IMG/VR virus record: IMGVR_UViG_3300025887_000011
Coordinates: 1-64,000 of that record
Reading direction: 5' to 3' (one strand)
DNA length: 64,000 bases
Source of the DNA: a virus
Below are positions 1 to 64,000 of this stretch, piece by piece. The notes under the pieces are model-generated. The model did not search any database. It worked only from the letters and a program-made list of their open reading frames with translations, and was not told where the DNA came from. A program made the translations under genes and the position numbers. Position 1 is the first letter of the stretch, and the number at the start of each line of letters is the position of its first letter.

Positions 1-164
1 ACATGCAAAACAATGCAGTAGACATAAATTTCAGTAATGTTTCTCCTTGGAAAGCCTCAAAAATAATGAAAGAATATAGAACCAGAGGAGAGTTTAAAGG
101 GGGCATAGGAATTTACAGATCATTCATCCATGTTGATACAAGGGGTGAGAATGCTAGTTGGTGA
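1..164 (+). CDS. Peptidase M15A (YcbK-like Zn peptidase, probable endolysin), 3' end only
   Basis: Frame 3 reads MQNNAVDINF...GGIGIYRSFIHVDTRGENASW*. AxD and GxGxY..FxHxDxR are M15A motifs. Runs off the window start; not in the ORF track. Confidence 0.8.
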   Translation, partial: MQNNAVDINFSNVSPWKASKIMKEYRTRGEFKGGIGIYRSFIHVDTRGENASW

Positions 165-166
165 TT

Positions 167-988
167 TTACGGCAGCAAGGCCTCTAAAGCTACGACTCTG
201 GCTTGCAATGCTTCTAAAGCTTCTGTCACGTTTAATCCAGAAACAGTAGAATCATTTCTGACATCTGTAGATGGTTGTTTAGGATAAGAAGCTAAAACCT
301 GCAAAGCTCCATTATTTTGTTGGCTTTTCAAGCATATAGCTATTGGTTGGGAGTAACCACTTGTAGGCTCTACTCCAGTAAGTTGTCCAAGACCATCAAC
401 ATAGAGTATCTCTCCTTCGTTGAAATCCTGCGTGTCTGCATGATCTAAAACACCAGCTGTAATTATATTACCAAAAGATCCTTGAGATATATCATCTTCA
501 GCCAAACCTATCGTAACATCTGTTAGTTGGTTAGACAAGCTAACATTAATAGCATTTTGCCCTACGTTGAAACTGTCATATTTAACTGGCTGACCCTTAA
601 GTAAGTTTTCGTCTGCTTTAATCCTAAAATGTAACTGATCAGCATGTATTACATTACTTGCGTCTGTTAGTGTTTTATTCGTGAACGAAATAGGACCATC
701 AGCAAGGTCAGTAACATCACTCATCAAATGAGTGTGTATGGCTGGAGCAAAATCACCAGAAACATTTATAGCATCTAAAGCTATTTGAGTAGCGGTGCTT
801 ATTGGTTTGTTGAGATCAGAAGTATTGTTGACGTTTTCAAGACCAGCAACATCAGCTTGAGTTAAAAGAACATCTCCAACTCTGCCAGCAACAGAAGTTA
901 CAGCGCTTTCAGCTACCTTATTAGTAACTTTCGCAGTTCTAATTGGGCTGTTTAAATTGGTTATTGTTACTGTGATTGGTTCAGCCAT
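167..988 (-). CDS. Virion fibre/decoration protein
   Basis: SVAGRVGDVLL..DV.GLENVNNTSDLNKPISTATQ.ALD is a common phage fibre shaft motif; C-terminal coiled coil (ALEALQARVVALE). Confidence 0.6.
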   Translation of the reverse strand: MAEPITVTITNLNSPIRTAKVTNKVAESAVTSVAGRVGDVLLTQADVAGLENVNNTSDLNKPISTATQIALDAINVSGDFAPAIHTHLMSDVTDLADGPISFTNKTLTDASNVIHADQLHFRIKADENLLKGQPVKYDSFNVGQNAINVSLSNQLTDVTIGLAEDDISQGSFGNIITAGVLDHADTQDFNEGEILYVDGLGQLTGVEPTSGYSQPIAICLKSQQNNGALQVLASYPKQPSTDVRNDSTVSGLNVTEALEALQARVVALEALLP

Positions 989-1332
989 TAGTCTGTTATG
1001 TGTCTGCTTGTTTTAAGATACATGGTTTCAGTATAATAGACTGCGCCACTAGGCTCTACGAACTTAATATCGTATTGCAAGCTATAATCAGCTGGTAATA
1101 CTAATGTTTCGGCTGGTGTAGCAGAAATGCCTACAATACCACTAGCGAAAGAGCCGCTATCAACAGCAAAAGACAAAAGTCCGCTGGCACCTGGTGACTC
1201 TTTTAAATCGCTACTAACGCCCCAACCACTTAGGTTTACAGCTATATCAGACTCATCCAAACAGGTAATAACTTGTTCAAAAGTGGAGCCTCTTTTGATT
1301 TCTGTTACAGTTTTTTCCAAATCACAAGACAT
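988..1332 (-). CDS. BppU-like/Ig-like fibre adaptor protein
   Basis: IKRGSTF...VNLSGW...YDIKF pattern; stop overlaps the start of the fibre gene. Confidence 0.5.
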   Translation of the reverse strand: MSCDLEKTVTEIKRGSTFEQVITCLDESDIAVNLSGWGVSSDLKESPGASGLLSFAVDSGSFASGIVGISATPAETLVLPADYSLQYDIKFVEPSGAVYYTETMYLKTSRHITD

Positions 1333-1381
1333 CTTATATGTTAATACACAAACCTGATTAAATTTTGCATAATTATATCAT

Positions 1382-2179
1382 TTACAGGTCATTAATCCAA
1401 TCAAAGCTTTGCTTAATCTGATCTGAGAACTCTCTACCCAAAACATCGTGCCAATCTGGCTTCAATGGCTTAACAACATTGCGGATCTTATGCTCACCAT
1501 AAGGCCAACCAAGCTCATGCTCATCTGTGTATTGCTCTACATTGAGCGGATTTACCTCAAATCTATCCATCTCTAAGTAGTCCCAGATTGCATTCATTGC
1601 TTCTACTGGGTTTGCTGTTAGATCTTCTGCATGAACAAAGTGAAGTTTATCCTTATGTCTCTTTACTGCATCATGAAGTCTCTCAACGGCAATGCCAAGT
1701 GGCGGCATTTGTAGCCATCCCTGTGATCTCTTCTCAACAGTTGTCCAGCTTTGGGGGTTTTGCTTCTCTACCCCAACAAACCTTGATGGATGTTTGATCC
1801 TCATCTTCTCAAAGCTAGATAGGATGCCACGAACATCTCTCACTGGCACTAATACCTTAGCATCTGGAAACACTTGAAACAATTGATCAAGATGCCCAAT
1901 CCATGATCTACACTTATCTACAACAACTGGTCTGTCAGTATCGCCATCAAATGCGCTTTTAATACCACCTCTAAGGAAATTGTGATATTGTCTTTCGCCG
2001 TCTAGTGGGTTTTTAAATGTTTTAAATTCCTCTGTTTCAAAGAAGTCTCTAGCAATGTAACCAATCTCATGAATGCCAGATGTGGCGGTGGCATGGACCT
2101 CAGGGTTTTGGGCTAGTAAGTTTTGTAGAAGAGTAGAGCAAGCTCTAGGAAGACCAGAAGTAAAATGAACTGTTTTCAT
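1382..2179 (-). CDS. Sulfotransferase (P-loop type)
   Basis: 5'-PAPS loop SGLPRACSTLL, VDKCRSW, 3'-PB motif VRDVRGILSS. Confidence 0.85.
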   Translation of the reverse strand: MKTVHFTSGLPRACSTLLQNLLAQNPEVHATATSGIHEIGYIARDFFETEEFKTFKNPLDGERQYHNFLRGGIKSAFDGDTDRPVVVDKCRSWIGHLDQLFQVFPDAKVLVPVRDVRGILSSFEKMRIKHPSRFVGVEKQNPQSWTTVEKRSQGWLQMPPLGIAVERLHDAVKRHKDKLHFVHAEDLTANPVEAMNAIWDYLEMDRFEVNPLNVEQYTDEHELGWPYGEHKIRNVVKPLKPDWHDVLGREFSDQIKQSFDWINDL

Positions 2180-2187
2180 ATATTAGT

Positions 2188-2215
2188 ATTATATATACTA
2201 ATAAAAAAAAGTCAA
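2188..2215 (-). promoter_or_regulatory. Sigma70-type promoter of the sulfotransferase gene
   Basis: TTGACT-16 nt-TATAAT, ending 8 nt before the ATG at 2179. Confidence 0.7.
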
Positions 2216-2221
2216 CAAAAA

Positions 2222-2854
2222 TTATGGTATATCAGGGTAGTTTGTCCAAGTGGATACTATGGCTGATGTGCCTTGTGTAATTTTCCAAGCAGCATCATAG
2301 CCAGTTGCATTCGGGCCTGTGTAGATATTAACAAGTGCGGTTGTTCCGTTTAATGCAGCGAATGCCCACGATGCAGCTGGTGTATTGGTATAAAGAGCGG
2401 TAATAGAAGAGCAAAAACCAAAAGCATAAGCTCCAATACTCGCAACACTATTTGGAACGACTAATGACGTAAAGCCAGTGCAATCATAAAACGCAAAATT
2501 TGCAATACTTGTTACACTATTTCCAATAGTTAATGTGCCAGTAAAGCCACAACTCCAAAACACATAATTTCCAATAGTCGTAACACTATCTGGAATGACC
2601 AAAGAACCAGTTAAGCCAGTGCAATTATTAAACGCATCAGTTCCAATACTCGTACAACTTGTGCCAATCTGTAATTGCTTTAAAGAGTCATCTAAATTCT
2701 TCCAGTTATCAGGAATAGCACCCATCACTTGATCAATAGTGCCTTGGGTATCATCCCAAACAATAGTCTGCGTTCCTATATTGCCAACACCTTCTTCTTG
2801 TAGGGTGAGTTCAGTTACGCCGTTGGTAGTTAGTCCTGTGTATAATTTGCTCAT
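2222..2854 (-). CDS. BspA-type (LRR_5) leucine-rich-repeat protein 1 (N-cap A, C-cap X)
   Basis: Repeats TGSLVIPDSVTTIGxxAFxxC; ends WTNYPDIP. Confidence 0.85.
   Translation of the reverse strand: MSKLYTGLTTNGVTELTLQEEGVGNIGTQTIVWDDTQGTIDQVMGAIPDNWKNLDDSLKQLQIGTSCTSIGTDAFNNCTGLTGSLVIPDSVTTIGNYVFWSCGFTGTLTIGNSVTSIANFAFYDCTGFTSLVVPNSVASIGAYAFGFCSSITALYTNTPAASWAFAALNGTTALVNIYTGPNATGYDAAWKITQGTSAIVSTWTNYPDIP
2724..2854 (-). repeat. 131-bp near-identical 5' segment shared by LRR genes 1 and 2 (second copy 3790-3920)
   Basis: Manual alignment gives 8 mismatches in 131 nt. Confidence 0.9.
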
Positions 2855-2858
2855 GTTT

Positions 2859-3920
2859 TTATAAATCGTAAACTACTGTCAACACTGGATTCGTTCCATA
2901 AGTGGCGGCATATCCTGTTGCTCCAGATGGAACATGAATCTCCGCTGGAGATACTGAGGTCATGTTATTGAAAGCAGTAGAGTTAATTGTTGGTGCTGTT
3001 GTCGCTAGAATGTTGGCAGATGTAATGGAAGAGCAACCACGAAAAGCATAAAACCCAATACTTGCAACACTATCAGGTATAGTTAACGAACCATTAAAGC
3101 TATTACAATCACGAAAAGCATAACCCCCAATAGTCGTAACACTATTCGGAATCACTAAGTCGCCAGTTAAGCCAGTGCAATAAGCAAAAGCACTAGTCCC
3201 AATACTCGTAACACTATTTCCAATAGTTAACGAACCAGTTAAGCCAGAGCAACTACGAAAAGAATAATTGCCAATAGTTACAACACCATTTCCAATAGTT
3301 AATGATGTGAAGCCGTTACAATTTTCAAAAGTGAAACTCGCAATATTTGTAACACTGTCTGGAATAACTAAATCTCCAGTGAAGCTTTCGCAACCACGGA
3401 AAGCATAATCTCCAATAATTTGCACAGTATTTGGAATTACTAATAAACCAGTTAAGCTTCCGCATTCATAAAAAGCCGATTGGCCAATACTTACTATACT
3501 ATTTCCAAGAGACAATGAGTTAGCAAGAACACAATAACCAAAAGCGTCACTCCCAATACTTGTAACTCCATCTCCTATTACTATCGCTCCATCTAATAAA
3601 CTTTCCGCATCACTACCCATGTAAAAAGCATAACTACCAATACTTGTAACACTATCTGGAATAACTAAATCTCCTGTAAGCCCATAACAATAAGCAAAAG
3701 AGTAATTTCCAATACTTGTGCATGAACTACCTATCTGTAATTTTTTTAAAGACTGGTCATTGTACTTCCAGTCATCAGGAATAGAGCCTATCACTTGATC
3801 AATAGTGCCTTGGGTATTATCCCAAACAATAGTTTGTGTTCCTATATTGCCAACACCTTCTTCTTGTAGAGTGAGTTCAATTACGCCGTTGGTAGTTAGT
3901 CCTGCGTATGCTTTGCTCAT
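2859..3920 (-). CDS. BspA-type LRR protein 2 (N-cap A, C-cap Y)
   Basis: About 10 LRR_5 repeats; ends EIHVPSGATGY...LTVVYDL. Confidence 0.85.
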   Translation of the reverse strand: MSKAYAGLTTNGVIELTLQEEGVGNIGTQTIVWDNTQGTIDQVIGSIPDDWKYNDQSLKKLQIGSSCTSIGNYSFAYCYGLTGDLVIPDSVTSIGSYAFYMGSDAESLLDGAIVIGDGVTSIGSDAFGYCVLANSLSLGNSIVSIGQSAFYECGSLTGLLVIPNTVQIIGDYAFRGCESFTGDLVIPDSVTNIASFTFENCNGFTSLTIGNGVVTIGNYSFRSCSGLTGSLTIGNSVTSIGTSAFAYCTGLTGDLVIPNSVTTIGGYAFRDCNSFNGSLTIPDSVASIGFYAFRGCSSITSANILATTAPTINSTAFNNMTSVSPAEIHVPSGATGYAATYGTNPVLTVVYDL

Positions 3921-4711
3921 TATGGTATGTTAGGGTAGTTAGTCCAGTCTATTACGGTGACATTAGATTTACCACCGACTGTTTGACCAGCGCCCAATGT
4001 CCAGCCATTGGCTACCGCATCTTTAGCATAGATGGTACTTAATCCAGAGGATAGAAATGCATTACTAGCAACGTTTGCTAGTGGCGGCGCTAGATATGCT
4101 GTATATAAGCCAATGCAATTCAAAAACGCATAACTACCAATACTTGTCACATTATTTGGAATAATTAATGAACCACTTAAGCCATTGCAACCACCAAAAG
4201 CATAATTCCCAATAGTCGTAACACTATTTCCAATGGTTAATGAAGTTAAGCCATAGCAACCATCAAACGCAAAAGACCCAATACTCGCAACACTATCTGG
4301 GATGACTAATGAACCAGTTAAGTCAAAGCAGAAGTAAAAAGAATAATCCCCAATACTCGTAACACTATTTCCAATGGTTAATGAAGTTACGCTGGTGCTA
4401 GCAAACGCATAACTTCCAATACTTGTAACACTATTTGGAATGACTAAGTCACCAGTTAAGGTAGAGCAATAACCAAAAGCATTACTTCCAATACTCGTAC
4501 AACTAGTGCCAATAACTAACCCCTTTGCAATACCACTAAAAACGTATTGACTTGCTGGTATATCGCCAACAATCTGCTCAACTACATTCGGTCCAGTATT
4601 CTTTGTAACAACAGTAGGAGTGCCAAGATTAGGCAACGTGCCTTCGTTGGCATCAAGCAAATTAAGCTCAACGACATTACCTGTCACATCTCCTTTGTAT
4701 GTTTTACTCAT
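3920..4711 (-). CDS. BspA-type LRR protein 3 (N-cap B, C-cap X)
   Basis: Starts MSKTYKGDVTGNVVELNL; LRR_5 repeats; ends WTNYPNIP. Confidence 0.85.
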   Translation of the reverse strand: MSKTYKGDVTGNVVELNLLDANEGTLPNLGTPTVVTKNTGPNVVEQIVGDIPASQYVFSGIAKGLVIGTSCTSIGSNAFGYCSTLTGDLVIPNSVTSIGSYAFASTSVTSLTIGNSVTSIGDYSFYFCFDLTGSLVIPDSVASIGSFAFDGCYGLTSLTIGNSVTTIGNYAFGGCNGLSGSLIIPNNVTSIGSYAFLNCIGLYTAYLAPPLANVASNAFLSSGLSTIYAKDAVANGWTLGAGQTVGGKSNVTVIDWTNYPNIP

Positions 4712-4712
4712 A

Positions 4713-5279
4713 TTACCAAGTGATCGCTTGTAGTTCTGCTAGTGTAGTTGCGGCGTCGATTGAGGTGTTTGCAGTCTTTTCTTTTGTAAATGCTTCTTTA
4801 AGGTGTGCTGTTACAGCATCAGATATACCAATAATGGCTGTAGCATCGATTGTAAGGAATGTACCATCACCAAGTTTCCAATCAGTAGCAAATGCGGCAT
4901 CTTCTTTAGCCAAGAATCTTGCTTGGTAAATTCTCTCTACTGTAAACCTATCAGTTCTTACTGATAGTCCATTTACATCAATACCACCTACTTCAAAATC
5001 ATATCTCTTACTGGCAAAGTGATCTCTTACGAATGCTTTTGCACCATCAATATCAGCACCAAACTCAGTAATTTGTGCTTCATATCTTTCTTGTTGTTTA
5101 GCTGCTCTGAATTCTTCCATTGTCAGTAGAACACCATCAACGATAAAGAATCTACCCTCACTAGCTTCTACTGTAGCTGCATCTGCATCAGAGATTTCGC
5201 TGTAGGTTTGACCGTCTGTTGGCTCTTCATCTACTATGTTAAAAATTGCTCCTCTTGGGCCTGTGATTGCGTATTTCAT
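4713..5279 (-). CDS. DUF4376-like tail-fibre-associated protein
   Basis: RYDFEVGGIDVNG..VRTD, WKLGDGTF, and C-terminal IDAATTLAELQAITW. Confidence 0.75.
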   Translation of the reverse strand: MKYAITGPRGAIFNIVDEEPTDGQTYSEISDADAATVEASEGRFFIVDGVLLTMEEFRAAKQQERYEAQITEFGADIDGAKAFVRDHFASKRYDFEVGGIDVNGLSVRTDRFTVERIYQARFLAKEDAAFATDWKLGDGTFLTIDATAIIGISDAVTAHLKEAFTKEKTANTSIDAATTLAELQAITW

Positions 5280-5300
5280 ATTATTATTTATTTAAAGTTT

Positions 5301-6494
5301 TTATAAGTCTTTTATTACTGTTAATCCATTCCATGTACTGCCAGCTACCCAAGAGCTTGCTGCGGGTACATGAATCTCTGTTGCATTATTTCCACCTGCA
5401 AATGGATTAACTGACGTTGGTGGTGGAGATGTCCTATAATATTCTATTCTTGTAAATGCACACCCATTGAACGCATTATTACCCACAGAAGAAGTAGTTG
5501 CTGGCAATACCAATGTACCAGTCATAGATGCGCAGAGATACAGCAAACCATTCGGTATTGCTGTAAGACCAGAACCTATGGTCACAGAAGTAAAATTATT
5601 ATTTCTAAAGCAAAATGTACCAATTATAGTTACCGTATCAGGTATATTGAGATTCCCAGTAAAACTACAATATTCAAAAGCTGCACCATTGATTGTTGTA
5701 ACATTGCTAGGTATAATCAAATTCCCAGTCATAGAGGTGCAGTTACTAAATATTCTAGCTCCAATGGTATTAAAGCTAGGATTTATAGGTAAAGTTAGGC
5801 TTGTTAAGCTAGAGCAACCCCTAAAAGCATTACCCCCAATACTTGTAACACTATCTGGGATAGTTAATGAGCCAGTTAAGCTATTGCAAAAACCAAAAGC
5901 ATAACTCCCAATACTTGTAACGCTATTTCCAATAGTTAATGAACCAGTGAAGCCAGTGCAACTATTAAAAGCGGCAAACCCAATAGTCGTAACACTATCT
6001 GGAATAGTTAATGAACCAGTAAAGCCAGAGCAAGAACGAAAAGCATAATTCCCAATACTTGTAACGCTATTTGGAATAATCAAGTCACCAGTTAAGCTAG
6101 CGGCTCCAATCGATTGGTCAAAAGCCTCATCTCCAATAGTTACAACACTATTTCCAAGTGTTAAAGAAGTTAAGTTACCGCAATAAGCAAAAGACCTATA
6201 GGATATACTCGTAACACTGTCTGGAATGACTAATGAACCAGTTAAGCCATCGCAAAGATAAAAAGCATTACTTCCAATACTTGTGCAACTTGTGCCAATT
6301 ACTAATCCTTTTAAATCAGCCCTAGCGTCATAAAACCCACTACTCTGAGTAATATCTCCGTTATGAACTACCCTGATTTCACCATTATTTATTCCACCAA
6401 GACCATAGGATGATGAGCCAATATTAGTCGCTCCAGCTTGTAAGTTAAGCTCGACTACATTGTTAGTTACGTCTCCTTTGAATGTTTGACTCAT
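5301..6494 (-). CDS. BspA-type LRR protein 4 (N-cap B, C-cap Y)
   Basis: Starts MSQTFKGDVTNNVVELNL; about 12 LRR repeats; ends EIHVPA...GLTVIKDL. Confidence 0.85.
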   Translation of the reverse strand: MSQTFKGDVTNNVVELNLQAGATNIGSSSYGLGGINNGEIRVVHNGDITQSSGFYDARADLKGLVIGTSCTSIGSNAFYLCDGLTGSLVIPDSVTSISYRSFAYCGNLTSLTLGNSVVTIGDEAFDQSIGAASLTGDLIIPNSVTSIGNYAFRSCSGFTGSLTIPDSVTTIGFAAFNSCTGFTGSLTIGNSVTSIGSYAFGFCNSLTGSLTIPDSVTSIGGNAFRGCSSLTSLTLPINPSFNTIGARIFSNCTSMTGNLIIPSNVTTINGAAFEYCSFTGNLNIPDTVTIIGTFCFRNNNFTSVTIGSGLTAIPNGLLYLCASMTGTLVLPATTSSVGNNAFNGCAFTRIEYYRTSPPPTSVNPFAGGNNATEIHVPAASSWVAGSTWNGLTVIKDL

Positions 6495-6497
6495 GGT

Positions 6498-7364
6498 TTA
6501 GGTTGCTTCGGTCTTATTGAGAGTTACCTCCCAAGATACCGAATCAGCACTATCACCAGTTACAATAAAGGTAAGTGCATTATTAGCCGCAGTTACTGTA
6601 ATGTCCCAAGCTATATCTTCTTCGGCGAAAACTGTTTTGGCTACAACGCCAACTAATGCGGCTGTTCCAGCATCGTTCTTAATGACACCCTCGATCTTAT
6701 AGCCAGCACTTTCAGTGGCAGATCTTGCGGCAACTAAAGCAGAGAATGTAATTGTTGAACCAGTAGCTACATCTACTCTATTCGGAGATGTTCCATCTAC
6801 AAAGATTTCTGTTGGAGTGGCATTTGCTGTAGTGCCTGAGAGTATACCTCCGCCTCCAGCAGCATTAATGATTGGGTTCTTTTGATCAGTGTTGTCGATT
6901 GTGACGTTTGTTCCGCCAACTACACTTTGCAAAGCATTATCTGCATTATCTAGCTGTGCTTGTGTAGCAAATTTGTTAGTTGTGGTAGCGTCAGAAATAT
7001 CATCAGCATCTAACACTACTGCACCTGTTTGAGTATTTACACTATCTACGGGTGCTGCTGGGGCTGTTGTTAAATACCCAGCATCATTTGTTAAAGTAGA
7101 AACATTATCCCCGCTTTGAAGTGCCGTGTCTGCCTTGTCTCCTTGAATTGAAGTAGCAAAATCTCCCGTGTTAGAAGCTGCCGCTGTGCCTAGTGTCGGT
7201 TTGTTGAGGATTTCACTTAAACCGCTAACGCTATTCCAGTCAGAGTTAGATGATTCTAATGCGGATATTCTAGTCTCAGAATCATTGACATTTAAATTGA
7301 TTATATCAACGCAGTCTTGGTGCGTCGATACTCCTGAAATTGGATTGAAAGGTGTTTGGGACAT
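6498..7364 (-). CDS. Fibre/spike protein, MSQxPF family member 1
   Basis: ILNKPTLGTAA, VSTLTNDAGYLT and SVNTQTGAVVL fibre motifs; beta-rich C-terminal domain. Confidence 0.65.
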   Translation of the reverse strand: MSQTPFNPISGVSTHQDCVDIINLNVNDSETRISALESSNSDWNSVSGLSEILNKPTLGTAAASNTGDFATSIQGDKADTALQSGDNVSTLTNDAGYLTTAPAAPVDSVNTQTGAVVLDADDISDATTTNKFATQAQLDNADNALQSVVGGTNVTIDNTDQKNPIINAAGGGGILSGTTANATPTEIFVDGTSPNRVDVATGSTITFSALVAARSATESAGYKIEGVIKNDAGTAALVGVVAKTVFAEEDIAWDITVTAANNALTFIVTGDSADSVSWEVTLNKTEAT

Positions 7365-7410
7365 TTTTTAAGTTTTTGTTATTTAATTTTATTAATTAAA
7401 GGTAGCTAAA

Positions 7411-8640
7411 TTAAAGTGATGTTATTGATGTGTCACTAACATAAACATATATAAGGCTTCCATCGTAATACCAACCAATAGTACAAACGTAACTTGCTGC
7501 TGGCATATCAGAAGCTATAACAGACAAGTCTCCAGATAGAGTTCTTAAGGAAGACCCTCCAAAAGCAAAAGGACTGACGCCTCCTTGTTGAACTAAAATC
7601 ATACCAGAATCTCCTTCTACAGCATTGCTAATAGATACACTAGTAACGTCCTCGGTGAGGCTGACTTTAATAGTTGAACCAAGATTATGATCCCATGTCA
7701 ACAACCCTCCTGATGATGTTACGACTTGTGGTGCCACACCACCAGAATTTGATTGCCATGTGCCAACTCCGTTCGCATCTGATGTTAGAACGTAGGTATC
7801 GGTTGCTCCTGTAGGCATTTTGAATCCTGCACCAACATTTAGGTTTGGAACGTATGTTGTATCCGCTGCATCTGTTGTGATATTCTGGCCACCTAAAATT
7901 ACTGAACGATGGTGGGTAGATTGAATTGTATTTGACTGCCCCCCCACAATAGCTGACTGGGTTGCGTTTTCAATGACTGAGGATTCCCCACCTAATGTAA
8001 GGCTGTGCTTTGCTACGGGATCTGTAGCGGGTGAGGTTGCAAGCCCTACCACATGATTAGCCCCCCCTACTGTATTGGTGAACTTTGTGTTTAGGGTAAC
8101 ATTTGTTCCACCAAATCCTTCTGACTCGTCTCCTCGGACAATTTGACTTGTCCCTCCAAAGGTTGAAGATTCGACTCCATTTGCTTGGTTTATTCTACCC
8201 CCAATAGTTACAGATCTATTACCCGCTGCTACGTTGGCTGTGCCTCCAATAGACGCACTGCTACTACCAGAGGCGGTATTGTTGTTTGCTGGAACTGTTG
8301 GATGCGCTGTGGCAATTCTCCCTACACTAATATCGTTTAGCGTGGTTGCTCCGTTAGTTGTTATACTTTCTAGCGTGGGGTCACTTGGCTGCAAGGCACT
8401 ATCAGCATTGTCCAACTGCGCTTGAGTTGCAAACTTATTAGTTGTGGTAGCGTCTGAAATATTATCAGCATCTAACACAACAACTCCTGTCTGAGCGTTT
8501 ACTGAAAATACCGCCCCACCACCAGAACCTGACTCCAATGCGGTCAGCCTAACTTCTGCATCATAAGCGTTTGCATTGTAAATATTTCTTGCTTCTAAGT
8601 GAGTAGATCCTTCTAATGGTATAAATGTTTCTTGTGGCAT
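7411..8640 (-). CDS. Fibre/spike protein, MSQxPF family member 2, with GGxxN beta-roll repeats
   Basis: SxxIGGxxN repeats resembling trimeric adhesin heads; YVLTSDANGVGTWQ motif. Confidence 0.65.
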   Translation of the reverse strand: MPQETFIPLEGSTHLEARNIYNANAYDAEVRLTALESGSGGGAVFSVNAQTGVVVLDADNISDATTTNKFATQAQLDNADSALQPSDPTLESITTNGATTLNDISVGRIATAHPTVPANNNTASGSSSASIGGTANVAAGNRSVTIGGRINQANGVESSTFGGTSQIVRGDESEGFGGTNVTLNTKFTNTVGGANHVVGLATSPATDPVAKHSLTLGGESSVIENATQSAIVGGQSNTIQSTHHRSVILGGQNITTDAADTTYVPNLNVGAGFKMPTGATDTYVLTSDANGVGTWQSNSGGVAPQVVTSSGGLLTWDHNLGSTIKVSLTEDVTSVSISNAVEGDSGMILVQQGGVSPFAFGGSSLRTLSGDLSVIASDMPAASYVCTIGWYYDGSLIYVYVSDTSITSL

Positions 8641-8644
8641 GTTG

Positions 8645-8737
8645 TTAAATTTTTATTGCTAGGTTTATGTATCTAATCCTTGATGATTTTTTCTGAGCTT
8701 CAGTAATTTGGTTTGGTTCTTCGTTTAATAAGCTCAT
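8645..8737 (-). other. 30-codon ORF MSLLNEEPNQITEAQKKSSRIRYINLAIKI, possible gene remnant
   Basis: AAAACATG start; fills the gap between two co-oriented genes; too short to assign. Confidence 0.3.
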
Positions 8738-8761
8738 GTTTTACATATTTCCTTTGGGTTT

Positions 8762-9184
8762 TTAAGCAGATTCCGATACATATAAAATATATTCAGCGCC
8801 GTCGTAATACCAACTTAAAGAACATATCCCAGTAGTAGGGACAATATTTACTATAGTCGCTATAGATCCAGAAAGAACCTTATTAGAAGTTGTCATAGAC
8901 CAAGACCCTGTTGAATCTTGCCTGATTGTAATTATACCAGCGTCACCAGCACTAGCTCCAGAGATGACTAAGTTGGTGTTTTCTGTCATTACCATTGTAG
9001 CATTATAACCAGATGAGACATCAAGGGTTGTAGTGTTTCCAGAAGAAGACAGAGTTTGTTGTGTGTAAATATTTTCTAAAGCAGAAAGTCTTGTTTCAGA
9101 ATCAGAAAAGTTTGCATTAAAAGCCGCCCTAGCATCAGAGTGGGTTGTAACGTTGGGTGTTGGCGCAAAAGGAATTTGTGACAT
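8762..9184 (-). CDS. Fibre/spike protein, MSQxPF family member 3 (N-terminal motif plus C-terminal domain only)
   Basis: Shares its N-terminus with 6498 and 7411, and its C-terminal WYYDG..YVS domain with 7411. Confidence 0.65.
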   Translation of the reverse strand: MSQIPFAPTPNVTTHSDARAAFNANFSDSETRLSALENIYTQQTLSSSGNTTTLDVSSGYNATMVMTENTNLVISGASAGDAGIITIRQDSTGSWSMTTSNKVLSGSIATIVNIVPTTGICSLSWYYDGAEYILYVSESA

Positions 9185-9293
9185 TTTATTTTAAAGTTGA
9201 TTTTTTGTTTTTCTTATTAAGTTATATTGCTAATTATTTTTACACTATAACTTTATTGTTTTTATTAAATTTTATTTATTTGTCTGTTCGTAG

Positions 9294-9635
9294 TTAAGAT
9301 AACCAAGTTTCTGGTTCGTCCCATGTTTCGCTTTCATCCCAAACTTTAGAGTTTTCCCATGCGCTTGTTTCTTCCCACAGTTCAGCCTCGACCCATAAAG
9401 AGGTGCTTAATGGTGGTTCAGGTGGTCCAGGCGCTTCAGTTACAGTCCAAACGCATTGGTTCCTCCAAATCTTTTCATTTTCCCATAGGGAACCGTCGCA
9501 TACATCTTGCTCTTTCCAAATGCAATCATCATCCCATTTTACAAGGTCCTTCCAAGAAGCGATGCAACAACCACCTAAGACGACGGCTACAAACCTTCTT
9601 CTTATAGTGTTACCAAGTAATCTTAGAACTCTCAT
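9294..9635 (-). CDS. Trp/acidic hexad-repeat protein
   Basis: W every 6 residues in two blocks, separated by a Pro linker. Confidence 0.6.
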   Translation of the reverse strand: MRVLRLLGNTIRRRFVAVVLGGCCIASWKDLVKWDDDCIWKEQDVCDGSLWENEKIWRNQCVWTVTEAPGPPEPPLSTSLWVEAELWEETSAWENSKVWDESETWDEPETWLS

Positions 9636-9638
9636 TTT

Positions 9639-9890
9639 TTAGCTAGAATAGTACACGATGGCATCCCCAGAAAGGTGGATGGTGGTCCATTCGCCAACAA
9701 TTACATCGCCAAGAACGATTGTGGCTCCAACAAAATTAGCGATGCTTCCTTCTGTGCCAGCCATTACAGCTGTATCAGCAAGTGCATGTATTGCCATGAA
9801 TTTTCCAGTTACTGTTTGATCCCCTACGATTCGCTCTCCGCCGTAGTGACCTACTTGTTTTAAAAGTGTAGATTGTGTTGATGTCGACAT
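9639..9890 (-). CDS. Small beta-rich hypothetical (probable virion) protein
   Basis: Heads the minus-strand fibre operon; GTGTA motif 9 nt upstream. Confidence 0.6.
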   Translation of the reverse strand: MSTSTQSTLLKQVGHYGGERIVGDQTVTGKFMAIHALADTAVMAGTEGSIANFVGATIVLGDVIVGEWTTIHLSGDAIVYYSS

Positions 9891-9915
9891 AAAAATACAT
9901 ACACATAAATGGTTA

Positions 9916-10170
9916 TTATGGCAAATATTTCAATGATATTCTTCCAACTTTTGAAGATTCGTCGGCCACAAAACCATCGATTATAACCTCTCCGTCGACA
10001 AAATATATATTTTTTATATCAAAACTATAATCTTTACTATTAATTTTCGTAGTAGCTATATTATTCTTTTCAGAGAAAACAAAATTAGGCATAGAAAAAA
10101 CAACGCCATCTAGATATTCTGTAGTTTTATTTACCCCTATAACTTTAAAGTTGCAGTTTTTTAATTTCAT
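9916..10170 (-). CDS. Hypothetical protein
   Basis: ORF in a packed co-oriented run. Confidence 0.55.
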   Translation of the reverse strand: MKLKNCNFKVIGVNKTTEYLDGVVFSMPNFVFSEKNNIATTKINSKDYSFDIKNIYFVDGEVIIDGFVADESSKVGRISLKYLP

Positions 10171-10666
10171 ATTCTAGGTGTTTCTTTTTTATTATTAGTT
10201 TTTCTGAGTAACCTTTTTTTATTTTTTTGATTTCAAAAGCTTTACACCATCTTTTAATAAACTTGATCATTGATGCTTTTTTATGCCTTCTTCTTACCTT
10301 TGCATTTATTTTGTCATATCCAGATAACTCCATAGCTTTTAAGCAACATATATAAAATCCCCATCTTAATTCTTTTAGCTTTTTTACTGAAGAAAAAGCT
10401 TGGGCTGGGAAAACAAAAGAAAGATCTATCGTTTTCGATTGTTCTTTTTTATCAAAAAAACAATAAATAACAGGTTTGTTTCTATCGTTTATCGAAAATA
10501 TAGCTATATCTGACGAATGAAGTTCTGCAAGGTAAGACTTTGCTTGTATTGTTTTTGATTCTAAAGAGCCGTATTCAACCTCTTCAATAGGCAAAGAAGA
10601 TATACAGAAATCAACAAATCTTTTTTTAAAAAAGATATTATTAAAATCTATTTCTTTTATCTTCAT
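10145..10666 (-). CDS. Hypothetical protein, possibly GNAT-like
   Basis: ORF with ATGA overlap; GNAT resemblance is weak. Confidence 0.5.
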   Translation of the reverse strand: MKIKEIDFNNIFFKKRFVDFCISSLPIEEVEYGSLESKTIQAKSYLAELHSSDIAIFSINDRNKPVIYCFFDKKEQSKTIDLSFVFPAQAFSSVKKLKELRWGFYICCLKAMELSGYDKINAKVRRRHKKASMIKFIKRWCKAFEIKKIKKGYSEKLIIKKKHLEYEIKKLQL

Positions 10667-10860
10667 TTCTTCCCAGCAAAGTAAAGCATTTTAGAATCAA
10701 TGGTCTCTCCAGATTCATTTAAGGTATCTTCATATACATAACCTCTTTCAGATGTAGCACAGTCCAAAGCCCACTGGTAACAGTCCTTCAGTTTAGCTGA
10801 ATAACTTTGCCTATATCTTTTTTTGTTGTCAAAAACCCTATAAATTTTATTAGTTACCAT
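10663..10860 (-). CDS. Hypothetical protein
   Basis: 65 aa, overlaps the next gene by 4 nt. Confidence 0.55.
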   Translation of the reverse strand: MVTNKIYRVFDNKKRYRQSYSAKLKDCYQWALDCATSERGYVYEDTLNESGETIDSKMLYFAGKK

Positions 10861-10975
10861 ATTATTTTGTGTTTGTATAAAGGTATATTAAGAAAATGCA
10901 TTAAAACTTCAACTTTTATTTTATATTAATAATCACTTTAAAAACGTACAAATTTTTATATTATCAATATAATAA

Positions 10976-10980
10976 GTGTA
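10976..10980 (+). promoter_or_regulatory. GTGTA motif, candidate phage (late) promoter; also at 1345-1349(-), 9241-9245(-), 9900-9904(-), 47928-47932(-), 50685-50689(-), 53691-53695(+)
   Basis: Intergenic, sense-oriented GTGTA followed by AT-rich sequence; 9-13 nt before the ATG in five of seven cases. Confidence 0.6.
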
Positions 10981-10989
10981 AAATAAAAT

Positions 10990-11952
10990 ATGGACAAAGG
11001 AAGCATGAAGGTTGCTAGAGAATTGTTGAGCTTAGAGCCAACAGCTATAGTAGAACTATACACAATATACCCAAACTTCAAAAAAAGAAGCGATGTGGTT
11101 TTTAATGTTCATAATGGTTCATTATTTGGAGGAGATATAGTATGGCAAGGTGTCAATTATAGCCCTCTACCAATGGAAATAGAAGGTTTCGAGGTGGAGG
11201 CAAACGGCAGATTAAGCAGACCGAAACTTAGAATATCAAATAAAGATCTTTATTTGTCTGATTTGCTTTCTAAATGGGATGATTTTATTAATGGAAAGGT
11301 TTACAGAAAAAGAACATTTTTAAAATTCATAGACGATGAAAACTTTGATGGAGGGAATCCTTTTGGAGAAGCCGACCCAACAGCAGAATTGACAAATCAA
11401 GTTTTTCTTGTTTCTCAAAAAACACAAGAGAACAGGGCTTATATAGAATTAGAACTTACAACACCCCTTGATTTAGACAACAGCCAAATAAATAGCAGAA
11501 GGATTATGGCTAAATTTTGCTATTGGAAATATAGAGGCAATGGTTGTGGATATGAGGGTCCACCGCTACAAAAAGGAGATGGATTACCTTTTTATAATTT
11601 TACTGGTAGTATCCAAGACCCAAGAGGTATACCAGATTTTAAATACGGAAACCCAGATGATTTGTATGACGAAAATAAAGTTTATGGAATAAATGAACTT
11701 TCATACGTAGAAAATCCAAATGTAATGGTAAGTGATCCTGAAGGATTTAAAGATCCAGAGCCAGCATTAACTTATTATGTAGCTTCTTCTGGTGATTTGA
11801 GTGGATATCATCCAGAAAAACACCCAGAATACTGGAATGCTGACGGATGCAATAAACAGCTGTCTTCTTGCAAATTAAGATTTGGGGATGAAAGAATACC
11901 ATTTGGAGGATTCCCTGGGACTCAAGGTTATCAATTTAGGGCTGGTAGTTAA
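10990..11952 (+). CDS. Lambda gpL-like minor tail protein
   Basis: GRLSRPKLRISN, RKRTFLKFID..NF, CYWKYRG.GCGY, C.K.LSSCKLRF, PFGGFPG; the four Fe-S cysteines of gpL are present. Confidence 0.93.
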   Translation: MDKGSMKVARELLSLEPTAIVELYTIYPNFKKRSDVVFNVHNGSLFGGDIVWQGVNYSPLPMEIEGFEVEANGRLSRPKLRISNKDLYLSDLLSKWDDFINGKVYRKRTFLKFIDDENFDGGNPFGEADPTAELTNQVFLVSQKTQENRAYIELELTTPLDLDNSQINSRRIMAKFCYWKYRGNGCGYEGPPLQKGDGLPFYNFTGSIQDPRGIPDFKYGNPDDLYDENKVYGINELSYVENPNVMVSDPEGFKDPEPALTYYVASSGDLSGYHPEKHPEYWNADGCNKQLSSCKLRFGDERIPFGGFPGTQGYQFRAGS

Positions 11953-11960
11953 TAAAAATA

Positions 11961-12374
11961 ATGAAAAACAACAAAAAAGAAATTTTTGAGTCTCAAGATT
12001 TAGAAAAGTGCCTAGATAAAATAAAGGATTGGTCTACAAAAAGAAAAGCTGTAGAAATCTGCGGTTTTTTAGGTTTTAAAAATGATAAATATATATTGTG
12101 GCATTGTCAAAATATAGCAGAAGACCCTACTAAATACTTCGCAATAGACCCTTTAGATTTTCTAGTTTTTAAGGAAGAAAATAAAATACTTTGCGTTTTT
12201 CATAGTCATATATTTGGCAATGAAAACCCATCTGAATTTGATGTTACTATGTCTGAAAACTGTTGCGTTCCATTTATGATTTATTCATTGAATACAAAAA
12301 AATTCAAAATATTCAAACCAAAGACTAACGAAGCAGACGGTTTTATATTATCTAAAGTAGAGAAAGCTATATGA
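11961..12374 (+). CDS. JAB/MPN metalloprotease (gpK-like, no NlpC/P60 domain)
   Basis: EICGF and intact JAMM motif HSH-x7-S-x2-D (FHSHIFGNENPSEFD); lies between gpL and gpI. Confidence 0.9.
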   Translation: MKNNKKEIFESQDLEKCLDKIKDWSTKRKAVEICGFLGFKNDKYILWHCQNIAEDPTKYFAIDPLDFLVFKEENKILCVFHSHIFGNENPSEFDVTMSENCCVPFMIYSLNTKKFKIFKPKTNEADGFILSKVEKAI

Positions 12375-13789
12375 CTAAAGTTGTTATACATGGAAATCTT
12401 GCTAATGTTTTTGGAAGGGATTTTAAATGCAAAGTGTCTTCTATAAAAGAGGTATTTAATTTTCTTGAAGCAAATAGACCTGGTTTTTATGCAAAACTAC
12501 AAAAACTGTCAAAACAGGGAATGCATTATGCTATCATAGCAGACGGAGAAAAACTCTCTAAGTTAAATCAGATAGAGAATATAAAAAAAATAAAAAGAAT
12601 AGATATTGTTCCTGCTGTAGTTGGAAGCGGACCAATAGCAGTTGGAATAGGAGCAACAATTGCAACCATAGGTTTATCTACAGCTTTAGCAGCTGGCACA
12701 ATAAGTATGACTACATTTATTATAGCTTCTGTAGTAGTTGCTGTTGTCAGCATGGCATTACAAATGATGCTTGCTCCCAAACCCCCAACGCCTCCAGCAA
12801 TAGAAAGCACAACTAGAGCTTTGGAGCAATCGTTCACTTTTGCGAATAAAGATAATGTAGCCGCTCAAGGGTCTCAAATACCATTCGGATATGGAAGACT
12901 TCTTTGTCCAACTTTTGTAATTGAATCTTCAACGAAAAATTACCCGCAAAACATCAGAGCTAACCAAATATTTTCAAACGAAATTAAAGACAACTACCTA
13001 GGTGGCAACGTCGATAGAGAAAAATCAAGTATTGTTTTCCCAACAGAAAAGCCTGACAATGTAGAAGTTTGGGGGCAAGATTCCAGTTTTGATTTTGAAC
13101 ATGAATCATTTTGGGACCCTCTTCAATGTATAGGCGCTCGGAGTTTGCAAATCGAAGGAATAGGAACTCATCTTGTTGAGTTTCACGACGATCCTAATCA
13201 TAGATTAAAGGTTTATCGATGGAACCAATCGTCTACTCTTAATTACACAAACTACTTTCAACAATCGCTTGGGGCGGGATTCTGGTCGGGAGTGTTTTAC
13301 ATGAATGGAGACGGAGGGATTCAACAACGTGTTCTAACTCCCAACGGAATGAACTCTGGATTCTATCAGTATAATACAATTAGTTTCGAAAATAACACCC
13401 CAGAAGTCCAAAGAGACAATCCTCATTGTCAACCTCCTTATGTATCTCCACAATGGGGCAAGAGCGTAAGTTTCGACGTCAAAAACTCCATACGAATAGT
13501 TGTGACAGATTATGATCAAAAACCAGGTTACAATCCTTCAACAGACCCAAGTCCTCCTGGAATCATACGTGCAGAATTTTCTATTAATTTCACAACTACA
13601 AGAACAGTTATATTTGGCAAAACGGGAGAAATTCCACAAAACCTGGACAGAACAAAGATTTTTTATTGGCAGGTTTCAAACTCTGGTAAACCGTCTTCTT
13701 ATCCAAACTATGGGCCTGGCCCATTAACAAGATTTGGAGCAACAAACGGGCAAAGTCCTTCAATAGATAACGGTAAGCTTATAATCTAA
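12371..13789 (+). CDS. gpI-like tail assembly protein A with variable C-terminal extension
   Basis: Ubl-like N-domain (VVIHGNL..FG...IDIVPAVVGSG), hydrophobic helices, N...QG..IP.GYGRL core, then about 280 extra aa. Confidence 0.85.
   Translation: MTKVVIHGNLANVFGRDFKCKVSSIKEVFNFLEANRPGFYAKLQKLSKQGMHYAIIADGEKLSKLNQIENIKKIKRIDIVPAVVGSGPIAVGIGATIATIGLSTALAAGTISMTTFIIASVVVAVVSMALQMMLAPKPPTPPAIESTTRALEQSFTFANKDNVAAQGSQIPFGYGRLLCPTFVIESSTKNYPQNIRANQIFSNEIKDNYLGGNVDREKSSIVFPTEKPDNVEVWGQDSSFDFEHESFWDPLQCIGARSLQIEGIGTHLVEFHDDPNHRLKVYRWNQSSTLNYTNYFQQSLGAGFWSGVFYMNGDGGIQQRVLTPNGMNSGFYQYNTISFENNTPEVQRDNPHCQPPYVSPQWGKSVSFDVKNSIRIVVTDYDQKPGYNPSTDPSPPGIIRAEFSINFTTTRTVIFGKTGEIPQNLDRTKIFYWQVSNSGKPSSYPNYGPGPLTRFGATNGQSPSIDNGKLII
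12935..13010 (+). repeat. 76-bp repeat at the core/extension junction of the gpI paralogues (copies 15678-15753 and about 14290-14356)
   Basis: A vs C: 6 mismatches in 76 nt; encodes KN(Y/F)PQNxRANQIFSNxIKD. Confidence 0.9.
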
Positions 13790-15090
13790 TGACAAAAATA
13801 TTTCTACACGGAATTCTTGGAGTGAAGTTTAAAAAAACTTTTGTTGCTAAAATAGATAAAATTGAAGATGTCTTTGGTTTTTTAAAAGCCAACAATCCAA
13901 AGTTTGAAAAAGAAATTTGCGACATGCATTTAAATGGCGTTAATTACTGCTTGATAGTAGATGGAAAAAAAATAAAAACAAAGGAAGAACTTAGTTTAAA
14001 GAAAAGACCCAAAGAAGTTCACCTGGTCCCTATCTTAGTCGGCCATGGACCATATTCAGCTATAGCTGTTATTGTTGCAAAAGTTATCTTCGCCGTAGTT
14101 GCTTTGTATCTTATTGTAATTTTGCTAACCTCTAAACCACCAAAACCGCCAAGCCTGGAACAATCGACAAGAGCTTTAGAAGAGTCTTACGGCATTAACA
14201 ATAAACCCAATATAACAGCACAAGGAACACAGGTTCCAGTAGGTTATGGAAGATTACTTATTGGAACTCACGTTATAGAATATACTGAAAAAAACTACCC
14301 ACAAAACGTCAGGGCTAACCAAATATTTTCGAATGGAATTAAAGACGGCTACTTAGTTAGTAGCGAACCTAATATTAATACAATACTATGGCCAACAGAA
14401 ACCCCTCCAGAGTACGACGGCTGGGGCGACAATCAGGTTCTAGAATACGAGGGCGAGACATATCACGACCCAGACAGAAATCATGGAGGCACAGGACCAT
14501 TAATATTTCGATGTTGGGAAGGTATTTCTTTTCTTACATTCGGTTACTACTCAATTACAACCCATGTCCCAGAAGGCGGGCTAAACAAGCAAAGATTTGC
14601 TCTTTGGAGTATGCCTATTGATAATTACAACACGGAAAGGACTTCAAGACCTGAAATCTGCACTTCAGGAAGTTCAAGTATTAATGGTGTCCAAAGATGG
14701 TATTTCGGCAGTCTCACACAAATGACCGACAGTAATACTAATGAATTCTACCTAACCAAATACCCGACAAGCAGGCCAGATCCAGAAACAGGAGATCATA
14801 TACTAGGTCGTTTTACTATAACGATCTCTAATGTTATCAAGATTACATACTTTGATAATGGATATGAACTCAGCGGGAACTGCTCAACTGTCTATTACCC
14901 TCCGTGCAACAGGGGTGTATATCTAAATTACCTTACCGTTCCAGAAACAGACAACAACGGTCGATGCCAAATACTCACTACTAAGATTCCTAATATTAAT
15001 TGTGGAATAGATGAAGCTTTTAAATTTAGGGCAGGAGGCTCGCTAATTCAAGGGGCTGAAATTCCTTACGGTGAAGTACCACAAGGTTAA
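13789..15090 (+). CDS. gpI-like tail assembly protein B with variable C-terminal extension
   Basis: IFLHGILG..F...VHLVPILVGHG, one hydrophobic helix, QGTQVPVGYGRL, Cys-containing extension. Confidence 0.85.
   Translation: MTKIFLHGILGVKFKKTFVAKIDKIEDVFGFLKANNPKFEKEICDMHLNGVNYCLIVDGKKIKTKEELSLKKRPKEVHLVPILVGHGPYSAIAVIVAKVIFAVVALYLIVILLTSKPPKPPSLEQSTRALEESYGINNKPNITAQGTQVPVGYGRLLIGTHVIEYTEKNYPQNVRANQIFSNGIKDGYLVSSEPNINTILWPTETPPEYDGWGDNQVLEYEGETYHDPDRNHGGTGPLIFRCWEGISFLTFGYYSITTHVPEGGLNKQRFALWSMPIDNYNTERTSRPEICTSGSSSINGVQRWYFGSLTQMTDSNTNEFYLTKYPTSRPDPETGDHILGRFTITISNVIKITYFDNGYELSGNCSTVYYPPCNRGVYLNYLTVPETDNNGRCQILTTKIPNINCGIDEAFKFRAGGSLIQGAEIPYGEVPQG
14467..14517 (+). repeat. 51-bp repeat shared by gpI-B and gpI-C (second copy 15858-15908)
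   Basis: 33 identical nt (gacccagacagaaatcatggaggcacaggacca); 2 mismatches over 51 nt. Confidence 0.9.
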
Positions 15091-15113
15091 CAGCAAAATT
15101 TAAAGAATACAGT

Positions 15114-16613
15114 ATGACAGAAGTAGTATTACATGGAAACTTAGGTGTTAAGTTCGGTAAAAATTTTAAATGTAAAATTTCTTCTGTAAGAGAGGTGTTT
15201 GATTTTATAGATGCAAATAGACCTGGATTTTCTGAATGTCTTAAAAAACTATCTCAGCAAGGCATGCATTATGCCCTTATATTAGATGGTAAAAAGCTTT
15301 CTGACATGAAAGAAATAAATAATAAAAAGAATATAAAAAAAATAGACATTGTTCCAGCTGTCTTAGGAAAAGGACCAATAGCAGTTGGGATAGGGTCGAC
15401 AATTGCAACCATAGCCTTATCATCTGCGTTGGCAGCGGGAACTATAAGTCTTACTACTTTTATAGTAGCATCTGTTGTTATAGCTGTCGTGAGTATGGCT
15501 TTACAAATGATGCTTGCTCCCAAACCTCCAGAAGCACCGTCAATAGAAGCTACAACTAGAGCTTTACAGCAGTCATTTTACTTTGCAAATAAAGCAAACA
15601 TAGCAGAACAAGGAAATACTATTCCAGTTGGTTATGGCAGGTTATTAGTTAGCAGTTATGTGATTGAAGCTTGTAACAAAAACTTCCCGCAAAACACCAG
15701 AGCTAACCAAATATTTTCAAACGGAATTAAAGACAACTACTTAGGTGGTAACGACAAAATAAATATAGATATTTTATTCCCAGATGAAGAGCCTCCTCCA
15801 GATTATCGTGGATGGGGCAGTTCGGTGAGTTTAAGTGGAAACTCTGATTTATATTTTGACCCAGACAGAAATCATGGAGGCACAGGACCAGTAATATTTC
15901 AATGTTGGCAATCTCCTTTTAAGAGTGGAACGTCAAGTTTCGCCTATAGCGTTTCACATCCATATGGTTTTAGGGGTCTTATCTGGGCTCTGTTCAATAG
16001 AGGATCGTCACCAAGACTTAGTTACGCTAAAATAAACCAGTATGGAGGCAGCCCAACCTCTAATTGGGGAGCAAAAGGAATGGCCCAGGTACCCTCTGAC
16101 GGTGTTCCGTTTGAAGGGGTATCAGAAGCAGTTATGCAGGACATTGCTGGTAATGTTCAATGGGGCAATCCATGGGGAGACAGCCAAATACAACAAGGCC
16201 TTGTCGATGTCGCTCAATATAACGACGGTGGGTATCAAGACTACGGGAAAGAAATAAAAATAGCTAATGGATCTTATTCGTACCAACTTTATCTTGTTAA
16301 TTACTTTAACACTTCTTTCAACCCTATAACGAAAGAAGGTGTTATTGCAGAGTCTGTTATAAACGTGAGTCACAATGTAAACGTTATAATGTTCGACAAT
16401 GGATGGCTTCCTAGGTCCGAACCACCCCCAAATGAATGTTCGACTGTTTACTACCCTCCATGTAACAGAATACAGGTTTACGCAAACCAAGGCAATGGAG
16501 GCAACGAATGCACGGTCGGATCTGGAAATATAAAATCTGGACCAATATTTAGAATGGGCGTCATAAATGCAGGAGGTTTAGGAGCTCAAGGAGGAGAAAA
16601 GTCAACTTATTAA
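15114..16613 (+). CDS. gpI-like tail assembly protein C with variable C-terminal extension
   Basis: N-half closely matches A (IDIVPAVLGKGPIAVGIG...ALQMMLAPKPP); extension framework matches B. Confidence 0.85.
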   Translation: MTEVVLHGNLGVKFGKNFKCKISSVREVFDFIDANRPGFSECLKKLSQQGMHYALILDGKKLSDMKEINNKKNIKKIDIVPAVLGKGPIAVGIGSTIATIALSSALAAGTISLTTFIVASVVIAVVSMALQMMLAPKPPEAPSIEATTRALQQSFYFANKANIAEQGNTIPVGYGRLLVSSYVIEACNKNFPQNTRANQIFSNGIKDNYLGGNDKINIDILFPDEEPPPDYRGWGSSVSLSGNSDLYFDPDRNHGGTGPVIFQCWQSPFKSGTSSFAYSVSHPYGFRGLIWALFNRGSSPRLSYAKINQYGGSPTSNWGAKGMAQVPSDGVPFEGVSEAVMQDIAGNVQWGNPWGDSQIQQGLVDVAQYNDGGYQDYGKEIKIANGSYSYQLYLVNYFNTSFNPITKEGVIAESVINVSHNVNVIMFDNGWLPRSEPPPNECSTVYYPPCNRIQVYANQGNGGNECTVGSGNIKSGPIFRMGVINAGGLGAQGGEKSTY

Positions 16614-16628
16614 AAATAAATTTAAAAA

Positions 16629-19600
16629 ATGAAACATTATGAATTAAAAACAGAAGTAGCTGGAGCAGGAGGAAGAAAAGGCAAAAAGCCAAAACCAGCA
16701 ACACTAAAGCCGCCTAAACTTGGCGACTATAAAGTGGCTTCATCTTATACTTATGCAGAAATTTTAGATTTGGTCTCTGATGGCCCTATAGAAGGTCTTG
16801 TTAATAAAAATGGTTATACACTTCCATATAACGCTTTGCTTCAAGGCGTTTATCTTAATAATGTTCCAGTAGAAGAGACAAACGAAAATTTCTTAACAGA
16901 AGCAGGTATAAAAACACCACTTTTGGACCAGTCAAAATTCTCTAGCGGGATTAAAGAAATGTTTGACGATATTCAATTTTCGACAAGGGATGAGATAGAA
17001 GATAAAGGTTTACTTTACCCAGATACAGATAATTTTGCTGACGCTAAAGAAGTATATTACTCTTTCAATACTGGGCTTTATAAGGGCAATCAATTTATAA
17101 ATAAAGTAGAAGATTTAAGTTCTTTAATAAATTTCCCAGCAGACATAAGAAATCCAGAAAAATACCCAGTTGTTACATATGGAGATACTTACGTTTCTGG
17201 AAAATCCGATAACACTCCAATTAGAGGCTCTTTTTTCTCAGACAATAAGTATGAAGCTAATTTTTCAATGGGAATAAAACATATAAATGATGTTTTCCAA
17301 GAAGGAACGAACGCAAAAAAGGGTTTGGATGAATTCTTAGAATCAGTTTATTCAGACAATTTATATATCGGGGAGTACGCAAAAGGAAAACTAAGGTCTT
17401 TCGGTTATACAGAAGAAGATATAGACAATGGAGTAGGAGAACAAAACATAAAAAACCTTTTTGCCAATATATTTTCAAAGCAAATACCAGATTGGTATTT
17501 AAATAGCAATGACTTTATAACCCCTTATGTTTGTATTACTGTAGATGGGGTAATGGAAGGTTATGAATTTTATAATCATGTAAACTATTTTCTAGAAAAA
17601 GATGAAAGTGGTTCTGTTACATCAAAATTAAATTATTATGCTGATTTTGATCTTGATTCAGAATCTAGGTCTGAAGGTCTAAACTTGTCTAGTAATACTC
17701 TATCAATGTTTATTCCGAATTTAGCCGAAAACGGAACTTGGGATGGAAAAGTTCAAGGTTTTTATTTCTTTCTATTAGATGCTGAGTCTGTTGTTTACGA
17801 AAATATAGAAAAAGTTTCTGGTCCTTCTGATTTTGACGCTTTGACTATGGGGATAGATCAGTCTGAACTTTCGTTTTTGAGGAGTTTAAAAGGATTTATA
17901 CTTTCAGACAACAACCCATTGAACAATGAAAAAGCTCCTAAAAAAATAATACCATACTACGAACTATACTCTTTTGAGAGAAAGCTTGTAGATACTGGAG
18001 GATGTGTATTCACAACCGAACTTAACAGGGTATCTTTAGATAAAGGATATTCAGACCAAGATTCCATAGAGTCTATATCTGAAGATAAATATCAAAGCGA
18101 TGTTATAAGAAAAGGCGTTCAAGTTAAGTGGAGTTTTAAATATCAAACTTATCGAGAACGCTTTATGGAAATACCTATAGATATTTGGTGTAAAAAAGTT
18201 TCTGGCATCACTACAGATATACATTATAAAGCAAGGGTATTTTTAGATGGAGAATTAGTCTTAACAGAAGAAAAGACAAATTGGAACACTAATGGAACCG
18301 ATAACCCAGAGCTTTCTGTTAGGATTCCTCCTTCTCAGTTTTTGCAAACAATAACTCTCGATATTGTTGCCTACTCGAGTTTAGAAACCCCAACTTCTTG
18401 CCCTTTTTCATTACCTGTAATACCTGAAGTTAGAGCTAGAGTATTTAGACCTGATATATTTCGTGAGCTTGAAGATGATATTGAAGCTCAAGATGTTGGT
18501 GCGGTAAAATATAACTGGTCAAATGTTTTGGCTGAGTTTAGGCCAGGTTCAAGAAACCAAGCGCCATTAACATATTTTAAAGATGTTAATGTCGATTATA
18601 ATTATCAATACACGCTTCTTGGTCCTTTTAACCCAGATAAAAATGACGGGACGACTGTGCAAAGGATAGTGCAAGGAGACGGAAAACTTAAAAAGCCCGA
18701 CAAGTATCCAATATTAAATATGGCATCAACATTCGTACCTACAATGGACGAAGAATACCTAAGTGCGATACAAGAAGGAAGCTCTGACAAAAGATGGACT
18801 GGAGCTTATAAAACAATTAGTTCTTCTGGCGGTGGTTTAAAAATACGAATAAAGAATCCTGATGACTTCGCTGGTTGGGATGTTAACGGACAAGATTATT
18901 CTGAAGAAGCACAACCTTTAACGCACATTATAGAAAACCCAAATGTAACATCTGTATGGTTTACTTTAAATATAGATGCTTTAAAAGATACTGTACATAG
19001 ATCGATAGGAGACCCAGCTGAACCAGATGTAGATGCTGGATCATCTTTACCAGCAAACGTAAATATAAGAGTAGAGACAGGATTAATAGACTACAACGGA
19101 AAAACAACTACGACTTATAGTAAACTATTTCAGATAACAGCGCTAGTAGAATCTCCTTCTTTGTTGGATATTGGAAATTCAGACAACCAAGGATTACAAT
19201 CTTATTTCGACTATATAAATGTGTATAATGATATTAATGAAGTCGATCAAAATAATAACCCTATCGATAGAGGAGGGATGTTTTCCCCTTTCTTGTTGGA
19301 CGATCCTAAATCTCAAACTGGAGATCCAGATTTAAATACCAAAAACCAAGAACATACATCTACAAAAAGATTTATAAGAGTCACTAAATTGACAACAGAA
19401 ACCAGCTCTACCTTAATTTTCAAAGAGGTAGGTGTTGTAAAATTTTCAGAAATCATACCAGGGCAATGTCAATATCCGTATTCAGCTTACTGTGGCATCA
19501 AAATCGATTCTCGAGTTTTTGCAGACATACCATCAAGATCATACGAAGCTAAATTAAAAAAGGTAAAAATACCATCTAATTACTTCCCTACTTTTAGAAA

Positions 19601-21323
19601 TGGAAAAGACAAAAGGTATTATGACAAAGCTAATTCTTACTCTGTGGCAAGTGGTGAGGATAGACATATATACAAAGGAGACTGGGACGGCACATTTAAA
19701 TTTGCATGGACAGACAATCCTGCTTGGATACTGTACGATGTAATACTTAATGATCGTTATGGACTAGGTGGATTTGTAGAAGCGTCATCTGTAAACAAAT
19801 GGGATTTATATAAAATAGGAAGATTTTGTGATGCTGTAGACGAACAAGGTTATTTTGTTGGTTTAGATGACGGAAGAGGAGGTTTAGAACCTAGATTTTC
19901 TTGTAATATAATGTTCTCTGAAGAAACTAAAGTATTTGATGCTATAAACACAATAGCTACTATATTTAGAGGTGTTGTCTATTATAATAATTCTACTATA
20001 GAATTCTCTGATGATAGACCAAAAGAACCTATAGCTCTTTTTACTAACTCTAATGTAAAAGAAGGAATTTTCACTTACTCTAATTACCAAAGAGACGAGC
20101 AAATAAATACAATAGAAGTTGTTTATATTGATAGGTACGATGGATATAAAACTAAACTAGAATTAGTAGAAAACCAAGCAGATATAGCAGAAAGAGGGAT
20201 ATTTAAAAAATCAATTAATGCATTCGGAATTACTTCAAAAGCTATGGCCAGAAGGGCTGGAGATCATTTTCTTTACCAAACCACAAAAGAAAACCAATCA
20301 GTGGCTTTTAACTGCGGTTTAGAAACTCTATTATGCAAACCTGGTGATTTAATAGTTGTTGATGATGAACTGAAATCATTTAAATCAAATTTTGGAAAAG
20401 TGTTAGATGTCAATAACAATGAAAAATCAGTAAGAATATCGCAAAGCTTTCTACCAAATGATTACGATGCGCAAATTACTCTTTATAAACCATCTAAATT
20501 AAACGATGTTGATTCAATAGATGATAGTATATCTTTTTATAGATCTAGATTAGATACCTTTACTATACTAGGAAATAACACTGATTTATTGGCAGGTAGC
20601 GGATGGAACAACATGATTGGAGAGTGGCAATTTAGCGGCTACACAAGTGGATACCAAGAAGTAAAAGACGCTGTAGGAAATTATATATCCCCTCTTCAAG
20701 AAGAGTATGCATTATATAAAAATATAGAACCTACTTCTTCTGGTTATTCTCCTACTCTCTGGTTTAATACAGAAGCTCAAGGTTGGGTGTTTTCTACTGG
20801 AAATTATTCAAATTCAGGAGCTTTAGAAAATAATAATTTATTTATATTAGAACCTAATTTATTCAGCTTTTTGGACCTTCAGTTGTTCGATCCAAACGAC
20901 TTGACAAAAACCCGTATTAAAAAATACGAGCCGATTAATCAAGATAAAAGAGGAGCTACTATAGGAAACTTTACTGGTGACTTTATTTATAATGACCCAA
21001 GCGTCGATCTTGTTTATTACAACGGTAATCAATCTACAGAATCCACAATAGGAAGCAGCGTCCAAATATTTTCCGTACCTATAACTGGATGGGGATCATC
21101 TGAGTATGGGGACGATGTCTTTGTAGATAAAGACGATATAAACTCATCTTTACTTGAATTCGTTCCTATTGGAACAACTTATAGATTTACTATTAAAGAC
21201 GAAAAAGATAGTATATATAAAGTAACCTCTATAAAAGAAGAAGGAAGAAGTGAGTTTTCAATTATAGCGACAAAATTTGATACTGGCAAGTACGACCTTA
21301 TAGATAAGGGGGGTGCTTTCTAA
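16629..21323 (+). CDS. Lambda gpJ-like central tail-tip protein
   Basis: DLVSDGPIEGL, YPYSAY.G, WDGTFK.AWTDNPAWILYD, EPRFSCN, FTNSNV.EG.F.Y, PGDLI.V.D. Confidence 0.93.
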   Translation: MKHYELKTEVAGAGGRKGKKPKPATLKPPKLGDYKVASSYTYAEILDLVSDGPIEGLVNKNGYTLPYNALLQGVYLNNVPVEETNENFLTEAGIKTPLLDQSKFSSGIKEMFDDIQFSTRDEIEDKGLLYPDTDNFADAKEVYYSFNTGLYKGNQFINKVEDLSSLINFPADIRNPEKYPVVTYGDTYVSGKSDNTPIRGSFFSDNKYEANFSMGIKHINDVFQEGTNAKKGLDEFLESVYSDNLYIGEYAKGKLRSFGYTEEDIDNGVGEQNIKNLFANIFSKQIPDWYLNSNDFITPYVCITVDGVMEGYEFYNHVNYFLEKDESGSVTSKLNYYADFDLDSESRSEGLNLSSNTLSMFIPNLAENGTWDGKVQGFYFFLLDAESVVYENIEKVSGPSDFDALTMGIDQSELSFLRSLKGFILSDNNPLNNEKAPKKIIPYYELYSFERKLVDTGGCVFTTELNRVSLDKGYSDQDSIESISEDKYQSDVIRKGVQVKWSFKYQTYRERFMEIPIDIWCKKVSGITTDIHYKARVFLDGELVLTEEKTNWNTNGTDNPELSVRIPPSQFLQTITLDIVAYSSLETPTSCPFSLPVIPEVRARVFRPDIFRELEDDIEAQDVGAVKYNWSNVLAEFRPGSRNQAPLTYFKDVNVDYNYQYTLLGPFNPDKNDGTTVQRIVQGDGKLKKPDKYPILNMASTFVPTMDEEYLSAIQEGSSDKRWTGAYKTISSSGGGLKIRIKNPDDFAGWDVNGQDYSEEAQPLTHIIENPNVTSVWFTLNIDALKDTVHRSIGDPAEPDVDAGSSLPANVNIRVETGLIDYNGKTTTTYSKLFQITALVESPSLLDIGNSDNQGLQSYFDYINVYNDINEVDQNNNPIDRGGMFSPFLLDDPKSQTGDPDLNTKNQEHTSTKRFIRVTKLTTETSSTLIFKEVGVVKFSEIIPGQCQYPYSAYCGIKIDSRVFADIPSRSYEAKLKKVKIPSNYFPTFRNGKDKRYYDKANSYSVASGEDRHIYKGDWDGTFKFAWTDNPAWILYDVILNDRYGLGGFVEASSVNKWDLYKIGRFCDAVDEQGYFVGLDDGRGGLEPRFSCNIMFSEETKVFDAINTIATIFRGVVYYNNSTIEFSDDRPKEPIALFTNSNVKEGIFTYSNYQRDEQINTIEVVYIDRYDGYKTKLELVENQADIAERGIFKKSINAFGITSKAMARRAGDHFLYQTTKENQSVAFNCGLETLLCKPGDLIVVDDELKSFKSNFGKVLDVNNNEKSVRISQSFLPNDYDAQITLYKPSKLNDVDSIDDSISFYRSRLDTFTILGNNTDLLAGSGWNNMIGEWQFSGYTSGYQEVKDAVGNYISPLQEEYALYKNIEPTSSGYSPTLWFNTEAQGWVFSTGNYSNSGALENNNLFILEPNLFSFLDLQLFDPNDLTKTRIKKYEPINQDKRGATIGNFTGDFIYNDPSVDLVYYNGNQSTESTIGSSVQIFSVPITGWGSSEYGDDVFVDKDDINSSLLEFVPIGTTYRFTIKDEKDSIYKVTSIKEEGRSEFSIIATKFDTGKYDLIDKGGAF

Positions 21324-21327
21324 AAAG

Positions 21328-21489
21328 CTATTTACCATTCATGGTTTCTTCAAGAGCAAGCAAGAAATTGTTTTTAAGATTTCTGGGAACTTTCTTGTAT
21401 TGCTCTTTAGCTCTTCTATAAACCCTTCTGCTGATAGCGTCATTTGGGTTTATGATTTTCCTTAATTTTTTAGCAATTTTTTTATTCAT
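21328..21489 (-). CDS. Small basic hypothetical protein (53 aa, MNKKIAKKLRK...)
   Basis: Translated by hand; ATGA overlap with the upstream GNAT gene; below the ORF-track cutoff. Confidence 0.6.
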   Translation of the reverse strand: MNKKIAKKLRKIINPNDAISRRVYRRAKEQYKKVPRNLKNNFLLALEETMNGK

Positions 21490-21944
21490 AATTTAGCAAC
21501 GTATGTAGTTGAATCTTTCAAGAAACCCAGCTTTTTATAGAAGTTTTCTATTTTTTCTGAATTTGGATTGTCTTCTAAAACAGAAAGTGTTATGATTTTA
21601 AAACCACTTTCCCTAGCGAACTTTATAGCTTCTTTAAATAATTTAAATCCAATTTTGGGATTTTTTGAAACCCAAACATATTCAGAAAACATATCAACAC
21701 CAAACTTTACGTTTTTATCGTTAAAAAAAGCAATGCAAGCGTCGTATTTCTCACCTGTTTTATTAGCCCAAATAAAAAGATCCCAAGCTAACAATTGTTT
21801 ATTCGAATAGTTCAGTTTAATACTCTCTGTATCATGAGACATTCCTAAAGCGTGAGCTTCGTAAGAATCTTCTTTAGGTATAATGTCTCGAAGATCATCA
21901 ACCATTAGGCAAAACTCATCTGGATTTGTAATTCTTTTTATCAT
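21486..21944 (-). CDS. GNAT-family acetyltransferase
   Basis: IGFKLFKEAIKFARESG...NFYKKLGF. Confidence 0.7.
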   Translation of the reverse strand: MIKRITNPDEFCLMVDDLRDIIPKEDSYEAHALGMSHDTESIKLNYSNKQLLAWDLFIWANKTGEKYDACIAFFNDKNVKFGVDMFSEYVWVSKNPKIGFKLFKEAIKFARESGFKIITLSVLEDNPNSEKIENFYKKLGFLKDSTTYVAKL

Positions 21945-22774
21945 TTAGAAATAATACCTATGAGTTTTCTTGCTTCTTTTGCAGGTATGTTATCAAAATC
22001 TTTCCAGTTCTTAACGTCTTCATTGATATACTTCTCAGACTTCCATAAGTCTCTTAGAAGCTCCTTGAAACCATCAAACGATTCCACACTATGCTTTTCT
22101 CTTAAGGTCTTCTCAAGCAATCCAGAGGGAGTTATAGGGGCGAAGTTTTCGCCAGACGATTTAGATGAGGTCTTTGTGTTTTCAGACTTATCAATTTCAT
22201 CAGCACCTACAATATTAATGTTTAAAAAGTTTCGTACACAACGAACAAAAGCTCTATTACACGCAATGGTTTCTAGGAATTTTTCGCAAAAGGCGTCTGT
22301 GTTTTCTAAAGATGCGTTGGCATAATCTTCGTAAGAAACGATTTTGTTGGAAGATTCATAATTGCCAATCCATTCAATATCACAACGAGCCGTAACATAA
22401 CCATCTTCTACGTTTCTCGCATCATAAGCAACAGCATGAAAACCTCTAAGTTTAGCCAAATCTTTAATTCCTCCAAGCATAATCAGTAGTTGATTGTCTC
22501 TGAGTCCTTCTGTAGATGTAGGGGTTTGTTGTCCACGCATTTCAAACCAACCCTTATTTGGATAAAGAAATTCTGGTTTAATCATAGCCCTCCAATTAAC
22601 AGAGCCATCTTCGTTAAAAATATAATCAACGCATTCAAGAAGGCCATGTCCATCTCTCTTGTAAAGATCTGGGCCATATAATTTTTTAGCCGCTTGTTTC
22701 TTGGCTGTTTGTTTTTTTACAGCTTTTTTTGCAGATTTTTTAACTGCTTTATTTTTGTCCTCTTTTTTGTTCAT
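21941..22774 (-). CDS. Rad52/Sak-like single-strand annealing protein (putative)
   Basis: GGIKDLAKLRG...ANAS.EN...ETIACNRAFVRCVRNFLNI.IVGADEI resembles the A(E/C)xRAxxR helix of Rad52-fold proteins; Lys/Ala-rich N-tail. Confidence 0.5.
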   Translation of the reverse strand: MNKKEDKNKAVKKSAKKAVKKQTAKKQAAKKLYGPDLYKRDGHGLLECVDYIFNEDGSVNWRAMIKPEFLYPNKGWFEMRGQQTPTSTEGLRDNQLLIMLGGIKDLAKLRGFHAVAYDARNVEDGYVTARCDIEWIGNYESSNKIVSYEDYANASLENTDAFCEKFLETIACNRAFVRCVRNFLNINIVGADEIDKSENTKTSSKSSGENFAPITPSGLLEKTLREKHSVESFDGFKELLRDLWKSEKYINEDVKNWKDFDNIPAKEARKLIGIISK

Positions 22775-23936
22775 AAATATAAAAGTAATCTAGTTCTTCC
22801 CAGTAATCAGGATTATCGACTATATTATCTTCAGAGTCAAGATTTTTTTTCCAGTGATATGTAGAATTATATACTTTACCTCCTTCAACTACGTATTTAA
22901 AAGAAAAGAAGTAGTCTTCTGCTCCAACAAATTCAGGTTTTTTTGTTGGAGGGTCGTAACATTCTACGACCTCGTCAAAATATTCGAATCTTATATCATC
23001 TAAAATTTCTTTGTTTTTAACCAAAAAAGAAAAGTTTATACCTAAAGATTTAAGTATGGAAAAATATTTACTTGGTATAGTGTCAGGTTTTTCTGTTGTT
23101 ATCACTTTAATATCTTTTATGTTTTCAGCAAAACGTTTTATAGAGTCTATCTGCAAGAAAGAGTCCTTGAGTATTATAGAACATTTATGATTACTTAGAT
23201 ACTTATAGAAATCATCTTCTTGAATCTTTCCTAGGTCCAATCTTATATTTAAAACTTGATCATCAAAAATATGACTATTGACATAGTTGCTAGGAATAAC
23301 ATCTATACAGCTAGATTTATTTTTATTTATTAATTTTGTTTTAAAATTTATATTTTGTAAAAAAGTTTTTTTGCCTCCTGTTTTAGATTGATGCAGCAGC
23401 TTTAAGCAGGAAATTGCAACCCTCTCCGCTTTGATCTTGTCTATAGATTGGTCTGGATCAGATACAGACATGCAAGGTTTGACGTCCCAATCTGGCTCTA
23501 GATCTATTTTATTCTTTTTGCTAGACCAAAAAGCAGTTGTTATTGATGGGTATATATTACCATAAAGATTCACTATAGGCACATCTTGACTGCTGGCATA
23601 TTGAGTTATAGCATTATCAACAGAAATTAAAAGTTTAGCCTTAGATACTATGTATGCATTTTTCCTAAAACTCAATCCTGGGTAAGAATAATCAGACCTA
23701 TCTGTAATATTACTTTCAGAACCTATAACAACAACTTTTAAATCTTGTTTATTTAGGTCGGTTCTTATTAAATCTACAACAAGAGAATAATAGTTATAAC
23801 ACTTTGAATCTACGTCTTGTTCGTTGTATATTACTATATAATTTTCTGGTATTACTGGATAAAAATGTTTGTTTACCACAACCGAGGAAGGTTTTACTTC
23901 TAGATTTTTTGAGTATTCTGTTAATATATGTGACAT
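22749..23936 (-). CDS. GT9-like glycosyltransferase C-terminal half fused to an unknown domain
   Basis: AYIVSKAKLLISVDNAITQYASSQDVPIVNLYG, a degenerate GT9 D-S-G..H.A...P...LFG motif. Confidence 0.6.
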   Translation of the reverse strand: MSHILTEYSKNLEVKPSSVVVNKHFYPVIPENYIVIYNEQDVDSKCYNYYSLVVDLIRTDLNKQDLKVVVIGSESNITDRSDYSYPGLSFRKNAYIVSKAKLLISVDNAITQYASSQDVPIVNLYGNIYPSITTAFWSSKKNKIDLEPDWDVKPCMSVSDPDQSIDKIKAERVAISCLKLLHQSKTGGKKTFLQNINFKTKLINKNKSSCIDVIPSNYVNSHIFDDQVLNIRLDLGKIQEDDFYKYLSNHKCSIILKDSFLQIDSIKRFAENIKDIKVITTEKPDTIPSKYFSILKSLGINFSFLVKNKEILDDIRFEYFDEVVECYDPPTKKPEFVGAEDYFFSFKYVVEGGKVYNSTYHWKKNLDSEDNIVDNPDYWEELDYFYIYEQKRGQK

Positions 23937-23940
23937 TTTT

Positions 23941-25797
23941 TTATTTTCCGTTATGTATGTAGCATGGAACTTTCTGAGTAGTAGTAGATGGATAATAAGC
24001 AGCTTCGAAGAAGCCTTCGTGCTTACTAAAGCCTTCCATAGACATTGGGTTGTCTAAAGCAGCTGCATATTGAAGACATCTATATACATAAGGATTATCT
24101 TCAATGTACTCAAAGTATTCTGGCTTTGTAAAAACATAAATGTTGTGGCCTTTATGTTTCTTTTGTAGGTTTTTTATCAATGAGTTTATAAGCAAAACGT
24201 CTGTTGCTGCTTCAGGGATGATAATAGCAACTCTTTTACCTTTATCATCTTTAGATAGGAAATCTTCAAATACATTTGTAGTTTTTGAGTTTTGTTTTTT
24301 AGCTACATGTATAAAATGATGATAAAGATTGTTTTGGTTTATCTCTTGTTTGCTGAGTTTTGCCAGCCATGTTTTATATCCATCGTTATAATGATCTACA
24401 TCATCATTAAGTATGTTTTTGTATAAATCTATAATAAAATCCTCGTTAGATAGATTTTGAGGCATTTTATACATTTCATTGTAGTGATTGTTTTTAATGT
24501 CTACGTCATCTCCTAAATAAGGAGTAGAGTCAATTATATCTTCCAGTTTTTTGCCGATAACTTCTATTGAAAAATTGTCTATAACCCATTGCCTTGACTT
24601 TTTACCAGTAAGGTTTCGTTCTTCTTTCGACATGTTAAAAACCGTGTCCAGCATTTGGTTTATGCTGTCAGCGTCTGTAGAAGCTTTTATAAACTGAGTT
24701 CCTGGTTCTCTGTATTCATGCCAACTAAGCGGCAAACCACCGCTCTCTTCACTACAACTATCTTCTCCACAAGAATAGTCTGTAACCAATGTAATAAGTT
24801 CTGTGAGTTTTGCTTCTTGAACTGGAATTTCTTGACCACCACTAGTAAAAGGGTGACAATATACATCCATTAAATTATAAACTTCGTTTAATTGCTCTTC
24901 CGAAACTCCGTTTTTTACATTTGTAGTGTTAAAATCATCACTTCCACATGATTCACATTTTTGATTTTGACCTGTAAAAGTTTTAACTTTGTAAGAATTA
25001 CAAGAAGGGCAAAAATAAGTAGTTAAAATATCGGACCTGTTTATTTTTTTTTCCTCAAGAAGTCTAAGTATATCCCAACCTTCGCCCCAGTGAGTATGTA
25101 GAAGCAACTTAGCTTTGTTGCAAGTTTTTTTAAACATTTTAAACCCATCAAGTAAATTCGGAACAGACTTTCTTAGCTGATTTCTAAATACAAAGCCAAC
25201 TACAAAATCATCTTTATTTACGTCATGATAAGATCTTAAGATGTTTCTTTTTTCATCATCTAATCTAAAAAAATGATCTGTATCAAGAGAACCTCTTAAT
25301 GTTTTAATGTGATCATAACCTAGTTCTTTAAAGGCTTTTTCAGCGAAGCTAGACCAGACATAATAATCTTTTATTTTAGGTGCGTATTCAACAGCTTGAG
25401 GTAAAATGGGGAGACTGTCAAGAGTAGTCCAAACCATGCACTTTATCTTATTCCACCAAGGTTTATGATGGTAGTTCGTGAAACCCCAAATGTCTTCAAC
25501 CCCAATATATATATCTGGCTTTACTTCATTTACTATTTCATCTATCAAAAGACTTCCATATCCAGCTTCTTTTTTGCTAGCTTCATCTAAAGAGTGGTAG
25601 TTTTCAGGTATCGTTCCGTAACACTTCCAAGGTAAATAGCTTAAACTTGGATCGTTGTGCAATTTCATGTTTGCGGCCTCGAAAACTTCGTATTTGCCGC
25701 TTTTATAAAGATATTTTAAAATGTTTTTTTGGTTTTTCCCGAAACCAGTAAAAGCTTTGCAGAAATTAGAATGGATAAGTATTCTTTTTTTTCTCAT
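23941..25797 (-). CDS. Multidomain GT4-like glycosyltransferase (Zn-ribbon insert, DUF4214-like helices, GT9 N-half)
   Basis: TGFGK, FRNQLRK, YNLMDVYCHPFTSGGQEIPVQEA; CPSC..CESC insert. Confidence 0.8.
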   Translation of the reverse strand: MRKKRILIHSNFCKAFTGFGKNQKNILKYLYKSGKYEVFEAANMKLHNDPSLSYLPWKCYGTIPENYHSLDEASKKEAGYGSLLIDEIVNEVKPDIYIGVEDIWGFTNYHHKPWWNKIKCMVWTTLDSLPILPQAVEYAPKIKDYYVWSSFAEKAFKELGYDHIKTLRGSLDTDHFFRLDDEKRNILRSYHDVNKDDFVVGFVFRNQLRKSVPNLLDGFKMFKKTCNKAKLLLHTHWGEGWDILRLLEEKKINRSDILTTYFCPSCNSYKVKTFTGQNQKCESCGSDDFNTTNVKNGVSEEQLNEVYNLMDVYCHPFTSGGQEIPVQEAKLTELITLVTDYSCGEDSCSEESGGLPLSWHEYREPGTQFIKASTDADSINQMLDTVFNMSKEERNLTGKKSRQWVIDNFSIEVIGKKLEDIIDSTPYLGDDVDIKNNHYNEMYKMPQNLSNEDFIIDLYKNILNDDVDHYNDGYKTWLAKLSKQEINQNNLYHHFIHVAKKQNSKTTNVFEDFLSKDDKGKRVAIIIPEAATDVLLINSLIKNLQKKHKGHNIYVFTKPEYFEYIEDNPYVYRCLQYAAALDNPMSMEGFSKHEGFFEAAYYPSTTTQKVPCYIHNGK

Positions 25798-25800
25798 TTT

Positions 25801-26268
25801 TTATTTTTTGTTCGCTTCTATTCTATAGGAGAAAATTTTATCTAAAGCGTGTTTAAAAAATTGGCACATTAGGTAAGCCTCAGACATCTCAACTCCCATA
25901 CCAAATTTATTTGAAGAGTTTCTTGTCACAGTATAAGAAAAGGCGTCTTCTCCGCTTTTTTTCTTATAAGGACTAAACATGATAGATGTAGAATTGTCGT
26001 CAAAAGTGTGATAAGCACTAAACTTTTCATACTTTTCTACAGCATATATAAATCCACTAATTTCTATTTCATTGAATTTAACAGATAGTGATTTTTCTGG
26101 ATTTTTATGATTGCCAGAAAAAGATCCAGTTTTTTTACTAGAATCCCAGGAGTACTGTTTCACAGCGGTCATATATACACAAGGCTCATAGTTTTTCCCT
26201 TGAGTCCCCATGCGAAAGCCAAAAGCACAACCTGTGCTTTGCGAGTTAGGTTTATAAAAGTTAATCAT
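25801..26268 (-). CDS. Whirly/PC4-like ssDNA-binding protein (putative)
   Basis: FYK, KQYSW, FNEIEISGFI, FSAYH and VEMSEAYLMCQFF parallel the Whirly motif order. Confidence 0.45.
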   Translation of the reverse strand: MINFYKPNSQSTGCAFGFRMGTQGKNYEPCVYMTAVKQYSWDSSKKTGSFSGNHKNPEKSLSVKFNEIEISGFIYAVEKYEKFSAYHTFDDNSTSIMFSPYKKKSGEDAFSYTVTRNSSNKFGMGVEMSEAYLMCQFFKHALDKIFSYRIEANKK

Positions 26269-26304
26269 ACCTATTATGATAGGCGAATCATGATACTTTT
26301 CTAC

Positions 26305-27762
26305 TTAAATATTTAAAACATCCAATGTTACTACTTCAAAGTCAGAATCTGCAGTTTTTTCACCACCAATTGTTTTAACCCCAATTCCATAAGAGCCTAA
26401 AACATCAATGTCTTTATATTTAATATTAATACATTCAGAATTTTTATATTGTTTTGTTTTACCATTAGGTTTCAAAACATAACAAAAATATTTAGAAAAT
26501 TCGTCTACATAAGACCATGAAATATCAATATAAAGATCACCGTTTTCGTTTTTATTGAGAGAAGCATTAACTTTCGGTTTGTTAGCTTTTTTTTCTTCAG
26601 TTAATCTGTCTGGAACTACAATGTCATTTGGAGGAGAAGACACATCAACTTGGTTGGATATAATAGGTTCAGATAATATATCTGATATAATGTTTCTATA
26701 TTCAGGAATAATATCAAATTTTTCCAGCCAATAAAAAGATTTTGAAAATGACTCTATTAAATCTAATACTGTAGATTCTCTTTTACTTAAAAACACGCAA
26801 GTCTCAATTATATAAGAGTGCATTATATCAGTGTAAAACATACATACTGCAACCTTCATACATTTTTCAAAATCTTTTTCAACTATAGCAATATCTATTT
26901 TTGTAGCTAGGGAATAATGGTATAAGATAAAATCTACATCGTTTTGTTTAAATCCAGAGTTCAAGGCAAAAAAAGCAACATCAAATAGCTTGTTGCTTTT
27001 GAAGGTTTTGCTGCAGTTTATAAACTTAAACCATCCATCTCTAAAGATTATATCTTCCTTAGACAAAGAACCATGGCATACTGAATTGCCTTTAAAAACA
27101 TCTTCTTCGTAATTTTTTTGACAAAAGTCTTTCAAGGAAGAAAAAACACTTTTAACATCTTTTAATCCATAGTTAACCTCTATTGACTCTTTTATAAATT
27201 TAGAAAATTTATATGGAGATCTATCTTTAAAGAAAGAGTTGTAATGCTTCTTGAAAGATGTCTTACATTTTAAACCAGAAAAAGCTAAAAATGTAAAAAT
27301 GAAACTTACCACATTTTCAAAAATGATATATCTACCTAAATCTTTTAAGGAGTCAGCAATTTCATGAGAAACAAGCAAATATCTTACTTTCACTTTACCG
27401 TCTAACACACCATGAGAAATTATTTTTTCTGTAAATAAGTTTTCATTTTGGTTTAAAAAATCAGACTCTCTTATTAATTCTTCGCAATTTTCATCAAGGG
27501 ATAATTTAATTTTAATCTTTCTAGAAACAGAGTTCTTTCCGTCTTTATTTAGCTTACTCTTAAAAAGATATTCTGAATCTTCCAATAGATAGCTGTCGAA
27601 ATTTTCATTGCTATATAACTCTTTGATTCTATGGCATTTAAAATTTAAATTTGATTTTTTAATTATTTCATTTATGATAGAACTGTATTTATGTGTGTAA
27701 AAAAGGCTTTCTTTTTTTTCAGAAAGAAAAGCCCTCCCAGTAAATAGTTGAGAAGTATTCAT
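26305..27762 (-). CDS. Degenerate APH/choline-kinase-fold protein with C-terminal FN3-like domain
   Basis: KIKIK...RESDFL; VCHGSLSKEDII...KFINC in place of HGDL..NI...D; C-terminal ISWS...YGIGVKTIG...DSD. Confidence 0.5.
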   Translation of the reverse strand: MNTSQLFTGRAFLSEKKESLFYTHKYSSIINEIIKKSNLNFKCHRIKELYSNENFDSYLLEDSEYLFKSKLNKDGKNSVSRKIKIKLSLDENCEELIRESDFLNQNENLFTEKIISHGVLDGKVKVRYLLVSHEIADSLKDLGRYIIFENVVSFIFTFLAFSGLKCKTSFKKHYNSFFKDRSPYKFSKFIKESIEVNYGLKDVKSVFSSLKDFCQKNYEEDVFKGNSVCHGSLSKEDIIFRDGWFKFINCSKTFKSNKLFDVAFFALNSGFKQNDVDFILYHYSLATKIDIAIVEKDFEKCMKVAVCMFYTDIMHSYIIETCVFLSKRESTVLDLIESFSKSFYWLEKFDIIPEYRNIISDILSEPIISNQVDVSSPPNDIVVPDRLTEEKKANKPKVNASLNKNENGDLYIDISWSYVDEFSKYFCYVLKPNGKTKQYKNSECINIKYKDIDVLGSYGIGVKTIGGEKTADSDFEVVTLDVLNI

Positions 27763-27786
27763 ACAACTAATTATACCAGAAGGGCT
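27721..27786 (-). promoter_or_regulatory. RNA hairpin enclosing an extended -10 box and the ATG of the kinase-like gene, followed by a U-tract
   Basis: AGCCCTTCTGGTA/TACTGGGAGGGCT (13 bp, 3 G-U) plus TAGTTG/CAACTA; TGgTATAAT at 27778-27770. Confidence 0.6.
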
Positions 27787-27812
27787 GTTTTTTTCTATAT
27801 ATTTCTATATAT

Positions 27813-28046
27813 TTATGAAGCTGTACCTATTTTCTTGCCCTGCAAACGGATGCCAGTGACACTTGTTTTTGCCAGCTTGGTGCGAGATCCGCTGTTTCTG
27901 TCGTATACATTGATGTAAGATGCCGTCTCAGAAACGAACTGAGCGTTAATAGCTTTTCCCGATTTTGTGTATAGACCGAAATAACGACCTTTACTTGAAC
28001 GGATGGCTTTCATAATTTGGTTTTGTGTTCTTGTACTCATATTCAT
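27813..28046 (-). CDS. Small basic hypothetical protein
   Basis: 77 aa, directly downstream of the Clp gene. Confidence 0.6.
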   Translation of the reverse strand: MNMSTRTQNQIMKAIRSSKGRYFGLYTKSGKAINAQFVSETASYINVYDRNSGSRTKLAKTSVTGIRLQGKKIGTAS

Positions 28047-28051
28047 ATATA

Positions 28052-30490
28052 TTAAACTATCTTGATCTGATTGTCAACATCTTTTATTGTTATTTGTGAT
28101 TTTTTAGAATTTGAAATAACTATTTTAGCCAATGGTATGTGGATTTTATCGTAGATATACCTTTTTATATCTCTTGCATGCATTTTCTTATTAGTAATAT
28201 CCTGAAAAATGCAGTTAATTGATGATGCTTTTACGTTTATTTCAAGACCTCTATCGTGCAACTTGTTTTTAACTTTATCAACCTCATGTTTTATGATTCT
28301 TTTCATGTCAGAGTCGCATAGCTCATCAAAAACCAAAACATCATTTATCCTTGCTAACAGTTCTGGTTTTAATTCTTTTTTTACGGAGTTTTTATAAGAA
28401 TCCTCTTCGCTCTCATCATTTTGGACAAAACCCATACTTCTTTTTTTAACTTCTTTATGACCTATATTACTAGTAAGTATTACTATAGATTTAGAAAAGT
28501 CTACTTTTTCATGTTTGTTATCCTCCACGTAACCTTCATCTAGAAGATGAAGCAATATATTTAGTATTTGAGGGTCAGCTTTTTCAACCTCATCAAACAA
28601 AACGACACAGTTGGGATTATCTTTAACAAAATTAGTCAATAAGCCCCCTTCTTCGTAACCAACATAGCCAGAGTTAGAACCAATAAGTTTACTAATTCCT
28701 GTCTTATCATAAAGCTCGCTCATGTTGATTTGGAGAATAGCTTTTTCATTACCAAAAAAGTTTTTTGCTATTTTTTTAGCCGTGTAAGTTTTACCAACAC
28801 TAGTAGGCCCAACAAAAAACATGCTAGCTAAAGGTTTGTTTTCCTCTGTTAAACCTGCTTTAGCGCAAGAAAGTAAGTCTGTAATAGTATCTATTGCTTT
28901 ATCTTGACCGAATACTTCTTTTTTAATCCTTGAAGAGAAAGAAGTGAAGTTTTGACTTCCAGATTTAACTTGATCAGCTGAAATTTTTGCATGTTCAGCT
29001 ATAACATCAATTATATCTTCTTTCTTTATTTTTATAGGTTTTACATCTTTGTTATTCCTGACGCCATCTAGATCATCAAGAAAGTAGTTTAGTTTTTCTT
29101 TTATTAAAGTTTCGCTGATTTCTTTTTCTGTTAAGCATTTTATTAGATCGTCGTGCTTATCCATTATATCTTTACAAGGCTTTGAGTTCTTAATTTTAAC
29201 TCTAGATCCAACTTGGTCTATTATATCAAAAGCTTTATCTGGAAACTTTTTATTACTAATTAAACTAGAAGAAAAATCAACAACACAATCTATAATGGGT
29301 TTAGTGAAAATTACGTTGTGAAATTCTTCATACTTGCTTTTGCATTTGTAAAGTATTTGTTTTGTTTCATCTTTTGTAGGCTCTTCTACTTTAACCTCAA
29401 AGAATCTACGCTTCATCGCGCTATCCTTTTTGAATATTTTATTATATTCTTCAGTTGTTGTAGCTCCTATACATTTAATTTCTCCTCTAGCTAAATAAGG
29501 TTTCATCATGTTCGCTGCATCTATGCTACCTTCTTGGTTGCCTCCTGCTCCAAATATAGTATGTATCTCGTCAAAAAATAAAACTGTATTAGTAGACTTT
29601 TTAGCCATCTGTAATAGAGATTTAAACTTTTGCTCGAATTGACCTCTATACTGAGTACCAGCAAGCATTGATCCTATATTGACGCTAAGTATTTCCATAC
29701 CAAACATATTAGATGGTATTTCTGCTTTGCATATTTTAGCAACAAGAGCTTCTACAATCGCTGTTTTTCCAACACCAGCATTACCAGTTAATATTGCATT
29801 GCTTTTATTTTTTTTAGATATTGTTTCTATAAGCAGCGATACCTCATCGTCCCTGCCATAGACATCTGGAAGTCCGCCCTCCATATAAACACTGTTTAAA
29901 TGAGTTACAAAATCTGGAGTTTCTTCTTCTTGTTCGTTATAAGTTTCCAAAACTTGAACTTCATCAACTAAATCTTCCATTCCAAAATATGAATTGTCCT
30001 CTTCAGACAGATCAAAATCACCATTAACAAAAATAGCTAGTTTTTCTACAAAAGATTCGTACTCTAAAATATTATCACTAATACATTCAGATACATGTAC
30101 AGATGTATTTAATAAAGCTAAGATTATATGCTCTACACCTATATAGTGTTGATCTAACTTATGAGATATTTTGTTAGCTTCTCCAATTGTATAAACTACT
30201 TCTTTATTCCAAGGGTCAGAGTTTTTATTTACAAAAAAATGCTTGCTATCTTTTTCAGCAGATTCTTTTATAATATCTAAAGCTTCATGATGATTTATCA
30301 TGAAGCCATTAATCATTAAAAAATTGGTGATTTCTGTAGATGCATTTTTTAAACAGCCATATAAAACGTGCAAGTTAGTTATGTTTTTATGCCCAAGTTC
30401 TTTTGAAACTGAATAAGCATCTGTATATGCTTTTTTTGCTCTAGGGGTAAGGTTAAAGTCTTTAAATATCACGTTGTTGTTTACACTCAT
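28052..30490 (-). CDS. ClpA/ClpC-family AAA+ ATPase
   Basis: Clp N repeats, GNAGVGKT, YRGQFE, FFDEIH, second Walker A GPTSVGKT, LFDEVEKA, SMGF loop. Confidence 0.93.
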   Translation of the reverse strand: MSVNNNVIFKDFNLTPRAKKAYTDAYSVSKELGHKNITNLHVLYGCLKNASTEITNFLMINGFMINHHEALDIIKESAEKDSKHFFVNKNSDPWNKEVVYTIGEANKISHKLDQHYIGVEHIILALLNTSVHVSECISDNILEYESFVEKLAIFVNGDFDLSEEDNSYFGMEDLVDEVQVLETYNEQEEETPDFVTHLNSVYMEGGLPDVYGRDDEVSLLIETISKKNKSNAILTGNAGVGKTAIVEALVAKICKAEIPSNMFGMEILSVNIGSMLAGTQYRGQFEQKFKSLLQMAKKSTNTVLFFDEIHTIFGAGGNQEGSIDAANMMKPYLARGEIKCIGATTTEEYNKIFKKDSAMKRRFFEVKVEEPTKDETKQILYKCKSKYEEFHNVIFTKPIIDCVVDFSSSLISNKKFPDKAFDIIDQVGSRVKIKNSKPCKDIMDKHDDLIKCLTEKEISETLIKEKLNYFLDDLDGVRNNKDVKPIKIKKEDIIDVIAEHAKISADQVKSGSQNFTSFSSRIKKEVFGQDKAIDTITDLLSCAKAGLTEENKPLASMFFVGPTSVGKTYTAKKIAKNFFGNEKAILQINMSELYDKTGISKLIGSNSGYVGYEEGGLLTNFVKDNPNCVVLFDEVEKADPQILNILLHLLDEGYVEDNKHEKVDFSKSIVILTSNIGHKEVKKRSMGFVQNDESEEDSYKNSVKKELKPELLARINDVLVFDELCDSDMKRIIKHEVDKVKNKLHDRGLEINVKASSINCIFQDITNKKMHARDIKRYIYDKIHIPLAKIVISNSKKSQITIKDVDNQIKIV

Positions 30491-33030
30491 TTTAGTTCTG
30501 AAAGTTTCATATAAATTTTTTCTCTTAATGGACGAAGGGTGTTGATGAATATCAAATCGTCAGCGGTATCACCAACAACTATAACAACGTCACCTTTCTT
30601 CGGCAACTTATTACCACAATTTAGGTAGTCTGTCAACCTTTCTTGTCTGTCTGAATCCATAAATAATCCAGAAACAGTTCCAAGTTCATCATTTATATCA
30701 AGCCTAGCATACTTATTTCCATTTCTACTTGTCCTCCTGCTTATATCTGCAATAATACCCACAAATTTAACAGTTCTTCTTGCTTGAGAAAGCCTGATCT
30801 CCTCAGATGTCTGAAAAGACTCTTCATCGCCGCTACTAAATATCTCTCTTACGTTATAAGAATAACTATATCCAAGTAGTTTGGTCTCAAAAAACCAATT
30901 AGCAAACTTTAAGTGGCTTGTGTTTTGTTCGTAAATGCTTTTATATGGATCATACTTTTTCTTAAAGGTGTTAAATCTTTTGTCTGAAAAAAGAACTCTA
31001 CCATCATCAGCGGGTGTGGTCTCAGACCTGCAATCATGAATTGTATTTAGGATATCATAGTTGAATTTAGGTCCTAGTTCTATTACATTTCTTTTTTCTC
31101 TGTCAGTTAATATATTGAATGTTTGAGCCTCAAGAACTAATCTACATCTGTCTTTATCAACAAAAGAATCAAGAAGACCAGCTTGGGCAAACGCAGACAT
31201 AGTTCCTATATTAACACCGCAATCTTTTGCCGTGATAAATACATCATACTTGTTTTTAAAAGATCCTTCTCTGAACTCAACCAGCGATTCCATAACTTTA
31301 TCTGAAACACCTTTAATTGAATTTAATCCATATCTAATGTTTTTACCTTCAATTTTGAAATCAAAACCTGACAGATTTAAATCTGGAGGAAGTAGCTTTA
31401 TGTCAAAAAAAGAAAGCTCTTGAGCAATACTTGTAATCTCATCATGAGAATTTGGCTCGAATCTCGCCATTTTCAATAAACTTAAGAAGAATTCTTGTGG
31501 GTAATTAAACTTAAGGTAAACTGTAAGTGCGGCTAAATATGCATACGATATACTATGAGACTTATTAAACGAATAGTTAGCTGAGTCTTCAGCAACCTTC
31601 CATAAGACTTCTCCTATTACTGGATCTAAATTGTTACTTTTTATTTTTTCTTCAATTTTAGCTTTCCATGCTGGCATGTCCTCAACCTTTTTCTTTCCTA
31701 CTATTCTTCTAAGTTGCTCTGACTCATCAAGACTAAAGCCAACTTTAACAGCCATCTTCATTAACTGCTCTTGGTAAAGAGGAATGCCTCCTGTATAACT
31801 AAGTATATCATCAAAAAATTCATGCACACAATTGAACTCTCCAGTTCTTACATATTCAGCATAACTATCTTTGAAATCCAAAGCCCCTGGACGAGCTATA
31901 GCGACAACGGCAGACAATTGCTCAAGGTTTCTGGGCGCGACTTGCTTACAAACCTTGAAGTTTACTTCCGCTTCGATCTGAAACAATCCTTTAGGTTGTT
32001 GGAGACAAGCTAACGCTGCATAGATGCTTTCGTCGCTAGGGTCGATGTCACAGGCTTTGATGCCAATTTGGTTACATACGTCATGAACCACTGAAAGCGT
32101 CCTCAGTCCAAGTATATCGAACTTAACACTAAGGCTTGCTACGTCATCCATATCATAACCAGACACTAAAGCTCCTTCATTTGTTTTTTGAAGAGGCATT
32201 ATGTCTGTCTGATTATAATAGCTAATCGATATTCCAGAAGGATGGACTCCAGTATTCTTTATTAAACCTTCTAGTTTTTTTGATATTTTAAATGACTTCT
32301 TGTACTTGTCAGCATAAACTCTGAAACTTTCACTTTCTTCGTAAGCTTGCGAAAGCTTTGCTACCTTCCCAAAGTGTTTTGGTATAGTGTCACTAATTTG
32401 ATTAACATCTATCTCGGATAAACCATCAACGATTTTGCCACATTCTTTAACACAAAGCTTAGAACTTAAAGTATTTAAGGTTAAAATCTTAGATGTTTTT
32501 CCTTTATATTTTTTTTCAATGTATTCAATAACTTCAACTCTTCTATCATAGGATATATCGTTGTCCACATCAGCCAAAAGAGAACCATCTAAATAAGTTA
32601 CTCCGTTATGCTCTATTTTTTTAGCCCTACTCTTAGAAACAAAACGCTCAAAGAAAAGCTCGTATTTAATAGGGTCAATATTGGTGACCCCAAGCAGGTA
32701 AAGAACCAAGCTTCCAGCAGCGCTACCTCTGCCAGCACCAGTTGGGATATCTTTAGATTTACAAAAGTCAAGTATGTCCCAATTCAAAAGTATATAATCG
32801 ACAAAACCAAGCTCCTCTAAAATTTCCAGTTCAGTTTCTGTTCTTTTGTAATACTCAGATCTGTTTTCTTTTTTAGTTATGCCTCTTTCTCTCAAACCCT
32901 TTCTGCAAAGCTGTTTTAGAATATCAAAACTAGAAGCGTTAGAGTCTAGATCTAAATCTTTTAAAGTTTTATCAGGAACTTCGATTTCTGGGAGCTTAAC
33001 TCCTACTGGGAATGGCGTTTGATAGTTCAT
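30487..33030 (-). CDS. dnaE: DNA polymerase III alpha catalytic part (no PHP domain)
   Basis: GAGRGSAAGSLV, DVDND catalytic aspartates, KFDILGL, RPG, YQEQ, YSFNKSH, C-terminal OB fold. Confidence 0.95.
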   Translation of the reverse strand: MNYQTPFPVGVKLPEIEVPDKTLKDLDLDSNASSFDILKQLCRKGLRERGITKKENRSEYYKRTETELEILEELGFVDYILLNWDILDFCKSKDIPTGAGRGSAAGSLVLYLLGVTNIDPIKYELFFERFVSKSRAKKIEHNGVTYLDGSLLADVDNDISYDRRVEVIEYIEKKYKGKTSKILTLNTLSSKLCVKECGKIVDGLSEIDVNQISDTIPKHFGKVAKLSQAYEESESFRVYADKYKKSFKISKKLEGLIKNTGVHPSGISISYYNQTDIMPLQKTNEGALVSGYDMDDVASLSVKFDILGLRTLSVVHDVCNQIGIKACDIDPSDESIYAALACLQQPKGLFQIEAEVNFKVCKQVAPRNLEQLSAVVAIARPGALDFKDSYAEYVRTGEFNCVHEFFDDILSYTGGIPLYQEQLMKMAVKVGFSLDESEQLRRIVGKKKVEDMPAWKAKIEEKIKSNNLDPVIGEVLWKVAEDSANYSFNKSHSISYAYLAALTVYLKFNYPQEFFLSLLKMARFEPNSHDEITSIAQELSFFDIKLLPPDLNLSGFDFKIEGKNIRYGLNSIKGVSDKVMESLVEFREGSFKNKYDVFITAKDCGVNIGTMSAFAQAGLLDSFVDKDRCRLVLEAQTFNILTDREKRNVIELGPKFNYDILNTIHDCRSETTPADDGRVLFSDKRFNTFKKKYDPYKSIYEQNTSHLKFANWFFETKLLGYSYSYNVREIFSSGDEESFQTSEEIRLSQARRTVKFVGIIADISRRTSRNGNKYARLDINDELGTVSGLFMDSDRQERLTDYLNCGNKLPKKGDVVIVVGDTADDLIFINTLRPLREKIYMKLSELK

Positions 33031-33659
33031 ATTTCAATTTCTAAAATTTGTCTTCTAAATATTTGGAAGTTCATTTCGATGTCATAAAGAGCATCATGTA
33101 AACGTTTCTGGTCAAAAGTAATATCATATTTTTTAAGCAGAGTCAACTGAGAAGTTTTTAAACCTCTCTCCCTAAAGTTTAGCCATTTATATTGCCAGTA
33201 AATAAAATTATCTTTATCCACTGGGGCGTTTTTAGCTATGGCCGTAGCTATAGCTTTAGTGTCAATGATTCTCTTGATATAAGATTGATCTAGTTTTTCC
33301 CCAATAAGATTTCTCCATACATCAACCATATAAACATCAAAAGCAAGAAGGTTTTGCCCTACGATTAAATAGTCATCATCATAAAGGTATTTTGAGAACT
33401 CGCTCCAAACTTTATCTGCTGGTTCCGAATTGTTCTTGTAATACTCTTTATCAAAACCAGTTATTCTTGCAGCGTCTGGAGAAACGTTTAAGTCGTCCCA
33501 ATGTATAAGTTTATCGTATTTTTTAATAACTCTGTCTCCCTCAACAACAATCCAAGCTGCTTGCCAAGGCTTAGACTTGATTAGATTCAAGCCTTCAGTT
33601 TCTGTATCAAATATGATATATTTTTGGTTTCTTTTAAACCTAAGAAGTGATTCATTCAT
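33027..33659 (-). CDS. DEDDh 3'-5' exonuclease (DnaQ-like)
   Basis: FDTETEG, GQN..FD, HDALYD; probable start MNESLL at 33659. Confidence 0.88.
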   Translation of the reverse strand: MNESLLRFKRNQKYIIFDTETEGLNLIKSKPWQAAWIVVEGDRVIKKYDKLIHWDDLNVSPDAARITGFDKEYYKNNSEPADKVWSEFSKYLYDDDYLIVGQNLLAFDVYMVDVWRNLIGEKLDQSYIKRIIDTKAIATAIAKNAPVDKDNFIYWQYKWLNFRERGLKTSQLTLLKKYDITFDQKRLHDALYDIEMNFQIFRRQILEIEI

Positions 33660-33661
33660 AA

Positions 33662-34405
33662 TTAAACTTGTTCTTTGTAAGACTCCCAGCAAAACTCATC
33701 ACTACCAAAATGACTTAAGTTTGGATTAGACAATGTTGCTTGCCTACCAAAAGATCTATTACACAGAACTTTATAAGTTTGCAATGCTTCTACATCCTCT
33801 TTGTTTTTGTATTTGATTGTTTTGACTAAGCTTATAGGGTATTTGCCGTCGACAAAAGATTTAACCTTATCTTCTAGAAGAGAATCAAAAGGGAGGTTAT
33901 TTCTTTCTATCCAAAACCTAGGGTTTAAGCCTTCTAAATAAGGTATGCAGTTTTTTAGAAAGAAGTTATTTTCATGTATGAAACTACCATAAAAAGGAAC
34001 AACAAAAGAAAGATGTTTGTTATTCCAGAACCTTATTAGGTTATCATAATTAATTTTGCCACCACACTCAGTGAAAGCAAAAGAATAAATCTTGTTTAAA
34101 AGCTTACAACCTTCGTCGTCTAAAGCAAAAATTACAGCCTTATGGGAGTCATCTTTATTTTCGCTTTCAGAGTTATTGCAAAGATTAATCTTTAATCCAT
34201 AAGTCAATCTAATGTCGTTTTCTTTGCAGACATGAAAAGCTTTCATGAAGCTTGTTAGATTGTCTTCAACAAGAACTAGATCTTTTAAACCTTCCTCTTT
34301 ACAGATTGAAATTATTGAGTCTGGACCCTCATCCGATTCAGAGTTGTTTAAAGTTAGTATACTTTTACCTGTAGAGTAGCAAGAAGTAAATATCGGCTTG
34401 ATCAT
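33662..34405 (-). CDS. Stand-alone, degenerate PHP domain of DnaE
   Basis: FTSCYS..KSIL...LVEDNL.SF......YGL mirrors the DnaE N-terminus, but the metal-binding histidines are missing. Confidence 0.8.
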   Translation of the reverse strand: MIKPIFTSCYSTGKSILTLNNSESDEGPDSIISICKEEGLKDLVLVEDNLTSFMKAFHVCKENDIRLTYGLKINLCNNSESENKDDSHKAVIFALDDEGCKLLNKIYSFAFTECGGKINYDNLIRFWNNKHLSFVVPFYGSFIHENNFFLKNCIPYLEGLNPRFWIERNNLPFDSLLEDKVKSFVDGKYPISLVKTIKYKNKEDVEALQTYKVLCNRSFGRQATLSNPNLSHFGSDEFCWESYKEQV

Positions 34406-34411
34406 GTTATG

Positions 34412-34439
34412 ATATTAGCATAAATCATAAGTTTGTCAA
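34412..34439 (-). promoter_or_regulatory. Sigma70-type promoter of the polymerase genes
   Basis: TTGACA-16 nt-TAATAT with TGn extension, 6 nt before the ATG at 34405. Confidence 0.65.
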
Positions 34440-35461
34440 GATGAATGTGCAGGGCAACCAGGATAATACTTCATTTCATATGAACCTCCTTCTGGAACCA
34501 TTTCTTCTGAAAACTCATCGTCAAAACAAGATTTTGCAAAGTTGCCATTTGAATCTCTAATGTCATAATAAAAGAAATCAAACTTCATTCCACAATACCA
34601 CATTGGAGTGCCATCTTTTTTAAGTTGTCCCTTTTCTTTAGCGAAACCACAAAGAAGTTTGCAACTAAAAGAACCATCGCTAGGGAAACCTTTGTAAGCC
34701 GCCATGTTCTTTGTAGCAGATTCTTCATTAAAATTATCTAGATACTCTTGAATCTCAGTAAGATGATGTTCGAAACCGTGGAGATCATGTTCATCAAGAG
34801 GCTTCATTCTTACTATGCCGCTTTTTTTGACATCTGGTATTAAGTCAAACTTAAGAAACAAAAATTCACTTTGTTTTGTTTCGTACTCTGGAAATAGATG
34901 CTTAACAGCAAGACTATACATTAGATCCTGCATGTTGTCTTCTGCATCCTTACCTTTGAATGTTTCCTTGCTTGTTTTAAAGTCTCTAATTAAAGCGAAT
35001 TTTTTATCTTTATAAAGAAAAAGTTTATCAATAAACCCTCTGATTTTATATTTTACTGTACCGTCATTAACTACGATGTGGAAGTCTTTTTCTGAATGCT
35101 CTTCAGTAGGATCTACTTCTGTATCTCCAAAAAAATCATACATCAAACCATTAAGGGTCATCTCTTTCATCATCTGAACGTTATCTTTATCATCAACGCC
35201 CTCCCTTATCGCATGTTTCATTATTAGCCTTTTTATAGACGGAACACTGAATACATCAAGAGTACGGATAATTTCGTCAAAGTAATGTCTTCTTCTTTTT
35301 TCTCCCAAAACTTCAAAAATTAAGTGACAAATAGAACCTCTTCTAGCTCCATCATTACTCCTGTCTGGAAGCTTTAGTTTATACTTAGACCAGTAAAGCC
35401 AAGAACAACTTTCTGCTGTTTTGATTCTGCTTGCCGACAATGTTGTTATTGGTTCACTCAT
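34436..35461 (-). CDS. PD-(D/E)xK Cas4/RecB-like exonuclease
   Basis: LSASRI...C, RGSICH, RGFIDK, IRDFKT, Q...Y, C-terminal cysteines. Confidence 0.85.
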   Translation of the reverse strand: MSEPITTLSASRIKTAESCSWLYWSKYKLKLPDRSNDGARRGSICHLIFEVLGEKRRRHYFDEIIRTLDVFSVPSIKRLIMKHAIREGVDDKDNVQMMKEMTLNGLMYDFFGDTEVDPTEEHSEKDFHIVVNDGTVKYKIRGFIDKLFLYKDKKFALIRDFKTSKETFKGKDAEDNMQDLMYSLAVKHLFPEYETKQSEFLFLKFDLIPDVKKSGIVRMKPLDEHDLHGFEHHLTEIQEYLDNFNEESATKNMAAYKGFPSDGSFSCKLLCGFAKEKGQLKKDGTPMWYCGMKFDFFYYDIRDSNGNFAKSCFDDEFSEEMVPEGGSYEMKYYPGCPAHSS

Positions 35462-36479
35462 TTAATTTAGCAGCTTTCTTTAAGTCTAACTTAGAGAAAT
35501 TGTTTTTATTGTTTTTAACGAAATTCGAAATAAATAGTCTTTGTTTGATTTTGTCTGTTTCTTTTTCTTCCCAAGAAGAGAAGTTAGCAGAAGACTCATT
35601 TGCGTCGCCAAAGTCGTTAAAACCCTTTGGCGGAAGTTTAATGGTTAAGTTTTCTAGGTCGAAGTAACGAGAAAGCTTTAGGTAGTTTTTAACACACCCA
35701 ATTAAACCTCTATTCTCTTTAGAATCGAAATCATTGTTTCCAGCAATTATAACTTCATCTAAAACCTTGCTTGACAAATAAGATATAAGAGATGGGCTTA
35801 TTGATAAACCGAAAACAACTAAAACGTTTTTTATTCCGTTTTGATATAAAGACATTGCATCTCCTATACTTTCAGTAAGATATACCGAACGCTTTTCATT
35901 TATAATGGAATCTACAGTTTCTTCATTCGGTATATAAGCTGGATATATCCAATTATTTTTTTTACCCAAATGCTTCCACTTTGCAAAGTTATTTTCGTCC
36001 ACCCTTCTTCCAGAAAAACCTACTATCTGAGAATGTTCGTTATAAATAGGGAAAACCATTCTCCTGTACATTTGTCCCGAACCAGCGAGACCAACTCTAA
36101 ATGATTTTTGAGTTTCTTCTGATATTTTTTTGGGCAAATAAAAATTATAATTAGGAAATAACTTTTGTAAAATTGATTCATCGTATACTTTTTCCATTTC
36201 TATGAGTGCTTTCTGTTTGTATTCTGTGAAATCTGATACGTTTGATTCTATCGATCTCAATACAGAATTTAATTTCTTTTTATCGTCTTTTAGAGTAAGT
36301 TTAACTAAAGCCTCAAAAGGTTTAGATTTATTTCCATGAATAAAATCTATCCAAACTCCAGTATTTTTATATATTCTTAGAGCAGTCTGATTATCCCCAG
36401 ACCTATATAGAGCACTAGTCCTCCAATGGTTTCCGCAATCAACAAGATTGTAACCAAGCTCCTCTAATATTTGCTTCAT
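35454..36479 (-). CDS. DnaG-like primase
   Basis: RMVFPI...IVGFSGR, KW, TOPRIM ESIGD and NDFD; probable start MKQILEELG at 36479; the Zn-finger cysteines are largely lost. Confidence 0.88.
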   Translation of the reverse strand: MKQILEELGYNLVDCGNHWRTSALYRSGDNQTALRIYKNTGVWIDFIHGNKSKPFEALVKLTLKDDKKKLNSVLRSIESNVSDFTEYKQKALIEMEKVYDESILQKLFPNYNFYLPKKISEETQKSFRVGLAGSGQMYRRMVFPIYNEHSQIVGFSGRRVDENNFAKWKHLGKKNNWIYPAYIPNEETVDSIINEKRSVYLTESIGDAMSLYQNGIKNVLVVFGLSISPSLISYLSSKVLDEVIIAGNNDFDSKENRGLIGCVKNYLKLSRYFDLENLTIKLPPKGFNDFGDANESSANFSSWEEKETDKIKQRLFISNFVKNNKNNFSKLDLKKAAKLNE

Positions 36480-36483
36480 TTTA

Positions 36484-37998
36484 TTACAGTTGGTCAAAAT
36501 CTGGTAGTTCGCCTGGCTCTGACCCATCGATATCAGCGCCGCCATTAACGGATCTAACTATATCCCTAAGATCACCACGTTCTGAAATATTAAAATTAGC
36601 GAAGTTTAAGTTTATAAAGTTTTTCCTTAAGGAATCTCCAACTTGAATAGGCTCTAAAGCTCCAGCTATGTCCTTGCCCAAGTGTCTCGATTTAATTCCA
36701 ACAAGCTTGTGAGTTCCAAAATGAGAACCCTCTATCTCAATTTCATCAGCTGTTTTACTACGAAGTATAAACATGTGAGAGCAAAACTGAATGATTCTGT
36801 CAGAAAGGGATACAGTACTTTCATCATCCACTACATTCTGAGCATTCCTGTTGTTTGTAATACCCAGCCTATTGGATTGAACAGAAGTTATCATAGGAAT
36901 GATGGGTTCTCCTTCATGAAGGATTTCTTTTTGCACACACTTTTTGAATTTATCCACCATCTCTCCAACGATCTGCCACTCGTTTTTGTTTGCCGATGAT
37001 TCACTAGTAGTCTTGATGTAGTCAAAAGAAAATATCATCTTATTACCTCTTCCCACTTTTGAGAAGTAAAAACGCTTTAATGTATTAACCATTGAATCTA
37101 CATCTAAGCCTCCTACGTTATAGTAATAAAATTTAAGATTTTTAACCTTTGGCCAAACACTTCTTACTTTTGCTACCACCTCTTCTCCAGCTTGCCTCCA
37201 CTTACCACTTTCCAATAAATGCATAGGAACGCCAGATAAAGAAGCGCACTGACGCATTATTAACTCTTCTTTGCTCATCTCTCCATTATCAAAATGAAGC
37301 ACTGGAACATCATACTTTAAACTTACTTTGGTAGCATAATCCATGCAGAACTGAGTTTTTCCAACCCCAGATCTAGCGACAATAACAGTAATATTTCCTG
37401 GCCTTAAAAGAGATCCATAAATTTTATTTACTGTTGGGTGCGGACCCATCATTCCAAATTCGACAACGGGATTATTGCCCCGCTCTTCAACAAGATCCTC
37501 CATCTCATCATAAATATTTTCTGGGAGATTATCTCCAGCCTCGTAAAGATTTATTTTAGAATTATAAACATGATCTGCTTTTTCAACAATCTCATTATAA
37601 GGTATCTCTGGAGACATCTTCTTCATCTCCATTGCAACCTCTTGAGCCGCTTTATATATACCTCTTCTTACTGATGTTTTTTTAAGTTCTTTAGCTGTTT
37701 TTAAAACGTTTCCTTCAGGCACTCTCCTTAAGGCTAAAGATTTAATATAATCAGACGGATTAAGATTATCTTCAAAAGACAAACCTATACTAGATATCCT
37801 GCCAGCCACGATTATCTCATCGACCTGATCACCAGACTGATGAGCCTGTTTGATGACAGTAAAGATGGTCTTGTGAAGATTAGATTCCTCTGAATAAAAA
37901 TCACTGCTATCAATAAAATCAGATATGTCTGAGAAAGAGTCTGAATCTTTGATTAAGCCAGCCAAAAGCTGCTTCTCTAGTTCTAAATTATAAATCAC
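36484..37998 (-). CDS. dnaB: Replicative DNA helicase
   Basis: LELEKQLLAGL N-domain, ARSGVGKT, GEM..EEL, FDY, QSNR, KSR. Confidence 0.92.
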   Translation of the reverse strand: MIYNLELEKQLLAGLIKDSDSFSDISDFIDSSDFYSEESNLHKTIFTVIKQAHQSGDQVDEIIVAGRISSIGLSFEDNLNPSDYIKSLALRRVPEGNVLKTAKELKKTSVRRGIYKAAQEVAMEMKKMSPEIPYNEIVEKADHVYNSKINLYEAGDNLPENIYDEMEDLVEERGNNPVVEFGMMGPHPTVNKIYGSLLRPGNITVIVARSGVGKTQFCMDYATKVSLKYDVPVLHFDNGEMSKEELIMRQCASLSGVPMHLLESGKWRQAGEEVVAKVRSVWPKVKNLKFYYYNVGGLDVDSMVNTLKRFYFSKVGRGNKMIFSFDYIKTTSESSANKNEWQIVGEMVDKFKKCVQKEILHEGEPIIPMITSVQSNRLGITNNRNAQNVVDDESTVSLSDRIIQFCSHMFILRSKTADEIEIEGSHFGTHKLVGIKSRHLGKDIAGALEPIQVGDSLRKNFINLNFANFNISERGDLRDIVRSVNGGADIDGSEPGELPDFDQL

Positions 37999-38243
37999 TA
38001 ATTGTTATTGTTGATGGTTTCTATTGAAGAAGACATGTCAGAAAGAAAATTTTCTAAAGCTTTTCTTAATCCTAGCTCTATAATAGTTGAATCGTGCCTT
38101 GAATATATTGTAGGGCTTCCATTTTCAGTACACAAAGCCAATATCATACCTTTGTTTTTATCTGCCCCGCCGCTAAACTCATAAATTTTATCTATAAAAT
38201 TTTCTGGTATGGAGAATTCTATTTCTTCTGTTTCTTTGCTCAT
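37998..38243 (-). CDS. Hypothetical protein
   Basis: Packed ORF overlapping both neighbours. Confidence 0.6.
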   Translation of the reverse strand: MSKETEEIEFSIPENFIDKIYEFSGGADKNKGMILALCTENGSPTIYSRHDSTIIELGLRKALENFLSDMSSSIETINNNN

Positions 38244-38647
38244 AAATTAATATCCTGGTCTTTGAAAAGTGATGCGTTTATTTCGTCCGTAGTATAAACT
38301 TCTAGAAGCTTTATATCATTAATCTCGCAAAAGTCAAACTTCTTTTGATCCCTTTTTAGTTGATCTAAATATTTAAGCCTGTTTTTGTGAAAGTGTTTAA
38401 CATACCTAATATGTTGATCACCTTGGACTTCAACTGCGATGCCTTTATTGGCGTTGTAAAAATCTAAGGATAGTCTTGTTCCGACTATTCTGAATTCTTC
38501 AAAAACTACATCATGCTTCCAGTAAGGCTTTAAAAAATCTTTAACTTTATTTTGGAACTTGCTTCTGCTAAGTGCATTCCAATCAATTAGGTATTTTTTT
38601 GCTCCTTTTAAATTTCTTGGTTTTCCATATGGATCCAAGAATTTCAT
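38240..38647 (-). CDS. Vsr/DUF559-like endonuclease
   Basis: LDFY...IAVEVQGDQH...RDQKK..FC..NDI.L. Confidence 0.8.
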   Translation of the reverse strand: MKFLDPYGKPRNLKGAKKYLIDWNALSRSKFQNKVKDFLKPYWKHDVVFEEFRIVGTRLSLDFYNANKGIAVEVQGDQHIRYVKHFHKNRLKYLDQLKRDQKKFDFCEINDIKLLEVYTTDEINASLFKDQDINL

Positions 38648-39771
38648 GTCAGTTCTGCTATCGCATTTTTAAAATATTTAATCAAGAAGTCAGAAAGTTT
38701 GTCGTCGTCTTCAATCAATTTAAACAGGTTGTTCTCTCCTTGTATTTTTTCTGGAAACTCAAGTTCGTTTTCAATGAGCAGTTCTTTAAAGTCTTCTGTA
38801 GCGGATATCCAAGCTCCCCCTTTTTTAAGGAACTCCCAAGCATACATCAAATCAATAATCTCTTTTTCAATCCATATAGAGTTTCCTCCTTTACGGCCAT
38901 ACCTCAAGGGGTAGGTTATTCTAGAGTTTGTTTTTTCGTTGGGTGACTTTTTAACTGTGACAACAGCAAAGTGGCCAATAATTGGATTTTTTTTCATGTC
39001 CATTTTTTTAATAGAAGAGTTTTGAAGTATAACATCCTTATTAAATCTTGGTTCAAATTCGATAATCCAATTAGCAAAGTGAAGTAGTGCGTTGCCTCCT
39101 GTAGCGCTGGTTTGTCTAATGGGGGCCTTTGTATAAGGATCTAATTTGATATCTGCTCTGACTTGAGAAATAAATATTGCCATGTGACCTCGCTTCGCCA
39201 AAGCAATAGACATTTTCTTCATAAAAGTACCTGCAATTACGGCCCCACCAGCAATCTTAGAAGAGTCCTCAAACCCCTTATCCATATCATTCTTCGGTAT
39301 CAGTCCATCTACAGAGTCAAGAACAAAACAATACTTTGTGTCGTTTTCATTGTCCGCAACAAGTTGCCTCATTAAATCTACAGCTGTTTCATAAATATTA
39401 GATTCAAATACAAAACAAGTTCCATCCACCCAGTCTTTTGCGCTGAAAACAAATTCAAGACCAGATCTTTCTCTCATCTCTTTAGACAGTCTTCCTTCTG
39501 CTTTTATGTAAACACCTTTCGATCTAGGTATTGTAGATAGAAAGTTTTTTATAACCTCTAAAGCCTCTGATGTCTTGCCTCCTTCATTCATACCACAAAA
39601 TCTATGGAGTCCAGGCCCAAAGCCGCCTCCAAGCTGAAGGTCGAATTGTAGAGATCCGCTAGATACTTTATAATCTATCTCTTCTTCGAAGTTATAGTGA
39701 TCATCCTTGTTTGCCTTAAGGAATCTGTCTAATAAATTGATTGAGTCTTGTTGTTGTTCTTCTTTATTCAT
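38644..39771 (-). CDS. recA: RecA/UvsX-like recombinase
   Basis: SSGSLQFDLQLGGG, G.NEGGKTS, VLDSV, FISQVR, TGGNALLHFA. Confidence 0.9.
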   Translation of the reverse strand: MNKEEQQQDSINLLDRFLKANKDDHYNFEEEIDYKVSSGSLQFDLQLGGGFGPGLHRFCGMNEGGKTSEALEVIKNFLSTIPRSKGVYIKAEGRLSKEMRERSGLEFVFSAKDWVDGTCFVFESNIYETAVDLMRQLVADNENDTKYCFVLDSVDGLIPKNDMDKGFEDSSKIAGGAVIAGTFMKKMSIALAKRGHMAIFISQVRADIKLDPYTKAPIRQTSATGGNALLHFANWIIEFEPRFNKDVILQNSSIKKMDMKKNPIIGHFAVVTVKKSPNEKTNSRITYPLRYGRKGGNSIWIEKEIIDLMYAWEFLKKGGAWISATEDFKELLIENELEFPEKIQGENNLFKLIEDDDKLSDFLIKYFKNAIAELT

Positions 39772-40216
39772 CTAAAAATTTCTTTGTTGTTTTTTTTGTT
39801 CTCGTTATTATTTGATCTTCTCCGACCTTTTCTCCAATATTATACTCTGGATATTTATTGTTGTCAAACTTATAATTAAATGCTCTGAATTTCTCATCTA
39901 GTTTACCCCTAAGCTTAGGGCTTGTCAAGTAAGCTAAGGAATCAAATTTCTTACCGAAATTAACTATATTCATAAACTCAAGAGAATACCTTTCGCACAA
40001 AGAATTTAACATCTTCATTTCCCTTGCGAAGAAAAATCTTTTTTGTTTTTCTGGCACTTCTACTAAACGATAAAGAACGGATCTTTTGTTTATGTTTTTT
40101 TCTTTGCTTTCAATTTTAACCTTATCTTTAGCAAATAAATGCCCACACAAACAAGATACAGACCTTACGCCTGTAAACTCCTTGCATGAAGGGCATTGCT
40201 TTTTACCTCTTGGCAT
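39764..40216 (-). CDS. Hypothetical protein with N-terminal Zn ribbon
   Basis: KQCPSC...CLCGHLF. Confidence 0.65.
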   Translation of the reverse strand: MPRGKKQCPSCKEFTGVRSVSCLCGHLFAKDKVKIESKEKNINKRSVLYRLVEVPEKQKRFFFAREMKMLNSLCERYSLEFMNIVNFGKKFDSLAYLTSPKLRGKLDEKFRAFNYKFDNNKYPEYNIGEKVGEDQIITRTKKTTKKFLDE

Positions 40217-40225
40217 AGGTTGACC

Positions 40226-41257
40226 TTATCCGATATTTATATCGGTGTCAACCATCTTTTTAACAAGCCCTTGGAAATTTGTTTTTCTGATCCAGCCAAG
40301 CTCTTTTTCTGCTCTGGAAGGGTCCCCTAATAAAAGCTCTACTTCGGCAGGTCTGTAATATCTAGGATTAATCTCAACAAGTAATTTATCACCGTGGATA
40401 TATTTCTCGTCTAGACCTTCACCGACCCATTTGCATTTTTCAGCACCGTAACCAGCATAAGAAAAAGCAGTTTCCACAAAATCTCTGATTGTATGGGTCT
40501 CCCCAGAAGCTAGAACATATTCCTTTGGCTCTTTTTGATTAAGCATCTTCCAAATACCATCTACAAAATCCTCCGCATCAGACCAGTCTCTTTTTGCTTC
40601 AAGGTTTCCAAGCTCAATAGGTTTGAAACTATCTCCGATGCTGTTTTTCAAAAATATCTCAGCCACACCTTTAGTGACTTTTCGGGTAAGAAACTCTTCA
40701 CCTCTCCTTGTTCCTTCGTGATTAAATAACCAACCTTGTATTGCATAAAGATTGTAAGAGTCCCTCCAAACTTTAACCAAGTGTCTTGCGGAGGCTTTGG
40801 ATGCTCCATACGGGCTTCTGGGGCGCAATGGATGCGTCTCGTCCTGAGGAGCGGTAACTACGTCGCCGAATTCTTCAGACGAGCCAGCATTGTAGTATCG
40901 GCAATCTGGGCAGTATTTGCGGATAGCCTCAAGCTGGTACAATACAGACATGCAATTTGTATTCATGTGGTTCTCTGGCATATCCCAACTAACACCAACA
41001 AATGAATTTGCTGCAAAATTAATAAAGTAGTCTGGCTTCTCTTCTTCGATAACACGATTGACATTTGATTGGTCAGTTATGTCAAGGTCGATGAGTCTAA
41101 ATCTTGGGTTGTCAGACAAGTGTTTTATGTTTTCGTGATTTTTAACACTAAGTCGGCGCACTCCTGCGATGATATCGATGTCTGTATTCTCCAACAAGTA
41201 GTCAGCCATAAAGCTTCCGTCTTGTCCTGTTACACCTGTGATAATTACTTTTTTCAT
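40226..41257 (-). CDS. gmd: GDP-mannose 4,6-dehydratase
   Basis: ITGVTGQDGS, SSEEFG, PRSPYGASK, LFNHE, LGNL.AKRDW, RPAEVELLLGD. Confidence 0.93.
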   Translation of the reverse strand: MKKVIITGVTGQDGSFMADYLLENTDIDIIAGVRRLSVKNHENIKHLSDNPRFRLIDLDITDQSNVNRVIEEEKPDYFINFAANSFVGVSWDMPENHMNTNCMSVLYQLEAIRKYCPDCRYYNAGSSEEFGDVVTAPQDETHPLRPRSPYGASKASARHLVKVWRDSYNLYAIQGWLFNHEGTRRGEEFLTRKVTKGVAEIFLKNSIGDSFKPIELGNLEAKRDWSDAEDFVDGIWKMLNQKEPKEYVLASGETHTIRDFVETAFSYAGYGAEKCKWVGEGLDEKYIHGDKLLVEINPRYYRPAEVELLLGDPSRAEKELGWIRKTNFQGLVKKMVDTDINIG

Positions 41258-41671
41258 TTAAACGTAGTCTGTGCAAACGCCAAAGCATTTGTATTTTTTT
41301 TCCTTCCAGTTAACATCATTATCTACAATAACACATCTTTTTTCAACTCTTTTACCAGGAAAAGTCCAAATAATTTTTTTTGATGTTAGTGTATAGTCGT
41401 CGTTTTCGTGCCAAAAGTAATTACAGCTTGGAGGACAGTTAACCAAAGCCTCTAAATTCTTGCAATGAATCCATAGACCTTTATTGTATAAAAAAGAAAA
41501 ATCTATCTTGTATTGAGGGTAATCATGCCCAAGAAAAAAACAGGAATCTTTTTGCCATAAATCTATCTCGCAATCAAAACCAAGCTGTAAACATTTTAAG
41601 ATTTGATCTGGATTGTTCTCTGTATCTTTGTTTACTCCTTTAAGGTTCCCTCTGTGCGATATTATCTTCAT
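41258..41671 (-). CDS. Minimal glycerophosphodiester-phosphodiesterase-like protein
   Basis: ISHRGN...EN...GFDCEID...LGHD, WIHCKN, GVCTD. Confidence 0.75.
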   Translation of the reverse strand: MKIISHRGNLKGVNKDTENNPDQILKCLQLGFDCEIDLWQKDSCFFLGHDYPQYKIDFSFLYNKGLWIHCKNLEALVNCPPSCNYFWHENDDYTLTSKKIIWTFPGKRVEKRCVIVDNDVNWKEKKYKCFGVCTDYV

Positions 41672-41698
41672 GATTTGATATTACGTAGAATAGGCATT

Positions 41699-43063
41699 CT
41701 AAATTTTATTTTTTAAAAACAAATCGAGATCTTCTGGAGTTCCTAAACCCCACATTTTTTCTATATTAAATGTTTTTATTTTTTTGCCGTCAGCTATAGC
41801 TTCATTAAAAACTGGACAAACATAAAACTCATTATTAAATCTTTTGTTTTCACTAATCATTTGTTCTGCATATTTAACATAATCAGAACCCTTCTTCCAA
41901 TAATAAATCCCAACTGTGGCAATATCTGATATCGGGTTTTTTTCTGCAACCTCTGTAACGAAACCGTTTTCATCAATTTTAGCAAAAGACCACTTAGGAT
42001 GCGTCGACCTAAAGGTCAGTATCCCAGCATCAAGATCTTGTTCTTGCATTTTATACATAAACTCACTTGTGTCCCACTCAGCAAATTGGTCGGAGTTCGC
42101 TATGATTAAAGGGTTGTCATTATTTATAATATCTTTAGCCAACAGCGTAGTACAAGCGGCACCTTCTGTGATTCCTTCGACTTCTACTATGTTCGGTTTT
42201 TCTGCAATCATGCCAAGCATTGAATCAAGGTTATATTTTTCTCTATGACTTTTTTGAACTATAAAAGAATGCTTGCTTTCAAAGTTTAAGTTGTCCACGA
42301 CAACTTGTATCATTGCTTTGCCATCTACCTCAATCAAAGGTTTTGGAAATGTATAGCCAGCTTTTTCAAAACGACTACCTGCACCAGCCATGGGAATAAG
42401 AACATTTAGCTTCCTATCTTGCCACTTTGTATTTGTATTTGTGTTTTTCGTTTCCAAAAGGTTTCTTTCTATTTTTTCTAAAGTCAAGTCTTTCGCATTT
42501 TTAACCCTAACCACTTTAGCTCCAGATCTTTGAGCCGCTAGTAGTCCGTGTGGAGAATCTTCCACTATCAATGTTTCTTCTGGGTTTTTTTCAAGTATTG
42601 ACATAGCATCCCAATACATTTGAGGATGAGGTTTTGAATTTTTTACATCTTCGTTGGAGATTATAAGATCGAAGTACTCTATTACGCCTACTTTAGAAAG
42701 CATTAGTATAACAGACCTTCTTATAGAGTTGGAGCAACAAGCAATCTTAAAACCTTTAGCTCTTAAACCCTTAAACATTGAGATTAAATTTTGATTAAAT
42801 TCTAATTCTTGTATCTTTTTAGATGTTATTCTTTGTTTCCCTTGCCAAATTTGTTTGTGCAGTTTTTCTGGCAATCCTTTTTTCTCTGATAGAATATTTA
42901 ACTTAGATGTTGTTTTGAGACCATCATAAATACTCAAATGTTCTTGTTCAGATATTACAAATTCTGATCCGACTTCAGCCAAAGCCTCGTTCAAGGCATC
43001 GTAATGAATTTCTTTAGCGTCAACTAAAACACCGTCTAAATCAAATATTATTAATTTTATCAT
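41699..43063 (-). CDS. HAD phosphatase fused to a sugar-phosphate nucleotidyltransferase
   Basis: FDLDGVL, KPHP, VEDS; IPMAGAGSRF...PKPLI, EK, GLGTPEDL. Confidence 0.88.
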   Translation of the reverse strand: MIKLIIFDLDGVLVDAKEIHYDALNEALAEVGSEFVISEQEHLSIYDGLKTTSKLNILSEKKGLPEKLHKQIWQGKQRITSKKIQELEFNQNLISMFKGLRAKGFKIACCSNSIRRSVILMLSKVGVIEYFDLIISNEDVKNSKPHPQMYWDAMSILEKNPEETLIVEDSPHGLLAAQRSGAKVVRVKNAKDLTLEKIERNLLETKNTNTNTKWQDRKLNVLIPMAGAGSRFEKAGYTFPKPLIEVDGKAMIQVVVDNLNFESKHSFIVQKSHREKYNLDSMLGMIAEKPNIVEVEGITEGAACTTLLAKDIINNDNPLIIANSDQFAEWDTSEFMYKMQEQDLDAGILTFRSTHPKWSFAKIDENGFVTEVAEKNPISDIATVGIYYWKKGSDYVKYAEQMISENKRFNNEFYVCPVFNEAIADGKKIKTFNIEKMWGLGTPEDLDLFLKNKI

Positions 43064-43761
43064 AAGTCTCTAAAAAGTTTGTAGTAGTGGTTTTGTAGAG
43101 GCGTTTTTTTAATATTAAACAAATCAGAACAATGTAAATTAAAACCAAGGAAACATTCTGGATTAACAGCACAACCATTTTCTACCATAGATTCTATACG
43201 GACAAACGTTTGACTATAAACATCCATATCTTTACTGTTTGAAAAACTAAAAAGATCGTTTACTGCGTATTCAGTATGAACAAATTGATCATTAATATAC
43301 ATGTTCTCTTGGTTGTAATCATCAATTTTAAAATCTTTTGTGAAAAACAAGTCGGTTCTTAACCTTACGGACCAATCAAAATCAACATTTCTTGCTTGAG
43401 AAAATAAAATCTTCAAGTTATTAGCCATCATAATTGAATAAAACATAGAAAATGTGTTTTCAATAGGATGCGGGAACCTTGGATCTGGGATTAAATCGCT
43501 TTTAAAAGATATAGGCTTCTCCAAAAGAAAAGAATCTGGATTAACATCTAAAATGTCAGAAACGTTTTTAGATTTATAAAAACCCCTGTCTGTTCTTTCT
43601 CCAAAATGACTTTTACCTTCTAAAGATTTATCAGACCAAGAGTGAAAAAATATATAAAAATTATATTCTGGGTTTGCCTCTACAATATGTCTTACATGTG
43701 ATTCAAAGCATTTTTTAAAGTCTCTAATTTGACCAGAATAACAAAGTGCTACGTTTTTCAT
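43060..43761 (-). CDS. Putative glycosyltransferase-like protein
   Basis: ALCYSGQIR...SMFYS...RLRTD...ND pattern typical of glycan loci. Confidence 0.55.
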   Translation of the reverse strand: MKNVALCYSGQIRDFKKCFESHVRHIVEANPEYNFYIFFHSWSDKSLEGKSHFGERTDRGFYKSKNVSDILDVNPDSFLLEKPISFKSDLIPDPRFPHPIENTFSMFYSIMMANNLKILFSQARNVDFDWSVRLRTDLFFTKDFKIDDYNQENMYINDQFVHTEYAVNDLFSFSNSKDMDVYSQTFVRIESMVENGCAVNPECFLGFNLHCSDLFNIKKTPLQNHYYKLFRDL

Positions 43762-44702
43762 TTTATTTTTTCAATTAAGTTTTCAAATTTTCTTGCTATG
43801 TTCATCCAATCAAAAGACTCTGCATAGGAAACTATACTATCTCTTTGGTTTAAAGAAATATGTTTGTTTGTTTCTATTTTATCATTAATATAAATTATGT
43901 CATTTATCCTATCATCGGGAATAACAGTTATAAAATCCTTTGATGTATCTAGATTTTGAACACAAGCTTCTGTAACTACAAGCCCAAGACCAGCAGACAT
44001 AGCCTCTAAACATACTAATGGCTGAAGTTCAGAAGACGAAAGAAGTATCAAGTTAGCATAATGAGTCAAATCTTCTTTAACTTTTTTAGATTCCCATGCA
44101 CCTAAGTAATTAGGGTCATCTTTATTGAAATCACTATCAAAACAAGATCCTACATACTTAACCATCGATGTTTGGCTTTGCAGTTGAGCTTGCCTTTTTC
44201 TTGAATCTATCTTACCTAAGCATATACTATACTCTGAGTTCTCTACGTATTGTTTTTTAACCCTGTTAAATTTAGAAAAACAAACTCCGTTTGGCAATAT
44301 GTTTATTTTACTAGGAGATATTCCAACTTTTAAAAGTAGGTTTTCTTCGAAGGTTGTTAGGCAAAAAAAGTTACAGTCATAAAAAAACTCCCTTATCAAC
44401 TTTTCGTGAAAAGGCAAGCTGTTTATAAAACTACCGTCATGAGTTGTAATAATTTTTTTACACTTGAGGTGAGGCATCATTTCCCAATGCTTACCGTAGT
44501 GCAGGTGAACTATATCTGGATTTATTTCAAGAACTTTTTGATGAGTAAGGTTAGTCGATTTTTCATTTATAAAATAAACATCATGACCAAGCTTTCTTAA
44601 TGATTCATACTGGTTCCAAAGCACAGTCTCTAAAGCGCCCCAACCATCTGGAGGTATTTCTATTTCACCTGGAGCTATAAAACATATTTTCATTTTGAAC
44701 AC
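43758..44702 (-). CDS. GT4-family glycosyltransferase
   Basis: IPPDGWGALE, PNGV, LGKIDSRKRQ, ELQPLVCLEAMSAGL. Confidence 0.85.
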   Translation of the reverse strand: MFKMKICFIAPGEIEIPPDGWGALETVLWNQYESLRKLGHDVYFINEKSTNLTHQKVLEINPDIVHLHYGKHWEMMPHLKCKKIITTHDGSFINSLPFHEKLIREFFYDCNFFCLTTFEENLLLKVGISPSKINILPNGVCFSKFNRVKKQYVENSEYSICLGKIDSRKRQAQLQSQTSMVKYVGSCFDSDFNKDDPNYLGAWESKKVKEDLTHYANLILLSSSELQPLVCLEAMSAGLGLVVTEACVQNLDTSKDFITVIPDDRINDIIYINDKIETNKHISLNQRDSIVSYAESFDWMNIARKFENLIEKIK

Positions 44703-45286
44703 AGTTTATTGTAAATTTCTATATCTTTTTCGTAAAGAAACTTATAATCTTCGAATTTAACTTCTGAGATTTTATTGCCAACAGATTCGTTTTGATGATA
44801 AGCTTCAACCTTTACGTCTAAGTATTCAGATAAGTTATCAAAAAGTTGATCGTCACACAAGAAGTCTTTATCGGTTATTTTTTTTTCTCCATCAAAAATA
44901 AATTCGTTTTGAGGACATCCATGTATAAAGTTACAACTTTGAATGTAATACTTGTTTCTTATTGAATTAAGGTAAGAATAATAAAAAAACAAATGTTCTG
45001 GGTTTCCTAAGTGCTTGGTAGCATAGGAAAGAGAAGAATAAAACCTTTCTTCTGGGTTTCTAATCGTAGAAAAAACTTTATAACCGTTATCTATAGCTGA
45101 CTGTATAACATGAAATTTAGAGTAGTGCATTGGCAGCATATGAGTTTTATCTATAGTCCCATCTTCGGTTGCCATATGAGTATCTATAAGATCTGGATCT
45201 ATCTTCTTAAAAGATTTGTATATAGAAGAACCCCAATTCTTAGGGATATGTATATATAGGAATTTTAACTTGTGACTAACCAGCAT
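44690..45286 (-). CDS. Carbohydrate sulfotransferase (Sulfotransfer_2-like)
   Basis: FLYIHIPKNWGSSI and FSTIRNPEERFYS. Confidence 0.8.
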   Translation of the reverse strand: MLVSHKLKFLYIHIPKNWGSSIYKSFKKIDPDLIDTHMATEDGTIDKTHMLPMHYSKFHVIQSAIDNGYKVFSTIRNPEERFYSSLSYATKHLGNPEHLFFYYSYLNSIRNKYYIQSCNFIHGCPQNEFIFDGEKKITDKDFLCDDQLFDNLSEYLDVKVEAYHQNESVGNKISEVKFEDYKFLYEKDIEIYNKLCSK

Positions 45287-46301
45287 TGTATATTTCGTTG
45301 TATTTTAGTAAAGCTTCTTTAGTGTAACTCATTTGGAAACCTCTGTCAAGTATAATAGATGCAAAATATTGTTGTTTTTTTATTAATGCTTCTACGTCTT
45401 CTTTTTTCTTAAACGCCTTAAAATCTTCAAGAAAGGATTCTTCTTCGAATGTAGGAAGAATTCCAAGATTGTTTAAAAAAGAATGATACCAAATATAATC
45501 GTCTTCATTCTCTTTTGGTTTCACCTGTATCAATAAAGAATTAGAAGCGAGTTGCCACATCATCCTATCTCCAGAAACTGTGTTTCCGTTTATATAGGCT
45601 ATGTATTTATATTTTAATTGATCTTCTGAAGAAGTATGCTCTGAATATATTTCACTTTTATTTATATTGTGGCTTTTTAACATATCATCAGAGTAATGAG
45701 CAAAAAAGGTTATTTTAGAATCTATATATTCAGAGTCTTTATTGTTAATGCAGAACGTTAATCTTTGATTTAAAAGATCTTCTCTTTGTTTGCTTGTGTC
45801 TGAACCTCTAAATATTATGCCATCTTTTTTTTCTGAAAAAGGAATGTCATCATTTAGGTAAGTTCTTATTTTGTAACCAAAGGTCAAGACCCCGCATACT
45901 AATGGGTCTGGCATTCCAATATGATTACTTGACTTATGCCTACCGAATGTAGAGAACTTTGTATATTTATCTGTGATTGGTAGGCCGTCATTTAAACAAG
46001 CTACAAACCTGCAATTTAATTTAATTTTATAAGTGTCTATGACTGATTTAATCAAGCCGTAAAAACTTTGAAGTTTCCATTCGTTATTTTTATCTGCAAT
46101 AGCATCTATAACTTTAATAGGTGACAATTCTCCATTTTGATCTGTATCTGGATCTTCAGTATTAATTTCAAAAACGAATTCAAGAAGGCTTGCTCTTTCA
46201 TGTTTTTCTAGAAAACTTTTGTTAAATTTTATGGTATTATTTTTAAATTCGCTTTCTATGCAGTAATCAACTACATCTTCACTTGTGTATAAAGTAGACA
46301 T
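45276..46301 (-). CDS. GT90 (CAP10/POGLUT-like) glycosyltransferase
   Basis: PFSEKK..IIFRGS.T, QLKYKYIAYINGN...R..W.L.SNSL; probable start MSTLY at 46301. Confidence 0.75.
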   Translation of the reverse strand: MSTLYTSEDVVDYCIESEFKNNTIKFNKSFLEKHERASLLEFVFEINTEDPDTDQNGELSPIKVIDAIADKNNEWKLQSFYGLIKSVIDTYKIKLNCRFVACLNDGLPITDKYTKFSTFGRHKSSNHIGMPDPLVCGVLTFGYKIRTYLNDDIPFSEKKDGIIFRGSDTSKQREDLLNQRLTFCINNKDSEYIDSKITFFAHYSDDMLKSHNINKSEIYSEHTSSEDQLKYKYIAYINGNTVSGDRMMWQLASNSLLIQVKPKENEDDYIWYHSFLNNLGILPTFEEESFLEDFKAFKKKEDVEALIKKQQYFASIILDRGFQMSYTKEALLKYNEIYNAG

Positions 46302-47025
46302 CTTTTCTATTATTTTGGTATTTTTTAAATTCACTACATACTGGATCGCCCATTAAGAATTTGTTTTCAGAAAGTATAGATCTTAATAAATATTGAAGTA
46401 TCCACATGTCAGAATTAAAATCGGTGTTACCCATCTTTATTCTGGTTTCACAAAATTTTTGATAAAACAATAGCATATCTTCATATCGACCTCCTACAAC
46501 GCCCATATTTATAAGCTCCCAAGAATTATTATTAATAATGAATTTAACACTGTCATCCCAATTAAATTGATTGTGAACATTCAAGTATGGGAACTCTTGT
46601 AATTGGATGCTGTCTTTACAAGCAAAATAAGAATAATCTGGGAAAGATTCAATAAGTCCAGAAGGATCTTTTACAACGACAACATCAGAAGCATCAGTAT
46701 GAAATACTGTGTCGAATTTATTTTCTTCAAGATAGTTTCTAAAACAAAAGAATCTATAGTCGTTATTTGAATATTCAAAGTCACCTACCTTCTTGAATTT
46801 TATTTTATCTGTCTCGTATTTTGATACAAAATCATCAGATAATCCATCATAAAAAAGAACAGCATTTAGATTTTTATCTAAAATAGAATTATACCATTTT
46901 TCAATATATGGAAAATAATCCTTTTGTATATGGTTGTTTTCCATCCTGCCGACAACATGCTTGTCATCGACACTGTTTGGATGTATTTTTTTTGTGAAAT
47001 ATGAACTAAGTATTACACTCGACAT
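46279..47025 (-). CDS. Putative GT-A-fold glycosyltransferase
   Basis: DYRFF, VFHTDASDV, LINMGVVGG, DM, FIHK. Confidence 0.6.
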   Translation of the reverse strand: MSSVILSSYFTKKIHPNSVDDKHVVGRMENNHIQKDYFPYIEKWYNSILDKNLNAVLFYDGLSDDFVSKYETDKIKFKKVGDFEYSNNDYRFFCFRNYLEENKFDTVFHTDASDVVVVKDPSGLIESFPDYSYFACKDSIQLQEFPYLNVHNQFNWDDSVKFIINNNSWELINMGVVGGRYEDMLLFYQKFCETRIKMGNTDFNSDMWILQYLLRSILSENKFLMGDPVCSEFKKYQNNRKDVYFIHK

Positions 47026-47058
47026 GAGGTATTATACCTCAAATGCTTTCGTCTTCAA
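47026..47058 (-). promoter_or_regulatory. Sigma70-type promoter with a 15-bp palindrome over the -10 box, heading the glycan cluster
   Basis: TTGAAG-16-TATAAT; GAGGTAT-A-ATACCTC at 47026-47040, directly before the ATG. Confidence 0.55.
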
Positions 47059-47914
47059 CTATATAATCTACATATTTTAGATCTGAATTGATTTCAAGTA
47101 TTTCGTCCATATTGACAACGGAAGACTCATCCCAACCCCACTGACTAAGTATTTCCTCATCATCCCATTCTACAGCCTCAGAAGATACCGATTTGTTTAC
47201 TGGTTTTTTACTCCACATCTTACAAGACCAGTAACGGGGTGTCGTTTTATCCTTGGCTGTATCACACTTATGTCTAGCTCTAAAGCTACGACGGCGATCT
47301 GGATCATCTCTTTTGATTTCCATATTTGGGTCACCAAACTTAACTACGATAACGTTGCCCGTTTTTGGGCTTTTTACGTAAACTCCAAATTTTTTGCTTT
47401 CACCTTTTAGCCGAAACGGCTTATTAAGTGTCTTTTTTTCAGCTTCTGAATAGAAGAGCTCTTCGCATTCAGCATCTTGATCCCATTTTTCCAAACCAGC
47501 CTTAACCAAATCTAGGTTTGCTAAGTTTAAATCTAAATCGGAGAAAGAAAAGAACGAGCAGATATTTTCTCCTTCTTCTCGGTAACGATTAGATATAATG
47601 TCTTTTTCAGATTCAATATATTGTTCGTCAACATTTTCTCCTCTGTTGCACTTTAAAAACATATTTACCCTGGCCATAGCCCATTGGCTTTTGGTTTTGC
47701 CAACCCTATGAGTAGAATTATAAGAATGAGAACCTCTTAAATAAACTCTTTTTAACTGATCTTCAGATACTTTATTTTCATAACGGTCGTTATGTTTTTG
47801 AGTTTTTTCAGATATAACGGAAGAGATTATTTCAGAAACATCGAATGAACTAAGGTAATTAACCTTGTAATCTTTGTTTAATTCTTTTATTTGCTTAGAA
47901 AAATCGTATTCCAT
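47039..47914 (-). CDS. Conserved phage protein with two recognisable modules
   Basis: LKRVYLRG....HR....QWAMARVN.F and KFGDPNM.IKRDDP.RRRSFRARHKC...RYWSCKMW, both familiar from large aquatic phages; function unknown. Confidence 0.7.
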   Translation of the reverse strand: MEYDFSKQIKELNKDYKVNYLSSFDVSEIISSVISEKTQKHNDRYENKVSEDQLKRVYLRGSHSYNSTHRVGKTKSQWAMARVNMFLKCNRGENVDEQYIESEKDIISNRYREEGENICSFFSFSDLDLNLANLDLVKAGLEKWDQDAECEELFYSEAEKKTLNKPFRLKGESKKFGVYVKSPKTGNVIVVKFGDPNMEIKRDDPDRRRSFRARHKCDTAKDKTTPRYWSCKMWSKKPVNKSVSSEAVEWDDEEILSQWGWDESSVVNMDEILEINSDLKYVDYIVEDESI

Positions 47915-47955
47915 TGTGATAAATTATTACACTAAAATTTTAAAATAATGAAACG

Positions 47956-49626
47956 TTAACCTTCGCAAGATGTACATTCCATGATAGATTGAGCTAAAGC
48001 TTGGCTTGGGTTTGTGCTCCTTTGGTAGTAGAAACCCTTAAGGCCCATTTCCCAACCCAAAATCATAAGATCACTGACTTCCTTTGGGGACGCTTTAGGG
48101 TGAACCATTAGATTGAGAGATTGGCCTTGGTCTATATACTTTTGGCGTTGAGAAGCTTGTATTACAATTTCTTTCTGGGATACTTCTGAAAATGTTTTGA
48201 ATACATCCTTTTCGTGTTCGTCCAGAAAGCTCAAGTGTTGCACTGATCCGTCCTTAACCAAAATTGATTTCCATACGGCTTCTGTGTTTTTACCTTTAGA
48301 TTCAAGGAGTCTCTCTAGATGTGGGCTTCTAATTGTGAATTTTCCTTTTGCTGAATTCTTTGTATAGTAATTAACAGTAGGCTCAATTCCTTGAGATACC
48401 TGACCAAGAATAAGAGAACTCGTTGTAGTGGGAGCGACTGCCATTGTGGTAGTGTTTCTACGCCCATAACCTTTCAATACTTCTGGTTCTCCAAATACTT
48501 TAGCTAGTTCTTCAGTGGCTTTATCTGCTCTTTCTCTGATGGTTCTGAAGATTTCTGCATTTTTCATCTTAGCTTCCATGCTTTCAAAAGAAATCATGTT
48601 GTCTTGTAAATAAGAATGCCAGCCAAGAACACCCATCCCCAAAGCTCTGTGACGCTTTGCAAAGTCGTGATCAGGCTCCATATAAGGAATGTCCTCAGTC
48701 TTATTGATGTATTCCTCCATTACGGAATCAAGAAAGTAAACCATTGTTTCAATAGCATCAGTCTCAACGATCTGGTCCCATCTTTCCAGATTAAGGGAAG
48801 ATAAGCAACAGACAAATGATTCTTCTGGTGATGATGGCAATGCAATCTCATTGCAGAGATTTGAAGCGTAAATCTTCATGTCTTTATCTTTATATACTTG
48901 AGGCGCGTTTTTATTCGCGGTATCTTGGAAAAACAAGTATGGATAACCCGATTCAAACTTTTTCTGCACAATCTTCGCCCAGATCTTTCGCTTATCAATA
49001 TCTCCACCTTTCATGCTCTCCATCCATTCGTCTGTAATAGTAACAGCAAATGATAGGTCTTGAATTGGATGACCGTCAGACCTGATGCGAAGAAACTCTA
49101 CAATGTCTGGATGGTCAACTGGAAGATAGGCAGCAAAAGAACCTCTGCGAACACTGCTCTGAGACACTACAGAAGTAACCTTATCAAATAACTCCATGAA
49201 GTGAACAGATCCAGAAGAGCTTCCTCCTGTGCTAATGGATTTGCCCCTGCCTCTCAATTCACCGAAATAACCAGAAGTTCCAGCTCCATGCTTGGTTTGC
49301 ATACCAACCTCAGACTGTTTTGTTAGAATGCCCTCCATTGTATCTGGAACATAAACGCCATTACATGAAACTGGCAAACCTCTATCTCTTCCGTAGTTAG
49401 CCCAAACAGGGCTAGATAAAGAAAAGAAGCCGAGAGACATATAATGCTCAAACTTCTCGCATAAGTTAGAAAAACTACCCTTATGTTCCGCAGGGGCGCG
49501 AGATACGAAATCTTTCTGAAAAGCCTCGCCTACACTTAATACTCTATCAATCAAACTTTCGCCATCAAGATATCCTCTGTTTAAGATTTGCTTCGAAGTT
49601 TCGTTGTTCCAATAATATTTTTTCAT
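47956..49626 (-). CDS. nrdA: Ribonucleotide reductase alpha subunit (no ATP cone)
   Basis: PVSC, RRGS, SNLCNEI, APTTTSS, YYQR, C-terminal CTSCEG. Confidence 0.95.
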   Translation of the reverse strand: MKKYYWNNETSKQILNRGYLDGESLIDRVLSVGEAFQKDFVSRAPAEHKGSFSNLCEKFEHYMSLGFFSLSSPVWANYGRDRGLPVSCNGVYVPDTMEGILTKQSEVGMQTKHGAGTSGYFGELRGRGKSISTGGSSSGSVHFMELFDKVTSVVSQSSVRRGSFAAYLPVDHPDIVEFLRIRSDGHPIQDLSFAVTITDEWMESMKGGDIDKRKIWAKIVQKKFESGYPYLFFQDTANKNAPQVYKDKDMKIYASNLCNEIALPSSPEESFVCCLSSLNLERWDQIVETDAIETMVYFLDSVMEEYINKTEDIPYMEPDHDFAKRHRALGMGVLGWHSYLQDNMISFESMEAKMKNAEIFRTIRERADKATEELAKVFGEPEVLKGYGRRNTTTMAVAPTTTSSLILGQVSQGIEPTVNYYTKNSAKGKFTIRSPHLERLLESKGKNTEAVWKSILVKDGSVQHLSFLDEHEKDVFKTFSEVSQKEIVIQASQRQKYIDQGQSLNLMVHPKASPKEVSDLMILGWEMGLKGFYYQRSTNPSQALAQSIMECTSCEG

Positions 49627-50600
49627 GCAAATACGCTCTCTAGATCAAATGTTTGTGATTTTTTTGAATACTCCACGGGGCGGGAGTGAAAGAAGTCTGT
49701 GGAATTATTCCCCATCAACTCCTCTTCGAACCACATTGTATCTTTTATCAAGGTATTGTCAACATCAAATGACTTTTTAAATGAAATTTGTTCAAGGGAG
49801 TCATTGATTCTTTCTTTTATAAATTCTTTAAGTAGCGGAGCGCTAAGACCTTTTTCGTTTATACCATTCACCATCCAATCAATAATTTTAGCTTCTGCAA
49901 TATAAGCCTGTTCAGCCTCTTGCCTGATACGCTCTTCAAGCTCCTCGTCGAAAAGCTCTGGATGCTCTTCTCTGATTGTATTTATAATTTTAATACCTAC
50001 TTGAGCATGTATGTTTTCTTCATTTCTTGTATACCTAACTTGCTGCTCTGTATCCTTAAGAACATTTTTATTTCTGGAGAACCAGTTAATAATGTAAAAC
50101 TGACTCATCAATGATACGTTCTCAACAAACAGAGTAAACAGAATCAATGAATATACATATTGCTTCTTAGAATCCTTGTAATACCTATGGTTATATTTAC
50201 GCAAATAATTAACCCTACCTTCAATAAAATCCAATTTCAGGTTTTCTTCGAAAACGTCCTCTAAACCAAGGACCTTAAGAAGCCTTTCGTATGCATTATT
50301 ATGAACGACTTCAACGTTTGCCATTACATAACCAAGGTCTGTTAACGAAGGGTGAGGTAGGTTATCTCCGAGTTTGGCCCAAAACTTTTTAACAGCCACC
50401 TCAATTTGTCCGATTGCAGATAAAGTTCTAATGATGATCTCTCTTTGTTGATCGTCCATTGTAATATTAAAATCTTGAATGTCAGAAGAAAAACTAAATT
50501 CCTTATCCGTCCAAAAGCCATTATGCATGACTTCAATGAATTCTTCTGCCCATGGATAATGATTAGGTTTTCTTGATATCTGCTCGTCGAATATACTCAT
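49623..50600 (-). CDS. nrdB: Ribonucleotide reductase beta subunit, class Id-like
   Basis: QIEVAVK.FW, EVVHNNAY, ENVSL.SQF, EENIH, DFF.RPVEY. Confidence 0.93.
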   Translation of the reverse strand: MSIFDEQISRKPNHYPWAEEFIEVMHNGFWTDKEFSFSSDIQDFNITMDDQQREIIIRTLSAIGQIEVAVKKFWAKLGDNLPHPSLTDLGYVMANVEVVHNNAYERLLKVLGLEDVFEENLKLDFIEGRVNYLRKYNHRYYKDSKKQYVYSLILFTLFVENVSLMSQFYIINWFSRNKNVLKDTEQQVRYTRNEENIHAQVGIKIINTIREEHPELFDEELEERIRQEAEQAYIAEAKIIDWMVNGINEKGLSAPLLKEFIKERINDSLEQISFKKSFDVDNTLIKDTMWFEEELMGNNSTDFFHSRPVEYSKKSQTFDLESVFA

Positions 50601-51049
50601 TTTGTTGTTTTTTTTGGTTTGTTTTGGTTTCTATTGCTGGCGAGACTCGCTCAAAAGCTCCTAATGCCTCCCGCTGATTTAATTTACACTGTAGTTATAT
50701 TTTGGTCACAGTCAACTATGAAATATAGTTAATTTTTTGACTTGAAAAAAAAGTTGAAAAAAGTTGTAGAAAAAATTGCTGACAAGTTTTATAATCAGTA
50801 GATATCGAACAGCGAAAAAGAAAGCGTCGAAGTCAACGATATAGATAACTTAATCACTGAACAACTCAATAAAGGTCTCGTTAAGCATATGCTTTACGTA
50901 ATTTATTTAAAAACAAGTTTTAAATAAATAACAACAAAAAGGAGGAGTTTTAAAAAAAATACGTAATTTTCTAATTTTAAAGAAAAAGAGCAAAAGAAAC
51001 TTTATCTTTTTTTGTTGACAACTTTAATAAAAAGAATATAATAGCCTGC
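50601..51049. other. 449-bp AT-rich divergent intergenic control region (promoters, palindromes, possible origin)
   Basis: Largest non-coding stretch in the window; AAGCATATGCTT at 50883-50894; 11-bp inverted repeat at 50902-50928. Confidence 0.5.
51015..51042 (+). promoter_or_regulatory. Consensus sigma70 promoter
   Basis: TTGACA-16 nt-TATAAT, 7 nt before the ATG at 51050. Confidence 0.8.
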
Positions 51050-51649
51050 ATGAGTAAAAACTCTACAAATAGATTTAAACACAAAATCATAGGAATCTCT
51101 GGTAATGCTAGATCAGGTAAGGACACCTTGGGCCGAAACATGGTTTCTATTCTTTCGGATTCAGGTATAAAAGCAAAAACCTTTTCTTTTGCTCACGAAC
51201 TTAAAAAGTCAGTTGATGGTTTTCTTATTGAACAGCTTGGCATATCAGCTTTCACCGAAGACTCTGATGAGAAAAAAATAATCAGACCTTTTCTTGTGAA
51301 TTGGGGTACAGAAATAATGAGAAAGAAAGACTCAGAACATTGGATAAAATCTATAGAGAAAAAACTATCTGAGGATTGTGTTAATATAATTACAGATGTA
51401 AGGTTTGAGAATGAACTAGACTGGGTAAAAGAAAAGGATGGTCTTTCTGTTTTCTTGAGTAGAGAAGGAATATCCCCAGCAAACTCCTACGAGGAAGAAA
51501 ACAACAAACTACTCTCTGAAAATGTTGATTTGAAGTTTTTCATTGGTAACTTTGAAGACGAAAAATTAATTATGTTGACATCTAACGAAATATTAGATAG
51601 ACTAATAAATAACGATATATTTGAATTATGGAAAGCGACCTGTCACTAA
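51050..51649 (+). CDS. Deoxynucleoside monophosphate kinase
   Basis: IGISGNARSGKDT, FA..LK, R..L..WGTE..R, ITDVRFENE. Confidence 0.88.
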   Translation: MSKNSTNRFKHKIIGISGNARSGKDTLGRNMVSILSDSGIKAKTFSFAHELKKSVDGFLIEQLGISAFTEDSDEKKIIRPFLVNWGTEIMRKKDSEHWIKSIEKKLSEDCVNIITDVRFENELDWVKEKDGLSVFLSREGISPANSYEEENNKLLSENVDLKFFIGNFEDEKLIMLTSNEILDRLINNDIFELWKATCH

Positions 51650-52242
51650 TAGATAAAGTTAAGAAAAACAACGATAGTAAATGCTTGACAGAGCTTATAA
51701 ATAGGCATTCTGGGGTATACCAATATGTGATAGATAAGTTTGCTAAATCTCCAAGTAGTGTTTTGGATAAGAGTTTGTTTATAGACGACAAGAACTATGT
51801 CATTTATGAATCTGTTTTAGAATACGACCCCAACAGGAACAGTAAGTTTTCGACTTTTTTAGCAAACAAAGCTAAATGGAAATGTTTGACTGCCTTAAAT
51901 AAACACAAAAAGTTCAAATCTGTTTCTATTGATAATCCAGAATCATCATACAAAAACAGCAAAGAGTTAAATGAAAGCAAAAAATTGCTTAACAATTCGG
52001 GATCTCCATTAGAGTTTATATCTAATATGGAAATTTTTGACTTCTTTTATGACATGCTTAATAAAGAAGACGATAAAAGACTTGAGAAAATTATTGACAT
52101 AAGATACAATACGTATACTAATAAGCTAGCGCCTTGGAGAGAGTCGGCAGAAAAGCTTGATTTAAGCATCCAATGGGTGATAGTCATACACAACAGATTT
52201 ATTAAAAAAGTAAAACAACAATTAGAAAAAGATTATGTATAA
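51628..52242 (+). CDS. Phage sigma70-family sigma factor
   Basis: Region 2 YDPNRNSKFSTF; region 4 IIDIRY...W.E.AEKLDLS. Confidence 0.8.
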   Translation: MESDLSLIDKVKKNNDSKCLTELINRHSGVYQYVIDKFAKSPSSVLDKSLFIDDKNYVIYESVLEYDPNRNSKFSTFLANKAKWKCLTALNKHKKFKSVSIDNPESSYKNSKELNESKKLLNNSGSPLEFISNMEIFDFFYDMLNKEDDKRLEKIIDIRYNTYTNKLAPWRESAEKLDLSIQWVIVIHNRFIKKVKQQLEKDYV

Positions 52243-52615
52243 TACAATAACAGCAGCAGGGTATTTGGTTTCTGATCCAGAAATTAGATCTTTTGGAGAC
52301 AACCAAGTTTGTCATATTCGCATGTGCGCATCATCAGATAGAGCAAAAGAAAAATGCTTTATTGATGTTGAGCTTTGGGGAAAACAAGCAGATATTGCAA
52401 AGCAGTATCTTAGTAAAGGCAGGAGTATCCTTCTTACTGGAGAACTAAAGTTTTCTAGTTGGGAGCATGACGGAAAGAAATATTCTAAGAACTTCATTAG
52501 AGGCAACGAGTTCACCTTCCTTCCGACTGGAGGGAAAAAAGAAGATTCAGAAAATTCTAACCAAGAAAACTCCCAAAGTAAGAGTAATTCTTCAAGCGAA
52601 GAAATTCCTTTTTAA
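52235..52615 (+). CDS. ssb: Single-stranded DNA-binding protein
   Basis: GYLVSDPEIR, FIDVELWGKQA, YLSKG, acidic tail EEIPF. Confidence 0.92.
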   Translation: MYNTITAAGYLVSDPEIRSFGDNQVCHIRMCASSDRAKEKCFIDVELWGKQADIAKQYLSKGRSILLTGELKFSSWEHDGKKYSKNFIRGNEFTFLPTGGKKEDSENSNQENSQSKSNSSSEEIPF

Positions 52616-52618
52616 TTT

Positions 52619-53677
52619 ATGAAAATTCTATTGGAGGCTCCATTAAACAGCTTAAGCTTTGGAAATGTAACACTTAACTTTATTAAAGAGTTACACAAAA
52701 AGGGTCATGATTTTGGTATCTGGCCAGTCAATAACGATATTGATTTGTCAGCTTATGATATAACACCCGATCTAAAATTAAGAATCGAAGAAGCTATAAA
52801 TGAGCGTTACAGCTTTTTATCTTCTGATGTTCCATCTTTAAAGATTTGGCATATTAATGGAGCCGAAAATAGAAAAAATGAAAAGCAATACCTTTATACT
52901 TTTTATGAATGTAGTGAACCTACAGAAGAAGAAAAGGTTACTGTAGAAGCCCAAACACAAACTATTTTTAGTTCTTCTTATTCAGCTAATCAATTTAACA
53001 AGCCATTTGTACCACTTGGTTTTGATTCTGATTTTAACGTAACTAATAAGAATTATCTTAATAACGTTACTCATTTTGGTTTAATGGGTAAGCTAGAAAA
53101 AAGAAAACATACAGTTAAAATAATCAACACTTGGGCAAAAAAATACGGAAACAACCCCAAATACCAATTGTCTTGCTTGATCAATAATGCTTTCTTGGAA
53201 AAAGAAGAAATGTTAAATACTATTAATTTAGCATTAGAAGGAGAAAGATATAACAATATAAACTTTATACCTTTTCTTAAAACCAATAAAGAGGTTAACG
53301 AGTTTTTAAATGCTATAGACATCGATTTGACTGGACTTTCTGGAGGAGAAGGTTGGAATCTACCAGCTTTTAATTCAACATGTTTAGGCAAGTGGAGCAT
53401 TGTCCTTAACTCAACATCTCATAAAGATTGGGCTAATTCACAAAATTCAATCCTTGTAGAACCTGAAGGTAGGTTTGATTGTTATGATAATAAATTTTTC
53501 CAAAAAGGCTCAAAATTTAATCAGGGACAATTCTTTGACTTTAATGTAGAAGAAGTTATTTCAGCTATGGAATTAGCAGAAAGCAAAGTAGGAAATATTA
53601 ATACAGAAGGTTTAAAATTAGCTGAGAAATTCACATACTCTAAGACGGTTGATAGTATTTTGTCACATATTTCTTAG
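52619..53677 (+). CDS. GT4-like glycosyltransferase
   Basis: VPLGFD, GKLEKRK, SGGEGWNLP. Confidence 0.8.
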   Translation: MKILLEAPLNSLSFGNVTLNFIKELHKKGHDFGIWPVNNDIDLSAYDITPDLKLRIEEAINERYSFLSSDVPSLKIWHINGAENRKNEKQYLYTFYECSEPTEEEKVTVEAQTQTIFSSSYSANQFNKPFVPLGFDSDFNVTNKNYLNNVTHFGLMGKLEKRKHTVKIINTWAKKYGNNPKYQLSCLINNAFLEKEEMLNTINLALEGERYNNINFIPFLKTNKEVNEFLNAIDIDLTGLSGGEGWNLPAFNSTCLGKWSIVLNSTSHKDWANSQNSILVEPEGRFDCYDNKFFQKGSKFNQGQFFDFNVEEVISAMELAESKVGNINTEGLKLAEKFTYSKTVDSILSHIS

Positions 53678-53704
53678 CTTTATATATTCTGTGTAATAAA
53701 TATT

Positions 53705-54097
53705 ATGCCAATCTACATTTACAAGCATCCAGCCAAAGAAGAATACACGGAAGTATTGCAGACAATGAGCGAGGATCACATATACTTTGATCCTGATGGG
53801 CTTGAATGGAAAAGAGTGTTCACTGTCCCACATGCATCAATAGACTCTCAAATAGATCCAAGCAATAAGAGGCAGTTCTTAGACGTTACAGAATCAAAAA
53901 AAGGTTCCGTAGGAGATATGATGGATTTTAGTAGGGAATTAAGTGAAAGAAGGACAGATTCAAACGGAGGCATAGACCCTATAAAAGAAAAATATTTCTC
54001 CGATTACTCAAAGAAAAGAAATGGAGCTAAACATTTTGACCAAATAAGGCAAAAGGGACATGATGGAAAACATGTCAAAATGGATTTTAGTGAGTAG
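53705..54097 (+). CDS. FmdB-like protein lacking the Zn cysteines
   Basis: MPIYIY......EV.Q.M.......KRVF. Confidence 0.55.
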   Translation: MPIYIYKHPAKEEYTEVLQTMSEDHIYFDPDGLEWKRVFTVPHASIDSQIDPSNKRQFLDVTESKKGSVGDMMDFSRELSERRTDSNGGIDPIKEKYFSDYSKKRNGAKHFDQIRQKGHDGKHVKMDFSE

Positions 54098-54123
54098 ATC
54101 AACTGATCTTTAAATTACTTACA

Positions 54124-54273
54124 TCACCCTCCTCCTGATGCATACTTTAAAAACCATTCTTTAAGAGCTTCAGACATAGTTGTAGCAAAAACAACTTTGT
54201 TTTCTTCTTTTGTTATTAAATAAGCTACGCAAAGACCATCGTCTATTTTTTTTACGTTAGGTTTATTGTTCAT
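54124..54273 (-). CDS. Small hypothetical protein (49 aa, MNNKPNVKK...)
   Basis: Translated by hand; starts 1 nt after the stop of the 1944-aa gene. Confidence 0.45.
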   Translation of the reverse strand: MNNKPNVKKIDDGLCVAYLITKEENKVVFATTMSEALKEWFLKYASGGG

Positions 54274-54274
54274 T

Positions 54275-57200
54275 TTAATTTCCATCTGTAGAAGGATAAA
54301 GCCTCCAAGGTAATACTGTCAAACCCTGGAATGTTGGACCGTAATTTCCTGTGTATTCATCTGTTACGTATAAATTGCCAGTAGGGCCATTTAAAAAAGC
54401 ATTAGCTCCTATGTTGGGAGAATCAATATCAAGAAAAACATTCCTTATTTTTGAGCAGTTTTCATAAGCAGAAGCACCTATTGACATGTTTAATTCAAAA
54501 TAATTAGCAAAAATAATGTCTCCAGTTATATTAGAACAACCTTTAAATGCATTATCTCCTATTTTAGATAAAGATGGGATATCTTCATAACTAAGTATTT
54601 GAGATATACCGCTACAGTTTCTGAACGCTGCGTTATCTATTACTTCTAAACTAGGACCAAGAGCTAAAAAAGGTCCAACTTGAGAACAACCATCAAAAGC
54701 TTGATTTGCTATTCCAGTGGTGCCAAAACCAAAGGCTAATGATCCAGATAAATTATCTAAACCAGCAAAAGCTCTGGTGCCAATAGAAATCAGACCTTCA
54801 GAAAGCAAACGTAATTGTCCTGAAAATCCAGAACATTCATAAAAAGATTCTTTTCCTATTCTTTGGATGTTTGGTGGTAAAGTTAGTCCTCCATTAAAAC
54901 CAGTACATCTTGAAAAACTATAATCATCTAAATATAGTAGGGTTCCTGGTAGTTCTAGCTTTCCAGTAAAATTATAATCATAGAATCCAGAAACACCAAC
55001 CCCAGTAACTCCTTCTTTAAAAGATAGAGTGCTTTGGCTGTCAAAGTTATATGTTTTATAGAATTCAAAAGAACTTTTTTGCACCGAAGACGAAGGACAG
55101 GAAGCTAATACAAGGCCAGTAAAATAAGATTGGTCAAATACATTTATCCCGACATCTGTAGATGGGCTCATTTGCAAAAACCCACTAAAAGGACTATCTT
55201 GAAAAGCTGAATTTTCGATCTTTTGGACAGAACAACCTATTTTAGCGCTTCCCGATAATCCAGTACAACCTTTAAACGCAGCAAAACCAATGCCAGTGAC
55301 TGAATTAGGAATGTTAATAGATCCTGTTAAGTTATATCCAGAAAAAGCATATTCATGCAAACCCGAAGCATTATTATTAATTATTAAGTTTAGATTAATA
55401 TCTTTAAACTCTTCATAGAATCCAGACTTAATCTCTGTTAATGATGAAGCTGTAAATAATCTTCCACCTTCAATATTTATTCCTGAAAAATTTGTTCCAT
55501 AAAAAACATTTCTTCCTATTGATGTTCCGTCTTCTATATTCAATAACCCTGAAAGGCCAGAACAACCAGAAAATGCGAAGTTTCCTATTTTATTTAAATT
55601 GTCGCTAAATGTCAATCCTCCAGTTAAAGGCCAATTATCAAAAGATCTTGAATTTATGTTTTTAACGCTTTCAGGGAAACTAACAGAACTAGAGTTGCTA
55701 TTTGATAAATAGTAGTCAAATTCATTGTTGCTTATGTTTTTAACCCCTTGAGACACTTTAAGGTTTGTAAAATCACATCCAGTAAAAGCTAATGGATGTA
55801 TCAAACCGCTTCCAGATTGAGGCTCTAAACCTCCCTCCCATATTGCTGGGAAAGTTGTTAAAGTTTTTGCGTTTGAACAATTTCTAAAAGCTCCGCTTTC
55901 TATAGCGGAATCTCCAGAACCATAAATGAATTGAGCTCTTGATAAAGATATTTCTGAGAAACCACTACAATCATCAAATGCTAAACTTCTTATGCCAGTT
56001 AAGGATGTAGGTAAATCTAATTTACCAGTAAATTGCATTCCTGCAAAAGATCTTTTGTTAATTTGTTCGACCTTTGAAGGAGCTTTGAATGTTAAAATAC
56101 TTTGCTCTGCATAATTAGAAGTTGTTTTTGTGTGTATATCTAACCCGTACCAACCGTATCCGAAATAACTAGTATTTGCATTCCGACCTGTAACAGAGTA
56201 AATAACATTTGGAACTTCTAAGTTTTTAAAATCGTTGTTTTTAAAAGAGTCAGGACTATTAATAAATCTACTGGACTGACCATCCCTGCTTAAATATTGA
56301 TATGAAGGCGGAACAGTTAATTTCCCATCAAAAGCATTTAAATCAAAAGCTAGATTAGAAATGGTTGAAATCCCTGTAGAGTTTAATTCTAGATCTCCAG
56401 TTAAATTACAAAATCGAAACCCCTGACTCCCTACTGACTGCAGATTTTTGCTAAAAAATATTTTTTTCTGTTGTAAACTAGCGCCTCCAAATACACTTGT
56501 CGAAGCAGTCTTTAATTTAGGAAAGTGAAAATCATTTTGAATATCGTAACCTTTAATAAAACCACCTCTGAATGCAAGAGATCCAAGATTTTCCAGGTTG
56601 TTATCGACAGGAAAAGTAAATTTCCCTTTTGGTGATTTATCTTGGTTATAATCCATTCCAAAAGCACTACTCCCAATGCTGCGTACACTCGCTGGTAGAT
56701 AAAAGTCTCCAGTCATATAAGATAGATAGAACCTCGAGGTTATACTTGAGGTCGCGTAAAAAGCCAGATCCTCTATAGTTACAAGACCTTCATTAAGTTT
56801 TAAAGTATGAATTCCTGTTGTCGGGCTGGCATTACTTGTAGATCTGAAAGACTGGTTAAAAGCATAAGGTTCTATACCAGTTATATTGGATGGTATTTCT
56901 AAAACTCCAGTTATGTAGTTATTAGCAAATCCATAAGTTGGGATTATTTGTAAACCAGTTCCAATTTCTAGGCTTCTAATATTATTATCTCTAAACCCAC
57001 TTCCCCCCATAAATACTAATGAATCTGGTATTTTAAGTTCTCCAGTTATAGCCCATCTATAACATGATGCATTAGCTACATTTTTAACGCCCTCTTCTAT
57101 ATTTACATATGGGAACGGCTTAGTAGTTTGTGATAGGCGTCTTCTAAACCATTGATAGTCATTTGTTCCATCAAAAGTTAACGTACAAGATTTTACTGTT

Positions 57201-60109
57201 AAACCAGTCAAACTAGAAGGGGGGAAAGAAGAATTTACTCCAGTATCAGCTATAACTCCGCTACCAGCAGACACCTTAGTAAAATTACAACCAGTAAAAG
57301 CTAAAGGGCCTATTTCAAGATCTCCGCAATTAAGTTCTATTTCTTCATCAAATGAAGAACACCCATTGAAAGCATTGTCTCCTATAACACTAACTGACTC
57401 TGGAATTATCAACTTCCCCGTTAAACTAGAGCAATTCTGGAATGTGTTTTTTCCTATTCCTAGCAAACCGCTTTGAAAATTTAAATTTTTAAATCCAGTT
57501 GAATTATAAAAAGCAAAATCACCAACCCCAGTTATTTGTTGCCCTATGTTTATAGAACCTGTCAAGCTACTGCAATTATAAAATGTTTTTTCTTTTATTA
57601 CGTCTATTGAATTACTTATAGAAAGTTGGCCGTCAAACCCATCACAATCCTGAAAAACACCAACCCCTAAACCAGTTATTTTAGACGTAATGTTTAAATC
57701 TCCTTCGAAGCTGTTGCATCCAGAAAAAGCATGATTACCAATTAAGCTAACGTTGTTTAAGTTTAAATTACCAGTAAAACTATAACCATCAAAAGCGTTA
57801 TCTGCTATGGTTTTAGTATCATCGCCTAAAGTTAAAGACGCAAATGAAGTTTTAAAAGCGTCAAATTGATTGTCATTTATTGTTTTTACTTTGCTTATGA
57901 TTATATTTTTAAAATTATTATTACCAAAAGCATTTGTAGCAATAGTCTTATCTCCAATAATTTGTATTGAAGAGTCAAATCCAGAGCAATCAAAAAAAGC
58001 AGCGTCTTCTATTTCTTTTATGTAATCTGGAAATATAAGATCTCCAGAAAAACCAGCACAACCAGAGAAAACACCTGATTGTAATTTAGATAAACTTGTG
58101 CTAAATTTTAAACCAGTTCCTAAACTTTCACAACCAGCAAAAGAATAGCTTCCTAAACCAGTTATGCTATTAGGCAGTATTAAATTTCCAGTTATATTAG
58201 AGCATTCGTAAAAAGCTTTATTATCAATAATGCTAACTTCTTCATCAAAGAAAATAAAACCATTTATACCAGAGTTATTATTAAAAGCAGACTTGCCTAT
58301 TCTGTTTAAGAAAACAGGAAAAACTAAAGATCCAGTGAATTGATAATTGTCGAATGCGTTATCATTTATGCCGCTAAGATAAGGTGACATAGTTAACAAC
58401 AGCTTTGAATCAGAAAAATAATCATAACCACCGTCATCTACATAATCAATGAGGTCGTCAAATATTAATTCATTAAATTGACAACCAGAAAAAGCGTTTA
58501 AACCAATACTTGTTATTGTACTGTCTGATATTTTTATAGATTTCTTAAAATTAGAACAATTACCAAAAGCTTCTTGTCCTATATTTAAAACATTTCTTGG
58601 GATTTCGAGATCTCCATTTAAGCCAGTGCAATTAAAAAAAGCTTCTCTAGCTATTCCAGATATAGACTCACCAATATAAAGACCACCATCGAATCCAGAA
58701 CAATTATAAAAAGTTTCTGTTTTTACATCTTTAAGTAGATCATGTAGATAAAGATCTCCTTTAAAACCTGCACAATCTTTAAAAGCTGACCTAGATATAT
58801 TTTCTGTAAAGTCTGGAATTCTTAAAGCTCCAGTTATATTGGAGCAACCAGAAAAAGCTTCTCTACCTATTGAGTTTGCTAAGGTTCCTATTCTTAATCT
58901 TGCAGCGTTTAAGTCACCGCTACTCCAATAAGAAGGTATATTTGCTTCGGTTGATCTTAACACTGCTCCATTAGAATCGTATACAGTAGAATCGAAAAAT
59001 GGCGTAGTCCAAAAGTTAAAATCTTTCTTGTTGTTTATCGGAAATGAAAACGAAGATGAATATGTCATACTTTCGTTTTCTTTCATCGAATAAGAAAAAC
59101 TCTCTAATTGTAAGTTTGGAAACCTCAATATTGAAGCATAGTCAGATTCTAAATTCTCAGCTACTAAAGAGAAAGAATAGCGATCTTCGTCAGCCAGTAA
59201 ACCAGATATAAATCCAGTTTGGTATTTTGATACGTTCGACTCAATATTTAAAGTGCCCTCTAAAGGAAATTTTATTTTTCTATCACGAATGTAGTCAGAA
59301 CCTAAGCCTTCTAAGTTTACCCTGTTTATAGGTATAGTCATAGACATGCTTGTCACCCTATGGTCAGCACCATAAAGATCTTGGCCACCAATTTGGATAT
59401 TAGCCAACACCAAACTCAAACCGCAACTAGTAGCGTGGATATCTGGCTTTGTGAAGTCTAAATATCTTTCAGAAGCTTCGTCATAACCAGAAAGTTTTGT
59501 GCCAGATACTAGCAGTCTACCAACTCCATTGTCATTTCCAGATATTAGATTTATAGCTGGAGACTTTATATTACCAGTATAAATATCGCCCTGCATATTA
59601 GAGCATTTATAACTTGTTCTTACTTTTGGTATAGAACCTATCTCGAACGACAAGTTATAAGAGTTTAAGTATGAGTTCCCAAATGAAAATATTTCTCCGC
59701 TATTAGGATTCTGTAAAGCATTAGAGTCAAAATAATCTATAGCATCAGACCCTTCATCTGGATGGTTATAGAAATAAAAATTATAAGACTTGTCTAATAA
59801 TTGCTCTAAAAAACCAGTTGGCTTATAGTTTACACCAGTAACTATACCCAAGCCCATTAAGTTTTCATTAGGCATAAATGGATTATATAGATAATCTATA
59901 GTAAGATCTATTTCTGGGTGTTTGTTGATGCTATTAAGTTGAAAATCTTTTGATCCAACAGCTCCAGCCTTTTCTCTTTGCATGGATACAGAAAAAGACG
60001 AGTTAGTAACCCCGCCAAACAAAACTCCAGACTCATCGTAATCTTTGAACGATGGAGACTCTCCTATTATTACTAAACTATTATTACTATTTAATCTTAT
60101 TCTAGACAT
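54275..60109 (-). CDS. 1944-aa fusion of a tail-tube-like domain (about 365 aa) and a very long BspA LRR array
   Basis: N-domain (SFSVSMQRE..GAVG, LNSYNLSFEIGSIP, IPINRVNLEGLGS) is paralogous to 61143-61937; followed by dozens of IGxxAFxxC repeats. Confidence 0.8.
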   Translation of the reverse strand: MSRIRLNSNNSLVIIGESPSFKDYDESGVLFGGVTNSSFSVSMQREKAGAVGSKDFQLNSINKHPEIDLTIDYLYNPFMPNENLMGLGIVTGVNYKPTGFLEQLLDKSYNFYFYNHPDEGSDAIDYFDSNALQNPNSGEIFSFGNSYLNSYNLSFEIGSIPKVRTSYKCSNMQGDIYTGNIKSPAINLISGNDNGVGRLLVSGTKLSGYDEASERYLDFTKPDIHATSCGLSLVLANIQIGGQDLYGADHRVTSMSMTIPINRVNLEGLGSDYIRDRKIKFPLEGTLNIESNVSKYQTGFISGLLADEDRYSFSLVAENLESDYASILRFPNLQLESFSYSMKENESMTYSSSFSFPINNKKDFNFWTTPFFDSTVYDSNGAVLRSTEANIPSYWSSGDLNAARLRIGTLANSIGREAFSGCSNITGALRIPDFTENISRSAFKDCAGFKGDLYLHDLLKDVKTETFYNCSGFDGGLYIGESISGIAREAFFNCTGLNGDLEIPRNVLNIGQEAFGNCSNFKKSIKISDSTITSIGLNAFSGCQFNELIFDDLIDYVDDGGYDYFSDSKLLLTMSPYLSGINDNAFDNYQFTGSLVFPVFLNRIGKSAFNNNSGINGFIFFDEEVSIIDNKAFYECSNITGNLILPNSITGLGSYSFAGCESLGTGLKFSTSLSKLQSGVFSGCAGFSGDLIFPDYIKEIEDAAFFDCSGFDSSIQIIGDKTIATNAFGNNNFKNIIISKVKTINDNQFDAFKTSFASLTLGDDTKTIADNAFDGYSFTGNLNLNNVSLIGNHAFSGCNSFEGDLNITSKITGLGVGVFQDCDGFDGQLSISNSIDVIKEKTFYNCSSLTGSINIGQQITGVGDFAFYNSTGFKNLNFQSGLLGIGKNTFQNCSSLTGKLIIPESVSVIGDNAFNGCSSFDEEIELNCGDLEIGPLAFTGCNFTKVSAGSGVIADTGVNSSFPPSSLTGLTVKSCTLTFDGTNDYQWFRRRLSQTTKPFPYVNIEEGVKNVANASCYRWAITGELKIPDSLVFMGGSGFRDNNIRSLEIGTGLQIIPTYGFANNYITGVLEIPSNITGIEPYAFNQSFRSTSNASPTTGIHTLKLNEGLVTIEDLAFYATSSITSRFYLSYMTGDFYLPASVRSIGSSAFGMDYNQDKSPKGKFTFPVDNNLENLGSLAFRGGFIKGYDIQNDFHFPKLKTASTSVFGGASLQQKKIFFSKNLQSVGSQGFRFCNLTGDLELNSTGISTISNLAFDLNAFDGKLTVPPSYQYLSRDGQSSRFINSPDSFKNNDFKNLEVPNVIYSVTGRNANTSYFGYGWYGLDIHTKTTSNYAEQSILTFKAPSKVEQINKRSFAGMQFTGKLDLPTSLTGIRSLAFDDCSGFSEISLSRAQFIYGSGDSAIESGAFRNCSNAKTLTTFPAIWEGGLEPQSGSGLIHPLAFTGCDFTNLKVSQGVKNISNNEFDYYLSNSNSSSVSFPESVKNINSRSFDNWPLTGGLTFSDNLNKIGNFAFSGCSGLSGLLNIEDGTSIGRNVFYGTNFSGINIEGGRLFTASSLTEIKSGFYEEFKDINLNLIINNNASGLHEYAFSGYNLTGSINIPNSVTGIGFAAFKGCTGLSGSAKIGCSVQKIENSAFQDSPFSGFLQMSPSTDVGINVFDQSYFTGLVLASCPSSSVQKSSFEFYKTYNFDSQSTLSFKEGVTGVGVSGFYDYNFTGKLELPGTLLYLDDYSFSRCTGFNGGLTLPPNIQRIGKESFYECSGFSGQLRLLSEGLISIGTRAFAGLDNLSGSLAFGFGTTGIANQAFDGCSQVGPFLALGPSLEVIDNAAFRNCSGISQILSYEDIPSLSKIGDNAFKGCSNITGDIIFANYFELNMSIGASAYENCSKIRNVFLDIDSPNIGANAFLNGPTGNLYVTDEYTGNYGPTFQGLTVLPWRLYPSTDGN

Positions 60110-60111
60110 TT

Positions 60112-61143
60112 TTACCAGGGATTAGTATCTTCTTCAAAGCCTCCATTATCATATCCTCCAAAAAACTCTAGAGCCACGTTCTGTATTGTAGTTGGTATTT
60201 CTCCACCAACAGGAACTTCTCTTGGAATAACACCAAGAGGGTCCTCTTTAAACACAACCTGTAAATCATGACTTTCTGGGCTTTTCCAAACATGATTCCA
60301 AGACTGACATATATAAACTTTCGGTCTATTATAAACAGTGGGTATATGATGTCTAAATCTTCTATAGCCACCTTTTAATTCTAAAAAATGAAGCATTGTT
60401 TTCAACTGCTTTTTAGATATAGATGTAAAATTATAACTGATTGGAACTAGAGATATATTTTTAGAATCCTTTATTCTTTGTCCGTATGTTCCATCAAATC
60501 TACTGACTGAGAATTGCACCTGGTTTGTTGTCCCTACATCAGGTTGCCAATAAAAAGATTGACTCCAAGCTGTGTTTATGCCTGTTGGAGAGTTTTCAGA
60601 AACGGAAGAATGTTCACCTGTGCAATAATAAAAGTTGTTCCATTTTTCTTCTGAGTTATCAAAATAAACAATGTCATCTAGTTCGTAATCTAAATCTTCA
60701 GACCATTCTTTAAATTTATATTCTGTAAAATTAGTATTTTTCCAATTTAAAAGGTTTGGAGCTTCATCTACAGAAACAGTAGTGTTGACTCTATAACTGT
60801 TTTCTGATAAATGGCTTATTGAATAACCATCACAATAACCACTTAGGTCTTTATAAATTAAATTGTCAGTTTTAAATACGAAGCTATTTTGCCCACTTAA
60901 AGCCTCTAAGTCGTTTGCTATTTTTTGAGCGCCTTCTTGATTAACATCATAAGAAACAGAGAAATCTACAACCAAACTATTAACACTTGCAGGGATAAGT
61001 GTAAAGTAGTTATCACTAAGCTTTAAATTTTCATTTTTAGTGGAGAAGCTAGCTTGCAAACCATAACTGGGACAAAAACCAGTAAGATCTACATAGTCTA
61101 TATCTTTGAAATTCCTTGTCCTGTCGTAATAATACTCTTCCAT
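60112..61143 (-). CDS. gpM-like/distal tail protein with two tandem domains
   Basis: Two F.PSY/WQPD...Y.Q....N...F modules; FLELKGGYRRF...YIC..W.H...F.EDP. Confidence 0.65.
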   Translation of the reverse strand: MEEYYYDRTRNFKDIDYVDLTGFCPSYGLQASFSTKNENLKLSDNYFTLIPASVNSLVVDFSVSYDVNQEGAQKIANDLEALSGQNSFVFKTDNLIYKDLSGYCDGYSISHLSENSYRVNTTVSVDEAPNLLNWKNTNFTEYKFKEWSEDLDYELDDIVYFDNSEEKWNNFYYCTGEHSSVSENSPTGINTAWSQSFYWQPDVGTTNQVQFSVSRFDGTYGQRIKDSKNISLVPISYNFTSISKKQLKTMLHFLELKGGYRRFRHHIPTVYNRPKVYICQSWNHVWKSPESHDLQVVFKEDPLGVIPREVPVGGEIPTTIQNVALEFFGGYDNGGFEEDTNPW

Positions 61144-61937
61144 TACCCGTGTCCTACGTAATTAAGATCAAGTTTTAAACTTCCGTCTTGAGAAATCCTC
61201 AAGGTTTCATTTATCAAACTTGCGTTTGGTATGTTTACACTTTGTAGTTCTTTTCCGTCTCTACCATTAACAATTATAGATAAGTTTTTATTTTCCTTTA
61301 ATTCTAAAAAATTATAAGAATTTTGTAAAAAAGCATCATCAACGTCTATAGAAGCATTAGCTGTGTAAAATATTGGGGCTATTGTTTCTACAGCAAAGGG
61401 GTCTTTTTGACCTATTCCATAGATTGGTTTTCTGTTTATATTTATAGCGTAGTTAAACCCCACAACTCTATTTGTTGTTGAATTATCACATGTTATAGCT
61501 ATAGATCCTTGGCTTGGAATATCTATTTTTGGATGTCTTCTTACAGTTCTTTTTCCACCTGCATCAACACCGCTTTTCATTTCATCTGTTATTATAAAAT
61601 TAGAAGCAGATTTTGGAACAGCTCCGACTGCACAACTTAAAGAATAATTATTTAGGTAACCTTTTTCAAATCCATAATAAGAATCATTATAAAAAAGACT
61701 TGCAGCTATCGGTTCAGATCCAGTATAATTTAAGACTGGGTCGTTATATATTAAATTTCTATTTAAAGTTAAGCCTTGTTGTATAGGCCCACTGTTTACT
61801 GAGAAACCTCTTCTGCTGCCAAGTATATTCTTTACATCTGATGAAGATTTATAAGAAAACTCTAAAGAATTTATACCAGACAGTTCATAATTATCTGTGA
61901 AAAGCCTAGCTTCGTGATTAAATATTCCGTTAAACAT
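61143..61937 (-). CDS. Tail-tube-like protein
   Basis: YLNNYSLSCAVGAVP, NYAININRKPIYGIG; lies between the tape measure and gpM-like genes. Confidence 0.55.
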   Translation of the reverse strand: MFNGIFNHEARLFTDNYELSGINSLEFSYKSSSDVKNILGSRRGFSVNSGPIQQGLTLNRNLIYNDPVLNYTGSEPIAASLFYNDSYYGFEKGYLNNYSLSCAVGAVPKSASNFIITDEMKSGVDAGGKRTVRRHPKIDIPSQGSIAITCDNSTTNRVVGFNYAININRKPIYGIGQKDPFAVETIAPIFYTANASIDVDDAFLQNSYNFLELKENKNLSIIVNGRDGKELQSVNIPNASLINETLRISQDGSLKLDLNYVGHG

Positions 61938-64000
61938 TATACTCCTCTTCTAAGTGTTCCTCCAAGTCTCTTCTCTTCATTTATAACCTTAAGAACCTGA
62001 TCTCTTATAAGTTTTGCAATTTTAATGTTGTCATCTTCTTCTTGAGATCCAGTACTTTTTTCTTCGCTATTAGAACCATCACTATTCACCGTTATGGTTA
62101 TCGCCCCAGTTGATTCTTTAGTAGCTTTTATTAACTCGTCTAATCTATCTATAACTTCTTCTTGGTTTTCTGGTTCTACTGAAGAAGAATCTCCAGCGTT
62201 AAGTTTTTCTAAGGAAGATTGACCTAATCGACTTGCCGCAGAACTATTTACCACAAACTCTCCACCAGAAAGCATTGTTGGCACTGTATCAATTCCAGGA
62301 GCATCTTGAACTCTTCCTCCAGTAGCAAACCCTTTAGGAGGAAGAAGTCCTCCATTTCCCGATGCCGCAAGACTAAAGAAGTAATCCTGAATCTTTTGGT
62401 ATAAACTTTTTTCTATGTCTGAGTTCCTAGAAGGCAAAGTAGATTCAAGAGCTGCGCCTTCACCATAAACAGGGCTTGAAACTTTACCTGCGCTATATTT
62501 TCTTATTGAGTTATCGCTTGAAGCTTTTAAAGCATCTATACTAAGCTGGTCAACTTGAGAGGCTTTTATCGAAGACAATATAGCTTGATTTCTGCTTGTT
62601 GATAAAGTTTTATCTCCAGATATTTGAGATCCTCTTCCGTCTATAATAGCTTGTACAGCTGGGTTTTTGGCAGTAAATCCATATTTTCCAGAATTTGATG
62701 TAAACTCTCCAGATTTGAAAAAGTCTATAGCAGCTGGAGATGTTGAATTTTTTAAGAAATAATTACCTAACCCCTGCTGATTAACAGTCCCTCTATTATT
62801 AAAAAAGTTTGTTAAGCCTCCGTATGTTTGTTCTCCACCGCCATTTAAAGTTCCTCCACCAAAAGCTCCTCTTACTCCAGTCCAAAATTTACTACCTGCA
62901 GATAGTGTTTCCCCAGAGGCAGCTGCTTGTTGTGTAGCTCCTGATATTGCATTCTGAGCACCTGTTGCTGCAACATTTACACCATAGCTAATTACTGCAC
63001 TTGCTACTGTGGATATTATAGCTTTTTTGAATTCTTCTTTTGCTCTTTTATTTTCTGCATCTATCTGAGCTCTTAAATCGTCATCTCTAATAGCTAAATC
63101 AAAAGCTTGTCTTTTTGCGTCTTGAGTAGCTAGTTGAATAGGAGTTCCTGCTTTTCTTCCAAAGTTTGTTAACCTAAGGCTTTCTGGTTCAAGATCAATA
63201 AATGCTGCATTACTTTTTTGATCGCCGCCAATAAAATCAGTAGCTCCATTTGTAAACCCTTGAGTCGCAAAGTTCCTCAAAGCTTCCGCTCCGCTTATTT
63301 TTCCAGATCCTCTTAATCCTGGAGCGAAATAATTTCCAGTTCCTGTTTGAGTTGGTATTTTATCACGATCAACAATACCACCTTCAGCAAATTGACCGAT
63401 GTTTCCACTGTTTATATCATCAAGAAGTTTCGTGCCGTATTTTTCAACAGACTTTTTCTTAACGACATACTCTCCAGACATTAACAAAGCTGGAACATCG
63501 TCCTTGCTTCCAGAACCTCCGCTCACCGAACCTCCAGAGCTATACCCACCTGCACTGAAAGCATTTACGAAAGCATTTCCTTGGCCTCCTCCTCCTCCTA
63601 TAATATTGGCTATTCCACCAATTGCATTCTTTAAATTTGTTCTTGTAAGCTCTTTCAAGAAGCTTGTGGCAGCATCTCTTAATGTTTCTTTTAAATCTTT
63701 TCCTTCTACAATGGCCGCTTCTATTCCATTTACAATTGCATCTGTAAAATCAACAGCTCCTTTTACTAGCGTATTATTAATATTTTGTACAGCTTCTGGT
63801 CCGTCTACAGAAAGTTCATCTAAGATTCTTTCTGTAACTTTTTCTGGTTTATTCTTCTGAGCTGCGATTTGTTTTCTCAACTCTTGCAACTCATCTCGAC
63901 CTTCCTTAGTTAAAGTCCCCTTACTTTCTTGTTCTGTAAGAGCTTTCGACTTTTGCAACAAATCAAATATTAATAGTCTATCATCGTATTCTCTTTGAAG
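61937..64000 (-). CDS. Tape measure protein, C-terminal part
   Basis: Frame open to the window edge; Ala/Gly-rich; two copies of GG.V......D.VP.(L/M)L..GE(Y/F)VV; ends EKRLGGTL. Confidence 0.85.
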   Translation of the reverse strand, partial: LQREYDDRLLIFDLLQKSKALTEQESKGTLTKEGRDELQELRKQIAAQKNKPEKVTERILDELSVDGPEAVQNINNTLVKGAVDFTDAIVNGIEAAIVEGKDLKETLRDAATSFLKELTRTNLKNAIGGIANIIGGGGGQGNAFVNAFSAGGYSSGGSVSGGSGSKDDVPALLMSGEYVVKKKSVEKYGTKLLDDINSGNIGQFAEGGIVDRDKIPTQTGTGNYFAPGLRGSGKISGAEALRNFATQGFTNGATDFIGGDQKSNAAFIDLEPESLRLTNFGRKAGTPIQLATQDAKRQAFDLAIRDDDLRAQIDAENKRAKEEFKKAIISTVASAVISYGVNVAATGAQNAISGATQQAAASGETLSAGSKFWTGVRGAFGGGTLNGGGEQTYGGLTNFFNNRGTVNQQGLGNYFLKNSTSPAAIDFFKSGEFTSNSGKYGFTAKNPAVQAIIDGRGSQISGDKTLSTSRNQAILSSIKASQVDQLSIDALKASSDNSIRKYSAGKVSSPVYGEGAALESTLPSRNSDIEKSLYQKIQDYFFSLAASGNGGLLPPKGFATGGRVQDAPGIDTVPTMLSGGEFVVNSSAASRLGQSSLEKLNAGDSSSVEPENQEEVIDRLDELIKATKESTGAITITVNSDGSNSEEKSTGSQEEDDNIKIAKLIRDQVLKVINEEKRLGGTLRRGV

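What the first reader, a model, noticed from the sequence alone, without database searches (positions are those of the whole stretch)
2222..6494. Four LRR genes cover all four combinations of two N-caps and two C-caps
Seen: N-cap A (MSKxYxGLTTNGVxELTLQEEG) is in genes 1 and 2, and N-cap B (MSxTxKGDVTxNVVELNL) is in genes 3 and 4. C-cap X (WTNYPxIP) is in 1 and 3, and C-cap Y (EIHVP...LTVxxDL) is in 2 and 4. That gives AX, AY, BX and BY. Repeat number varies from about 4 to 12. The roughly 66-72-bp units share DNA such as ccaatacttgtaacactat, while the residues around AF vary. Known: BspA LRRs are binding solenoids. Inference: a recombination-shuffled repertoire of virion adhesins, loosely analogous to lamprey VLRs, docking through a shared MSxxYxGxxTxxVxELxL peptide.
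Basis: partly seen in the sequence, partly recalled or inferred. Interest (0 to 1): 0.8.

Follow-up and report, generated by a model that had tools for sequence, protein, structure and literature searches.

The report
Shuffled LRR adhesin genes, phage tail
An uncultured marine phage carries four related leucine-rich-repeat binder genes inside its tail-fibre gene cluster, and comparison with 16 related phage contigs shows that their fronts stay fixed by position while repeats and rear ends are swapped by recombination, the usual way phages vary host-recognition parts but here on a little-studied kind of protein.

Summary
Observation confirmed. Four minus-strand genes (2222-2854, 2859-3920, 3920-4711, 5301-6494) are BspA-type LRR_5 proteins with about 4 to 12 repeats, and at coarse grain they give all four N-end/C-end combinations.

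Sixteen related IMG/VR contigs carry the same cassette between conserved flanks. They show a clearer rule:
- The first 20-35 residues are specific to the gene's position in the cassette and under strong purifying selection (leader B1 before a DUF4376 fibre-chaperone gene, B2 after it, A in the last one or two positions).
- Repeat blocks and C-terminal modules move freely between positions and genomes. Some pairs have 97-100% identical leaders with 47-59% identical ends. Others have 86-94% identical ends with 44-66% identical leaders.
- On a tree of C-ends, leader class is close to randomly placed.
- Repeat units in the window do not cluster by gene. The 1944-aa fifth LRR gene lies outside the pool.

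No reverse transcriptase, invertase or silent cassettes were found, so this is ordinary homologous recombination and not a VLR-like programme.

AlphaFold2 shows the "N-cap" motif is a non-packed leader ahead of the true cap. Tail attachment through that leader is inferred from gene context only.

The scan has flagged similar shuffled phage LRR arrays on other DNA.

The parts
5301..6494 (-). LRR gene g4, cassette position 1 (397 aa, leader B1, C-end Y1, about 12 repeats)
   Evidence: ORF. LRR_5 345.9 bits. Units. Orthologues of 377-472 aa keep the same leader and cap but have a replaced middle.
4713..5279 (-). DUF4376 tail-fibre assembly chaperone (Tfa-like), a conserved landmark inside the cassette
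   Evidence: PF14301 48.6 bits against a 25-bit cut-off, and phrog_10508 tail fiber. DUF4376 is the chaperone domain of Mu U/Tfa and of the Alteromonas phage V22/A5 chaperones (PMC7882524, PMC10579305). It is 73-97% identical in 12 related loci.
3920..4711 (-). LRR gene g3, position 2 (263 aa, leader B2, C-end X3, 6-7 repeats). Its start overlaps the chaperone stop (TAATG).
   Evidence: AF2 pLDDT 90.2. Best Foldseek matches are BspA-type LRR proteins 4fdw, 4fd0, 4h09 and 4gt6.
2859..3920 (-). LRR gene g2, position 3 (353 aa, leader A, C-end Y2, 10-11 repeats). Its start overlaps the g3 stop.
   Evidence: AF2 pLDDT 91.4.
2222..2854 (-). LRR gene g1, position 4 (210 aa, leader A, C-end X2, 4-5 repeats)
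4622..4711 (-). Leader of g3 (residues 1-30), not packed on the solenoid
   Evidence: pLDDT 48-56 over residues 1-30 and at least 86 afterwards. The first 34 residues are identical or differ by one residue in 8 contigs whose chaperone is only 81-97% identical. dN 0-0.013 against dS 0.04-0.08.
3846..3920 (-). Leader of g2 (residues 1-25), not packed
   Evidence: pLDDT 47-51 over residues 1-20 and 68 for 21-30. dN 0.013 against dS 0.24 versus the L011 orthologue.
2780..2854 (-). Leader of g1 (by homology to g2)
   Evidence: 17/20 identical to g2. dN 0 against dS 0.09 versus L011.
6420..6494 (-). Leader of g4 (class B1)
   Evidence: 15/20 identical to g3. dN 0 against dS 0.10-0.23 versus L012 and L011.
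6498..7364 (-). Fibre-like gene immediately upstream (left flank). One of three paralogues sharing an MSQxPFxP...SETRxSALE N-terminus.
   Evidence: The C-terminal domain is conserved in L011, L012 and L033.
1382..2179 (-). Sulfotransferase, the conserved right flank of the cassette
   Evidence: PF13469 60.6 bits. It is 88-100% identical in 14 related contigs, with two more distant at 67-69%. dN/dS 0.01-0.04.
54275..60109 (-). Fifth LRR_5 gene (1944 aa) downstream of the tape measure. Not part of the shuffling pool.
   Evidence: Its units are about 50% nt identical to cassette units, against 61% among the four cassette genes.
38644..39771 (-). UvsX-like recombinase, a candidate enzyme for the homologous exchanges
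   Evidence: phrog_97, 1.5e-34. Its role here is inferred only.

Best explanation
The four genes are a tandem family of BspA-type LRR solenoid proteins embedded in the host-recognition operon of an uncultured marine siphovirus. That operon runs fibre paralogues, LRR1, Tfa chaperone, LRR2, LRR3, LRR4.

Each protein has four parts:
- a 20-35 residue leader that is specific to the gene's position in the cassette and strongly conserved;
- a true N-cap;
- a variable number of 22-24 residue repeats, whose framework DNA is conserved and whose five surface positions are hypervariable;
- a BspA C-cap, with or without a WTNYPxIP tail.

Shown: homologous recombination between paralogues and between co-infecting relatives moves repeat blocks and C-terminal modules between positions and genomes, while the leaders stay in place. 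The conserved framework DNA of the repeats is the likely substrate. This produces the AX/AY/BX/BY pattern seen in the window.

Inferred: the leaders tether the solenoids to fixed sites on the tail tip or fibres. The solenoids would then act as interchangeable accessory adhesins or receptor binders that set or widen host range.
For: Family and fold:
- LRR_5 hits.
- AF2 models with pLDDT 90-91.
- Best Foldseek matches are BspA-type surface LRRs, the adhesin PcpA and TpLRR.

Context:
- Lambda-like gpL/K/I/J genes and fibre genes surround the cassette.
- A DUF4376 fibre chaperone sits inside it (PMC7882524, PMC10579305).
- TAATG start/stop overlaps couple the genes.

Population data:
- 16 related contigs have conserved flanks but a different LRR content.
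- Leaders are fixed by position and caps float.
- Leader 97-100% with cap 47-59%, and cap 86-94% with leader 44-66%.
- On the cap tree, leader class changes 16 times (minimum 5, shuffled mean 17.9).
- 7 of 18 unit clusters at 90% nt identity span more than one leader class.
- Within single genomes, caps of different positions are sisters. The two c652_241 caps have 97% support and c319_619 carries X4 in all three positions.

Leaders:
- Summed over six comparisons there are 2 non-synonymous against 16 synonymous changes.
- Low pLDDT.
- Found only on LRR genes.

Other:
- Variable positions are rich in Tyr, Ser, Asn, Gly and Arg.
- A relative, P0007, fuses the same leader and LRR to He_PIG and FGE-sulfatase-like domains, which I recall as typical of extracellular adhesins.
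Against: - There is no direct evidence that the proteins are in virions.
- No docking partner was identified, and no multimer modelling was possible.
- LRR solenoids are normally monomers, unlike trimeric fibres.
- dN/dS of the LRR body is 0.29-0.42. That is relaxed relative to the flanks but not above 1, so positive selection is not shown.
- No cultured relative exists and the host is unknown.
- The leader/partner co-variation rests on a single clade contrast.
Confidence: 0.6

Rival explanations
1. The LRR proteins are not tail parts. They would be packaged internal or ejected proteins, or intracellular effectors or anti-defence binders. The conserved leader would then be a capsid-targeting or processing tag of the T4 CTS type.
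For: - Leader A contains LQE, which fits the L/I-x-E site of T4 gp21 protease (from my own knowledge).
- In relative L011 the cassette lies next to a Peptidase_S77 prohead protease and a gp23-type capsid gene.
- Earlier scan notes propose CTS-like leaders on other phage LRR arrays.
- There is no signal peptide, and the leaders are unstructured in the models.
Against: - Leaders B1, B2 and the C-class leaders lack a consistent L/I-x-E site.
- All 66 leader occurrences in the fetched loci, and all 4 in the genome, head LRR genes and never an unrelated protein.
- No S77 or gp23 match is present in the 91.8 kb held for this phage.
- The genes are translationally coupled to the fibre and chaperone genes.
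- Leaders differ by cassette position, which a common packaging tag would not need.
Confidence: 0.2
2. The pattern is a programmed, high-frequency diversification system: VLR-like copy choice, a DGR, or an invertase shufflon that generates new binders within a population.
For: It is a tandem repertoire with constant framework DNA and variable surface codons. Some genomes show the same cap in every position, that is, gene conversion.
Against: - No reverse transcriptase, resolvase/invertase or integrase was found in 91.8 kb.
- All copies are complete genes on one strand, with no partial silent cassettes.
- The longest exact DNA match between the window's genes is 33 bp.
- Exchanged modules are 86-94% identical and never identical.
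Confidence: 0.05
3. There is no shuffling. The four genes would be old tandem duplicates that diverged in place, with the 2x2 pattern arising from shared ancestry plus independent loss of the WTNYPxIP tail.
For: Within the window alone the paralogues are old: there are no long identical tracts. X and Y are variants of one cap family, so two independent truncations could mimic the pattern.
Against: - The population data contradict it.
- The Y caps form one clade with 100% support yet sit behind leaders A, B1 and C1.
- Caps 93-94% identical lie behind unrelated leaders.
- Orthologous positions with 99% identical leaders carry unrelated caps.
Confidence: 0.05

Closest known systems
BspA-type LRR surface proteins (Pfam LRR_5, PF13306), e.g. 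Bacteroides BACOVA_01565 (PDB 4fdw), S. pneumoniae PcpA (4cp6), T. pallidum TpLRR (6mlx)
   Same: Same repeat family and predicted fold, the same IYVP-type C-cap, and an adhesin or binding role in the characterised members.
   Different: These are phage-encoded, short, and lack a signal peptide or anchor. They carry a phage-specific N-terminal leader and are organised as a recombining tandem cassette inside a tail-fibre operon.
Multi-RBP phages with conserved N-terminal anchors and swapped distal domains (my knowledge: CBA120 TSP1-4, G7C gp63.1/gp66, K1-5/SP6, Klebsiella phiK64-1)
   Same: Several paralogous host-recognition proteins per virion. The N-terminal attachment part is conserved and specific to its position, the distal binding part is exchanged horizontally, and the genes cluster near the baseplate or tail-tip genes.
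   Different: Those are trimeric beta-helix tailspikes or fibres, often enzymatic. Here the distal part is a presumably monomeric LRR solenoid and the anchor is a 20-35 residue peptide, not a folded domain. Attachment is not shown.
T-even gp38-type adhesins (T2, T6, S16) capping the gp37 fibre tip
   Same: A small separate protein encoded next to the fibre and chaperone genes. It has a conserved N-terminal attachment part, and hypervariable binding segments embedded in conserved repeat motifs that favour recombination.
   Different: No sequence or fold relation: Pfam gives only LRR_5 for these genes. There are four copies instead of one. Binding to a fibre tip is hypothetical.
Lamprey/hagfish variable lymphocyte receptors
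   Same: An LRR scaffold with a constant framework and variable surface residues, built from interchangeable repeat modules between N- and C-caps.
   Different: VLRs are assembled somatically from silent cassettes by deaminase-dependent copy choice. Here every copy is a complete germline gene and exchange is ordinary recombination over evolutionary time.
Tail-fibre assembly chaperones with DUF4376 (Mu U/Tfa, Alteromonas phage V22 gp27 and A5 gp9)
   Same: The 188-aa gene at 4713-5279 is a member and marks the locus as a fibre module (PMC7882524, PMC10579305, PMC7289586).
   Different: In the described systems the chaperone directly follows its trimeric fibre gene. Here an LRR gene lies between the fibre and the chaperone, and more LRR genes follow.

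Membership tests
BspA-type LRR (Pfam LRR_5, PF13306) | Profile match above the curated gathering score | tested here: met
   82, 192.8, 135.3 and 345.9 bits against a 27.7-bit cut-off for g1-g4. The genome scan agrees.
BspA-type LRR (Pfam LRR_5, PF13306) | Solenoid fold resembling solved LRR_5 proteins | tested here: met
   AF2 pLDDT 90.2 and 91.4. Foldseek top hits are 4fdw, 4fd0, 4h09, 4gt6 and 4fs7, with E-values from 4e-6 to 2e-5 and probability 1.00.
Phage multi-RBP sets with a shared N-terminal anchor | Paralogues share a conserved N-terminal part while distal parts differ | tested here: met
   Eight invariant leader residues in all four genes. Leaders are fixed by position across contigs with dN about 0, while caps and repeats are exchanged.
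Phage multi-RBP sets with a shared N-terminal anchor | Proteins are physically attached to the virion tail | not testable with these tools
   Only gene context is available. There is no proteome, no cultured relative and no multimer modelling.
Phage multi-RBP sets with a shared N-terminal anchor | Trimeric fibre or tailspike architecture | tested here: inconclusive
   The monomer models are complete LRR solenoids with no coiled coil or beta-helix. Oligomeric state could not be modelled.
Lamprey VLR-type assembly | An incomplete expressed gene flanked by silent partial LRR cassettes | tested here: not met
   All copies in the window and in the 16 related contigs are complete ORFs with their own start, caps and stop.
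Diversity-generating retroelement | Reverse transcriptase with a template/variable repeat pair | tested here: not met
   No RVT_1 match in the 91.8 kb record. The record is about 74% complete, so absence is not absolute.
Invertase shufflon (Mu Gin, P1 Cin, R64 Rci type) | A site-specific recombinase and oppositely oriented alternative gene ends | tested here: not met
   No resolvase/invertase or tyrosine recombinase match. All LRR genes lie on one strand.
T4-type capsid-targeting sequence proteins | A short leader ending in an L/I-x-E protease site, shared by unrelated packaged proteins, with an S77 prohead protease in the genome | tested here: not met
   Only leader A has LQE. The leader is found only on LRR genes. 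There is no S77 match in the held genome, though relative L011 has one.
DUF4376 tail-fibre chaperone (gene 4713-5279) | Profile match above the cut-off and a position in a fibre locus | tested here: met
   48.6 bits against 25, and phrog_10508 'tail fiber protein' at 5.9e-20.

The most novel reading that the evidence does not exclude
The position-specific leaders are plug-in peptides that dock three or four monomeric LRR solenoids at distinct sites on a siphovirus tail tip or on its fibres. That would be a receptor-binding system built on LRR scaffolds instead of trimeric fibres. Its binding heads would be re-dealt between docking positions by recombination, so one phage lineage could carry many combinations of specificities.
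Probability: 0.35. Interest if true: 0.7.

Novelty: new variant of a known kind. Interest (0 to 1): 0.5.

Why it matters
Phage host range is usually explained by trimeric fibres and tailspikes. LRR_5 proteins are common in uncultured phages, but every annotated match I found in deposited phage records is labelled hypothetical, and I found no paper describing them as phage receptor binders.

This locus gives a clean natural experiment: 17 related genomes, fixed leaders, and floating repeat blocks and caps. It defines the module boundaries of such proteins and shows which part is likely the attachment handle and which the specificity part.

If the tail-adhesin reading holds, it adds a scaffold class to phage host recognition. 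It also gives a rule for reading host-range modules in metagenomic phages.

Tried and rejected
- Megablast of window 1-12000 against GenBank phages found nothing. Protein searches with the DNA polymerase, gpJ and g3 found only distant hits below 60% identity, so there is no cultured relative and no host.
- A search for recent gene conversion inside the window found a longest exact match of only 33 bp.
- Promoter and terminator scans of 1-11200 were not enriched over shuffles.
- The leader was sought on other proteins of the genome and of all fetched loci. It was found only on LRR genes.
- Pfam on the distant-clade leaders and neighbouring fibre genes gave nothing beyond LRR_5.
P0007 was then sought in viral contigs, with no match, so its gene context is unknown.
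- Literature searches for phage BspA/LRR receptor binders gave only a passing mention: the Goslar DUF7941 proteins with LRR or beta-helix domains.
- The DGR, shufflon and integrase readings were rejected.
- The CTS reading was considered and kept as a minor rival.
- No multimer modelling or per-site selection test (codeml or FUBAR type) was possible.

Full report
**What is there**

The window is the first 64 kb of a 91.8-kb IMG/VR virus record, estimated 74% complete. The phage has a lambda-like tail tip:
- gpL at 10990-11952;
- gpK-like at 11961-12374;
- three gpI fusions at 12371-16613;
- gpJ at 16629-21323;
- a tape measure starting at 61937.

A minus-strand operon runs divergently from the gpL-J operon. 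In transcription order it carries:
- small genes;
- three fibre-like paralogues sharing an MSQxPFxP...SETRxSALE N-terminus (8762-9184, 7411-8640, 6498-7364);
- LRR gene g4 (5301-6494);
- a DUF4376 gene (4713-5279);
- LRR genes g3 (3920-4711), g2 (2859-3920) and g1 (2222-2854);
- a sulfotransferase (1382-2179);
- two further fibre-related genes.

DUF4376 is the conserved domain of tail-fibre assembly chaperones such as Mu U/Tfa and the Alteromonas phage V22/A5 chaperones (PMC7882524, PMC10579305, PMC7289586). The junctions chaperone-g3 and g3-g2 are TAATG overlaps, and g1 starts 4 nt after g2 ends. The LRR genes are therefore co-transcribed and probably translationally coupled with the fibre genes.

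**Check of the observation**

All four genes are LRR_5 proteins (82-346 bits).
- g1 and g2 share 49 of 60 leader residues (88% nt).
- g3 and g4 share 15 of their first 20 residues.
- Between the two classes identity is 34-41%.
- g1 and g3 end in WTNYPxIP. g2 and g4 have EIHVP...LTVxxDL.
- Repeat counts are about 4-5, 6-7, 10-11 and 12.
- The quoted 19-mer encodes (N/D)SVTSIG and occurs 17 times with at most 2 mismatches, against none expected.

- The X and Y ends are variants of one BspA C-cap. X adds a 7-8 residue tail.
- At finer grain the window has three leader classes and four cap subtypes.
- The 'N-cap' motif is not a cap (see "Structure" below).

**Are units shuffled within the window?**

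I segmented units with an HMM built from 19 clean units and compared 69-nt units without gaps.
- The nearest unit lies in the same gene for only 4 of 29 units, against 7.3 expected at random.
- Mean within-gene identity (0.598) is not higher than between-gene identity (0.614).
- Units of the 1944-aa fifth LRR gene (54275-60109) average 0.50 identity to cassette units, so that gene lies outside the pool.
- The longest exact DNA match between any two cassette genes is 33 bp. Nothing in this genome is a recent conversion.

**Population evidence**

I searched IMG/VR with leader A, with the chaperone and with the sulfotransferase. This returned 16 other contigs with the same locus. The flanks are conserved: the chaperone is 73-97% identical and the sulfotransferase 88-100% in most contigs. 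The LRR content differs in several ways:
- gene number is three or four in complete cassettes;
- gene length is 180-472 aa;
- repeat blocks and ends differ.

The leaders turn out to be fixed by position:
- B1 (MSQTFKGDVT...) always precedes the chaperone.
- B2 (MSKTYKGDVTGNVVELNLLDANEG...) always follows it.
- A (MSKxYxGLTTNGV...) heads the last one or two genes.
- A more distant clade uses three different MSHTxKxPP leaders.

C-terminal modules float. I distinguished nine subtypes.
- Subtype X1 sits behind leaders A, B2 and C1.
- X3 sits behind A, B2 and C3.
- Y2 sits behind A, B1 and C1.
- X2 sits behind A, B1 and C2.

At the DNA level:
- 22 gene pairs have leaders at least 90% identical but last-150-nt identity below 60%. 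One example is window g3 against its L012 orthologue, at 99% and 56%.
- 11 pairs have ends 86-94% identical behind leaders only 44-66% identical. One example is window g3 against a C3-leader gene, at 93% and 44%.

On trees:
- On a maximum-likelihood tree of the C-ends, leader class needs 16 changes. The minimum possible is 5 and the shuffled mean is 17.9.
- On the leader tree, cap type needs 17 changes. The minimum is 8 and the shuffled mean is 21.2.
- The two ends therefore have almost independent histories.
- The Y caps form one clade with 100% support yet occur behind three leader classes, which rules out independent truncation.

Other signs of exchange:
That is intragenomic conversion.
- Of 198 units, only 18 clusters share at least 90% nt identity, and 7 of these span more than one leader class. 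The repertoire is very diverse and blocks do move between positions.
- Window-to-L012 collinearity breaks exactly over 2654-4245, which covers the g1 N-part, g2 and the g3 C-part.
- Orthologues of g4 keep both ends at 85-92% identity while the middle is replaced.

**Mechanism of shuffling**

No reverse transcriptase, serine invertase or tyrosine recombinase is present in the 91.8 kb. All copies are complete genes on one strand, and exchanged modules are never identical.

This is ordinary homologous recombination. It is probably seeded by the near-constant framework DNA of the repeats. It may be catalysed by the phage's UvsX-like recombinase (38644-39771) during co-infection and between paralogues. 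The VLR analogy holds for the architecture only.

**Structure and the leader**

AF2 models of g3 (B2/X3) and g2 (A/Y2) are confident (pLDDT 90.2 and 91.4), except for residues 1-30 and 1-25, which score 47-56.
- The true N-cap is the following stretch, about residues 25-60 (NIGTQTIVWD...IDQVxGxIP...).
- Both C-end types are confidently folded.
- Foldseek places the model with BspA-type surface LRR proteins, the pneumococcal adhesin PcpA and TpLRR.

The leaders are under strong purifying selection:
- Over six orthologous comparisons there are 2 non-synonymous against 16 synonymous changes.
- The LRR body has dN/dS 0.29-0.42 and the flanking genes 0.01-0.19.
- The first 34 residues of leader B2 are identical or differ by one residue in eight contigs whose adjacent chaperone is only 81-97% identical.
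- The leader occurs only on LRR genes in the genome and in all fetched loci.
- Leader A is rare globally, with 16 cluster representatives among 1.8 billion.
- One of those, P0007, joins it to two LRR modules, a He_PIG Ig domain and an FGE-sulfatase-like domain.

A segment that is conserved, position-specific and unfolded on its own is what a docking peptide would look like. No partner has been identified.

In the distant clade, both the leaders and the fibre gene just upstream of position 1 are of different types. That fits co-variation but is a single contrast.

**Binding surface**

In 138 clean units, L1, I3, S6, V7, T8, I10, A14, F15 and C18 are nearly fixed. Positions 12, 13, 16, 17 and 19 carry 12-15 residue types (2.8-3.4 bits), led by Tyr, Ser, Asn, Gly, Phe and Arg. 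This fits a variable ligand-binding face but does not by itself show positive selection.

**Function**

Shown:
- family and fold;
- operon context;
- modular recombination;
- leader constraint.

Inferred: the proteins are tail-associated accessory adhesins or receptor binders.

The main rival is that they are packaged or intracellular binders with a CTS-like tag. Three things suggest it:
- scan notes on other phages;
- the LQE in leader A;
- a T4-type prohead protease next to the cassette in L011.

I give it about 0.2, for these reasons:
- the other leaders lack such a site;
- the leader is not shared with other protein types;
- the held genome shows no S77 or gp23 match;
- the genes are embedded in the fibre/chaperone operon.

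**Comparison with what is known**

The logic of a conserved attachment end and exchangeable binding end, with several binders per virion, is that of multi-RBP phages and of gp38-type adhesins. The protein family (LRR_5), the peptide-sized position-specific leaders, and the exchange at the level of repeat blocks and caps are the differences.

Every annotated LRR_5 match in the GenBank phage records is labelled hypothetical, and the rest carry no annotation. I found no paper treating such proteins as phage receptor binders. The nearest is a passing mention in the Goslar structure preprint.

The scan itself has flagged comparable shuffled LRR arrays in other phages, so the kind is recurrent.

I rate it a new variant of a known kind, of moderate interest.

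Noticed in passing
window 619-1352; L036 12978-13711: A 734-bp stretch is 99.9% identical to a contig whose neighbouring genes are only about 80-84% identical. It covers the 114-aa gene and part of the 273-aa fibre-like gene. This looks like a very recent horizontal exchange in the same tail region.
   Followed up: no
L011 2-553: This ORF joins the middle of the window's 409-aa fibre (GFKMPTGATDTYVLT...) to the C-terminal domain of the 288-aa fibre. The fibre paralogues upstream of the LRR cassette are therefore mosaics too.
   Followed up: partly
L011 5566-10040: In this relative the cassette and sulfotransferase are followed by a TnsA-like endonuclease, a T4-type prohead protease (Peptidase_S77) and a gp23-type major capsid gene. 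The held 91.8 kb of the window's genome has no gp23 or S77 match. The head genes may lie in the missing part.
   Followed up: partly
L016 373-3525: A 1050-aa LRR protein lies upstream of the cassette in contig 3300024346_009716. It has an X2-like C-end (YNAAWKTAQ...WNNFP), so the cap family also occurs on a giant protein.
   Followed up: no
window 12371-16613: Three tandem gpI-like (phrog_32) genes of 433-499 aa have long differing C-terminal extensions. With the fibre trio and the LRR genes, this makes three mosaic paralogue families in one tail region.
   Followed up: no
window 61937-64000, continuing to 70996 in G000: The tape-measure ORF is 3019 aa long. It is followed by a Phage_min_tail gene and then the 1944-aa LRR_5 protein. 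These lie more than 30 kb from, and on the opposite strand to, the gpL-K-I-J genes.
   Followed up: no
window 2188-2215 (minus strand): The best sigma-70-like site of the region (TTGACT-16-TATAAT, 11 of 12) lies between g1 and the sulfotransferase. The sulfotransferase may have its own promoter.
   Followed up: no

What the first reader, a model, noticed from the sequence alone, without database searches (positions are those of the whole stretch)
11961..16613. Three ubiquitin-like gpI paralogues with variable cargo domains beside a stand-alone JAB protease
Seen: an intact JAMM protease is followed by three tandem gpI genes. Each reads Ubl domain - VPxxxGxG - hydrophobic helices - gpI core - NxPQNxRANQIFSN - an extension of about 250-300 aa that differs between copies. 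Known: lambdoid phages usually have one gpI of about 200 aa, with a beta-grasp N-domain proposed to be cut by the JAB domain of gpK, and the tail tip is three-fold symmetric. Inference: this is a polymorphic tail-tip system. The Ubl tag routes each protein to the tip, JAB cleaves at GxG to expose a membrane-type helix, and three different C-terminal domains are carried, either as a heterotrimer or as alternatives. They could be receptor-binding domains or cargo delivered to the host envelope.
Basis: partly seen in the sequence, partly recalled or inferred. Interest (0 to 1): 0.88.

Follow-up and report, generated by a model that had tools for sequence, protein, structure and literature searches.

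The report
Three extended tail-plug (gpI) paralogues
An uncultured aquatic phage carries three tandem copies of the lambda-type tail-tip plug protein gpI; each has the usual removable ubiquitin-like front end and an extra, fast-evolving, swappable 250-300-residue end domain of unknown fold that probably sits on the outside of the tail tip.

Summary
Window 10990-21323 (+) is one tail-tip operon: gpL, a 137-aa JAB-only peptidase with a complete JAMM motif, three gpI genes (472, 433 and 499 aa), then a 1564-aa gpJ.

- **gpI layout.** Each gpI has a MoaD/SAMP-type beta-grasp domain, then VPxxxGxG, a hydrophobic span, the plug core that aligns to lambda gpI (PDB 8IYK) and a conserved KN(Y/F)PQNxRANQIFSN junction. 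An orphan C-terminal extension (24-33% identical between copies) begins where lambda gpI ends.
- **Not an assembly artefact.** Contigs from four other runs bridge every gene junction.
- **Copy number varies.** Relatives carry one copy (L003/L082), two (L083) or three (window). The other 79 different related viral loci have one copy each, mostly 152-241 aa.
- **Parts are shuffled.** Front parts and extensions recombine among strains (A-a, A-b, A-c, B-a, B-b, C-a, C-c).
- **JAB and Ubl.** A complex model puts the GxG tail in the JAB active site. Removal of the N-domain is already reported for lambda and F-pyocin, so that step is known biology.
- **Open questions.** What the extension does and how the three copies share the trimeric plug. 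External display as a polymorphic host-surface-binding domain is favoured; delivered cargo is disfavoured.

Verdict: a new variant of a known kind.

The parts
10990..11952 (+). gpL-type tail hub protein (320 aa), first gene of the tip operon
   Evidence: PF05100 E 1.5e-46; phrog_18 E 1.2e-63. GTGTAAA lies at 10976-10982, 8 nt before the ATG, but this motif is not enriched overall.
11961..12374 (+). JAB/MPN-only peptidase (137 aa; gpK without NlpC/P60). JAMM residues: E32 (12054-12056) and H81-x-H83...S91..D94 (12201-12242). Its stop overlaps the gpI-A start (ATGA).
   Evidence: PF14464 32.4 bits; phrog_30 E 1.4e-22. Motif read and invariant in 27 homologues. Overlap seen.
12371..13789 (+). gpI-A (472 aa). 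Ubl 12371-12631 with VPAVVGSGP at 12608-12634; hydrophobic span 12632-12778; plug core and junction 12779-12979; extension type a 12980-13786.
   Evidence: phrog_32 E 5e-29; translation; boundaries; profile alignment to lambda gpI 8IYK.
13789..15090 (+). gpI-B (433 aa). Ubl 13789-14049; short hydrophobic span (28 aa) 14050-14133; core and junction 14134-14334; extension type b 14335-15087. Its start overlaps the gpI-A stop (TAATG).
   Evidence: phrog_32 E 5.5e-19; translation; boundaries; long branch in the tree of the N-parts; overlap seen.
15114..16613 (+). gpI-C (499 aa). Ubl 15114-15374; hydrophobic span 15375-15521; core and junction 15522-15722; extension type c 15723-16610.
   Evidence: phrog_32 E 1.8e-29; translation. 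Residues 1-86 of the model match MoaD/SAMP1/CysO at Z 8.9-8.3. N-part is 71% identical to A; extension is 33% identical to B.
16629..21323 (+). gpJ-type central tail-tip/fibre protein (1564 aa), last gene of the operon
   Evidence: PF13550 E 5.9e-18; phrog_31 E 1.6e-104. Residues 916-1302 align to lambda gpJ 179-543.

Best explanation
This is the tail-tip (hub) operon of a large, uncultured, low-GC aquatic siphovirus-like phage.

All three gpI genes encode complete tail-tip plug proteins of the lambda gpI / F-pyocin PA0640 type. Each is made with an N-terminal MoaD-like ubiquitin-like domain. The neighbouring JAB peptidase removes that domain at the conserved VPxxxGxG tail once the protein has joined the nascent tip. 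What remains is the hydrophobic helices and the plug, which hold the tape-measure C-terminus in the lumen. The C-terminal strands thread outward between the gpJ hub domains.

Unlike ordinary gpI, each paralogue continues past the point where lambda gpI ends into a 250-300-residue extension rich in Gly, Asn, Ser, Pro, Tyr and Trp, with conserved Cys in most types. It is probably a beta-sandwich. It is most likely displayed on the outside of the tip as an accessory host-surface-binding or decorating domain.

The three genes are translationally coupled or close-packed and are probably co-expressed. Because the plug is a trimer, virions probably carry mixed or alternative sets of extensions. The conserved junction acts as a recombination point at which extensions are swapped between paralogues and strains. 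This makes the extension part of the phage's host-range cassette.

Shown here: gene anatomy, homology to gpI, JAB, gpL and gpJ, the beta-grasp model, copy-number variation, module shuffling, and independent contig support.

Inferred: cleavage in this phage, external location of the extension, its binding function, and mixed occupancy of the plug.
For: - Family assignments.
- Alignment to lambda: the profile of 14 extended gpIs hits lambda gpI 8iyk_I at E 2.4e-11, aligning residues 1-185 to lambda 14-204 of 223. The extension therefore begins where lambda gpI ends.
- Beta-grasp: residues 1-86 match MoaD-related 1v8c at Z 8.9 (rmsd 3.1, 79 aligned), SAMP1 at 8.4 and CysO at 8.4. The top 13 rows are all MoaD/SAMP/Urm1/Ubl proteins.
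- GxG motif: [VILTA]PxxxGxG is present in essentially all 61 distinct homologues.
- JAB and Ubl(1-100) model: score 0.69 against a best control of 0.34. That mark was reached by 58 of 80 solved complexes and 2 of 110 mismatched pairs. The runs agree in at least 74% of contacts and the partner's pLDDT is at least 73. Ubl residues 80-87 touch JAB H81, S91 and D94.
- Literature: lambda gpI is a trimeric plug with H1/H2 helices, and its C-terminal strands pass through gaps in the gpJ HDs and stay there in the open state (PMC10721106, PMC11101478). The PA0640 N-domain is removed before the tip joins the tube (bioRxiv 10.64898/2026.02.24.707460). gpK is reported to cleave the gpI Ubl (PMC12908700).
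- Copy number 1, 2 and 3 in syntenic relatives.
- Seven N-part x extension combinations among strains.
- Extensions diverge faster than N-parts in orthologous pairs: 56-100% against mostly 92-100% identity per 25-residue block.
- The whole tip module is swapped between genomes whose flanking proteins are 98-99% identical.
- Other lineages carry unrelated 650-800-aa extensions at the same point, too large for the tip lumen.
- Every gene junction is bridged by contigs of at least two other runs.
- Start/stop overlaps and 15-23-nt spacers between the genes.
Against: - No confident structure for the extension: pLDDT 25-50 in the full-length model and 45 alone.
- No family, fold or sequence relative outside the clade. 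A binding role therefore rests on context, composition and evolutionary behaviour only.
- No expression or virion data.
- The external location is inferred from descriptions of the lambda structure, not computed from coordinates.
Some could be assembly chimeras, although the longest identical DNA run at the A/C junction is only about 27 nt.
- The JAB-Ubl pass may reflect likeness to solved JAMM-ubiquitin-like complexes, and the job differed from the tool's calibration (own alignments, Zn riding along).
- gpI-B has only one hydrophobic helix and a fast-evolving N-part, so it may not be equivalent to A and C.
Confidence: 0.5

Rival explanations
1. The extensions are structural rather than host-binding. 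They brace or decorate the unusually large hub of this clade, for example by docking onto the roughly 740 extra N-terminal residues of gpJ. The paralogues differ because they co-evolve with the swapped gpJ/gpL cassette.
For: gpJ has about 740 residues ahead of the region that aligns to lambda gpJ 179-543. The whole gpL-gpJ module co-varies between near-identical genomes. The invariant residues of the extension cluster in its first 50 or so residues (P20, P25, W31, D46, P47), as expected for an anchoring segment.
Against: A purely structural role does not explain why extensions are shuffled between N-parts among close strains. It also does not explain why they evolve faster than the rest of the protein, or why copy number runs from 1 to 3 with similar gpJ sizes of 1544-1615 aa.
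Confidence: 0.25
2. The extensions are cargo. They are stored in the tip and released into the host envelope together with the hydrophobic helices, in the manner of a polymorphic-effector arrangement: a conserved delivery module with a variable C-terminal domain.
For: The architecture is a conserved N-part, a conserved junction and a variable C-terminal module, and the modules are shuffled. The gpI helices are proposed to enter the outer membrane (PMC11101478, PMC12617516).
Against: In lambda it is the N-terminal helices that drop out, while residues from 167 onward remain bound to gpJ in the open state (PMC11101478). The extensions are mutually homologous, have no invariant Cys, His, Ser or Glu, and match no enzyme or toxin family. 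No immunity-like small gene follows any copy. Three copies of about 30 kDa, or 70-90 kDa in other lineages, are unlikely to fit in the tip lumen.
Confidence: 0.12
3. Only one paralogue is used. The others are redundant recent duplicates or a reservoir of spare cassettes for recombination, with no role in the virion.
For: A single copy suffices in L003/L082. A near-identical IMG/VR contig has a 1-bp deletion that splits gpI-C. Hybrids suggest frequent recombination among copies.
Against: All three window genes are intact, keep every motif that is invariant across the family, and are packed as in a translationally coupled operon. B-type and A/C-type lineages each persist in several strains at 90-99% identity in the N-part, which implies purifying selection.
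Confidence: 0.1
4. The tandem array is an assembly artefact: alleles of different strains were concatenated.
For: The IMG/VR contig of the same phage breaks inside gpI-B. Logan contigs are fragmented across the region.
Against: The A-B, B-C and C-J junctions are each bridged by contigs in at least two of four runs from four studies, and no deletion joints were seen. The copies are only 24-71% identical by part, far too divergent to be collapsed or expanded repeats. An independent relative (L083) has a two-gene array.
Confidence: 0.03

Closest known systems
Phage lambda gpI (tail tip assembly protein I / TAPI; tip plug; PDB 8IYK, 8XCG, 9E7M)
   Same: N-terminal MoaD/ThiS-like beta-grasp ending in conserved Gly; Gly/Ala-rich hydrophobic helices; a plug core with the QG..P.GYG motif; a gene placed between the JAB gene and J. 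Profile match E 2.4e-11 over lambda residues 14-204.
   Different: Lambda has one copy of 223 aa that ends about 19 residues after the aligned core. Here there are three tandem copies of 433-499 aa, each with a 251-296-aa orphan C-terminal domain. Copy B has one hydrophobic helix instead of two. Pfam gave no family for any of the three at E <= 0.01.
F-type pyocin tip plug PA0640 (PDB 25vf chain 9) with maturation factor PA0639
   Same: A trimeric plug homologue (profile E 4.1e-10). Its N-terminal domain is reported to be proteolytically removed before the tip joins the tube (bioRxiv 10.64898/2026.02.24.707460). This is the model for the N-part here.
   Different: PA0640 is 200 aa, single-copy and has no C-terminal extension. 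The protease responsible was not established in that work.
Lambda gpK (TAPK: JAB/MPN + NlpC/P60)
   Same: The JAB domain has a complete JAMM motif, is encoded directly upstream of gpI, and is predicted to hold the Ubl tail in its active site.
   Different: There is no NlpC/P60 domain (137 aa in all). This JAB-only form is the rule in the related aquatic viral contigs: 74 ORFs from 83 loci.
Mosaic receptor-binding modules of phage tail fibres and tips (conserved anchoring N-part, exchangeable distal domain)
   Same: A conserved junction, combinatorial exchange of distal domains between paralogues and strains, faster evolution of the distal part, and a whole tip cassette swapped between near-identical genomes.
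   Different: The carrier is the internal plug protein gpI, which is not known to bear receptor-binding domains. No binding activity or known RBD fold was shown.
Extended gpI genes of 852-1025 aa in other IMG/VR contigs (L073, L075, L077, L078, L080, L081)
   Same: A gpI N-part followed by a large C-terminal addition at the same point; a JAB-sized ORF abuts the gpI start in L081 (L075 has none), and a gpJ follows two genes downstream where the contig reaches that far (L075, L080, L081).
   Different: They are single-copy. Their extensions are unrelated in sequence to those here and give only weak PA14 or E1_FCCH signals.

Membership tests
gpI / TAPI (lambda tail tip assembly protein I; phrog_32) | N-terminal ThiS/MoaD-like beta-grasp domain | tested here: met
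   gpI-C model residues 1-86 (pLDDT about 60-77): 1v8c Z 8.9, 2l52 8.4, 4n6e 8.4, 4hro 8.3. The top 13 rows are all MoaD/SAMP/Urm1/Ubl. A and B were not modelled; they align without gaps over residues 1-88.
gpI / TAPI (lambda tail tip assembly protein I; phrog_32) | Conserved glycine(s) at the C-terminal end of the beta-grasp, followed by a Gly-rich hydrophobic linker | tested here: met
   VPxxxGxGP at residues 80-88 in all three. The motif is present in essentially all 61 distinct homologues. Hydrophobic span of 49, 28 and 49 residues.
gpI / TAPI (lambda tail tip assembly protein I; phrog_32) | Sequence homology of the plug core to solved gpI | tested here: met
   phrog_32 E 5e-29, 5.5e-19 and 1.8e-29. 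Profile against PDB: 8iyk_I E 2.4e-11; 25vf_9 4.1e-10; 9l9p_A 8.8e-10.
gpI / TAPI (lambda tail tip assembly protein I; phrog_32) | A match to a curated Pfam family | tested here: inconclusive
   hmmscan against Pfam-A returned no family for any of the three at E <= 0.01. PHROG and PDB profile matches are strong, so this reflects divergence from the Pfam seed, not absence of homology.
gpI / TAPI (lambda tail tip assembly protein I; phrog_32) | Gene lies between a JAB-bearing K gene and J | tested here: met
   Order is gpL, JAB, gpI x3, gpJ.
gpI / TAPI (lambda tail tip assembly protein I; phrog_32) | Usual form: a single copy of about 200 aa that ends shortly after the core | tested here: not met
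   Three copies of 433-499 aa. Leaving out L001/L002 (two cuts of the window's own phage contig, 99.8% identical), the other 79 viral loci are all single-copy and 73 of them are 152-241 aa. This is why it is filed as a variant.
gpI / TAPI (lambda tail tip assembly protein I; phrog_32) | Trimeric plug in the tip lumen that binds the tape-measure C-terminus | not testable with these tools
   Known for lambda and F-pyocin from cryo-EM (PMC10721106; bioRxiv 10.64898/2026.02.24.707460). No virion data exist for this phage.
JAB/MPN (JAMM) metallopeptidase | E ... HxH x7 S xx D zinc-site motif | tested here: met
   E32, H81, H83, S91 and D94 read and invariant in 27 homologues. PF14464 at 32.4 bits against a cut-off of 25.
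JAB/MPN (JAMM) metallopeptidase | Cleaves after the Ubl C-terminal glycine | tested here: inconclusive
   The complex model supports binding with the tail in the active site: 0.69 against a best control of 0.34, a mark reached by 58 of 80 solved complexes and 2 of 110 mismatched pairs. Catalysis cannot be computed. It is reported for lambda gpK/gpI in a meeting report (PMC12908700).
gpK / TAPK (JAB + NlpC/P60) | C-terminal NlpC/P60 papain-like peptidase domain | tested here: not met
   The protein is 137 aa and holds only Prok-JAB over residues 15-109. The same JAB-only form appears in 74 ORFs from 83 related loci.

The most novel reading that the evidence does not exclude
The trimeric tail-tip plug is filled combinatorially by up to three paralogues, so a single burst yields virions with up to ten different sets of outward-facing C-terminal domains, including an asymmetric A-B-C tip. 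This would make the plug protein gpI a previously unrecognised carrier of polymorphic, recombination-shuffled host-recognition domains: a bet-hedging device built into the one position of the tail that also gates DNA release.
Probability: 0.25. Interest if true: 0.8.

Novelty: new variant of a known kind. Interest (0 to 1): 0.55.

Why it matters
gpI has only recently been recognised as the plug that locks the tape measure in siphophage and F-tailocin tips, and as a substrate of a ubiquitin-like/JAB maturation step. This clade shows three further things:

- The C-terminus of the plug is a permissive site for large added domains.
- Those domains behave like host-range modules: they evolve fast, are shuffled at a conserved junction, and sit in a swapped tip cassette.
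- A position with three-fold symmetry can be served by one, two or three paralogous genes.

If the extensions are exposed and bind host surfaces, receptor sensing would be physically linked to the gate for DNA release. It would also give a natural system for asking how symmetric tail tips tolerate mixed subunits. For phage engineering it would offer a new site for grafting binding domains.

Tried and rejected
- **Cultured phages.** tblastn of gpI-C against 50,697 phage records found no match at E <= 1e-5, so no cultured relative is available.
- **Context of hybrids.** The genomic context of the hybrid proteins P0006-P0020, and of P0014-P0016 (contigs up to 127 kb), could not be examined.
- **Metagenome scan.** It returned only one locus, L082, which duplicates L003.
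- **Structure of the extension.** The full-length model had pLDDT 37.6. The extension alone, with 17 rows, had pLDDT 45 and pTM 0.44.
- **Fold searches on that model.** Only generic Ig-like/beta-sandwich rows at Z <= 6.7, below the tool's stated noise level, and nothing in BFVD (TM <= 0.33). The ESM Atlas model is also poor, with no usable feature hits. None of this shows that the fold is new.
- **Extension profile against 1.84 billion representatives.** Eight hits: six from the extended-gpI clade, and two large cadherin-domain proteins that match only a 40-residue DPD-type stretch. This is too weak to call a cadherin-like domain.
- **Pfam on the six extensions.** No family even at E <= 5.
- **Diversity-generating retroelement.** No reverse transcriptase in the 91.8-kb record, which is 74% complete.
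- **Promoter motif.** GTGTAWW is not enriched in the window (41 found, 35.6 expected), although one copy sits 8 nt before gpL.
- **Deletion or hybrid forms in reads.** No joints were seen in four runs of contigs. Contigs drop rare variants, so this is not evidence of absence.
- **Orthology of B and the second L083 copy.** Unresolved in the tree; both sit on long branches.


Full report
**What is there**

The window belongs to a 91.8-kb viral record that CheckV rates 74% complete. It is low in GC. It encodes a DNA polymerase, ribonucleotide reductase, a helicase and a tape-measure protein at 61937-64000 on the minus strand.

On the plus strand, flanked on both sides by minus-strand genes, lies a compact six-gene block:

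| Gene | Coordinates | Size | Main evidence |
|---|---|---|---|
| gpL | 10990-11952 | 320 aa | PF05100, E 1.5e-46 |
| JAB-only protein | 11961-12374 | 137 aa | PF14464, 32.4 bits; phrog_30 |
| gpI-A | 12371-13789 | 472 aa | phrog_32 over residues 1 to ~190, E 5e-29 |
| gpI-B | 13789-15090 | 433 aa | phrog_32, E 5.5e-19 |
| gpI-C | 15114-16613 | 499 aa | phrog_32, E 1.8e-29 |
| gpJ | 16629-21323 | 1564 aa | PF13550; phrog_31, E 1.6e-104 |

The JAB stop overlaps the gpI-A start (ATGA), and the gpI-A stop overlaps the gpI-B start (TAATG). The B-C and C-J spacers are 23 and 15 nt. The block therefore reads as one operon. The own record holds exactly three phrog_32 matches.

**Anatomy of the three proteins**

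- **Residues 1-88.** They align without gaps and end in VPAVVGSGP, VPILVGHGP or VPAVLGKGP.
- **N-domain fold.** In the AlphaFold model of gpI-C this is the only confidently folded part (pLDDT about 60-77). It superposes on a MoaD-related protein (1v8c: Z 8.9, rmsd 3.1, 79 residues), SAMP1 (8.4), CysO (8.4), Urm1 and MoaD. The top 13 rows are all of this kind, and the model's residues 83-86 align to the C-terminal ends of those chains.
- **Hydrophobic span.** It is 49 residues in A and C, enough for two helices like lambda H1/H2. It is only 28 residues in B.
- **Plug core.** A profile of 14 extended gpIs matches lambda gpI (8iyk chain I) at E 2.4e-11 over lambda residues 14-204 of 223. It also matches the F2-pyocin plug (25vf chain 9, 4.1e-10).
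- **Junction and extension.** The conserved KN(Y/F)PQNxRANQIFSN junction takes the place of lambda's last 19 or so residues. The 269-, 251- and 296-residue extensions begin exactly where lambda gpI stops.

**The extension**

- **Similarity between copies.** The three extensions are 24-33% identical to one another.
- **Conserved residues.** Across 17 sequences only P20, P25, W31, D46, P47 and G279 are invariant, with P245 nearly so. A frequent YPxCN...C pattern lies near the end.
- **Composition.** They are rich in Gly, Asn, Ser, Pro, Tyr and Trp.
- **Homology searches.** No Pfam family even at E <= 5. A profile search of 1.84 billion representatives found only this clade, plus a 40-residue DPD-type stretch in two cadherin-domain giants.
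- **Models.** They stayed poor: pLDDT 45 and pTM 0.44 for the extension alone. The weak beta-sandwich core gave only generic Ig-like matches at noise level (Z <= 6.7) and nothing in BFVD.

The fold is therefore unknown. There is no invariant Cys, His, Ser or Glu that would suggest an enzyme.

**The JAB protein**

The JAB protein has E32 and H81-S-H83-x7-S91-xx-D94, and all of these are invariant in 27 homologues. It lacks the NlpC/P60 half of lambda gpK. That is normal for this group: 74 ORFs from the 83 related loci are JAB-only, of 100-199 aa, and each one listed ends at the gpI start.

I modelled JAB with gpI-C residues 1-100 and zinc:

- The score was 0.69, against a best control of 0.34.
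- The tool reports that this mark was reached by 58 of 80 solved complexes and by 2 of 110 mismatched pairs.
- The runs agree in at least 74% of contacts, and the partner's pLDDT is at least 73.
- Ubl residues 80-87 touch JAB H81, S91 and D94.

Two caveats apply. My own alignments and a riding zinc differ from the tool's calibration. JAMM-ubiquitin-like complexes have also been solved, so the pass may be partly memory.

The literature agrees with the reading:

- Iyer et al. predicted JAB cleavage at the terminal glycine (PMC1779556).
- The N-domain of the F-pyocin plug PA0640 is present in stalled tips and absent from mature particles (bioRxiv 10.64898/2026.02.24.707460).
- A 2025 meeting report states that lambda gpK cleaves the Ubl from gpI only after gpI has engaged the tip (PMC12908700).

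The reported role is an assembly checkpoint, not a routing tag.

**Is the triplication real?**

Logan contigs from four other runs (four studies) were laid on 10990-17600.

| Junction | Bridged by |
|---|---|
| A-B | X8 record 18, X12 record 3, X13 record 12 |
| B-C | X8 record 20, X9 record 29, X13 record 13 |
| C-J | X8 record 24, X9 record 31 |

No deletion joints appeared. The copies are far too divergent to be a collapsed or expanded repeat. The artefact reading is rejected.

**Relatives**

- **Survey.** L001 and L002 are two cuts of one IMG/VR contig that is 99.8% identical to the window and breaks off inside gpI-B. Each of the other 79 viral loci has one gpI. Seventy-three are 152-241 aa, one is 559 aa (L003) and five are 852-1025 aa.
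- **Long forms elsewhere.** They are not gpI-gpJ fusions, because a separate J follows. Their extensions are unrelated to those here, with weak PA14 or E1_FCCH signals. The gpI C-terminus has therefore acquired large domains more than once.
- **The extended-gpI clade.** It is monophyletic (99/99), and copy number within it varies.
- **One copy.** L003/L082 have a single 559-aa copy.
- **Two copies.** L083 has 491 and 482 aa, the second with a short hydrophobic span like B.
- **Three copies.** The window. A and C are sister lineages (91/89); B and L083-2 sit on long branches.
- **Cassette swap.** Against L003 the flanking proteins are 98-99% identical, while gpL, JAB, gpI and gpJ are only 48-59% identical. 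The whole tip operon has been exchanged between otherwise near-identical genomes, which is the usual signature of a host-range cassette.

**Module shuffling**

I split 20 proteins at the junction. Every N-part type occurs with more than one extension type:

| Combination | Proteins |
|---|---|
| A-a | window A, P0012 |
| A-b | P0009, P0010 |
| A-c | P0006 |
| B-b | window B, P0019 |
| B-a | P0020 |
| C-c | window C, P0005, P0007 |
| C-a | P0008 |

In orthologous pairs the N-part is mostly 92-100% identical per 25-residue block, while extension blocks range from 56% to 100%. The longest identical DNA run between A and C at the junction is about 27 nt. Chimeric assembly is therefore unlikely but cannot be excluded for the short source contigs. 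No reverse transcriptase is present, so a diversity-generating retroelement is not the source of variation.

**Where the extension sits and what it does (inference)**

In lambda, gpI residues from about 101 or 135 to 223 form the plug. [quoted passage not shown] From residue 167 on they stay bound in the open state, while the helices drop towards the membrane (PMC10721106, PMC11101478).

Three arguments follow from this:

- A domain appended to that C-terminus should end up at or outside the hub wall and should stay with the particle. This argues against delivered cargo.
- Three 30-kDa domains, or 70-90 kDa in the other lineages, are unlikely to fit in the narrowing lumen.
- The composition, the shuffling, the fast evolution and the location in a swapped tip cassette all point to an exposed, host-facing role.

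A bracing role for the enlarged hub is the main alternative.

How three paralogues share a trimeric site is open. A single copy suffices in L003 and two occur in L083, so an obligate A-B-C heterotrimer is not general. Mixed or alternative occupancy is the simplest reading. B's single helix and long branch hint at a specialised role.

**Verdict**

The N-terminal Ubl/JAB logic and the plug are known. The tandem multiplicity and the polymorphic, swappable C-terminal domain on a plug protein are, as far as the searched literature and databases show, undescribed. I rate it a new variant of a known kind, with interest 0.55.

Noticed in passing
window 16629-16750; also the J-type gene after gpI in about 55 related loci (for example L003:11684, L083:5929): The protein encoded right after gpI almost always starts MKH(L/F/V)xKKxxxxG(A/G)G(G/K), followed by KPKPxPAxLxPPxLG. 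In the window it reads MKHYELKTEVAGAGGRKGKKPKPATLKPP. Only its conservation was checked.
   Followed up: partly
window 16629-19370 (gpJ residues 1 to about 915): gpJ has about 740 more N-terminal residues than lambda gpJ: residues 916-1302 align to lambda 179-543. In lineages with 852-1025-aa gpIs, pieces of this region (residues 10-82, 627-673, 746-877) are a separate protein of about 300 aa, followed by an ORF of about 185 aa and then J.
   Followed up: partly
window 8762-25797 compared with L003: Flanking proteins are 98-99% identical (140-, 113- and 277-aa ORFs), but gpL, JAB, gpI and gpJ are only 48-59% identical. The whole tail-tip operon has been swapped between near-identical genomes.
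   Followed up: yes
window 15624; L002:1412: IMG/VR contig IMGVR_UViG_3300007540_005245 is 99.8% identical to the window but lacks one C in the IPVGYG codons. This splits gpI-C into 177- and 317-aa ORFs. The contig also ends inside gpI-B at window 14213. It could be a sequencing error or a natural null allele.
   Followed up: partly
L083 (JABXKB010000040.1, 20.9 kb): This contig is filed as a 'Promethearchaeota archaeon' MAG contig, yet it is syntenic with this phage: gpL 75%, gpJ 62% and flanking genes 47-75% identical. It is most likely a viral contig binned with an archaeal MAG.
   Followed up: partly
window 10990-21323 versus 54275-64000: The tip operon (gpL to gpJ, plus strand) is about 40 kb away from, and opposite in strand to, the tape-measure and minor-tail genes (61937-64000, 61143-61937 and 60112-61143, minus strand). 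Replication and glycosylation genes lie between them.
   Followed up: no
window 11950-11961, 15091-15113, 16614-16628: There are no Shine-Dalgarno-like purine runs before the JAB, gpI-C or gpJ starts; the leaders are A/T-rich. Together with the low GC and the BspA-type LRR genes, this fits a Bacteroidota-type host, but the host was not tested.
   Followed up: no
window 12696 and 13966: Contigs in runs X8 and X12 follow the window up to 12696, inside the gpI-A hydrophobic span, and then continue with unlike sequence. Another contig joins at 13966 (table 7). These may be co-occurring variants with a different gpI arrangement.
   Followed up: no
L073, L075, L077, L078, L080, L081: Other viral contigs carry single gpI genes of 852-1025 aa. 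Their extensions are unrelated to those here and give weak PA14 (E 5e-4) or E1_FCCH (E 2e-8) signals.
   Followed up: partly

What the first reader, a model, noticed from the sequence alone, without database searches (positions are those of the whole stretch)
12935..16470. gpI-C is a mosaic of A and B, with high-identity DNA blocks flanking a hypervariable insert
Seen: C matches A through the Ubl and hydrophobic region but matches B in the extension (DPDRNHGGTGPxIFxCW, FDNG, CSTVYYPPCNR). Near-identical DNA lies at module boundaries: 12935-13010 vs 15678-15753 (6/76 mismatches) and 14467-14517 vs 15858-15908 (2/51). Between CW and FDNG the sequences are unrelated and differ in length. Inference: these blocks are crossover points for swapping a variable insert within a Cys-pinned framework, possibly using the phage's RecA or Rad52-like protein.
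Basis: partly seen in the sequence, partly recalled or inferred. Interest (0 to 1): 0.72.

Follow-up and report, generated by a model that had tools for sequence, protein, structure and literature searches.

The report
Shuffled extensions on triplicated tail-tip protein
An uncultured marine phage carries three tandem copies of the lambda-type tail-tip protein gpI, each with a long extra domain, and a short DNA block where that domain begins is kept nearly identical by recombination and is where related phages have swapped the domains between copies.

Summary
Three tandem gpI paralogues (A 12371-13789, B 13789-15090, C 15114-16613) lie between a JAB gpK and gpJ. Each is a complete canonical gpI plus a 230-300 aa orphan extension. 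Synonymous identity in both blocks is far above background: A-C block 1 has 19/22 identical codons (10.8 expected) and B-C block 2 has 14/14 (6.4 expected). The equally conserved CSTVYYPPCNR motif sits at background (6/15).

Block 1 covers the last ~20 residues of a canonical gpI. It behaves as a recombination junction:
- A distant two-copy relative has its own ~175-nt near-identical block at the same boundary.
- Database proteins show seven of nine N-core/extension combinations, all breaking inside block 1.
- Other relatives pair 47%-identical cores with 78-95%-identical extensions.

Block 2 is a short B/C conversion patch, and one natural B variant carries three clustered changes to the C state beside it. 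I found no evidence for insert swapping within a Cys framework. "C is a mosaic of A and B" cannot be shown as stated, because the shared B/C motifs are ancestral. The function of the extensions is unknown; I infer an externally displayed host-contact module. This is a new variant of modular adhesin shuffling.

The parts
10990..11952 (+). gpL-like minor tail protein (tail-tip hub part)
   Evidence: Pfam Phage_tail_L, E 1.5e-46
11961..12374 (+). gpK-position protein with a JAB/MPN domain only; its stop overlaps the start of A
   Evidence: Pfam Prok-JAB, E 9.5e-8; junction sequence
12371..13789 (+). gpI paralogue A (472 aa): canonical gpI core with a long hydrophobic region, plus an A-type extension that lacks the Cys motifs
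   Evidence: phrog_32, E 5e-29, on residues 1-185; alignments
13789..15090 (+). gpI paralogue B (433 aa): core with a short hydrophobic region (an old paralogue lineage), plus a B-type extension
   Evidence: phrog_32, E 5.5e-19; N-core tree groups B with L009_2, P0176 and P0177 at 93/90
15114..16613 (+). gpI paralogue C (499 aa): core sister to A, plus a C-type extension nearest to B-type
   Evidence: phrog_32, E 1.8e-29; trees
12913..13010 (+). Block 1, copy in A: the core/extension junction (KNYPQNIRANQIFSNEIKDNYLGGN)
   Evidence: Repeat family D2; codon tests; lies just after the part that aligns to lambda gpI 14-204
14268..14365 (+). Block 1, copy in B
   Evidence: Repeat family D2; B-C 15/19 identical codons, p 0.007
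15656..15753 (+). Block 1, copy in C
   Evidence: Repeat family D2, 87% to the A copy; A-C 19/22 identical codons; 26-nt exact run
14460..14520 (+). Block 2, copy in B (DPDRNHGGTGPLIFRCW): a short conversion patch shared with C
   Evidence: Repeat family D3, 90%; 14/14 identical codons; 33-nt exact run; variant P0029 converted to the C state at its 3' edge
15851..15911 (+). Block 2, copy in C
   Evidence: As for the B copy
16629..21323 (+). gpJ-like tip protein (1564 aa). The hub region is near the C-terminus and the protein ends at the end of the hub, with no FNIII or central-fibre part.
   Evidence: Pfam Phage-tail_3 at residues 1098-1249. Residues 1015-1302 align to lambda J 256-543. The last ~35 residues align only weakly (below significance) to positions 576-610 of a 1172-aa J-like chain.
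38644..39771 (-). RecA-like recombinase of the phage; a candidate catalyst of the exchanges, link untested
   Evidence: Pfam RecA, E 2.2e-12

Best explanation
A, B and C are two-module proteins.

Module 1 (residues 1-~213) is a complete lambda-type gpI. It has a ubiquitin-like domain, hydrophobic helices, a plug, and the C-terminal strands that dock into gpJ. Module 2 is a 230-300 aa beta-rich orphan extension appended exactly where canonical gpI proteins end.

The cores are old, position-specific paralogues. A short-hydrophobic type (B) and a long-hydrophobic type split before these phages diverged. A and C arose by a later duplication of the long type.

The extensions have a separate history. 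They move between paralogues by homologous, non-allelic recombination whose crossovers fall in the ~75-nt junction (block 1). The same process, seen as short-patch gene conversion, keeps the junction DNA nearly identical among the copies within one genome. Block 2 is a further short conversion patch between B and C.

Unequal exchange at the junction also accounts for copy numbers of one, two and three in relatives.

Inferred, not shown:
- In lambda, the last strands of gpI thread outward through gaps in the gpJ hub. This phage's gpJ ends at the hub. I therefore infer that the extensions sit on the outside of the tail tip as fast-evolving host-contact modules.
- The junction peptide is probably held the same in all copies because every copy must dock into the single gpJ.
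For: Shown:
1. Each protein contains a complete canonical gpI. phrog_32 matches. A family profile matches lambda gpI chain 8iyk_I residues 14-204 at E 9e-13, ending four residues before block 1. Of 2220 homologues, nearly all of those listed are ~190-230 aa.
2. Synonymous identity is elevated in blocks 1 and 2 but not in another conserved motif.
3. There is an independent replicate. In L009 (two paralogues on one contig) the same boundary carries a ~175-nt block that is nearly identical, with 18/19 identical codons and exact runs of 47 and 33 nt. The rest of the two genes is ~45-55% identical. That block's sequence is unrelated to the window's block.
4. The junction is more alike between paralogues of a genome (24-25/25 residues) than between orthologues of different genomes (18/25), although orthologous cores are 91% identical and paralogous cores 43-49%.
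5. Core and extension histories are decoupled. P0011/P0176 have cores 47% and extensions 95.5% identical. P0010/P0177 have 48% and 78%, and both list a 126,836-nt contig. P0033/P0004 have 44% and 75%, and both list a 5,369-nt contig. The core tree has a short-hydrophobic clade at 93/90 and A+C at 99/98. The extension tree has three type clades at 99-100 that cut across core types.
6. Seven of nine core/extension combinations are found, with all breakpoints in block 1.
7. Micro-conversions occur in natural variants.
8. Copy number is 1 in L008, 2 in L009 and 3 in the window.

For the location of the extension: lambda gpI is a virion trimer whose C-terminal strands pass through gaps in the gpJ hub domains (PMC11101478, PMC10721106). 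The window's gpJ ends at the hub. Across strains the extensions diverge 12-36% while cores diverge 1-10%.
Against: - Same-contig claims rest on equal contig lengths only.
- P0002 is 100% identical to known parents on both sides, so it could be an assembly chimera.
- Exact homology in the window is short (26 and 33 nt).
- Selection for domain-boundary chimeras, rather than a mechanistic hotspot, could place all surviving breakpoints at the junction.
- The function and location of the extensions are inference only. The AlphaFold model was poor (mean pLDDT 44). Pfam, the ESM Atlas and PDB sequence searches gave nothing for the extensions.
Confidence: 0.7

Rival explanations
1. Ordinary duplication and divergence, with only trivial patchy conversion. 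C keeps ancestral features in both halves. A diverged fast in its extension and B in its core. The chimeric database proteins are metagenome assembly errors made at the shared repeat.
For: Outgroups carry the long hydrophobic region (as in A and C) and the DPD..H, W-N and YP..CN motifs (as in B and C). The AU test does not reject an A+C extension clade (p 0.22). Each chimera is seen on one short contig. P0002 equals its parents exactly.
Against: P0005 and P0006 are two different sequences (extensions 83% identical) with the same A-core + B-type architecture, and that B-type allele is never seen behind a B core. The A-type extensions of P0004, P0033 and P0008 are three distinct alleles (74-88%), each tied to a different core. 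P0011/P0176 and P0010/P0177 show cores at 47-48% against extensions at 78-95%. The L009 block lies on one verified contig. A de Bruijn repeat normally breaks contigs rather than joining them.
Confidence: 0.12
2. Blocks 1/2 and the FDNG..CSTVYYPPCNR motif are paired crossover sites that swap a hypervariable insert as a cassette within a Cys-pinned scaffold.
For: Block 2 has 14/14 identical codons and a 33-nt exact run. P0029 shows conversion at its edge. The region after CW is the most divergent and varies in length.
Against: The 3' motif has background codon identity (6/15), so there is no downstream homology for a second crossover. No variant shows a foreign insert between native flanks; the identity profiles of P0003, P0005, P0006 and P0015 decline smoothly. 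The stretch just before FDNG is homologous in B and C. A-type extensions lack the Cys motifs altogether.
Confidence: 0.1
3. The blocks are conserved for a reason unrelated to recombination. Candidates are strong protein constraint combined with codon bias, or a nucleotide-level element such as an RNA structure, a frameshift site or an internal promoter.
For: Block 1 is conserved in all three genes, and its peptide probably docks into gpJ.
Against: Codon identity exceeds the codon-usage expectation and involves minority codons (AAC, GAC, TAC). RNA folding z-scores range from -0.95 to +1.64. Promoter and terminator counts are no higher than in shuffles. The L009 block has a different sequence at the same place. 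No slippery heptamer is shared by the three copies (read).
Confidence: 0.05

Closest known systems
Bacteriophage lambda gpI (tail tip assembly / 'insertion' protein; PDB 8IYK, 8XCG)
   Same: Ubiquitin-like N-terminus, hydrophobic helices, the PKPP..GYG..V core, and a gene position between K and J. In lambda it is a trimeric virion plug whose C-terminal strands thread through the gpJ hub (PMC11101478, PMC10721106).
   Different: Lambda has one 223-aa copy. Here there are three tandem paralogues, each with a 230-300 aa orphan C-terminal extension. The neighbouring gpK has only a JAB domain, and gpJ lacks the FNIII and fibre part.
T-even gp38/gp37 tail-fibre adhesins, where recombination within conserved motifs swaps specificity segments (Tetart 1996/1998, cited in PMC3157838)
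   Same: Conserved short motifs border hyperplastic segments. [quoted passage not shown] There is an attachment module and a variable module.
   Different: No sequence relationship. The carrier here is a tail-tip plug protein, not a fibre. Exchange is between tandem paralogues in one genome as well as between phages. Only one junction (core/extension) is shown to be used for crossovers.
Concerted evolution / gene conversion islands in tandem paralogue arrays
   Same: Short tracts of near identity, including synonymous sites, lie inside otherwise saturated paralogues, and copy number varies.
   Different: The tract sits precisely at a domain boundary and recurs there in an independent lineage with a different sequence.
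gpI-gpJ fusion proteins and other long gpI forms (P0141, P0169; T5 pb3 logic)
   Same: They show that the gpI C-terminus can continue into further tip domains (PMC10721106 equates gpL + gpI + J N-terminus with T5 pb3).
   Different: Those extensions are gpJ itself (FNIII-A_GpJ, Phage-tail_3). Here the extension has no detectable family, and gpJ is a separate gene.

Membership tests
Lambda-type gpI (tail tip assembly protein I; phrog_32 / PF06805) | Sequence match over the ubiquitin-like domain, the hydrophobic helices and the C-terminal GYG..V core | tested here: met
   phrog_32 at E 5e-29, 5.5e-19 and 1.8e-29 over residues 1-~190. The family profile matches 8iyk_I residues 14-204 at E 9e-13. 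Pfam's own model PF06805 gave no hit at E 0.01.
Lambda-type gpI (tail tip assembly protein I; phrog_32 / PF06805) | Gene lies between gpK (JAB) and gpJ, downstream of gpL | tested here: met
   The same order is found in L008 and L009.
Lambda-type gpI (tail tip assembly protein I; phrog_32 / PF06805) | Single-copy protein of ~190-230 aa that ends ~20 residues after the GYG..V motif | tested here: not met
   There are three copies of 433-499 aa. The typical listed homologue is ~190-230 aa.
Lambda-type gpI (tail tip assembly protein I; phrog_32 / PF06805) | Trimeric plug inside the virion tail tip | not testable with these tools
   Needs virions or a structure. Known for lambda only.
Modular adhesins shuffled at conserved motifs (T-even gp38 type) | Natural recombinants whose junctions lie in the conserved motif | tested here: met
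   P0002, P0004, P0005, P0006 and P0033 all break inside the 25-codon block 1. This is protein-level evidence only.
Modular adhesins shuffled at conserved motifs (T-even gp38 type) | Several conserved motifs that each delimit an exchangeable hypervariable segment | tested here: not met
   Only block 1 yields crossovers. Block 2 shows short conversion only. The 3' motif has no DNA identity above background.
Modular adhesins shuffled at conserved motifs (T-even gp38 type) | Homology to gp38/gp37 | tested here: not met
   No Pfam family matches any extension at E up to 5. There were no usable Atlas or PDB matches.
Modular adhesins shuffled at conserved motifs (T-even gp38 type) | The variable module binds the host receptor | not testable with these tools
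   Inference from topology and evolutionary rate only.
Site-specific invertible or template-driven variation (shufflon/Gin-type inversion, DGR) | Inverted repeats flanking the cassettes, or a template repeat matching the variable region | tested here: not met
   All copies are on one strand. Only weak 20-27 nt inverted repeats were found, and no extra copy of the inserts, in 11000-18000. A reverse transcriptase or invertase gene was not searched for.

The most novel reading that the evidence does not exclude
The three extended gpI paralogues fill the three gpI positions of one tail tip as a heterotrimer, or as mixed trimers. Their extensions emerge through the hub of a fibre-less gpJ and serve as the phage's tip receptor-binding modules. 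Recombination at the junction re-deals these modules among the three positions, giving combinatorial host range from a protein previously known only as an internal plug.
Probability: 0.25. Interest if true: 0.8.

Novelty: new variant of a known kind. Interest (0 to 1): 0.6.

Why it matters
gpI has only recently been recognised as a virion component: the plug of the lambda tail tip. Until now it has been treated as a small, single-copy, conserved protein.

This family shows gpI as a carrier of large, fast-evolving, exchangeable modules, present in one to three copies at a position with three-fold symmetry. If the extensions are external, that would add a new class of host-range determinant in siphoviruses. 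It would also add a new place to look for receptor-binding domains in uncultured marine phages.

The locus is also an unusually clean natural example of concerted evolution confined to a domain boundary, repeated independently in two lineages. The claim can be tested directly from existing metagenome reads.

Tried and rejected
- Scans of IMG/VR gave only a near-identical strain fragment (L006/L007). JGI metagenomes gave one single-copy relative (L008). GTDB genomes gave one two-copy relative (L009).
- tblastn of C against 50,697 phage records found no match. Searches with the gpI core and with gpJ found only distant lambda-like phages.
- AlphaFold2 of C with a 19-sequence alignment gave mean pLDDT 44, so no fold search was run.
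- The ESM Atlas gave TM scores of 0.34 or less.
- Pfam found nothing on six extensions (one search was a frame slip, corrected).
- RNA folding of the blocks and promoter/terminator scans gave no signal.
- I looked for a frameshift-site reading of block 1. An A_AAA_AAC heptamer occurs in B only, so I rejected it.
- A tree-based proof that C is a recombinant of A and B failed (AU p 0.22). The converse constraint on the cores is rejected (p 0.0145).


Full report
**What is there.** The window is the first 64 kb of a 91.8-kb IMG/VR virus record. Bases 10990-21323 form a lambda-type tail-tip operon:
- gpL (Pfam Phage_tail_L, E 1.5e-46).
- A 137-aa JAB-only protein in the gpK position.
- Three tandem paralogues: A 12371-13789, B 13789-15090, C 15114-16613.
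- A 1564-aa gpJ.

The genes are tightly packed. The K/A and A/B stop and start codons overlap. Residues 1-~190 of A, B and C match PHROG phrog_32 'tail assembly protein' (E 5e-29, 5.5e-19 and 1.8e-29). A profile of the family matches lambda gpI (8iyk_I) residues 14-204 (E 9e-13). Canonical gpI ends about 19 residues after that point. Block 1 (KN[YF]PQNxRANQIFSNxIKDxYL) starts four residues after it. Each protein is therefore a whole gpI plus a 230-300 aa extension. The extensions have no Pfam, Atlas or PDB relative, and AlphaFold2 could not model C (mean pLDDT 44).

**Checking the observation.** Block 1 is present in all three genes and block 2 in B and C. I asked whether the DNA identity merely reflects conserved residues. 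It does not.
- Among identical residues, A and C use the same codon at 19/22 positions in block 1. The phage's codon usage predicts 10.8 (p 3e-4).
- B and C use the same codon at 14/14 positions in block 2, against 6.4 expected (p 2e-5).
- B and C are at background in the equally conserved FDNG..CSTVYYPPCNR motif (6/15).
- The cores of B are synonymously saturated against A and C.
- Many of the shared codons are minority ones (AAC, GAC, TAC).
- The blocks show no RNA structure (z from -0.95 to +1.64) and no excess of promoter or terminator matches.

A B-C BLASTP alignment (30% identity, E 5e-11) begins about 36 residues before FDNG and continues through the Cys motif.

**An independent replicate.** Two more distant, syntenic relatives were found. 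L008 is a North Sea metagenome contig with one extended gpI. L009 is a contig binned with a 'Promethearchaeota' MAG, most likely a mis-binned phage contig, and it has two. The two L009 genes are ~45-55% identical in DNA, except for a ~175-nt stretch at the same core/extension boundary. That stretch is nearly identical, with 18/19 identical codons and exact runs of 47 and 33 nt. Its sequence (KNLPVNRRFNLFQPDxGVPGQISQSEEPIVD) is unrelated to the window's block. The phenomenon therefore belongs to the boundary, not to a particular motif.

**Population evidence.** Three protein searches and one exhaustive profile search recovered about 25 extended gpI proteins. The exact A, B and C sequences occur on 13 contigs, so this phage is common.

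The cores fall into three types that are 90-99% conserved across strains. The extensions fall into three type clades with 99-100% support. The two are combined freely:

| Core | Extension types found (examples) |
|---|---|
| A-core | A (window), A' (P0008), B' (P0005, P0006), C (P0002) |
| B-core | B (window, P0015), A'' (P0033) |
| C-core | C (window, P0003), A' (P0004) |

Sources. Every breakpoint lies within the 25 codons of block 1, at no fewer than three distinguishable positions (and the sequences).

The observed pairs are what reciprocal unequal exchanges would give. An A x C exchange gives P0002 and P0004. An A x B exchange gives P0005/P0006 and P0033. This fits the copy numbers of one, two and three seen in relatives.

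In a more distant clade the decoupling is extreme. P0011 and P0176 have cores 47% identical and extensions 95.5% identical. P0010 and P0177 have 48% and 78%, and both list a 126,836-nt contig.

The junction is 24-25/25 identical between paralogues but 18/25 between orthologues whose cores are 91% identical. That is concerted evolution within genomes.

Short conversions are also visible. The B variant P0029 differs from B at four residues. Three of them (L238V, R241Q, E244Q) lie together at the 3' edge of block 2, and all change to the C state. The A variant P0007 has E204G and G212S in block 1, towards the B state.

**History of the modules.** With canonical gpI proteins as outgroup, the core tree has a short-hydrophobic clade (B-type, P0176, P0177, L009_2; 93/90). 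A-type and C-type cores are sisters (99/98). The long/short core paralogy therefore predates these phages, and A/C is a later duplication. In the extension tree B- and C-types group with L009_2 (87/96), and A-type sits on a very long branch. An AU test rejects B+C for the cores (p 0.0145) but does not reject A+C for the extensions (p 0.22). The features C shares with A (long hydrophobic region) and with B (DPD..H, F/W-[DN]N, YP..CN) are also present in outgroups. So 'C is a mosaic of A and B' cannot be established as history. C may simply be the least derived copy, with block 2 as a genuine short B/C conversion patch. The family as a whole is nonetheless mosaic at the junction.

**Mechanism and function.** Shown: non-allelic homologous exchange is concentrated at the core/extension junction. 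It appears both as short conversion tracts and as crossovers that reassort modules.

Inferred, on the catalyst: the phage's own RecA-like protein (38644-39771) or host functions carry out the exchange. The 26-47 nt exact runs are near the minimum for such enzymes.

Inferred, on function:
- In lambda, gpI is a trimeric plug in the tip lumen. Its last strands pass through gaps between gpJ hub domains and pair with HDII, HDII-ins and FNIII-A (PMC11101478, PMC10721106).
- An extension added to that end would therefore lie outside the cone.
- Here gpJ ends at the end of the hub and has no FNIII or fibre part.
- The extensions evolve several times faster than the cores.
- Together these points suggest an exposed host-contact role.
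- The junction peptide, as the last docking strand, must fit the single gpJ in every copy. That would favour its homogenisation.

Some gpI homologues elsewhere are fused to gpJ itself or carry other long orphan tails, so the gpI C-terminus tolerates continuation.

**Limits.** Same-contig statements rest on equal contig lengths. P0002 could be an assembly chimera. The fold, location and function of the extensions are unproven.

[quoted passage not shown] The carrier, the tandem-paralogue setting and the single domain-boundary junction differ. The cores are members of the gpI family. The single-copy, ~200-aa architecture is not met. I rate this a new variant of a known kind, of moderate to good interest. 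The scan had already flagged this same stretch (e1-6012587), and it flagged other mosaic gene families in this genome that I did not test.

Noticed in passing
window 16629-21323: gpJ (1564 aa) has its conserved hub region near the C-terminus. Residues ~1015-1302 align to lambda J 256-543. The protein stops at the end of the hub, so it has ~900 extra N-terminal residues and no FNIII or central-fibre part.
   Followed up: partly
L006:1420-1450 (window ~15624): A near-identical strain (IMGVR_UViG_3300007540_005245) differs from the window in B-C only by a 1-nt deletion that splits C into 177- and 317-aa ORFs. This could be a sequencing error or a natural knockout of one paralogue. The next differences are SNPs clustered at 18286-18293 in gpJ.
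   Followed up: partly
window 11961-12374: The gpK-position protein is only a 137-aa JAB/MPN domain, with no NlpC/P60 half. It is translationally coupled to the first ubiquitin-like gpI. The same 137-aa size occurs in L009.
   Followed up: no
L009 (JABXKB010000040.1): A contig with a complete lambda-like tail-tip module (gpL, JAB, two gpI, gpJ) is binned in a 'Promethearchaeota/Lokiarchaeota' MAG and is annotated as such in NCBI. Most likely it is a mis-binned bacterial phage contig.
   Followed up: no
window 12345-16637 gene starts: None of the gpI or gpJ starts has a recognisable Shine-Dalgarno sequence (for example TAAAGAATACAGTATG). This fits a host group that does not use SD, such as Bacteroidota. 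The host is otherwise unknown.
   Followed up: no
window 34436-35461 and 38644-39771 (- strand): The phage encodes a PD-(D/E)XK nuclease and a RecA-like protein. It also encodes GDP-mannose dehydratase, glycosyltransferases and an RNR small subunit in 40226-50600.
   Followed up: partly
proteins P0069, P0083, P0087, P0091, P0179: Other gpI homologues of 730-990 aa carry long C-terminal parts with no Pfam match. P0141 and P0169 are gpI-gpJ fusions. Extended gpI proteins are therefore a wider, undescribed phenomenon.
   Followed up: partly
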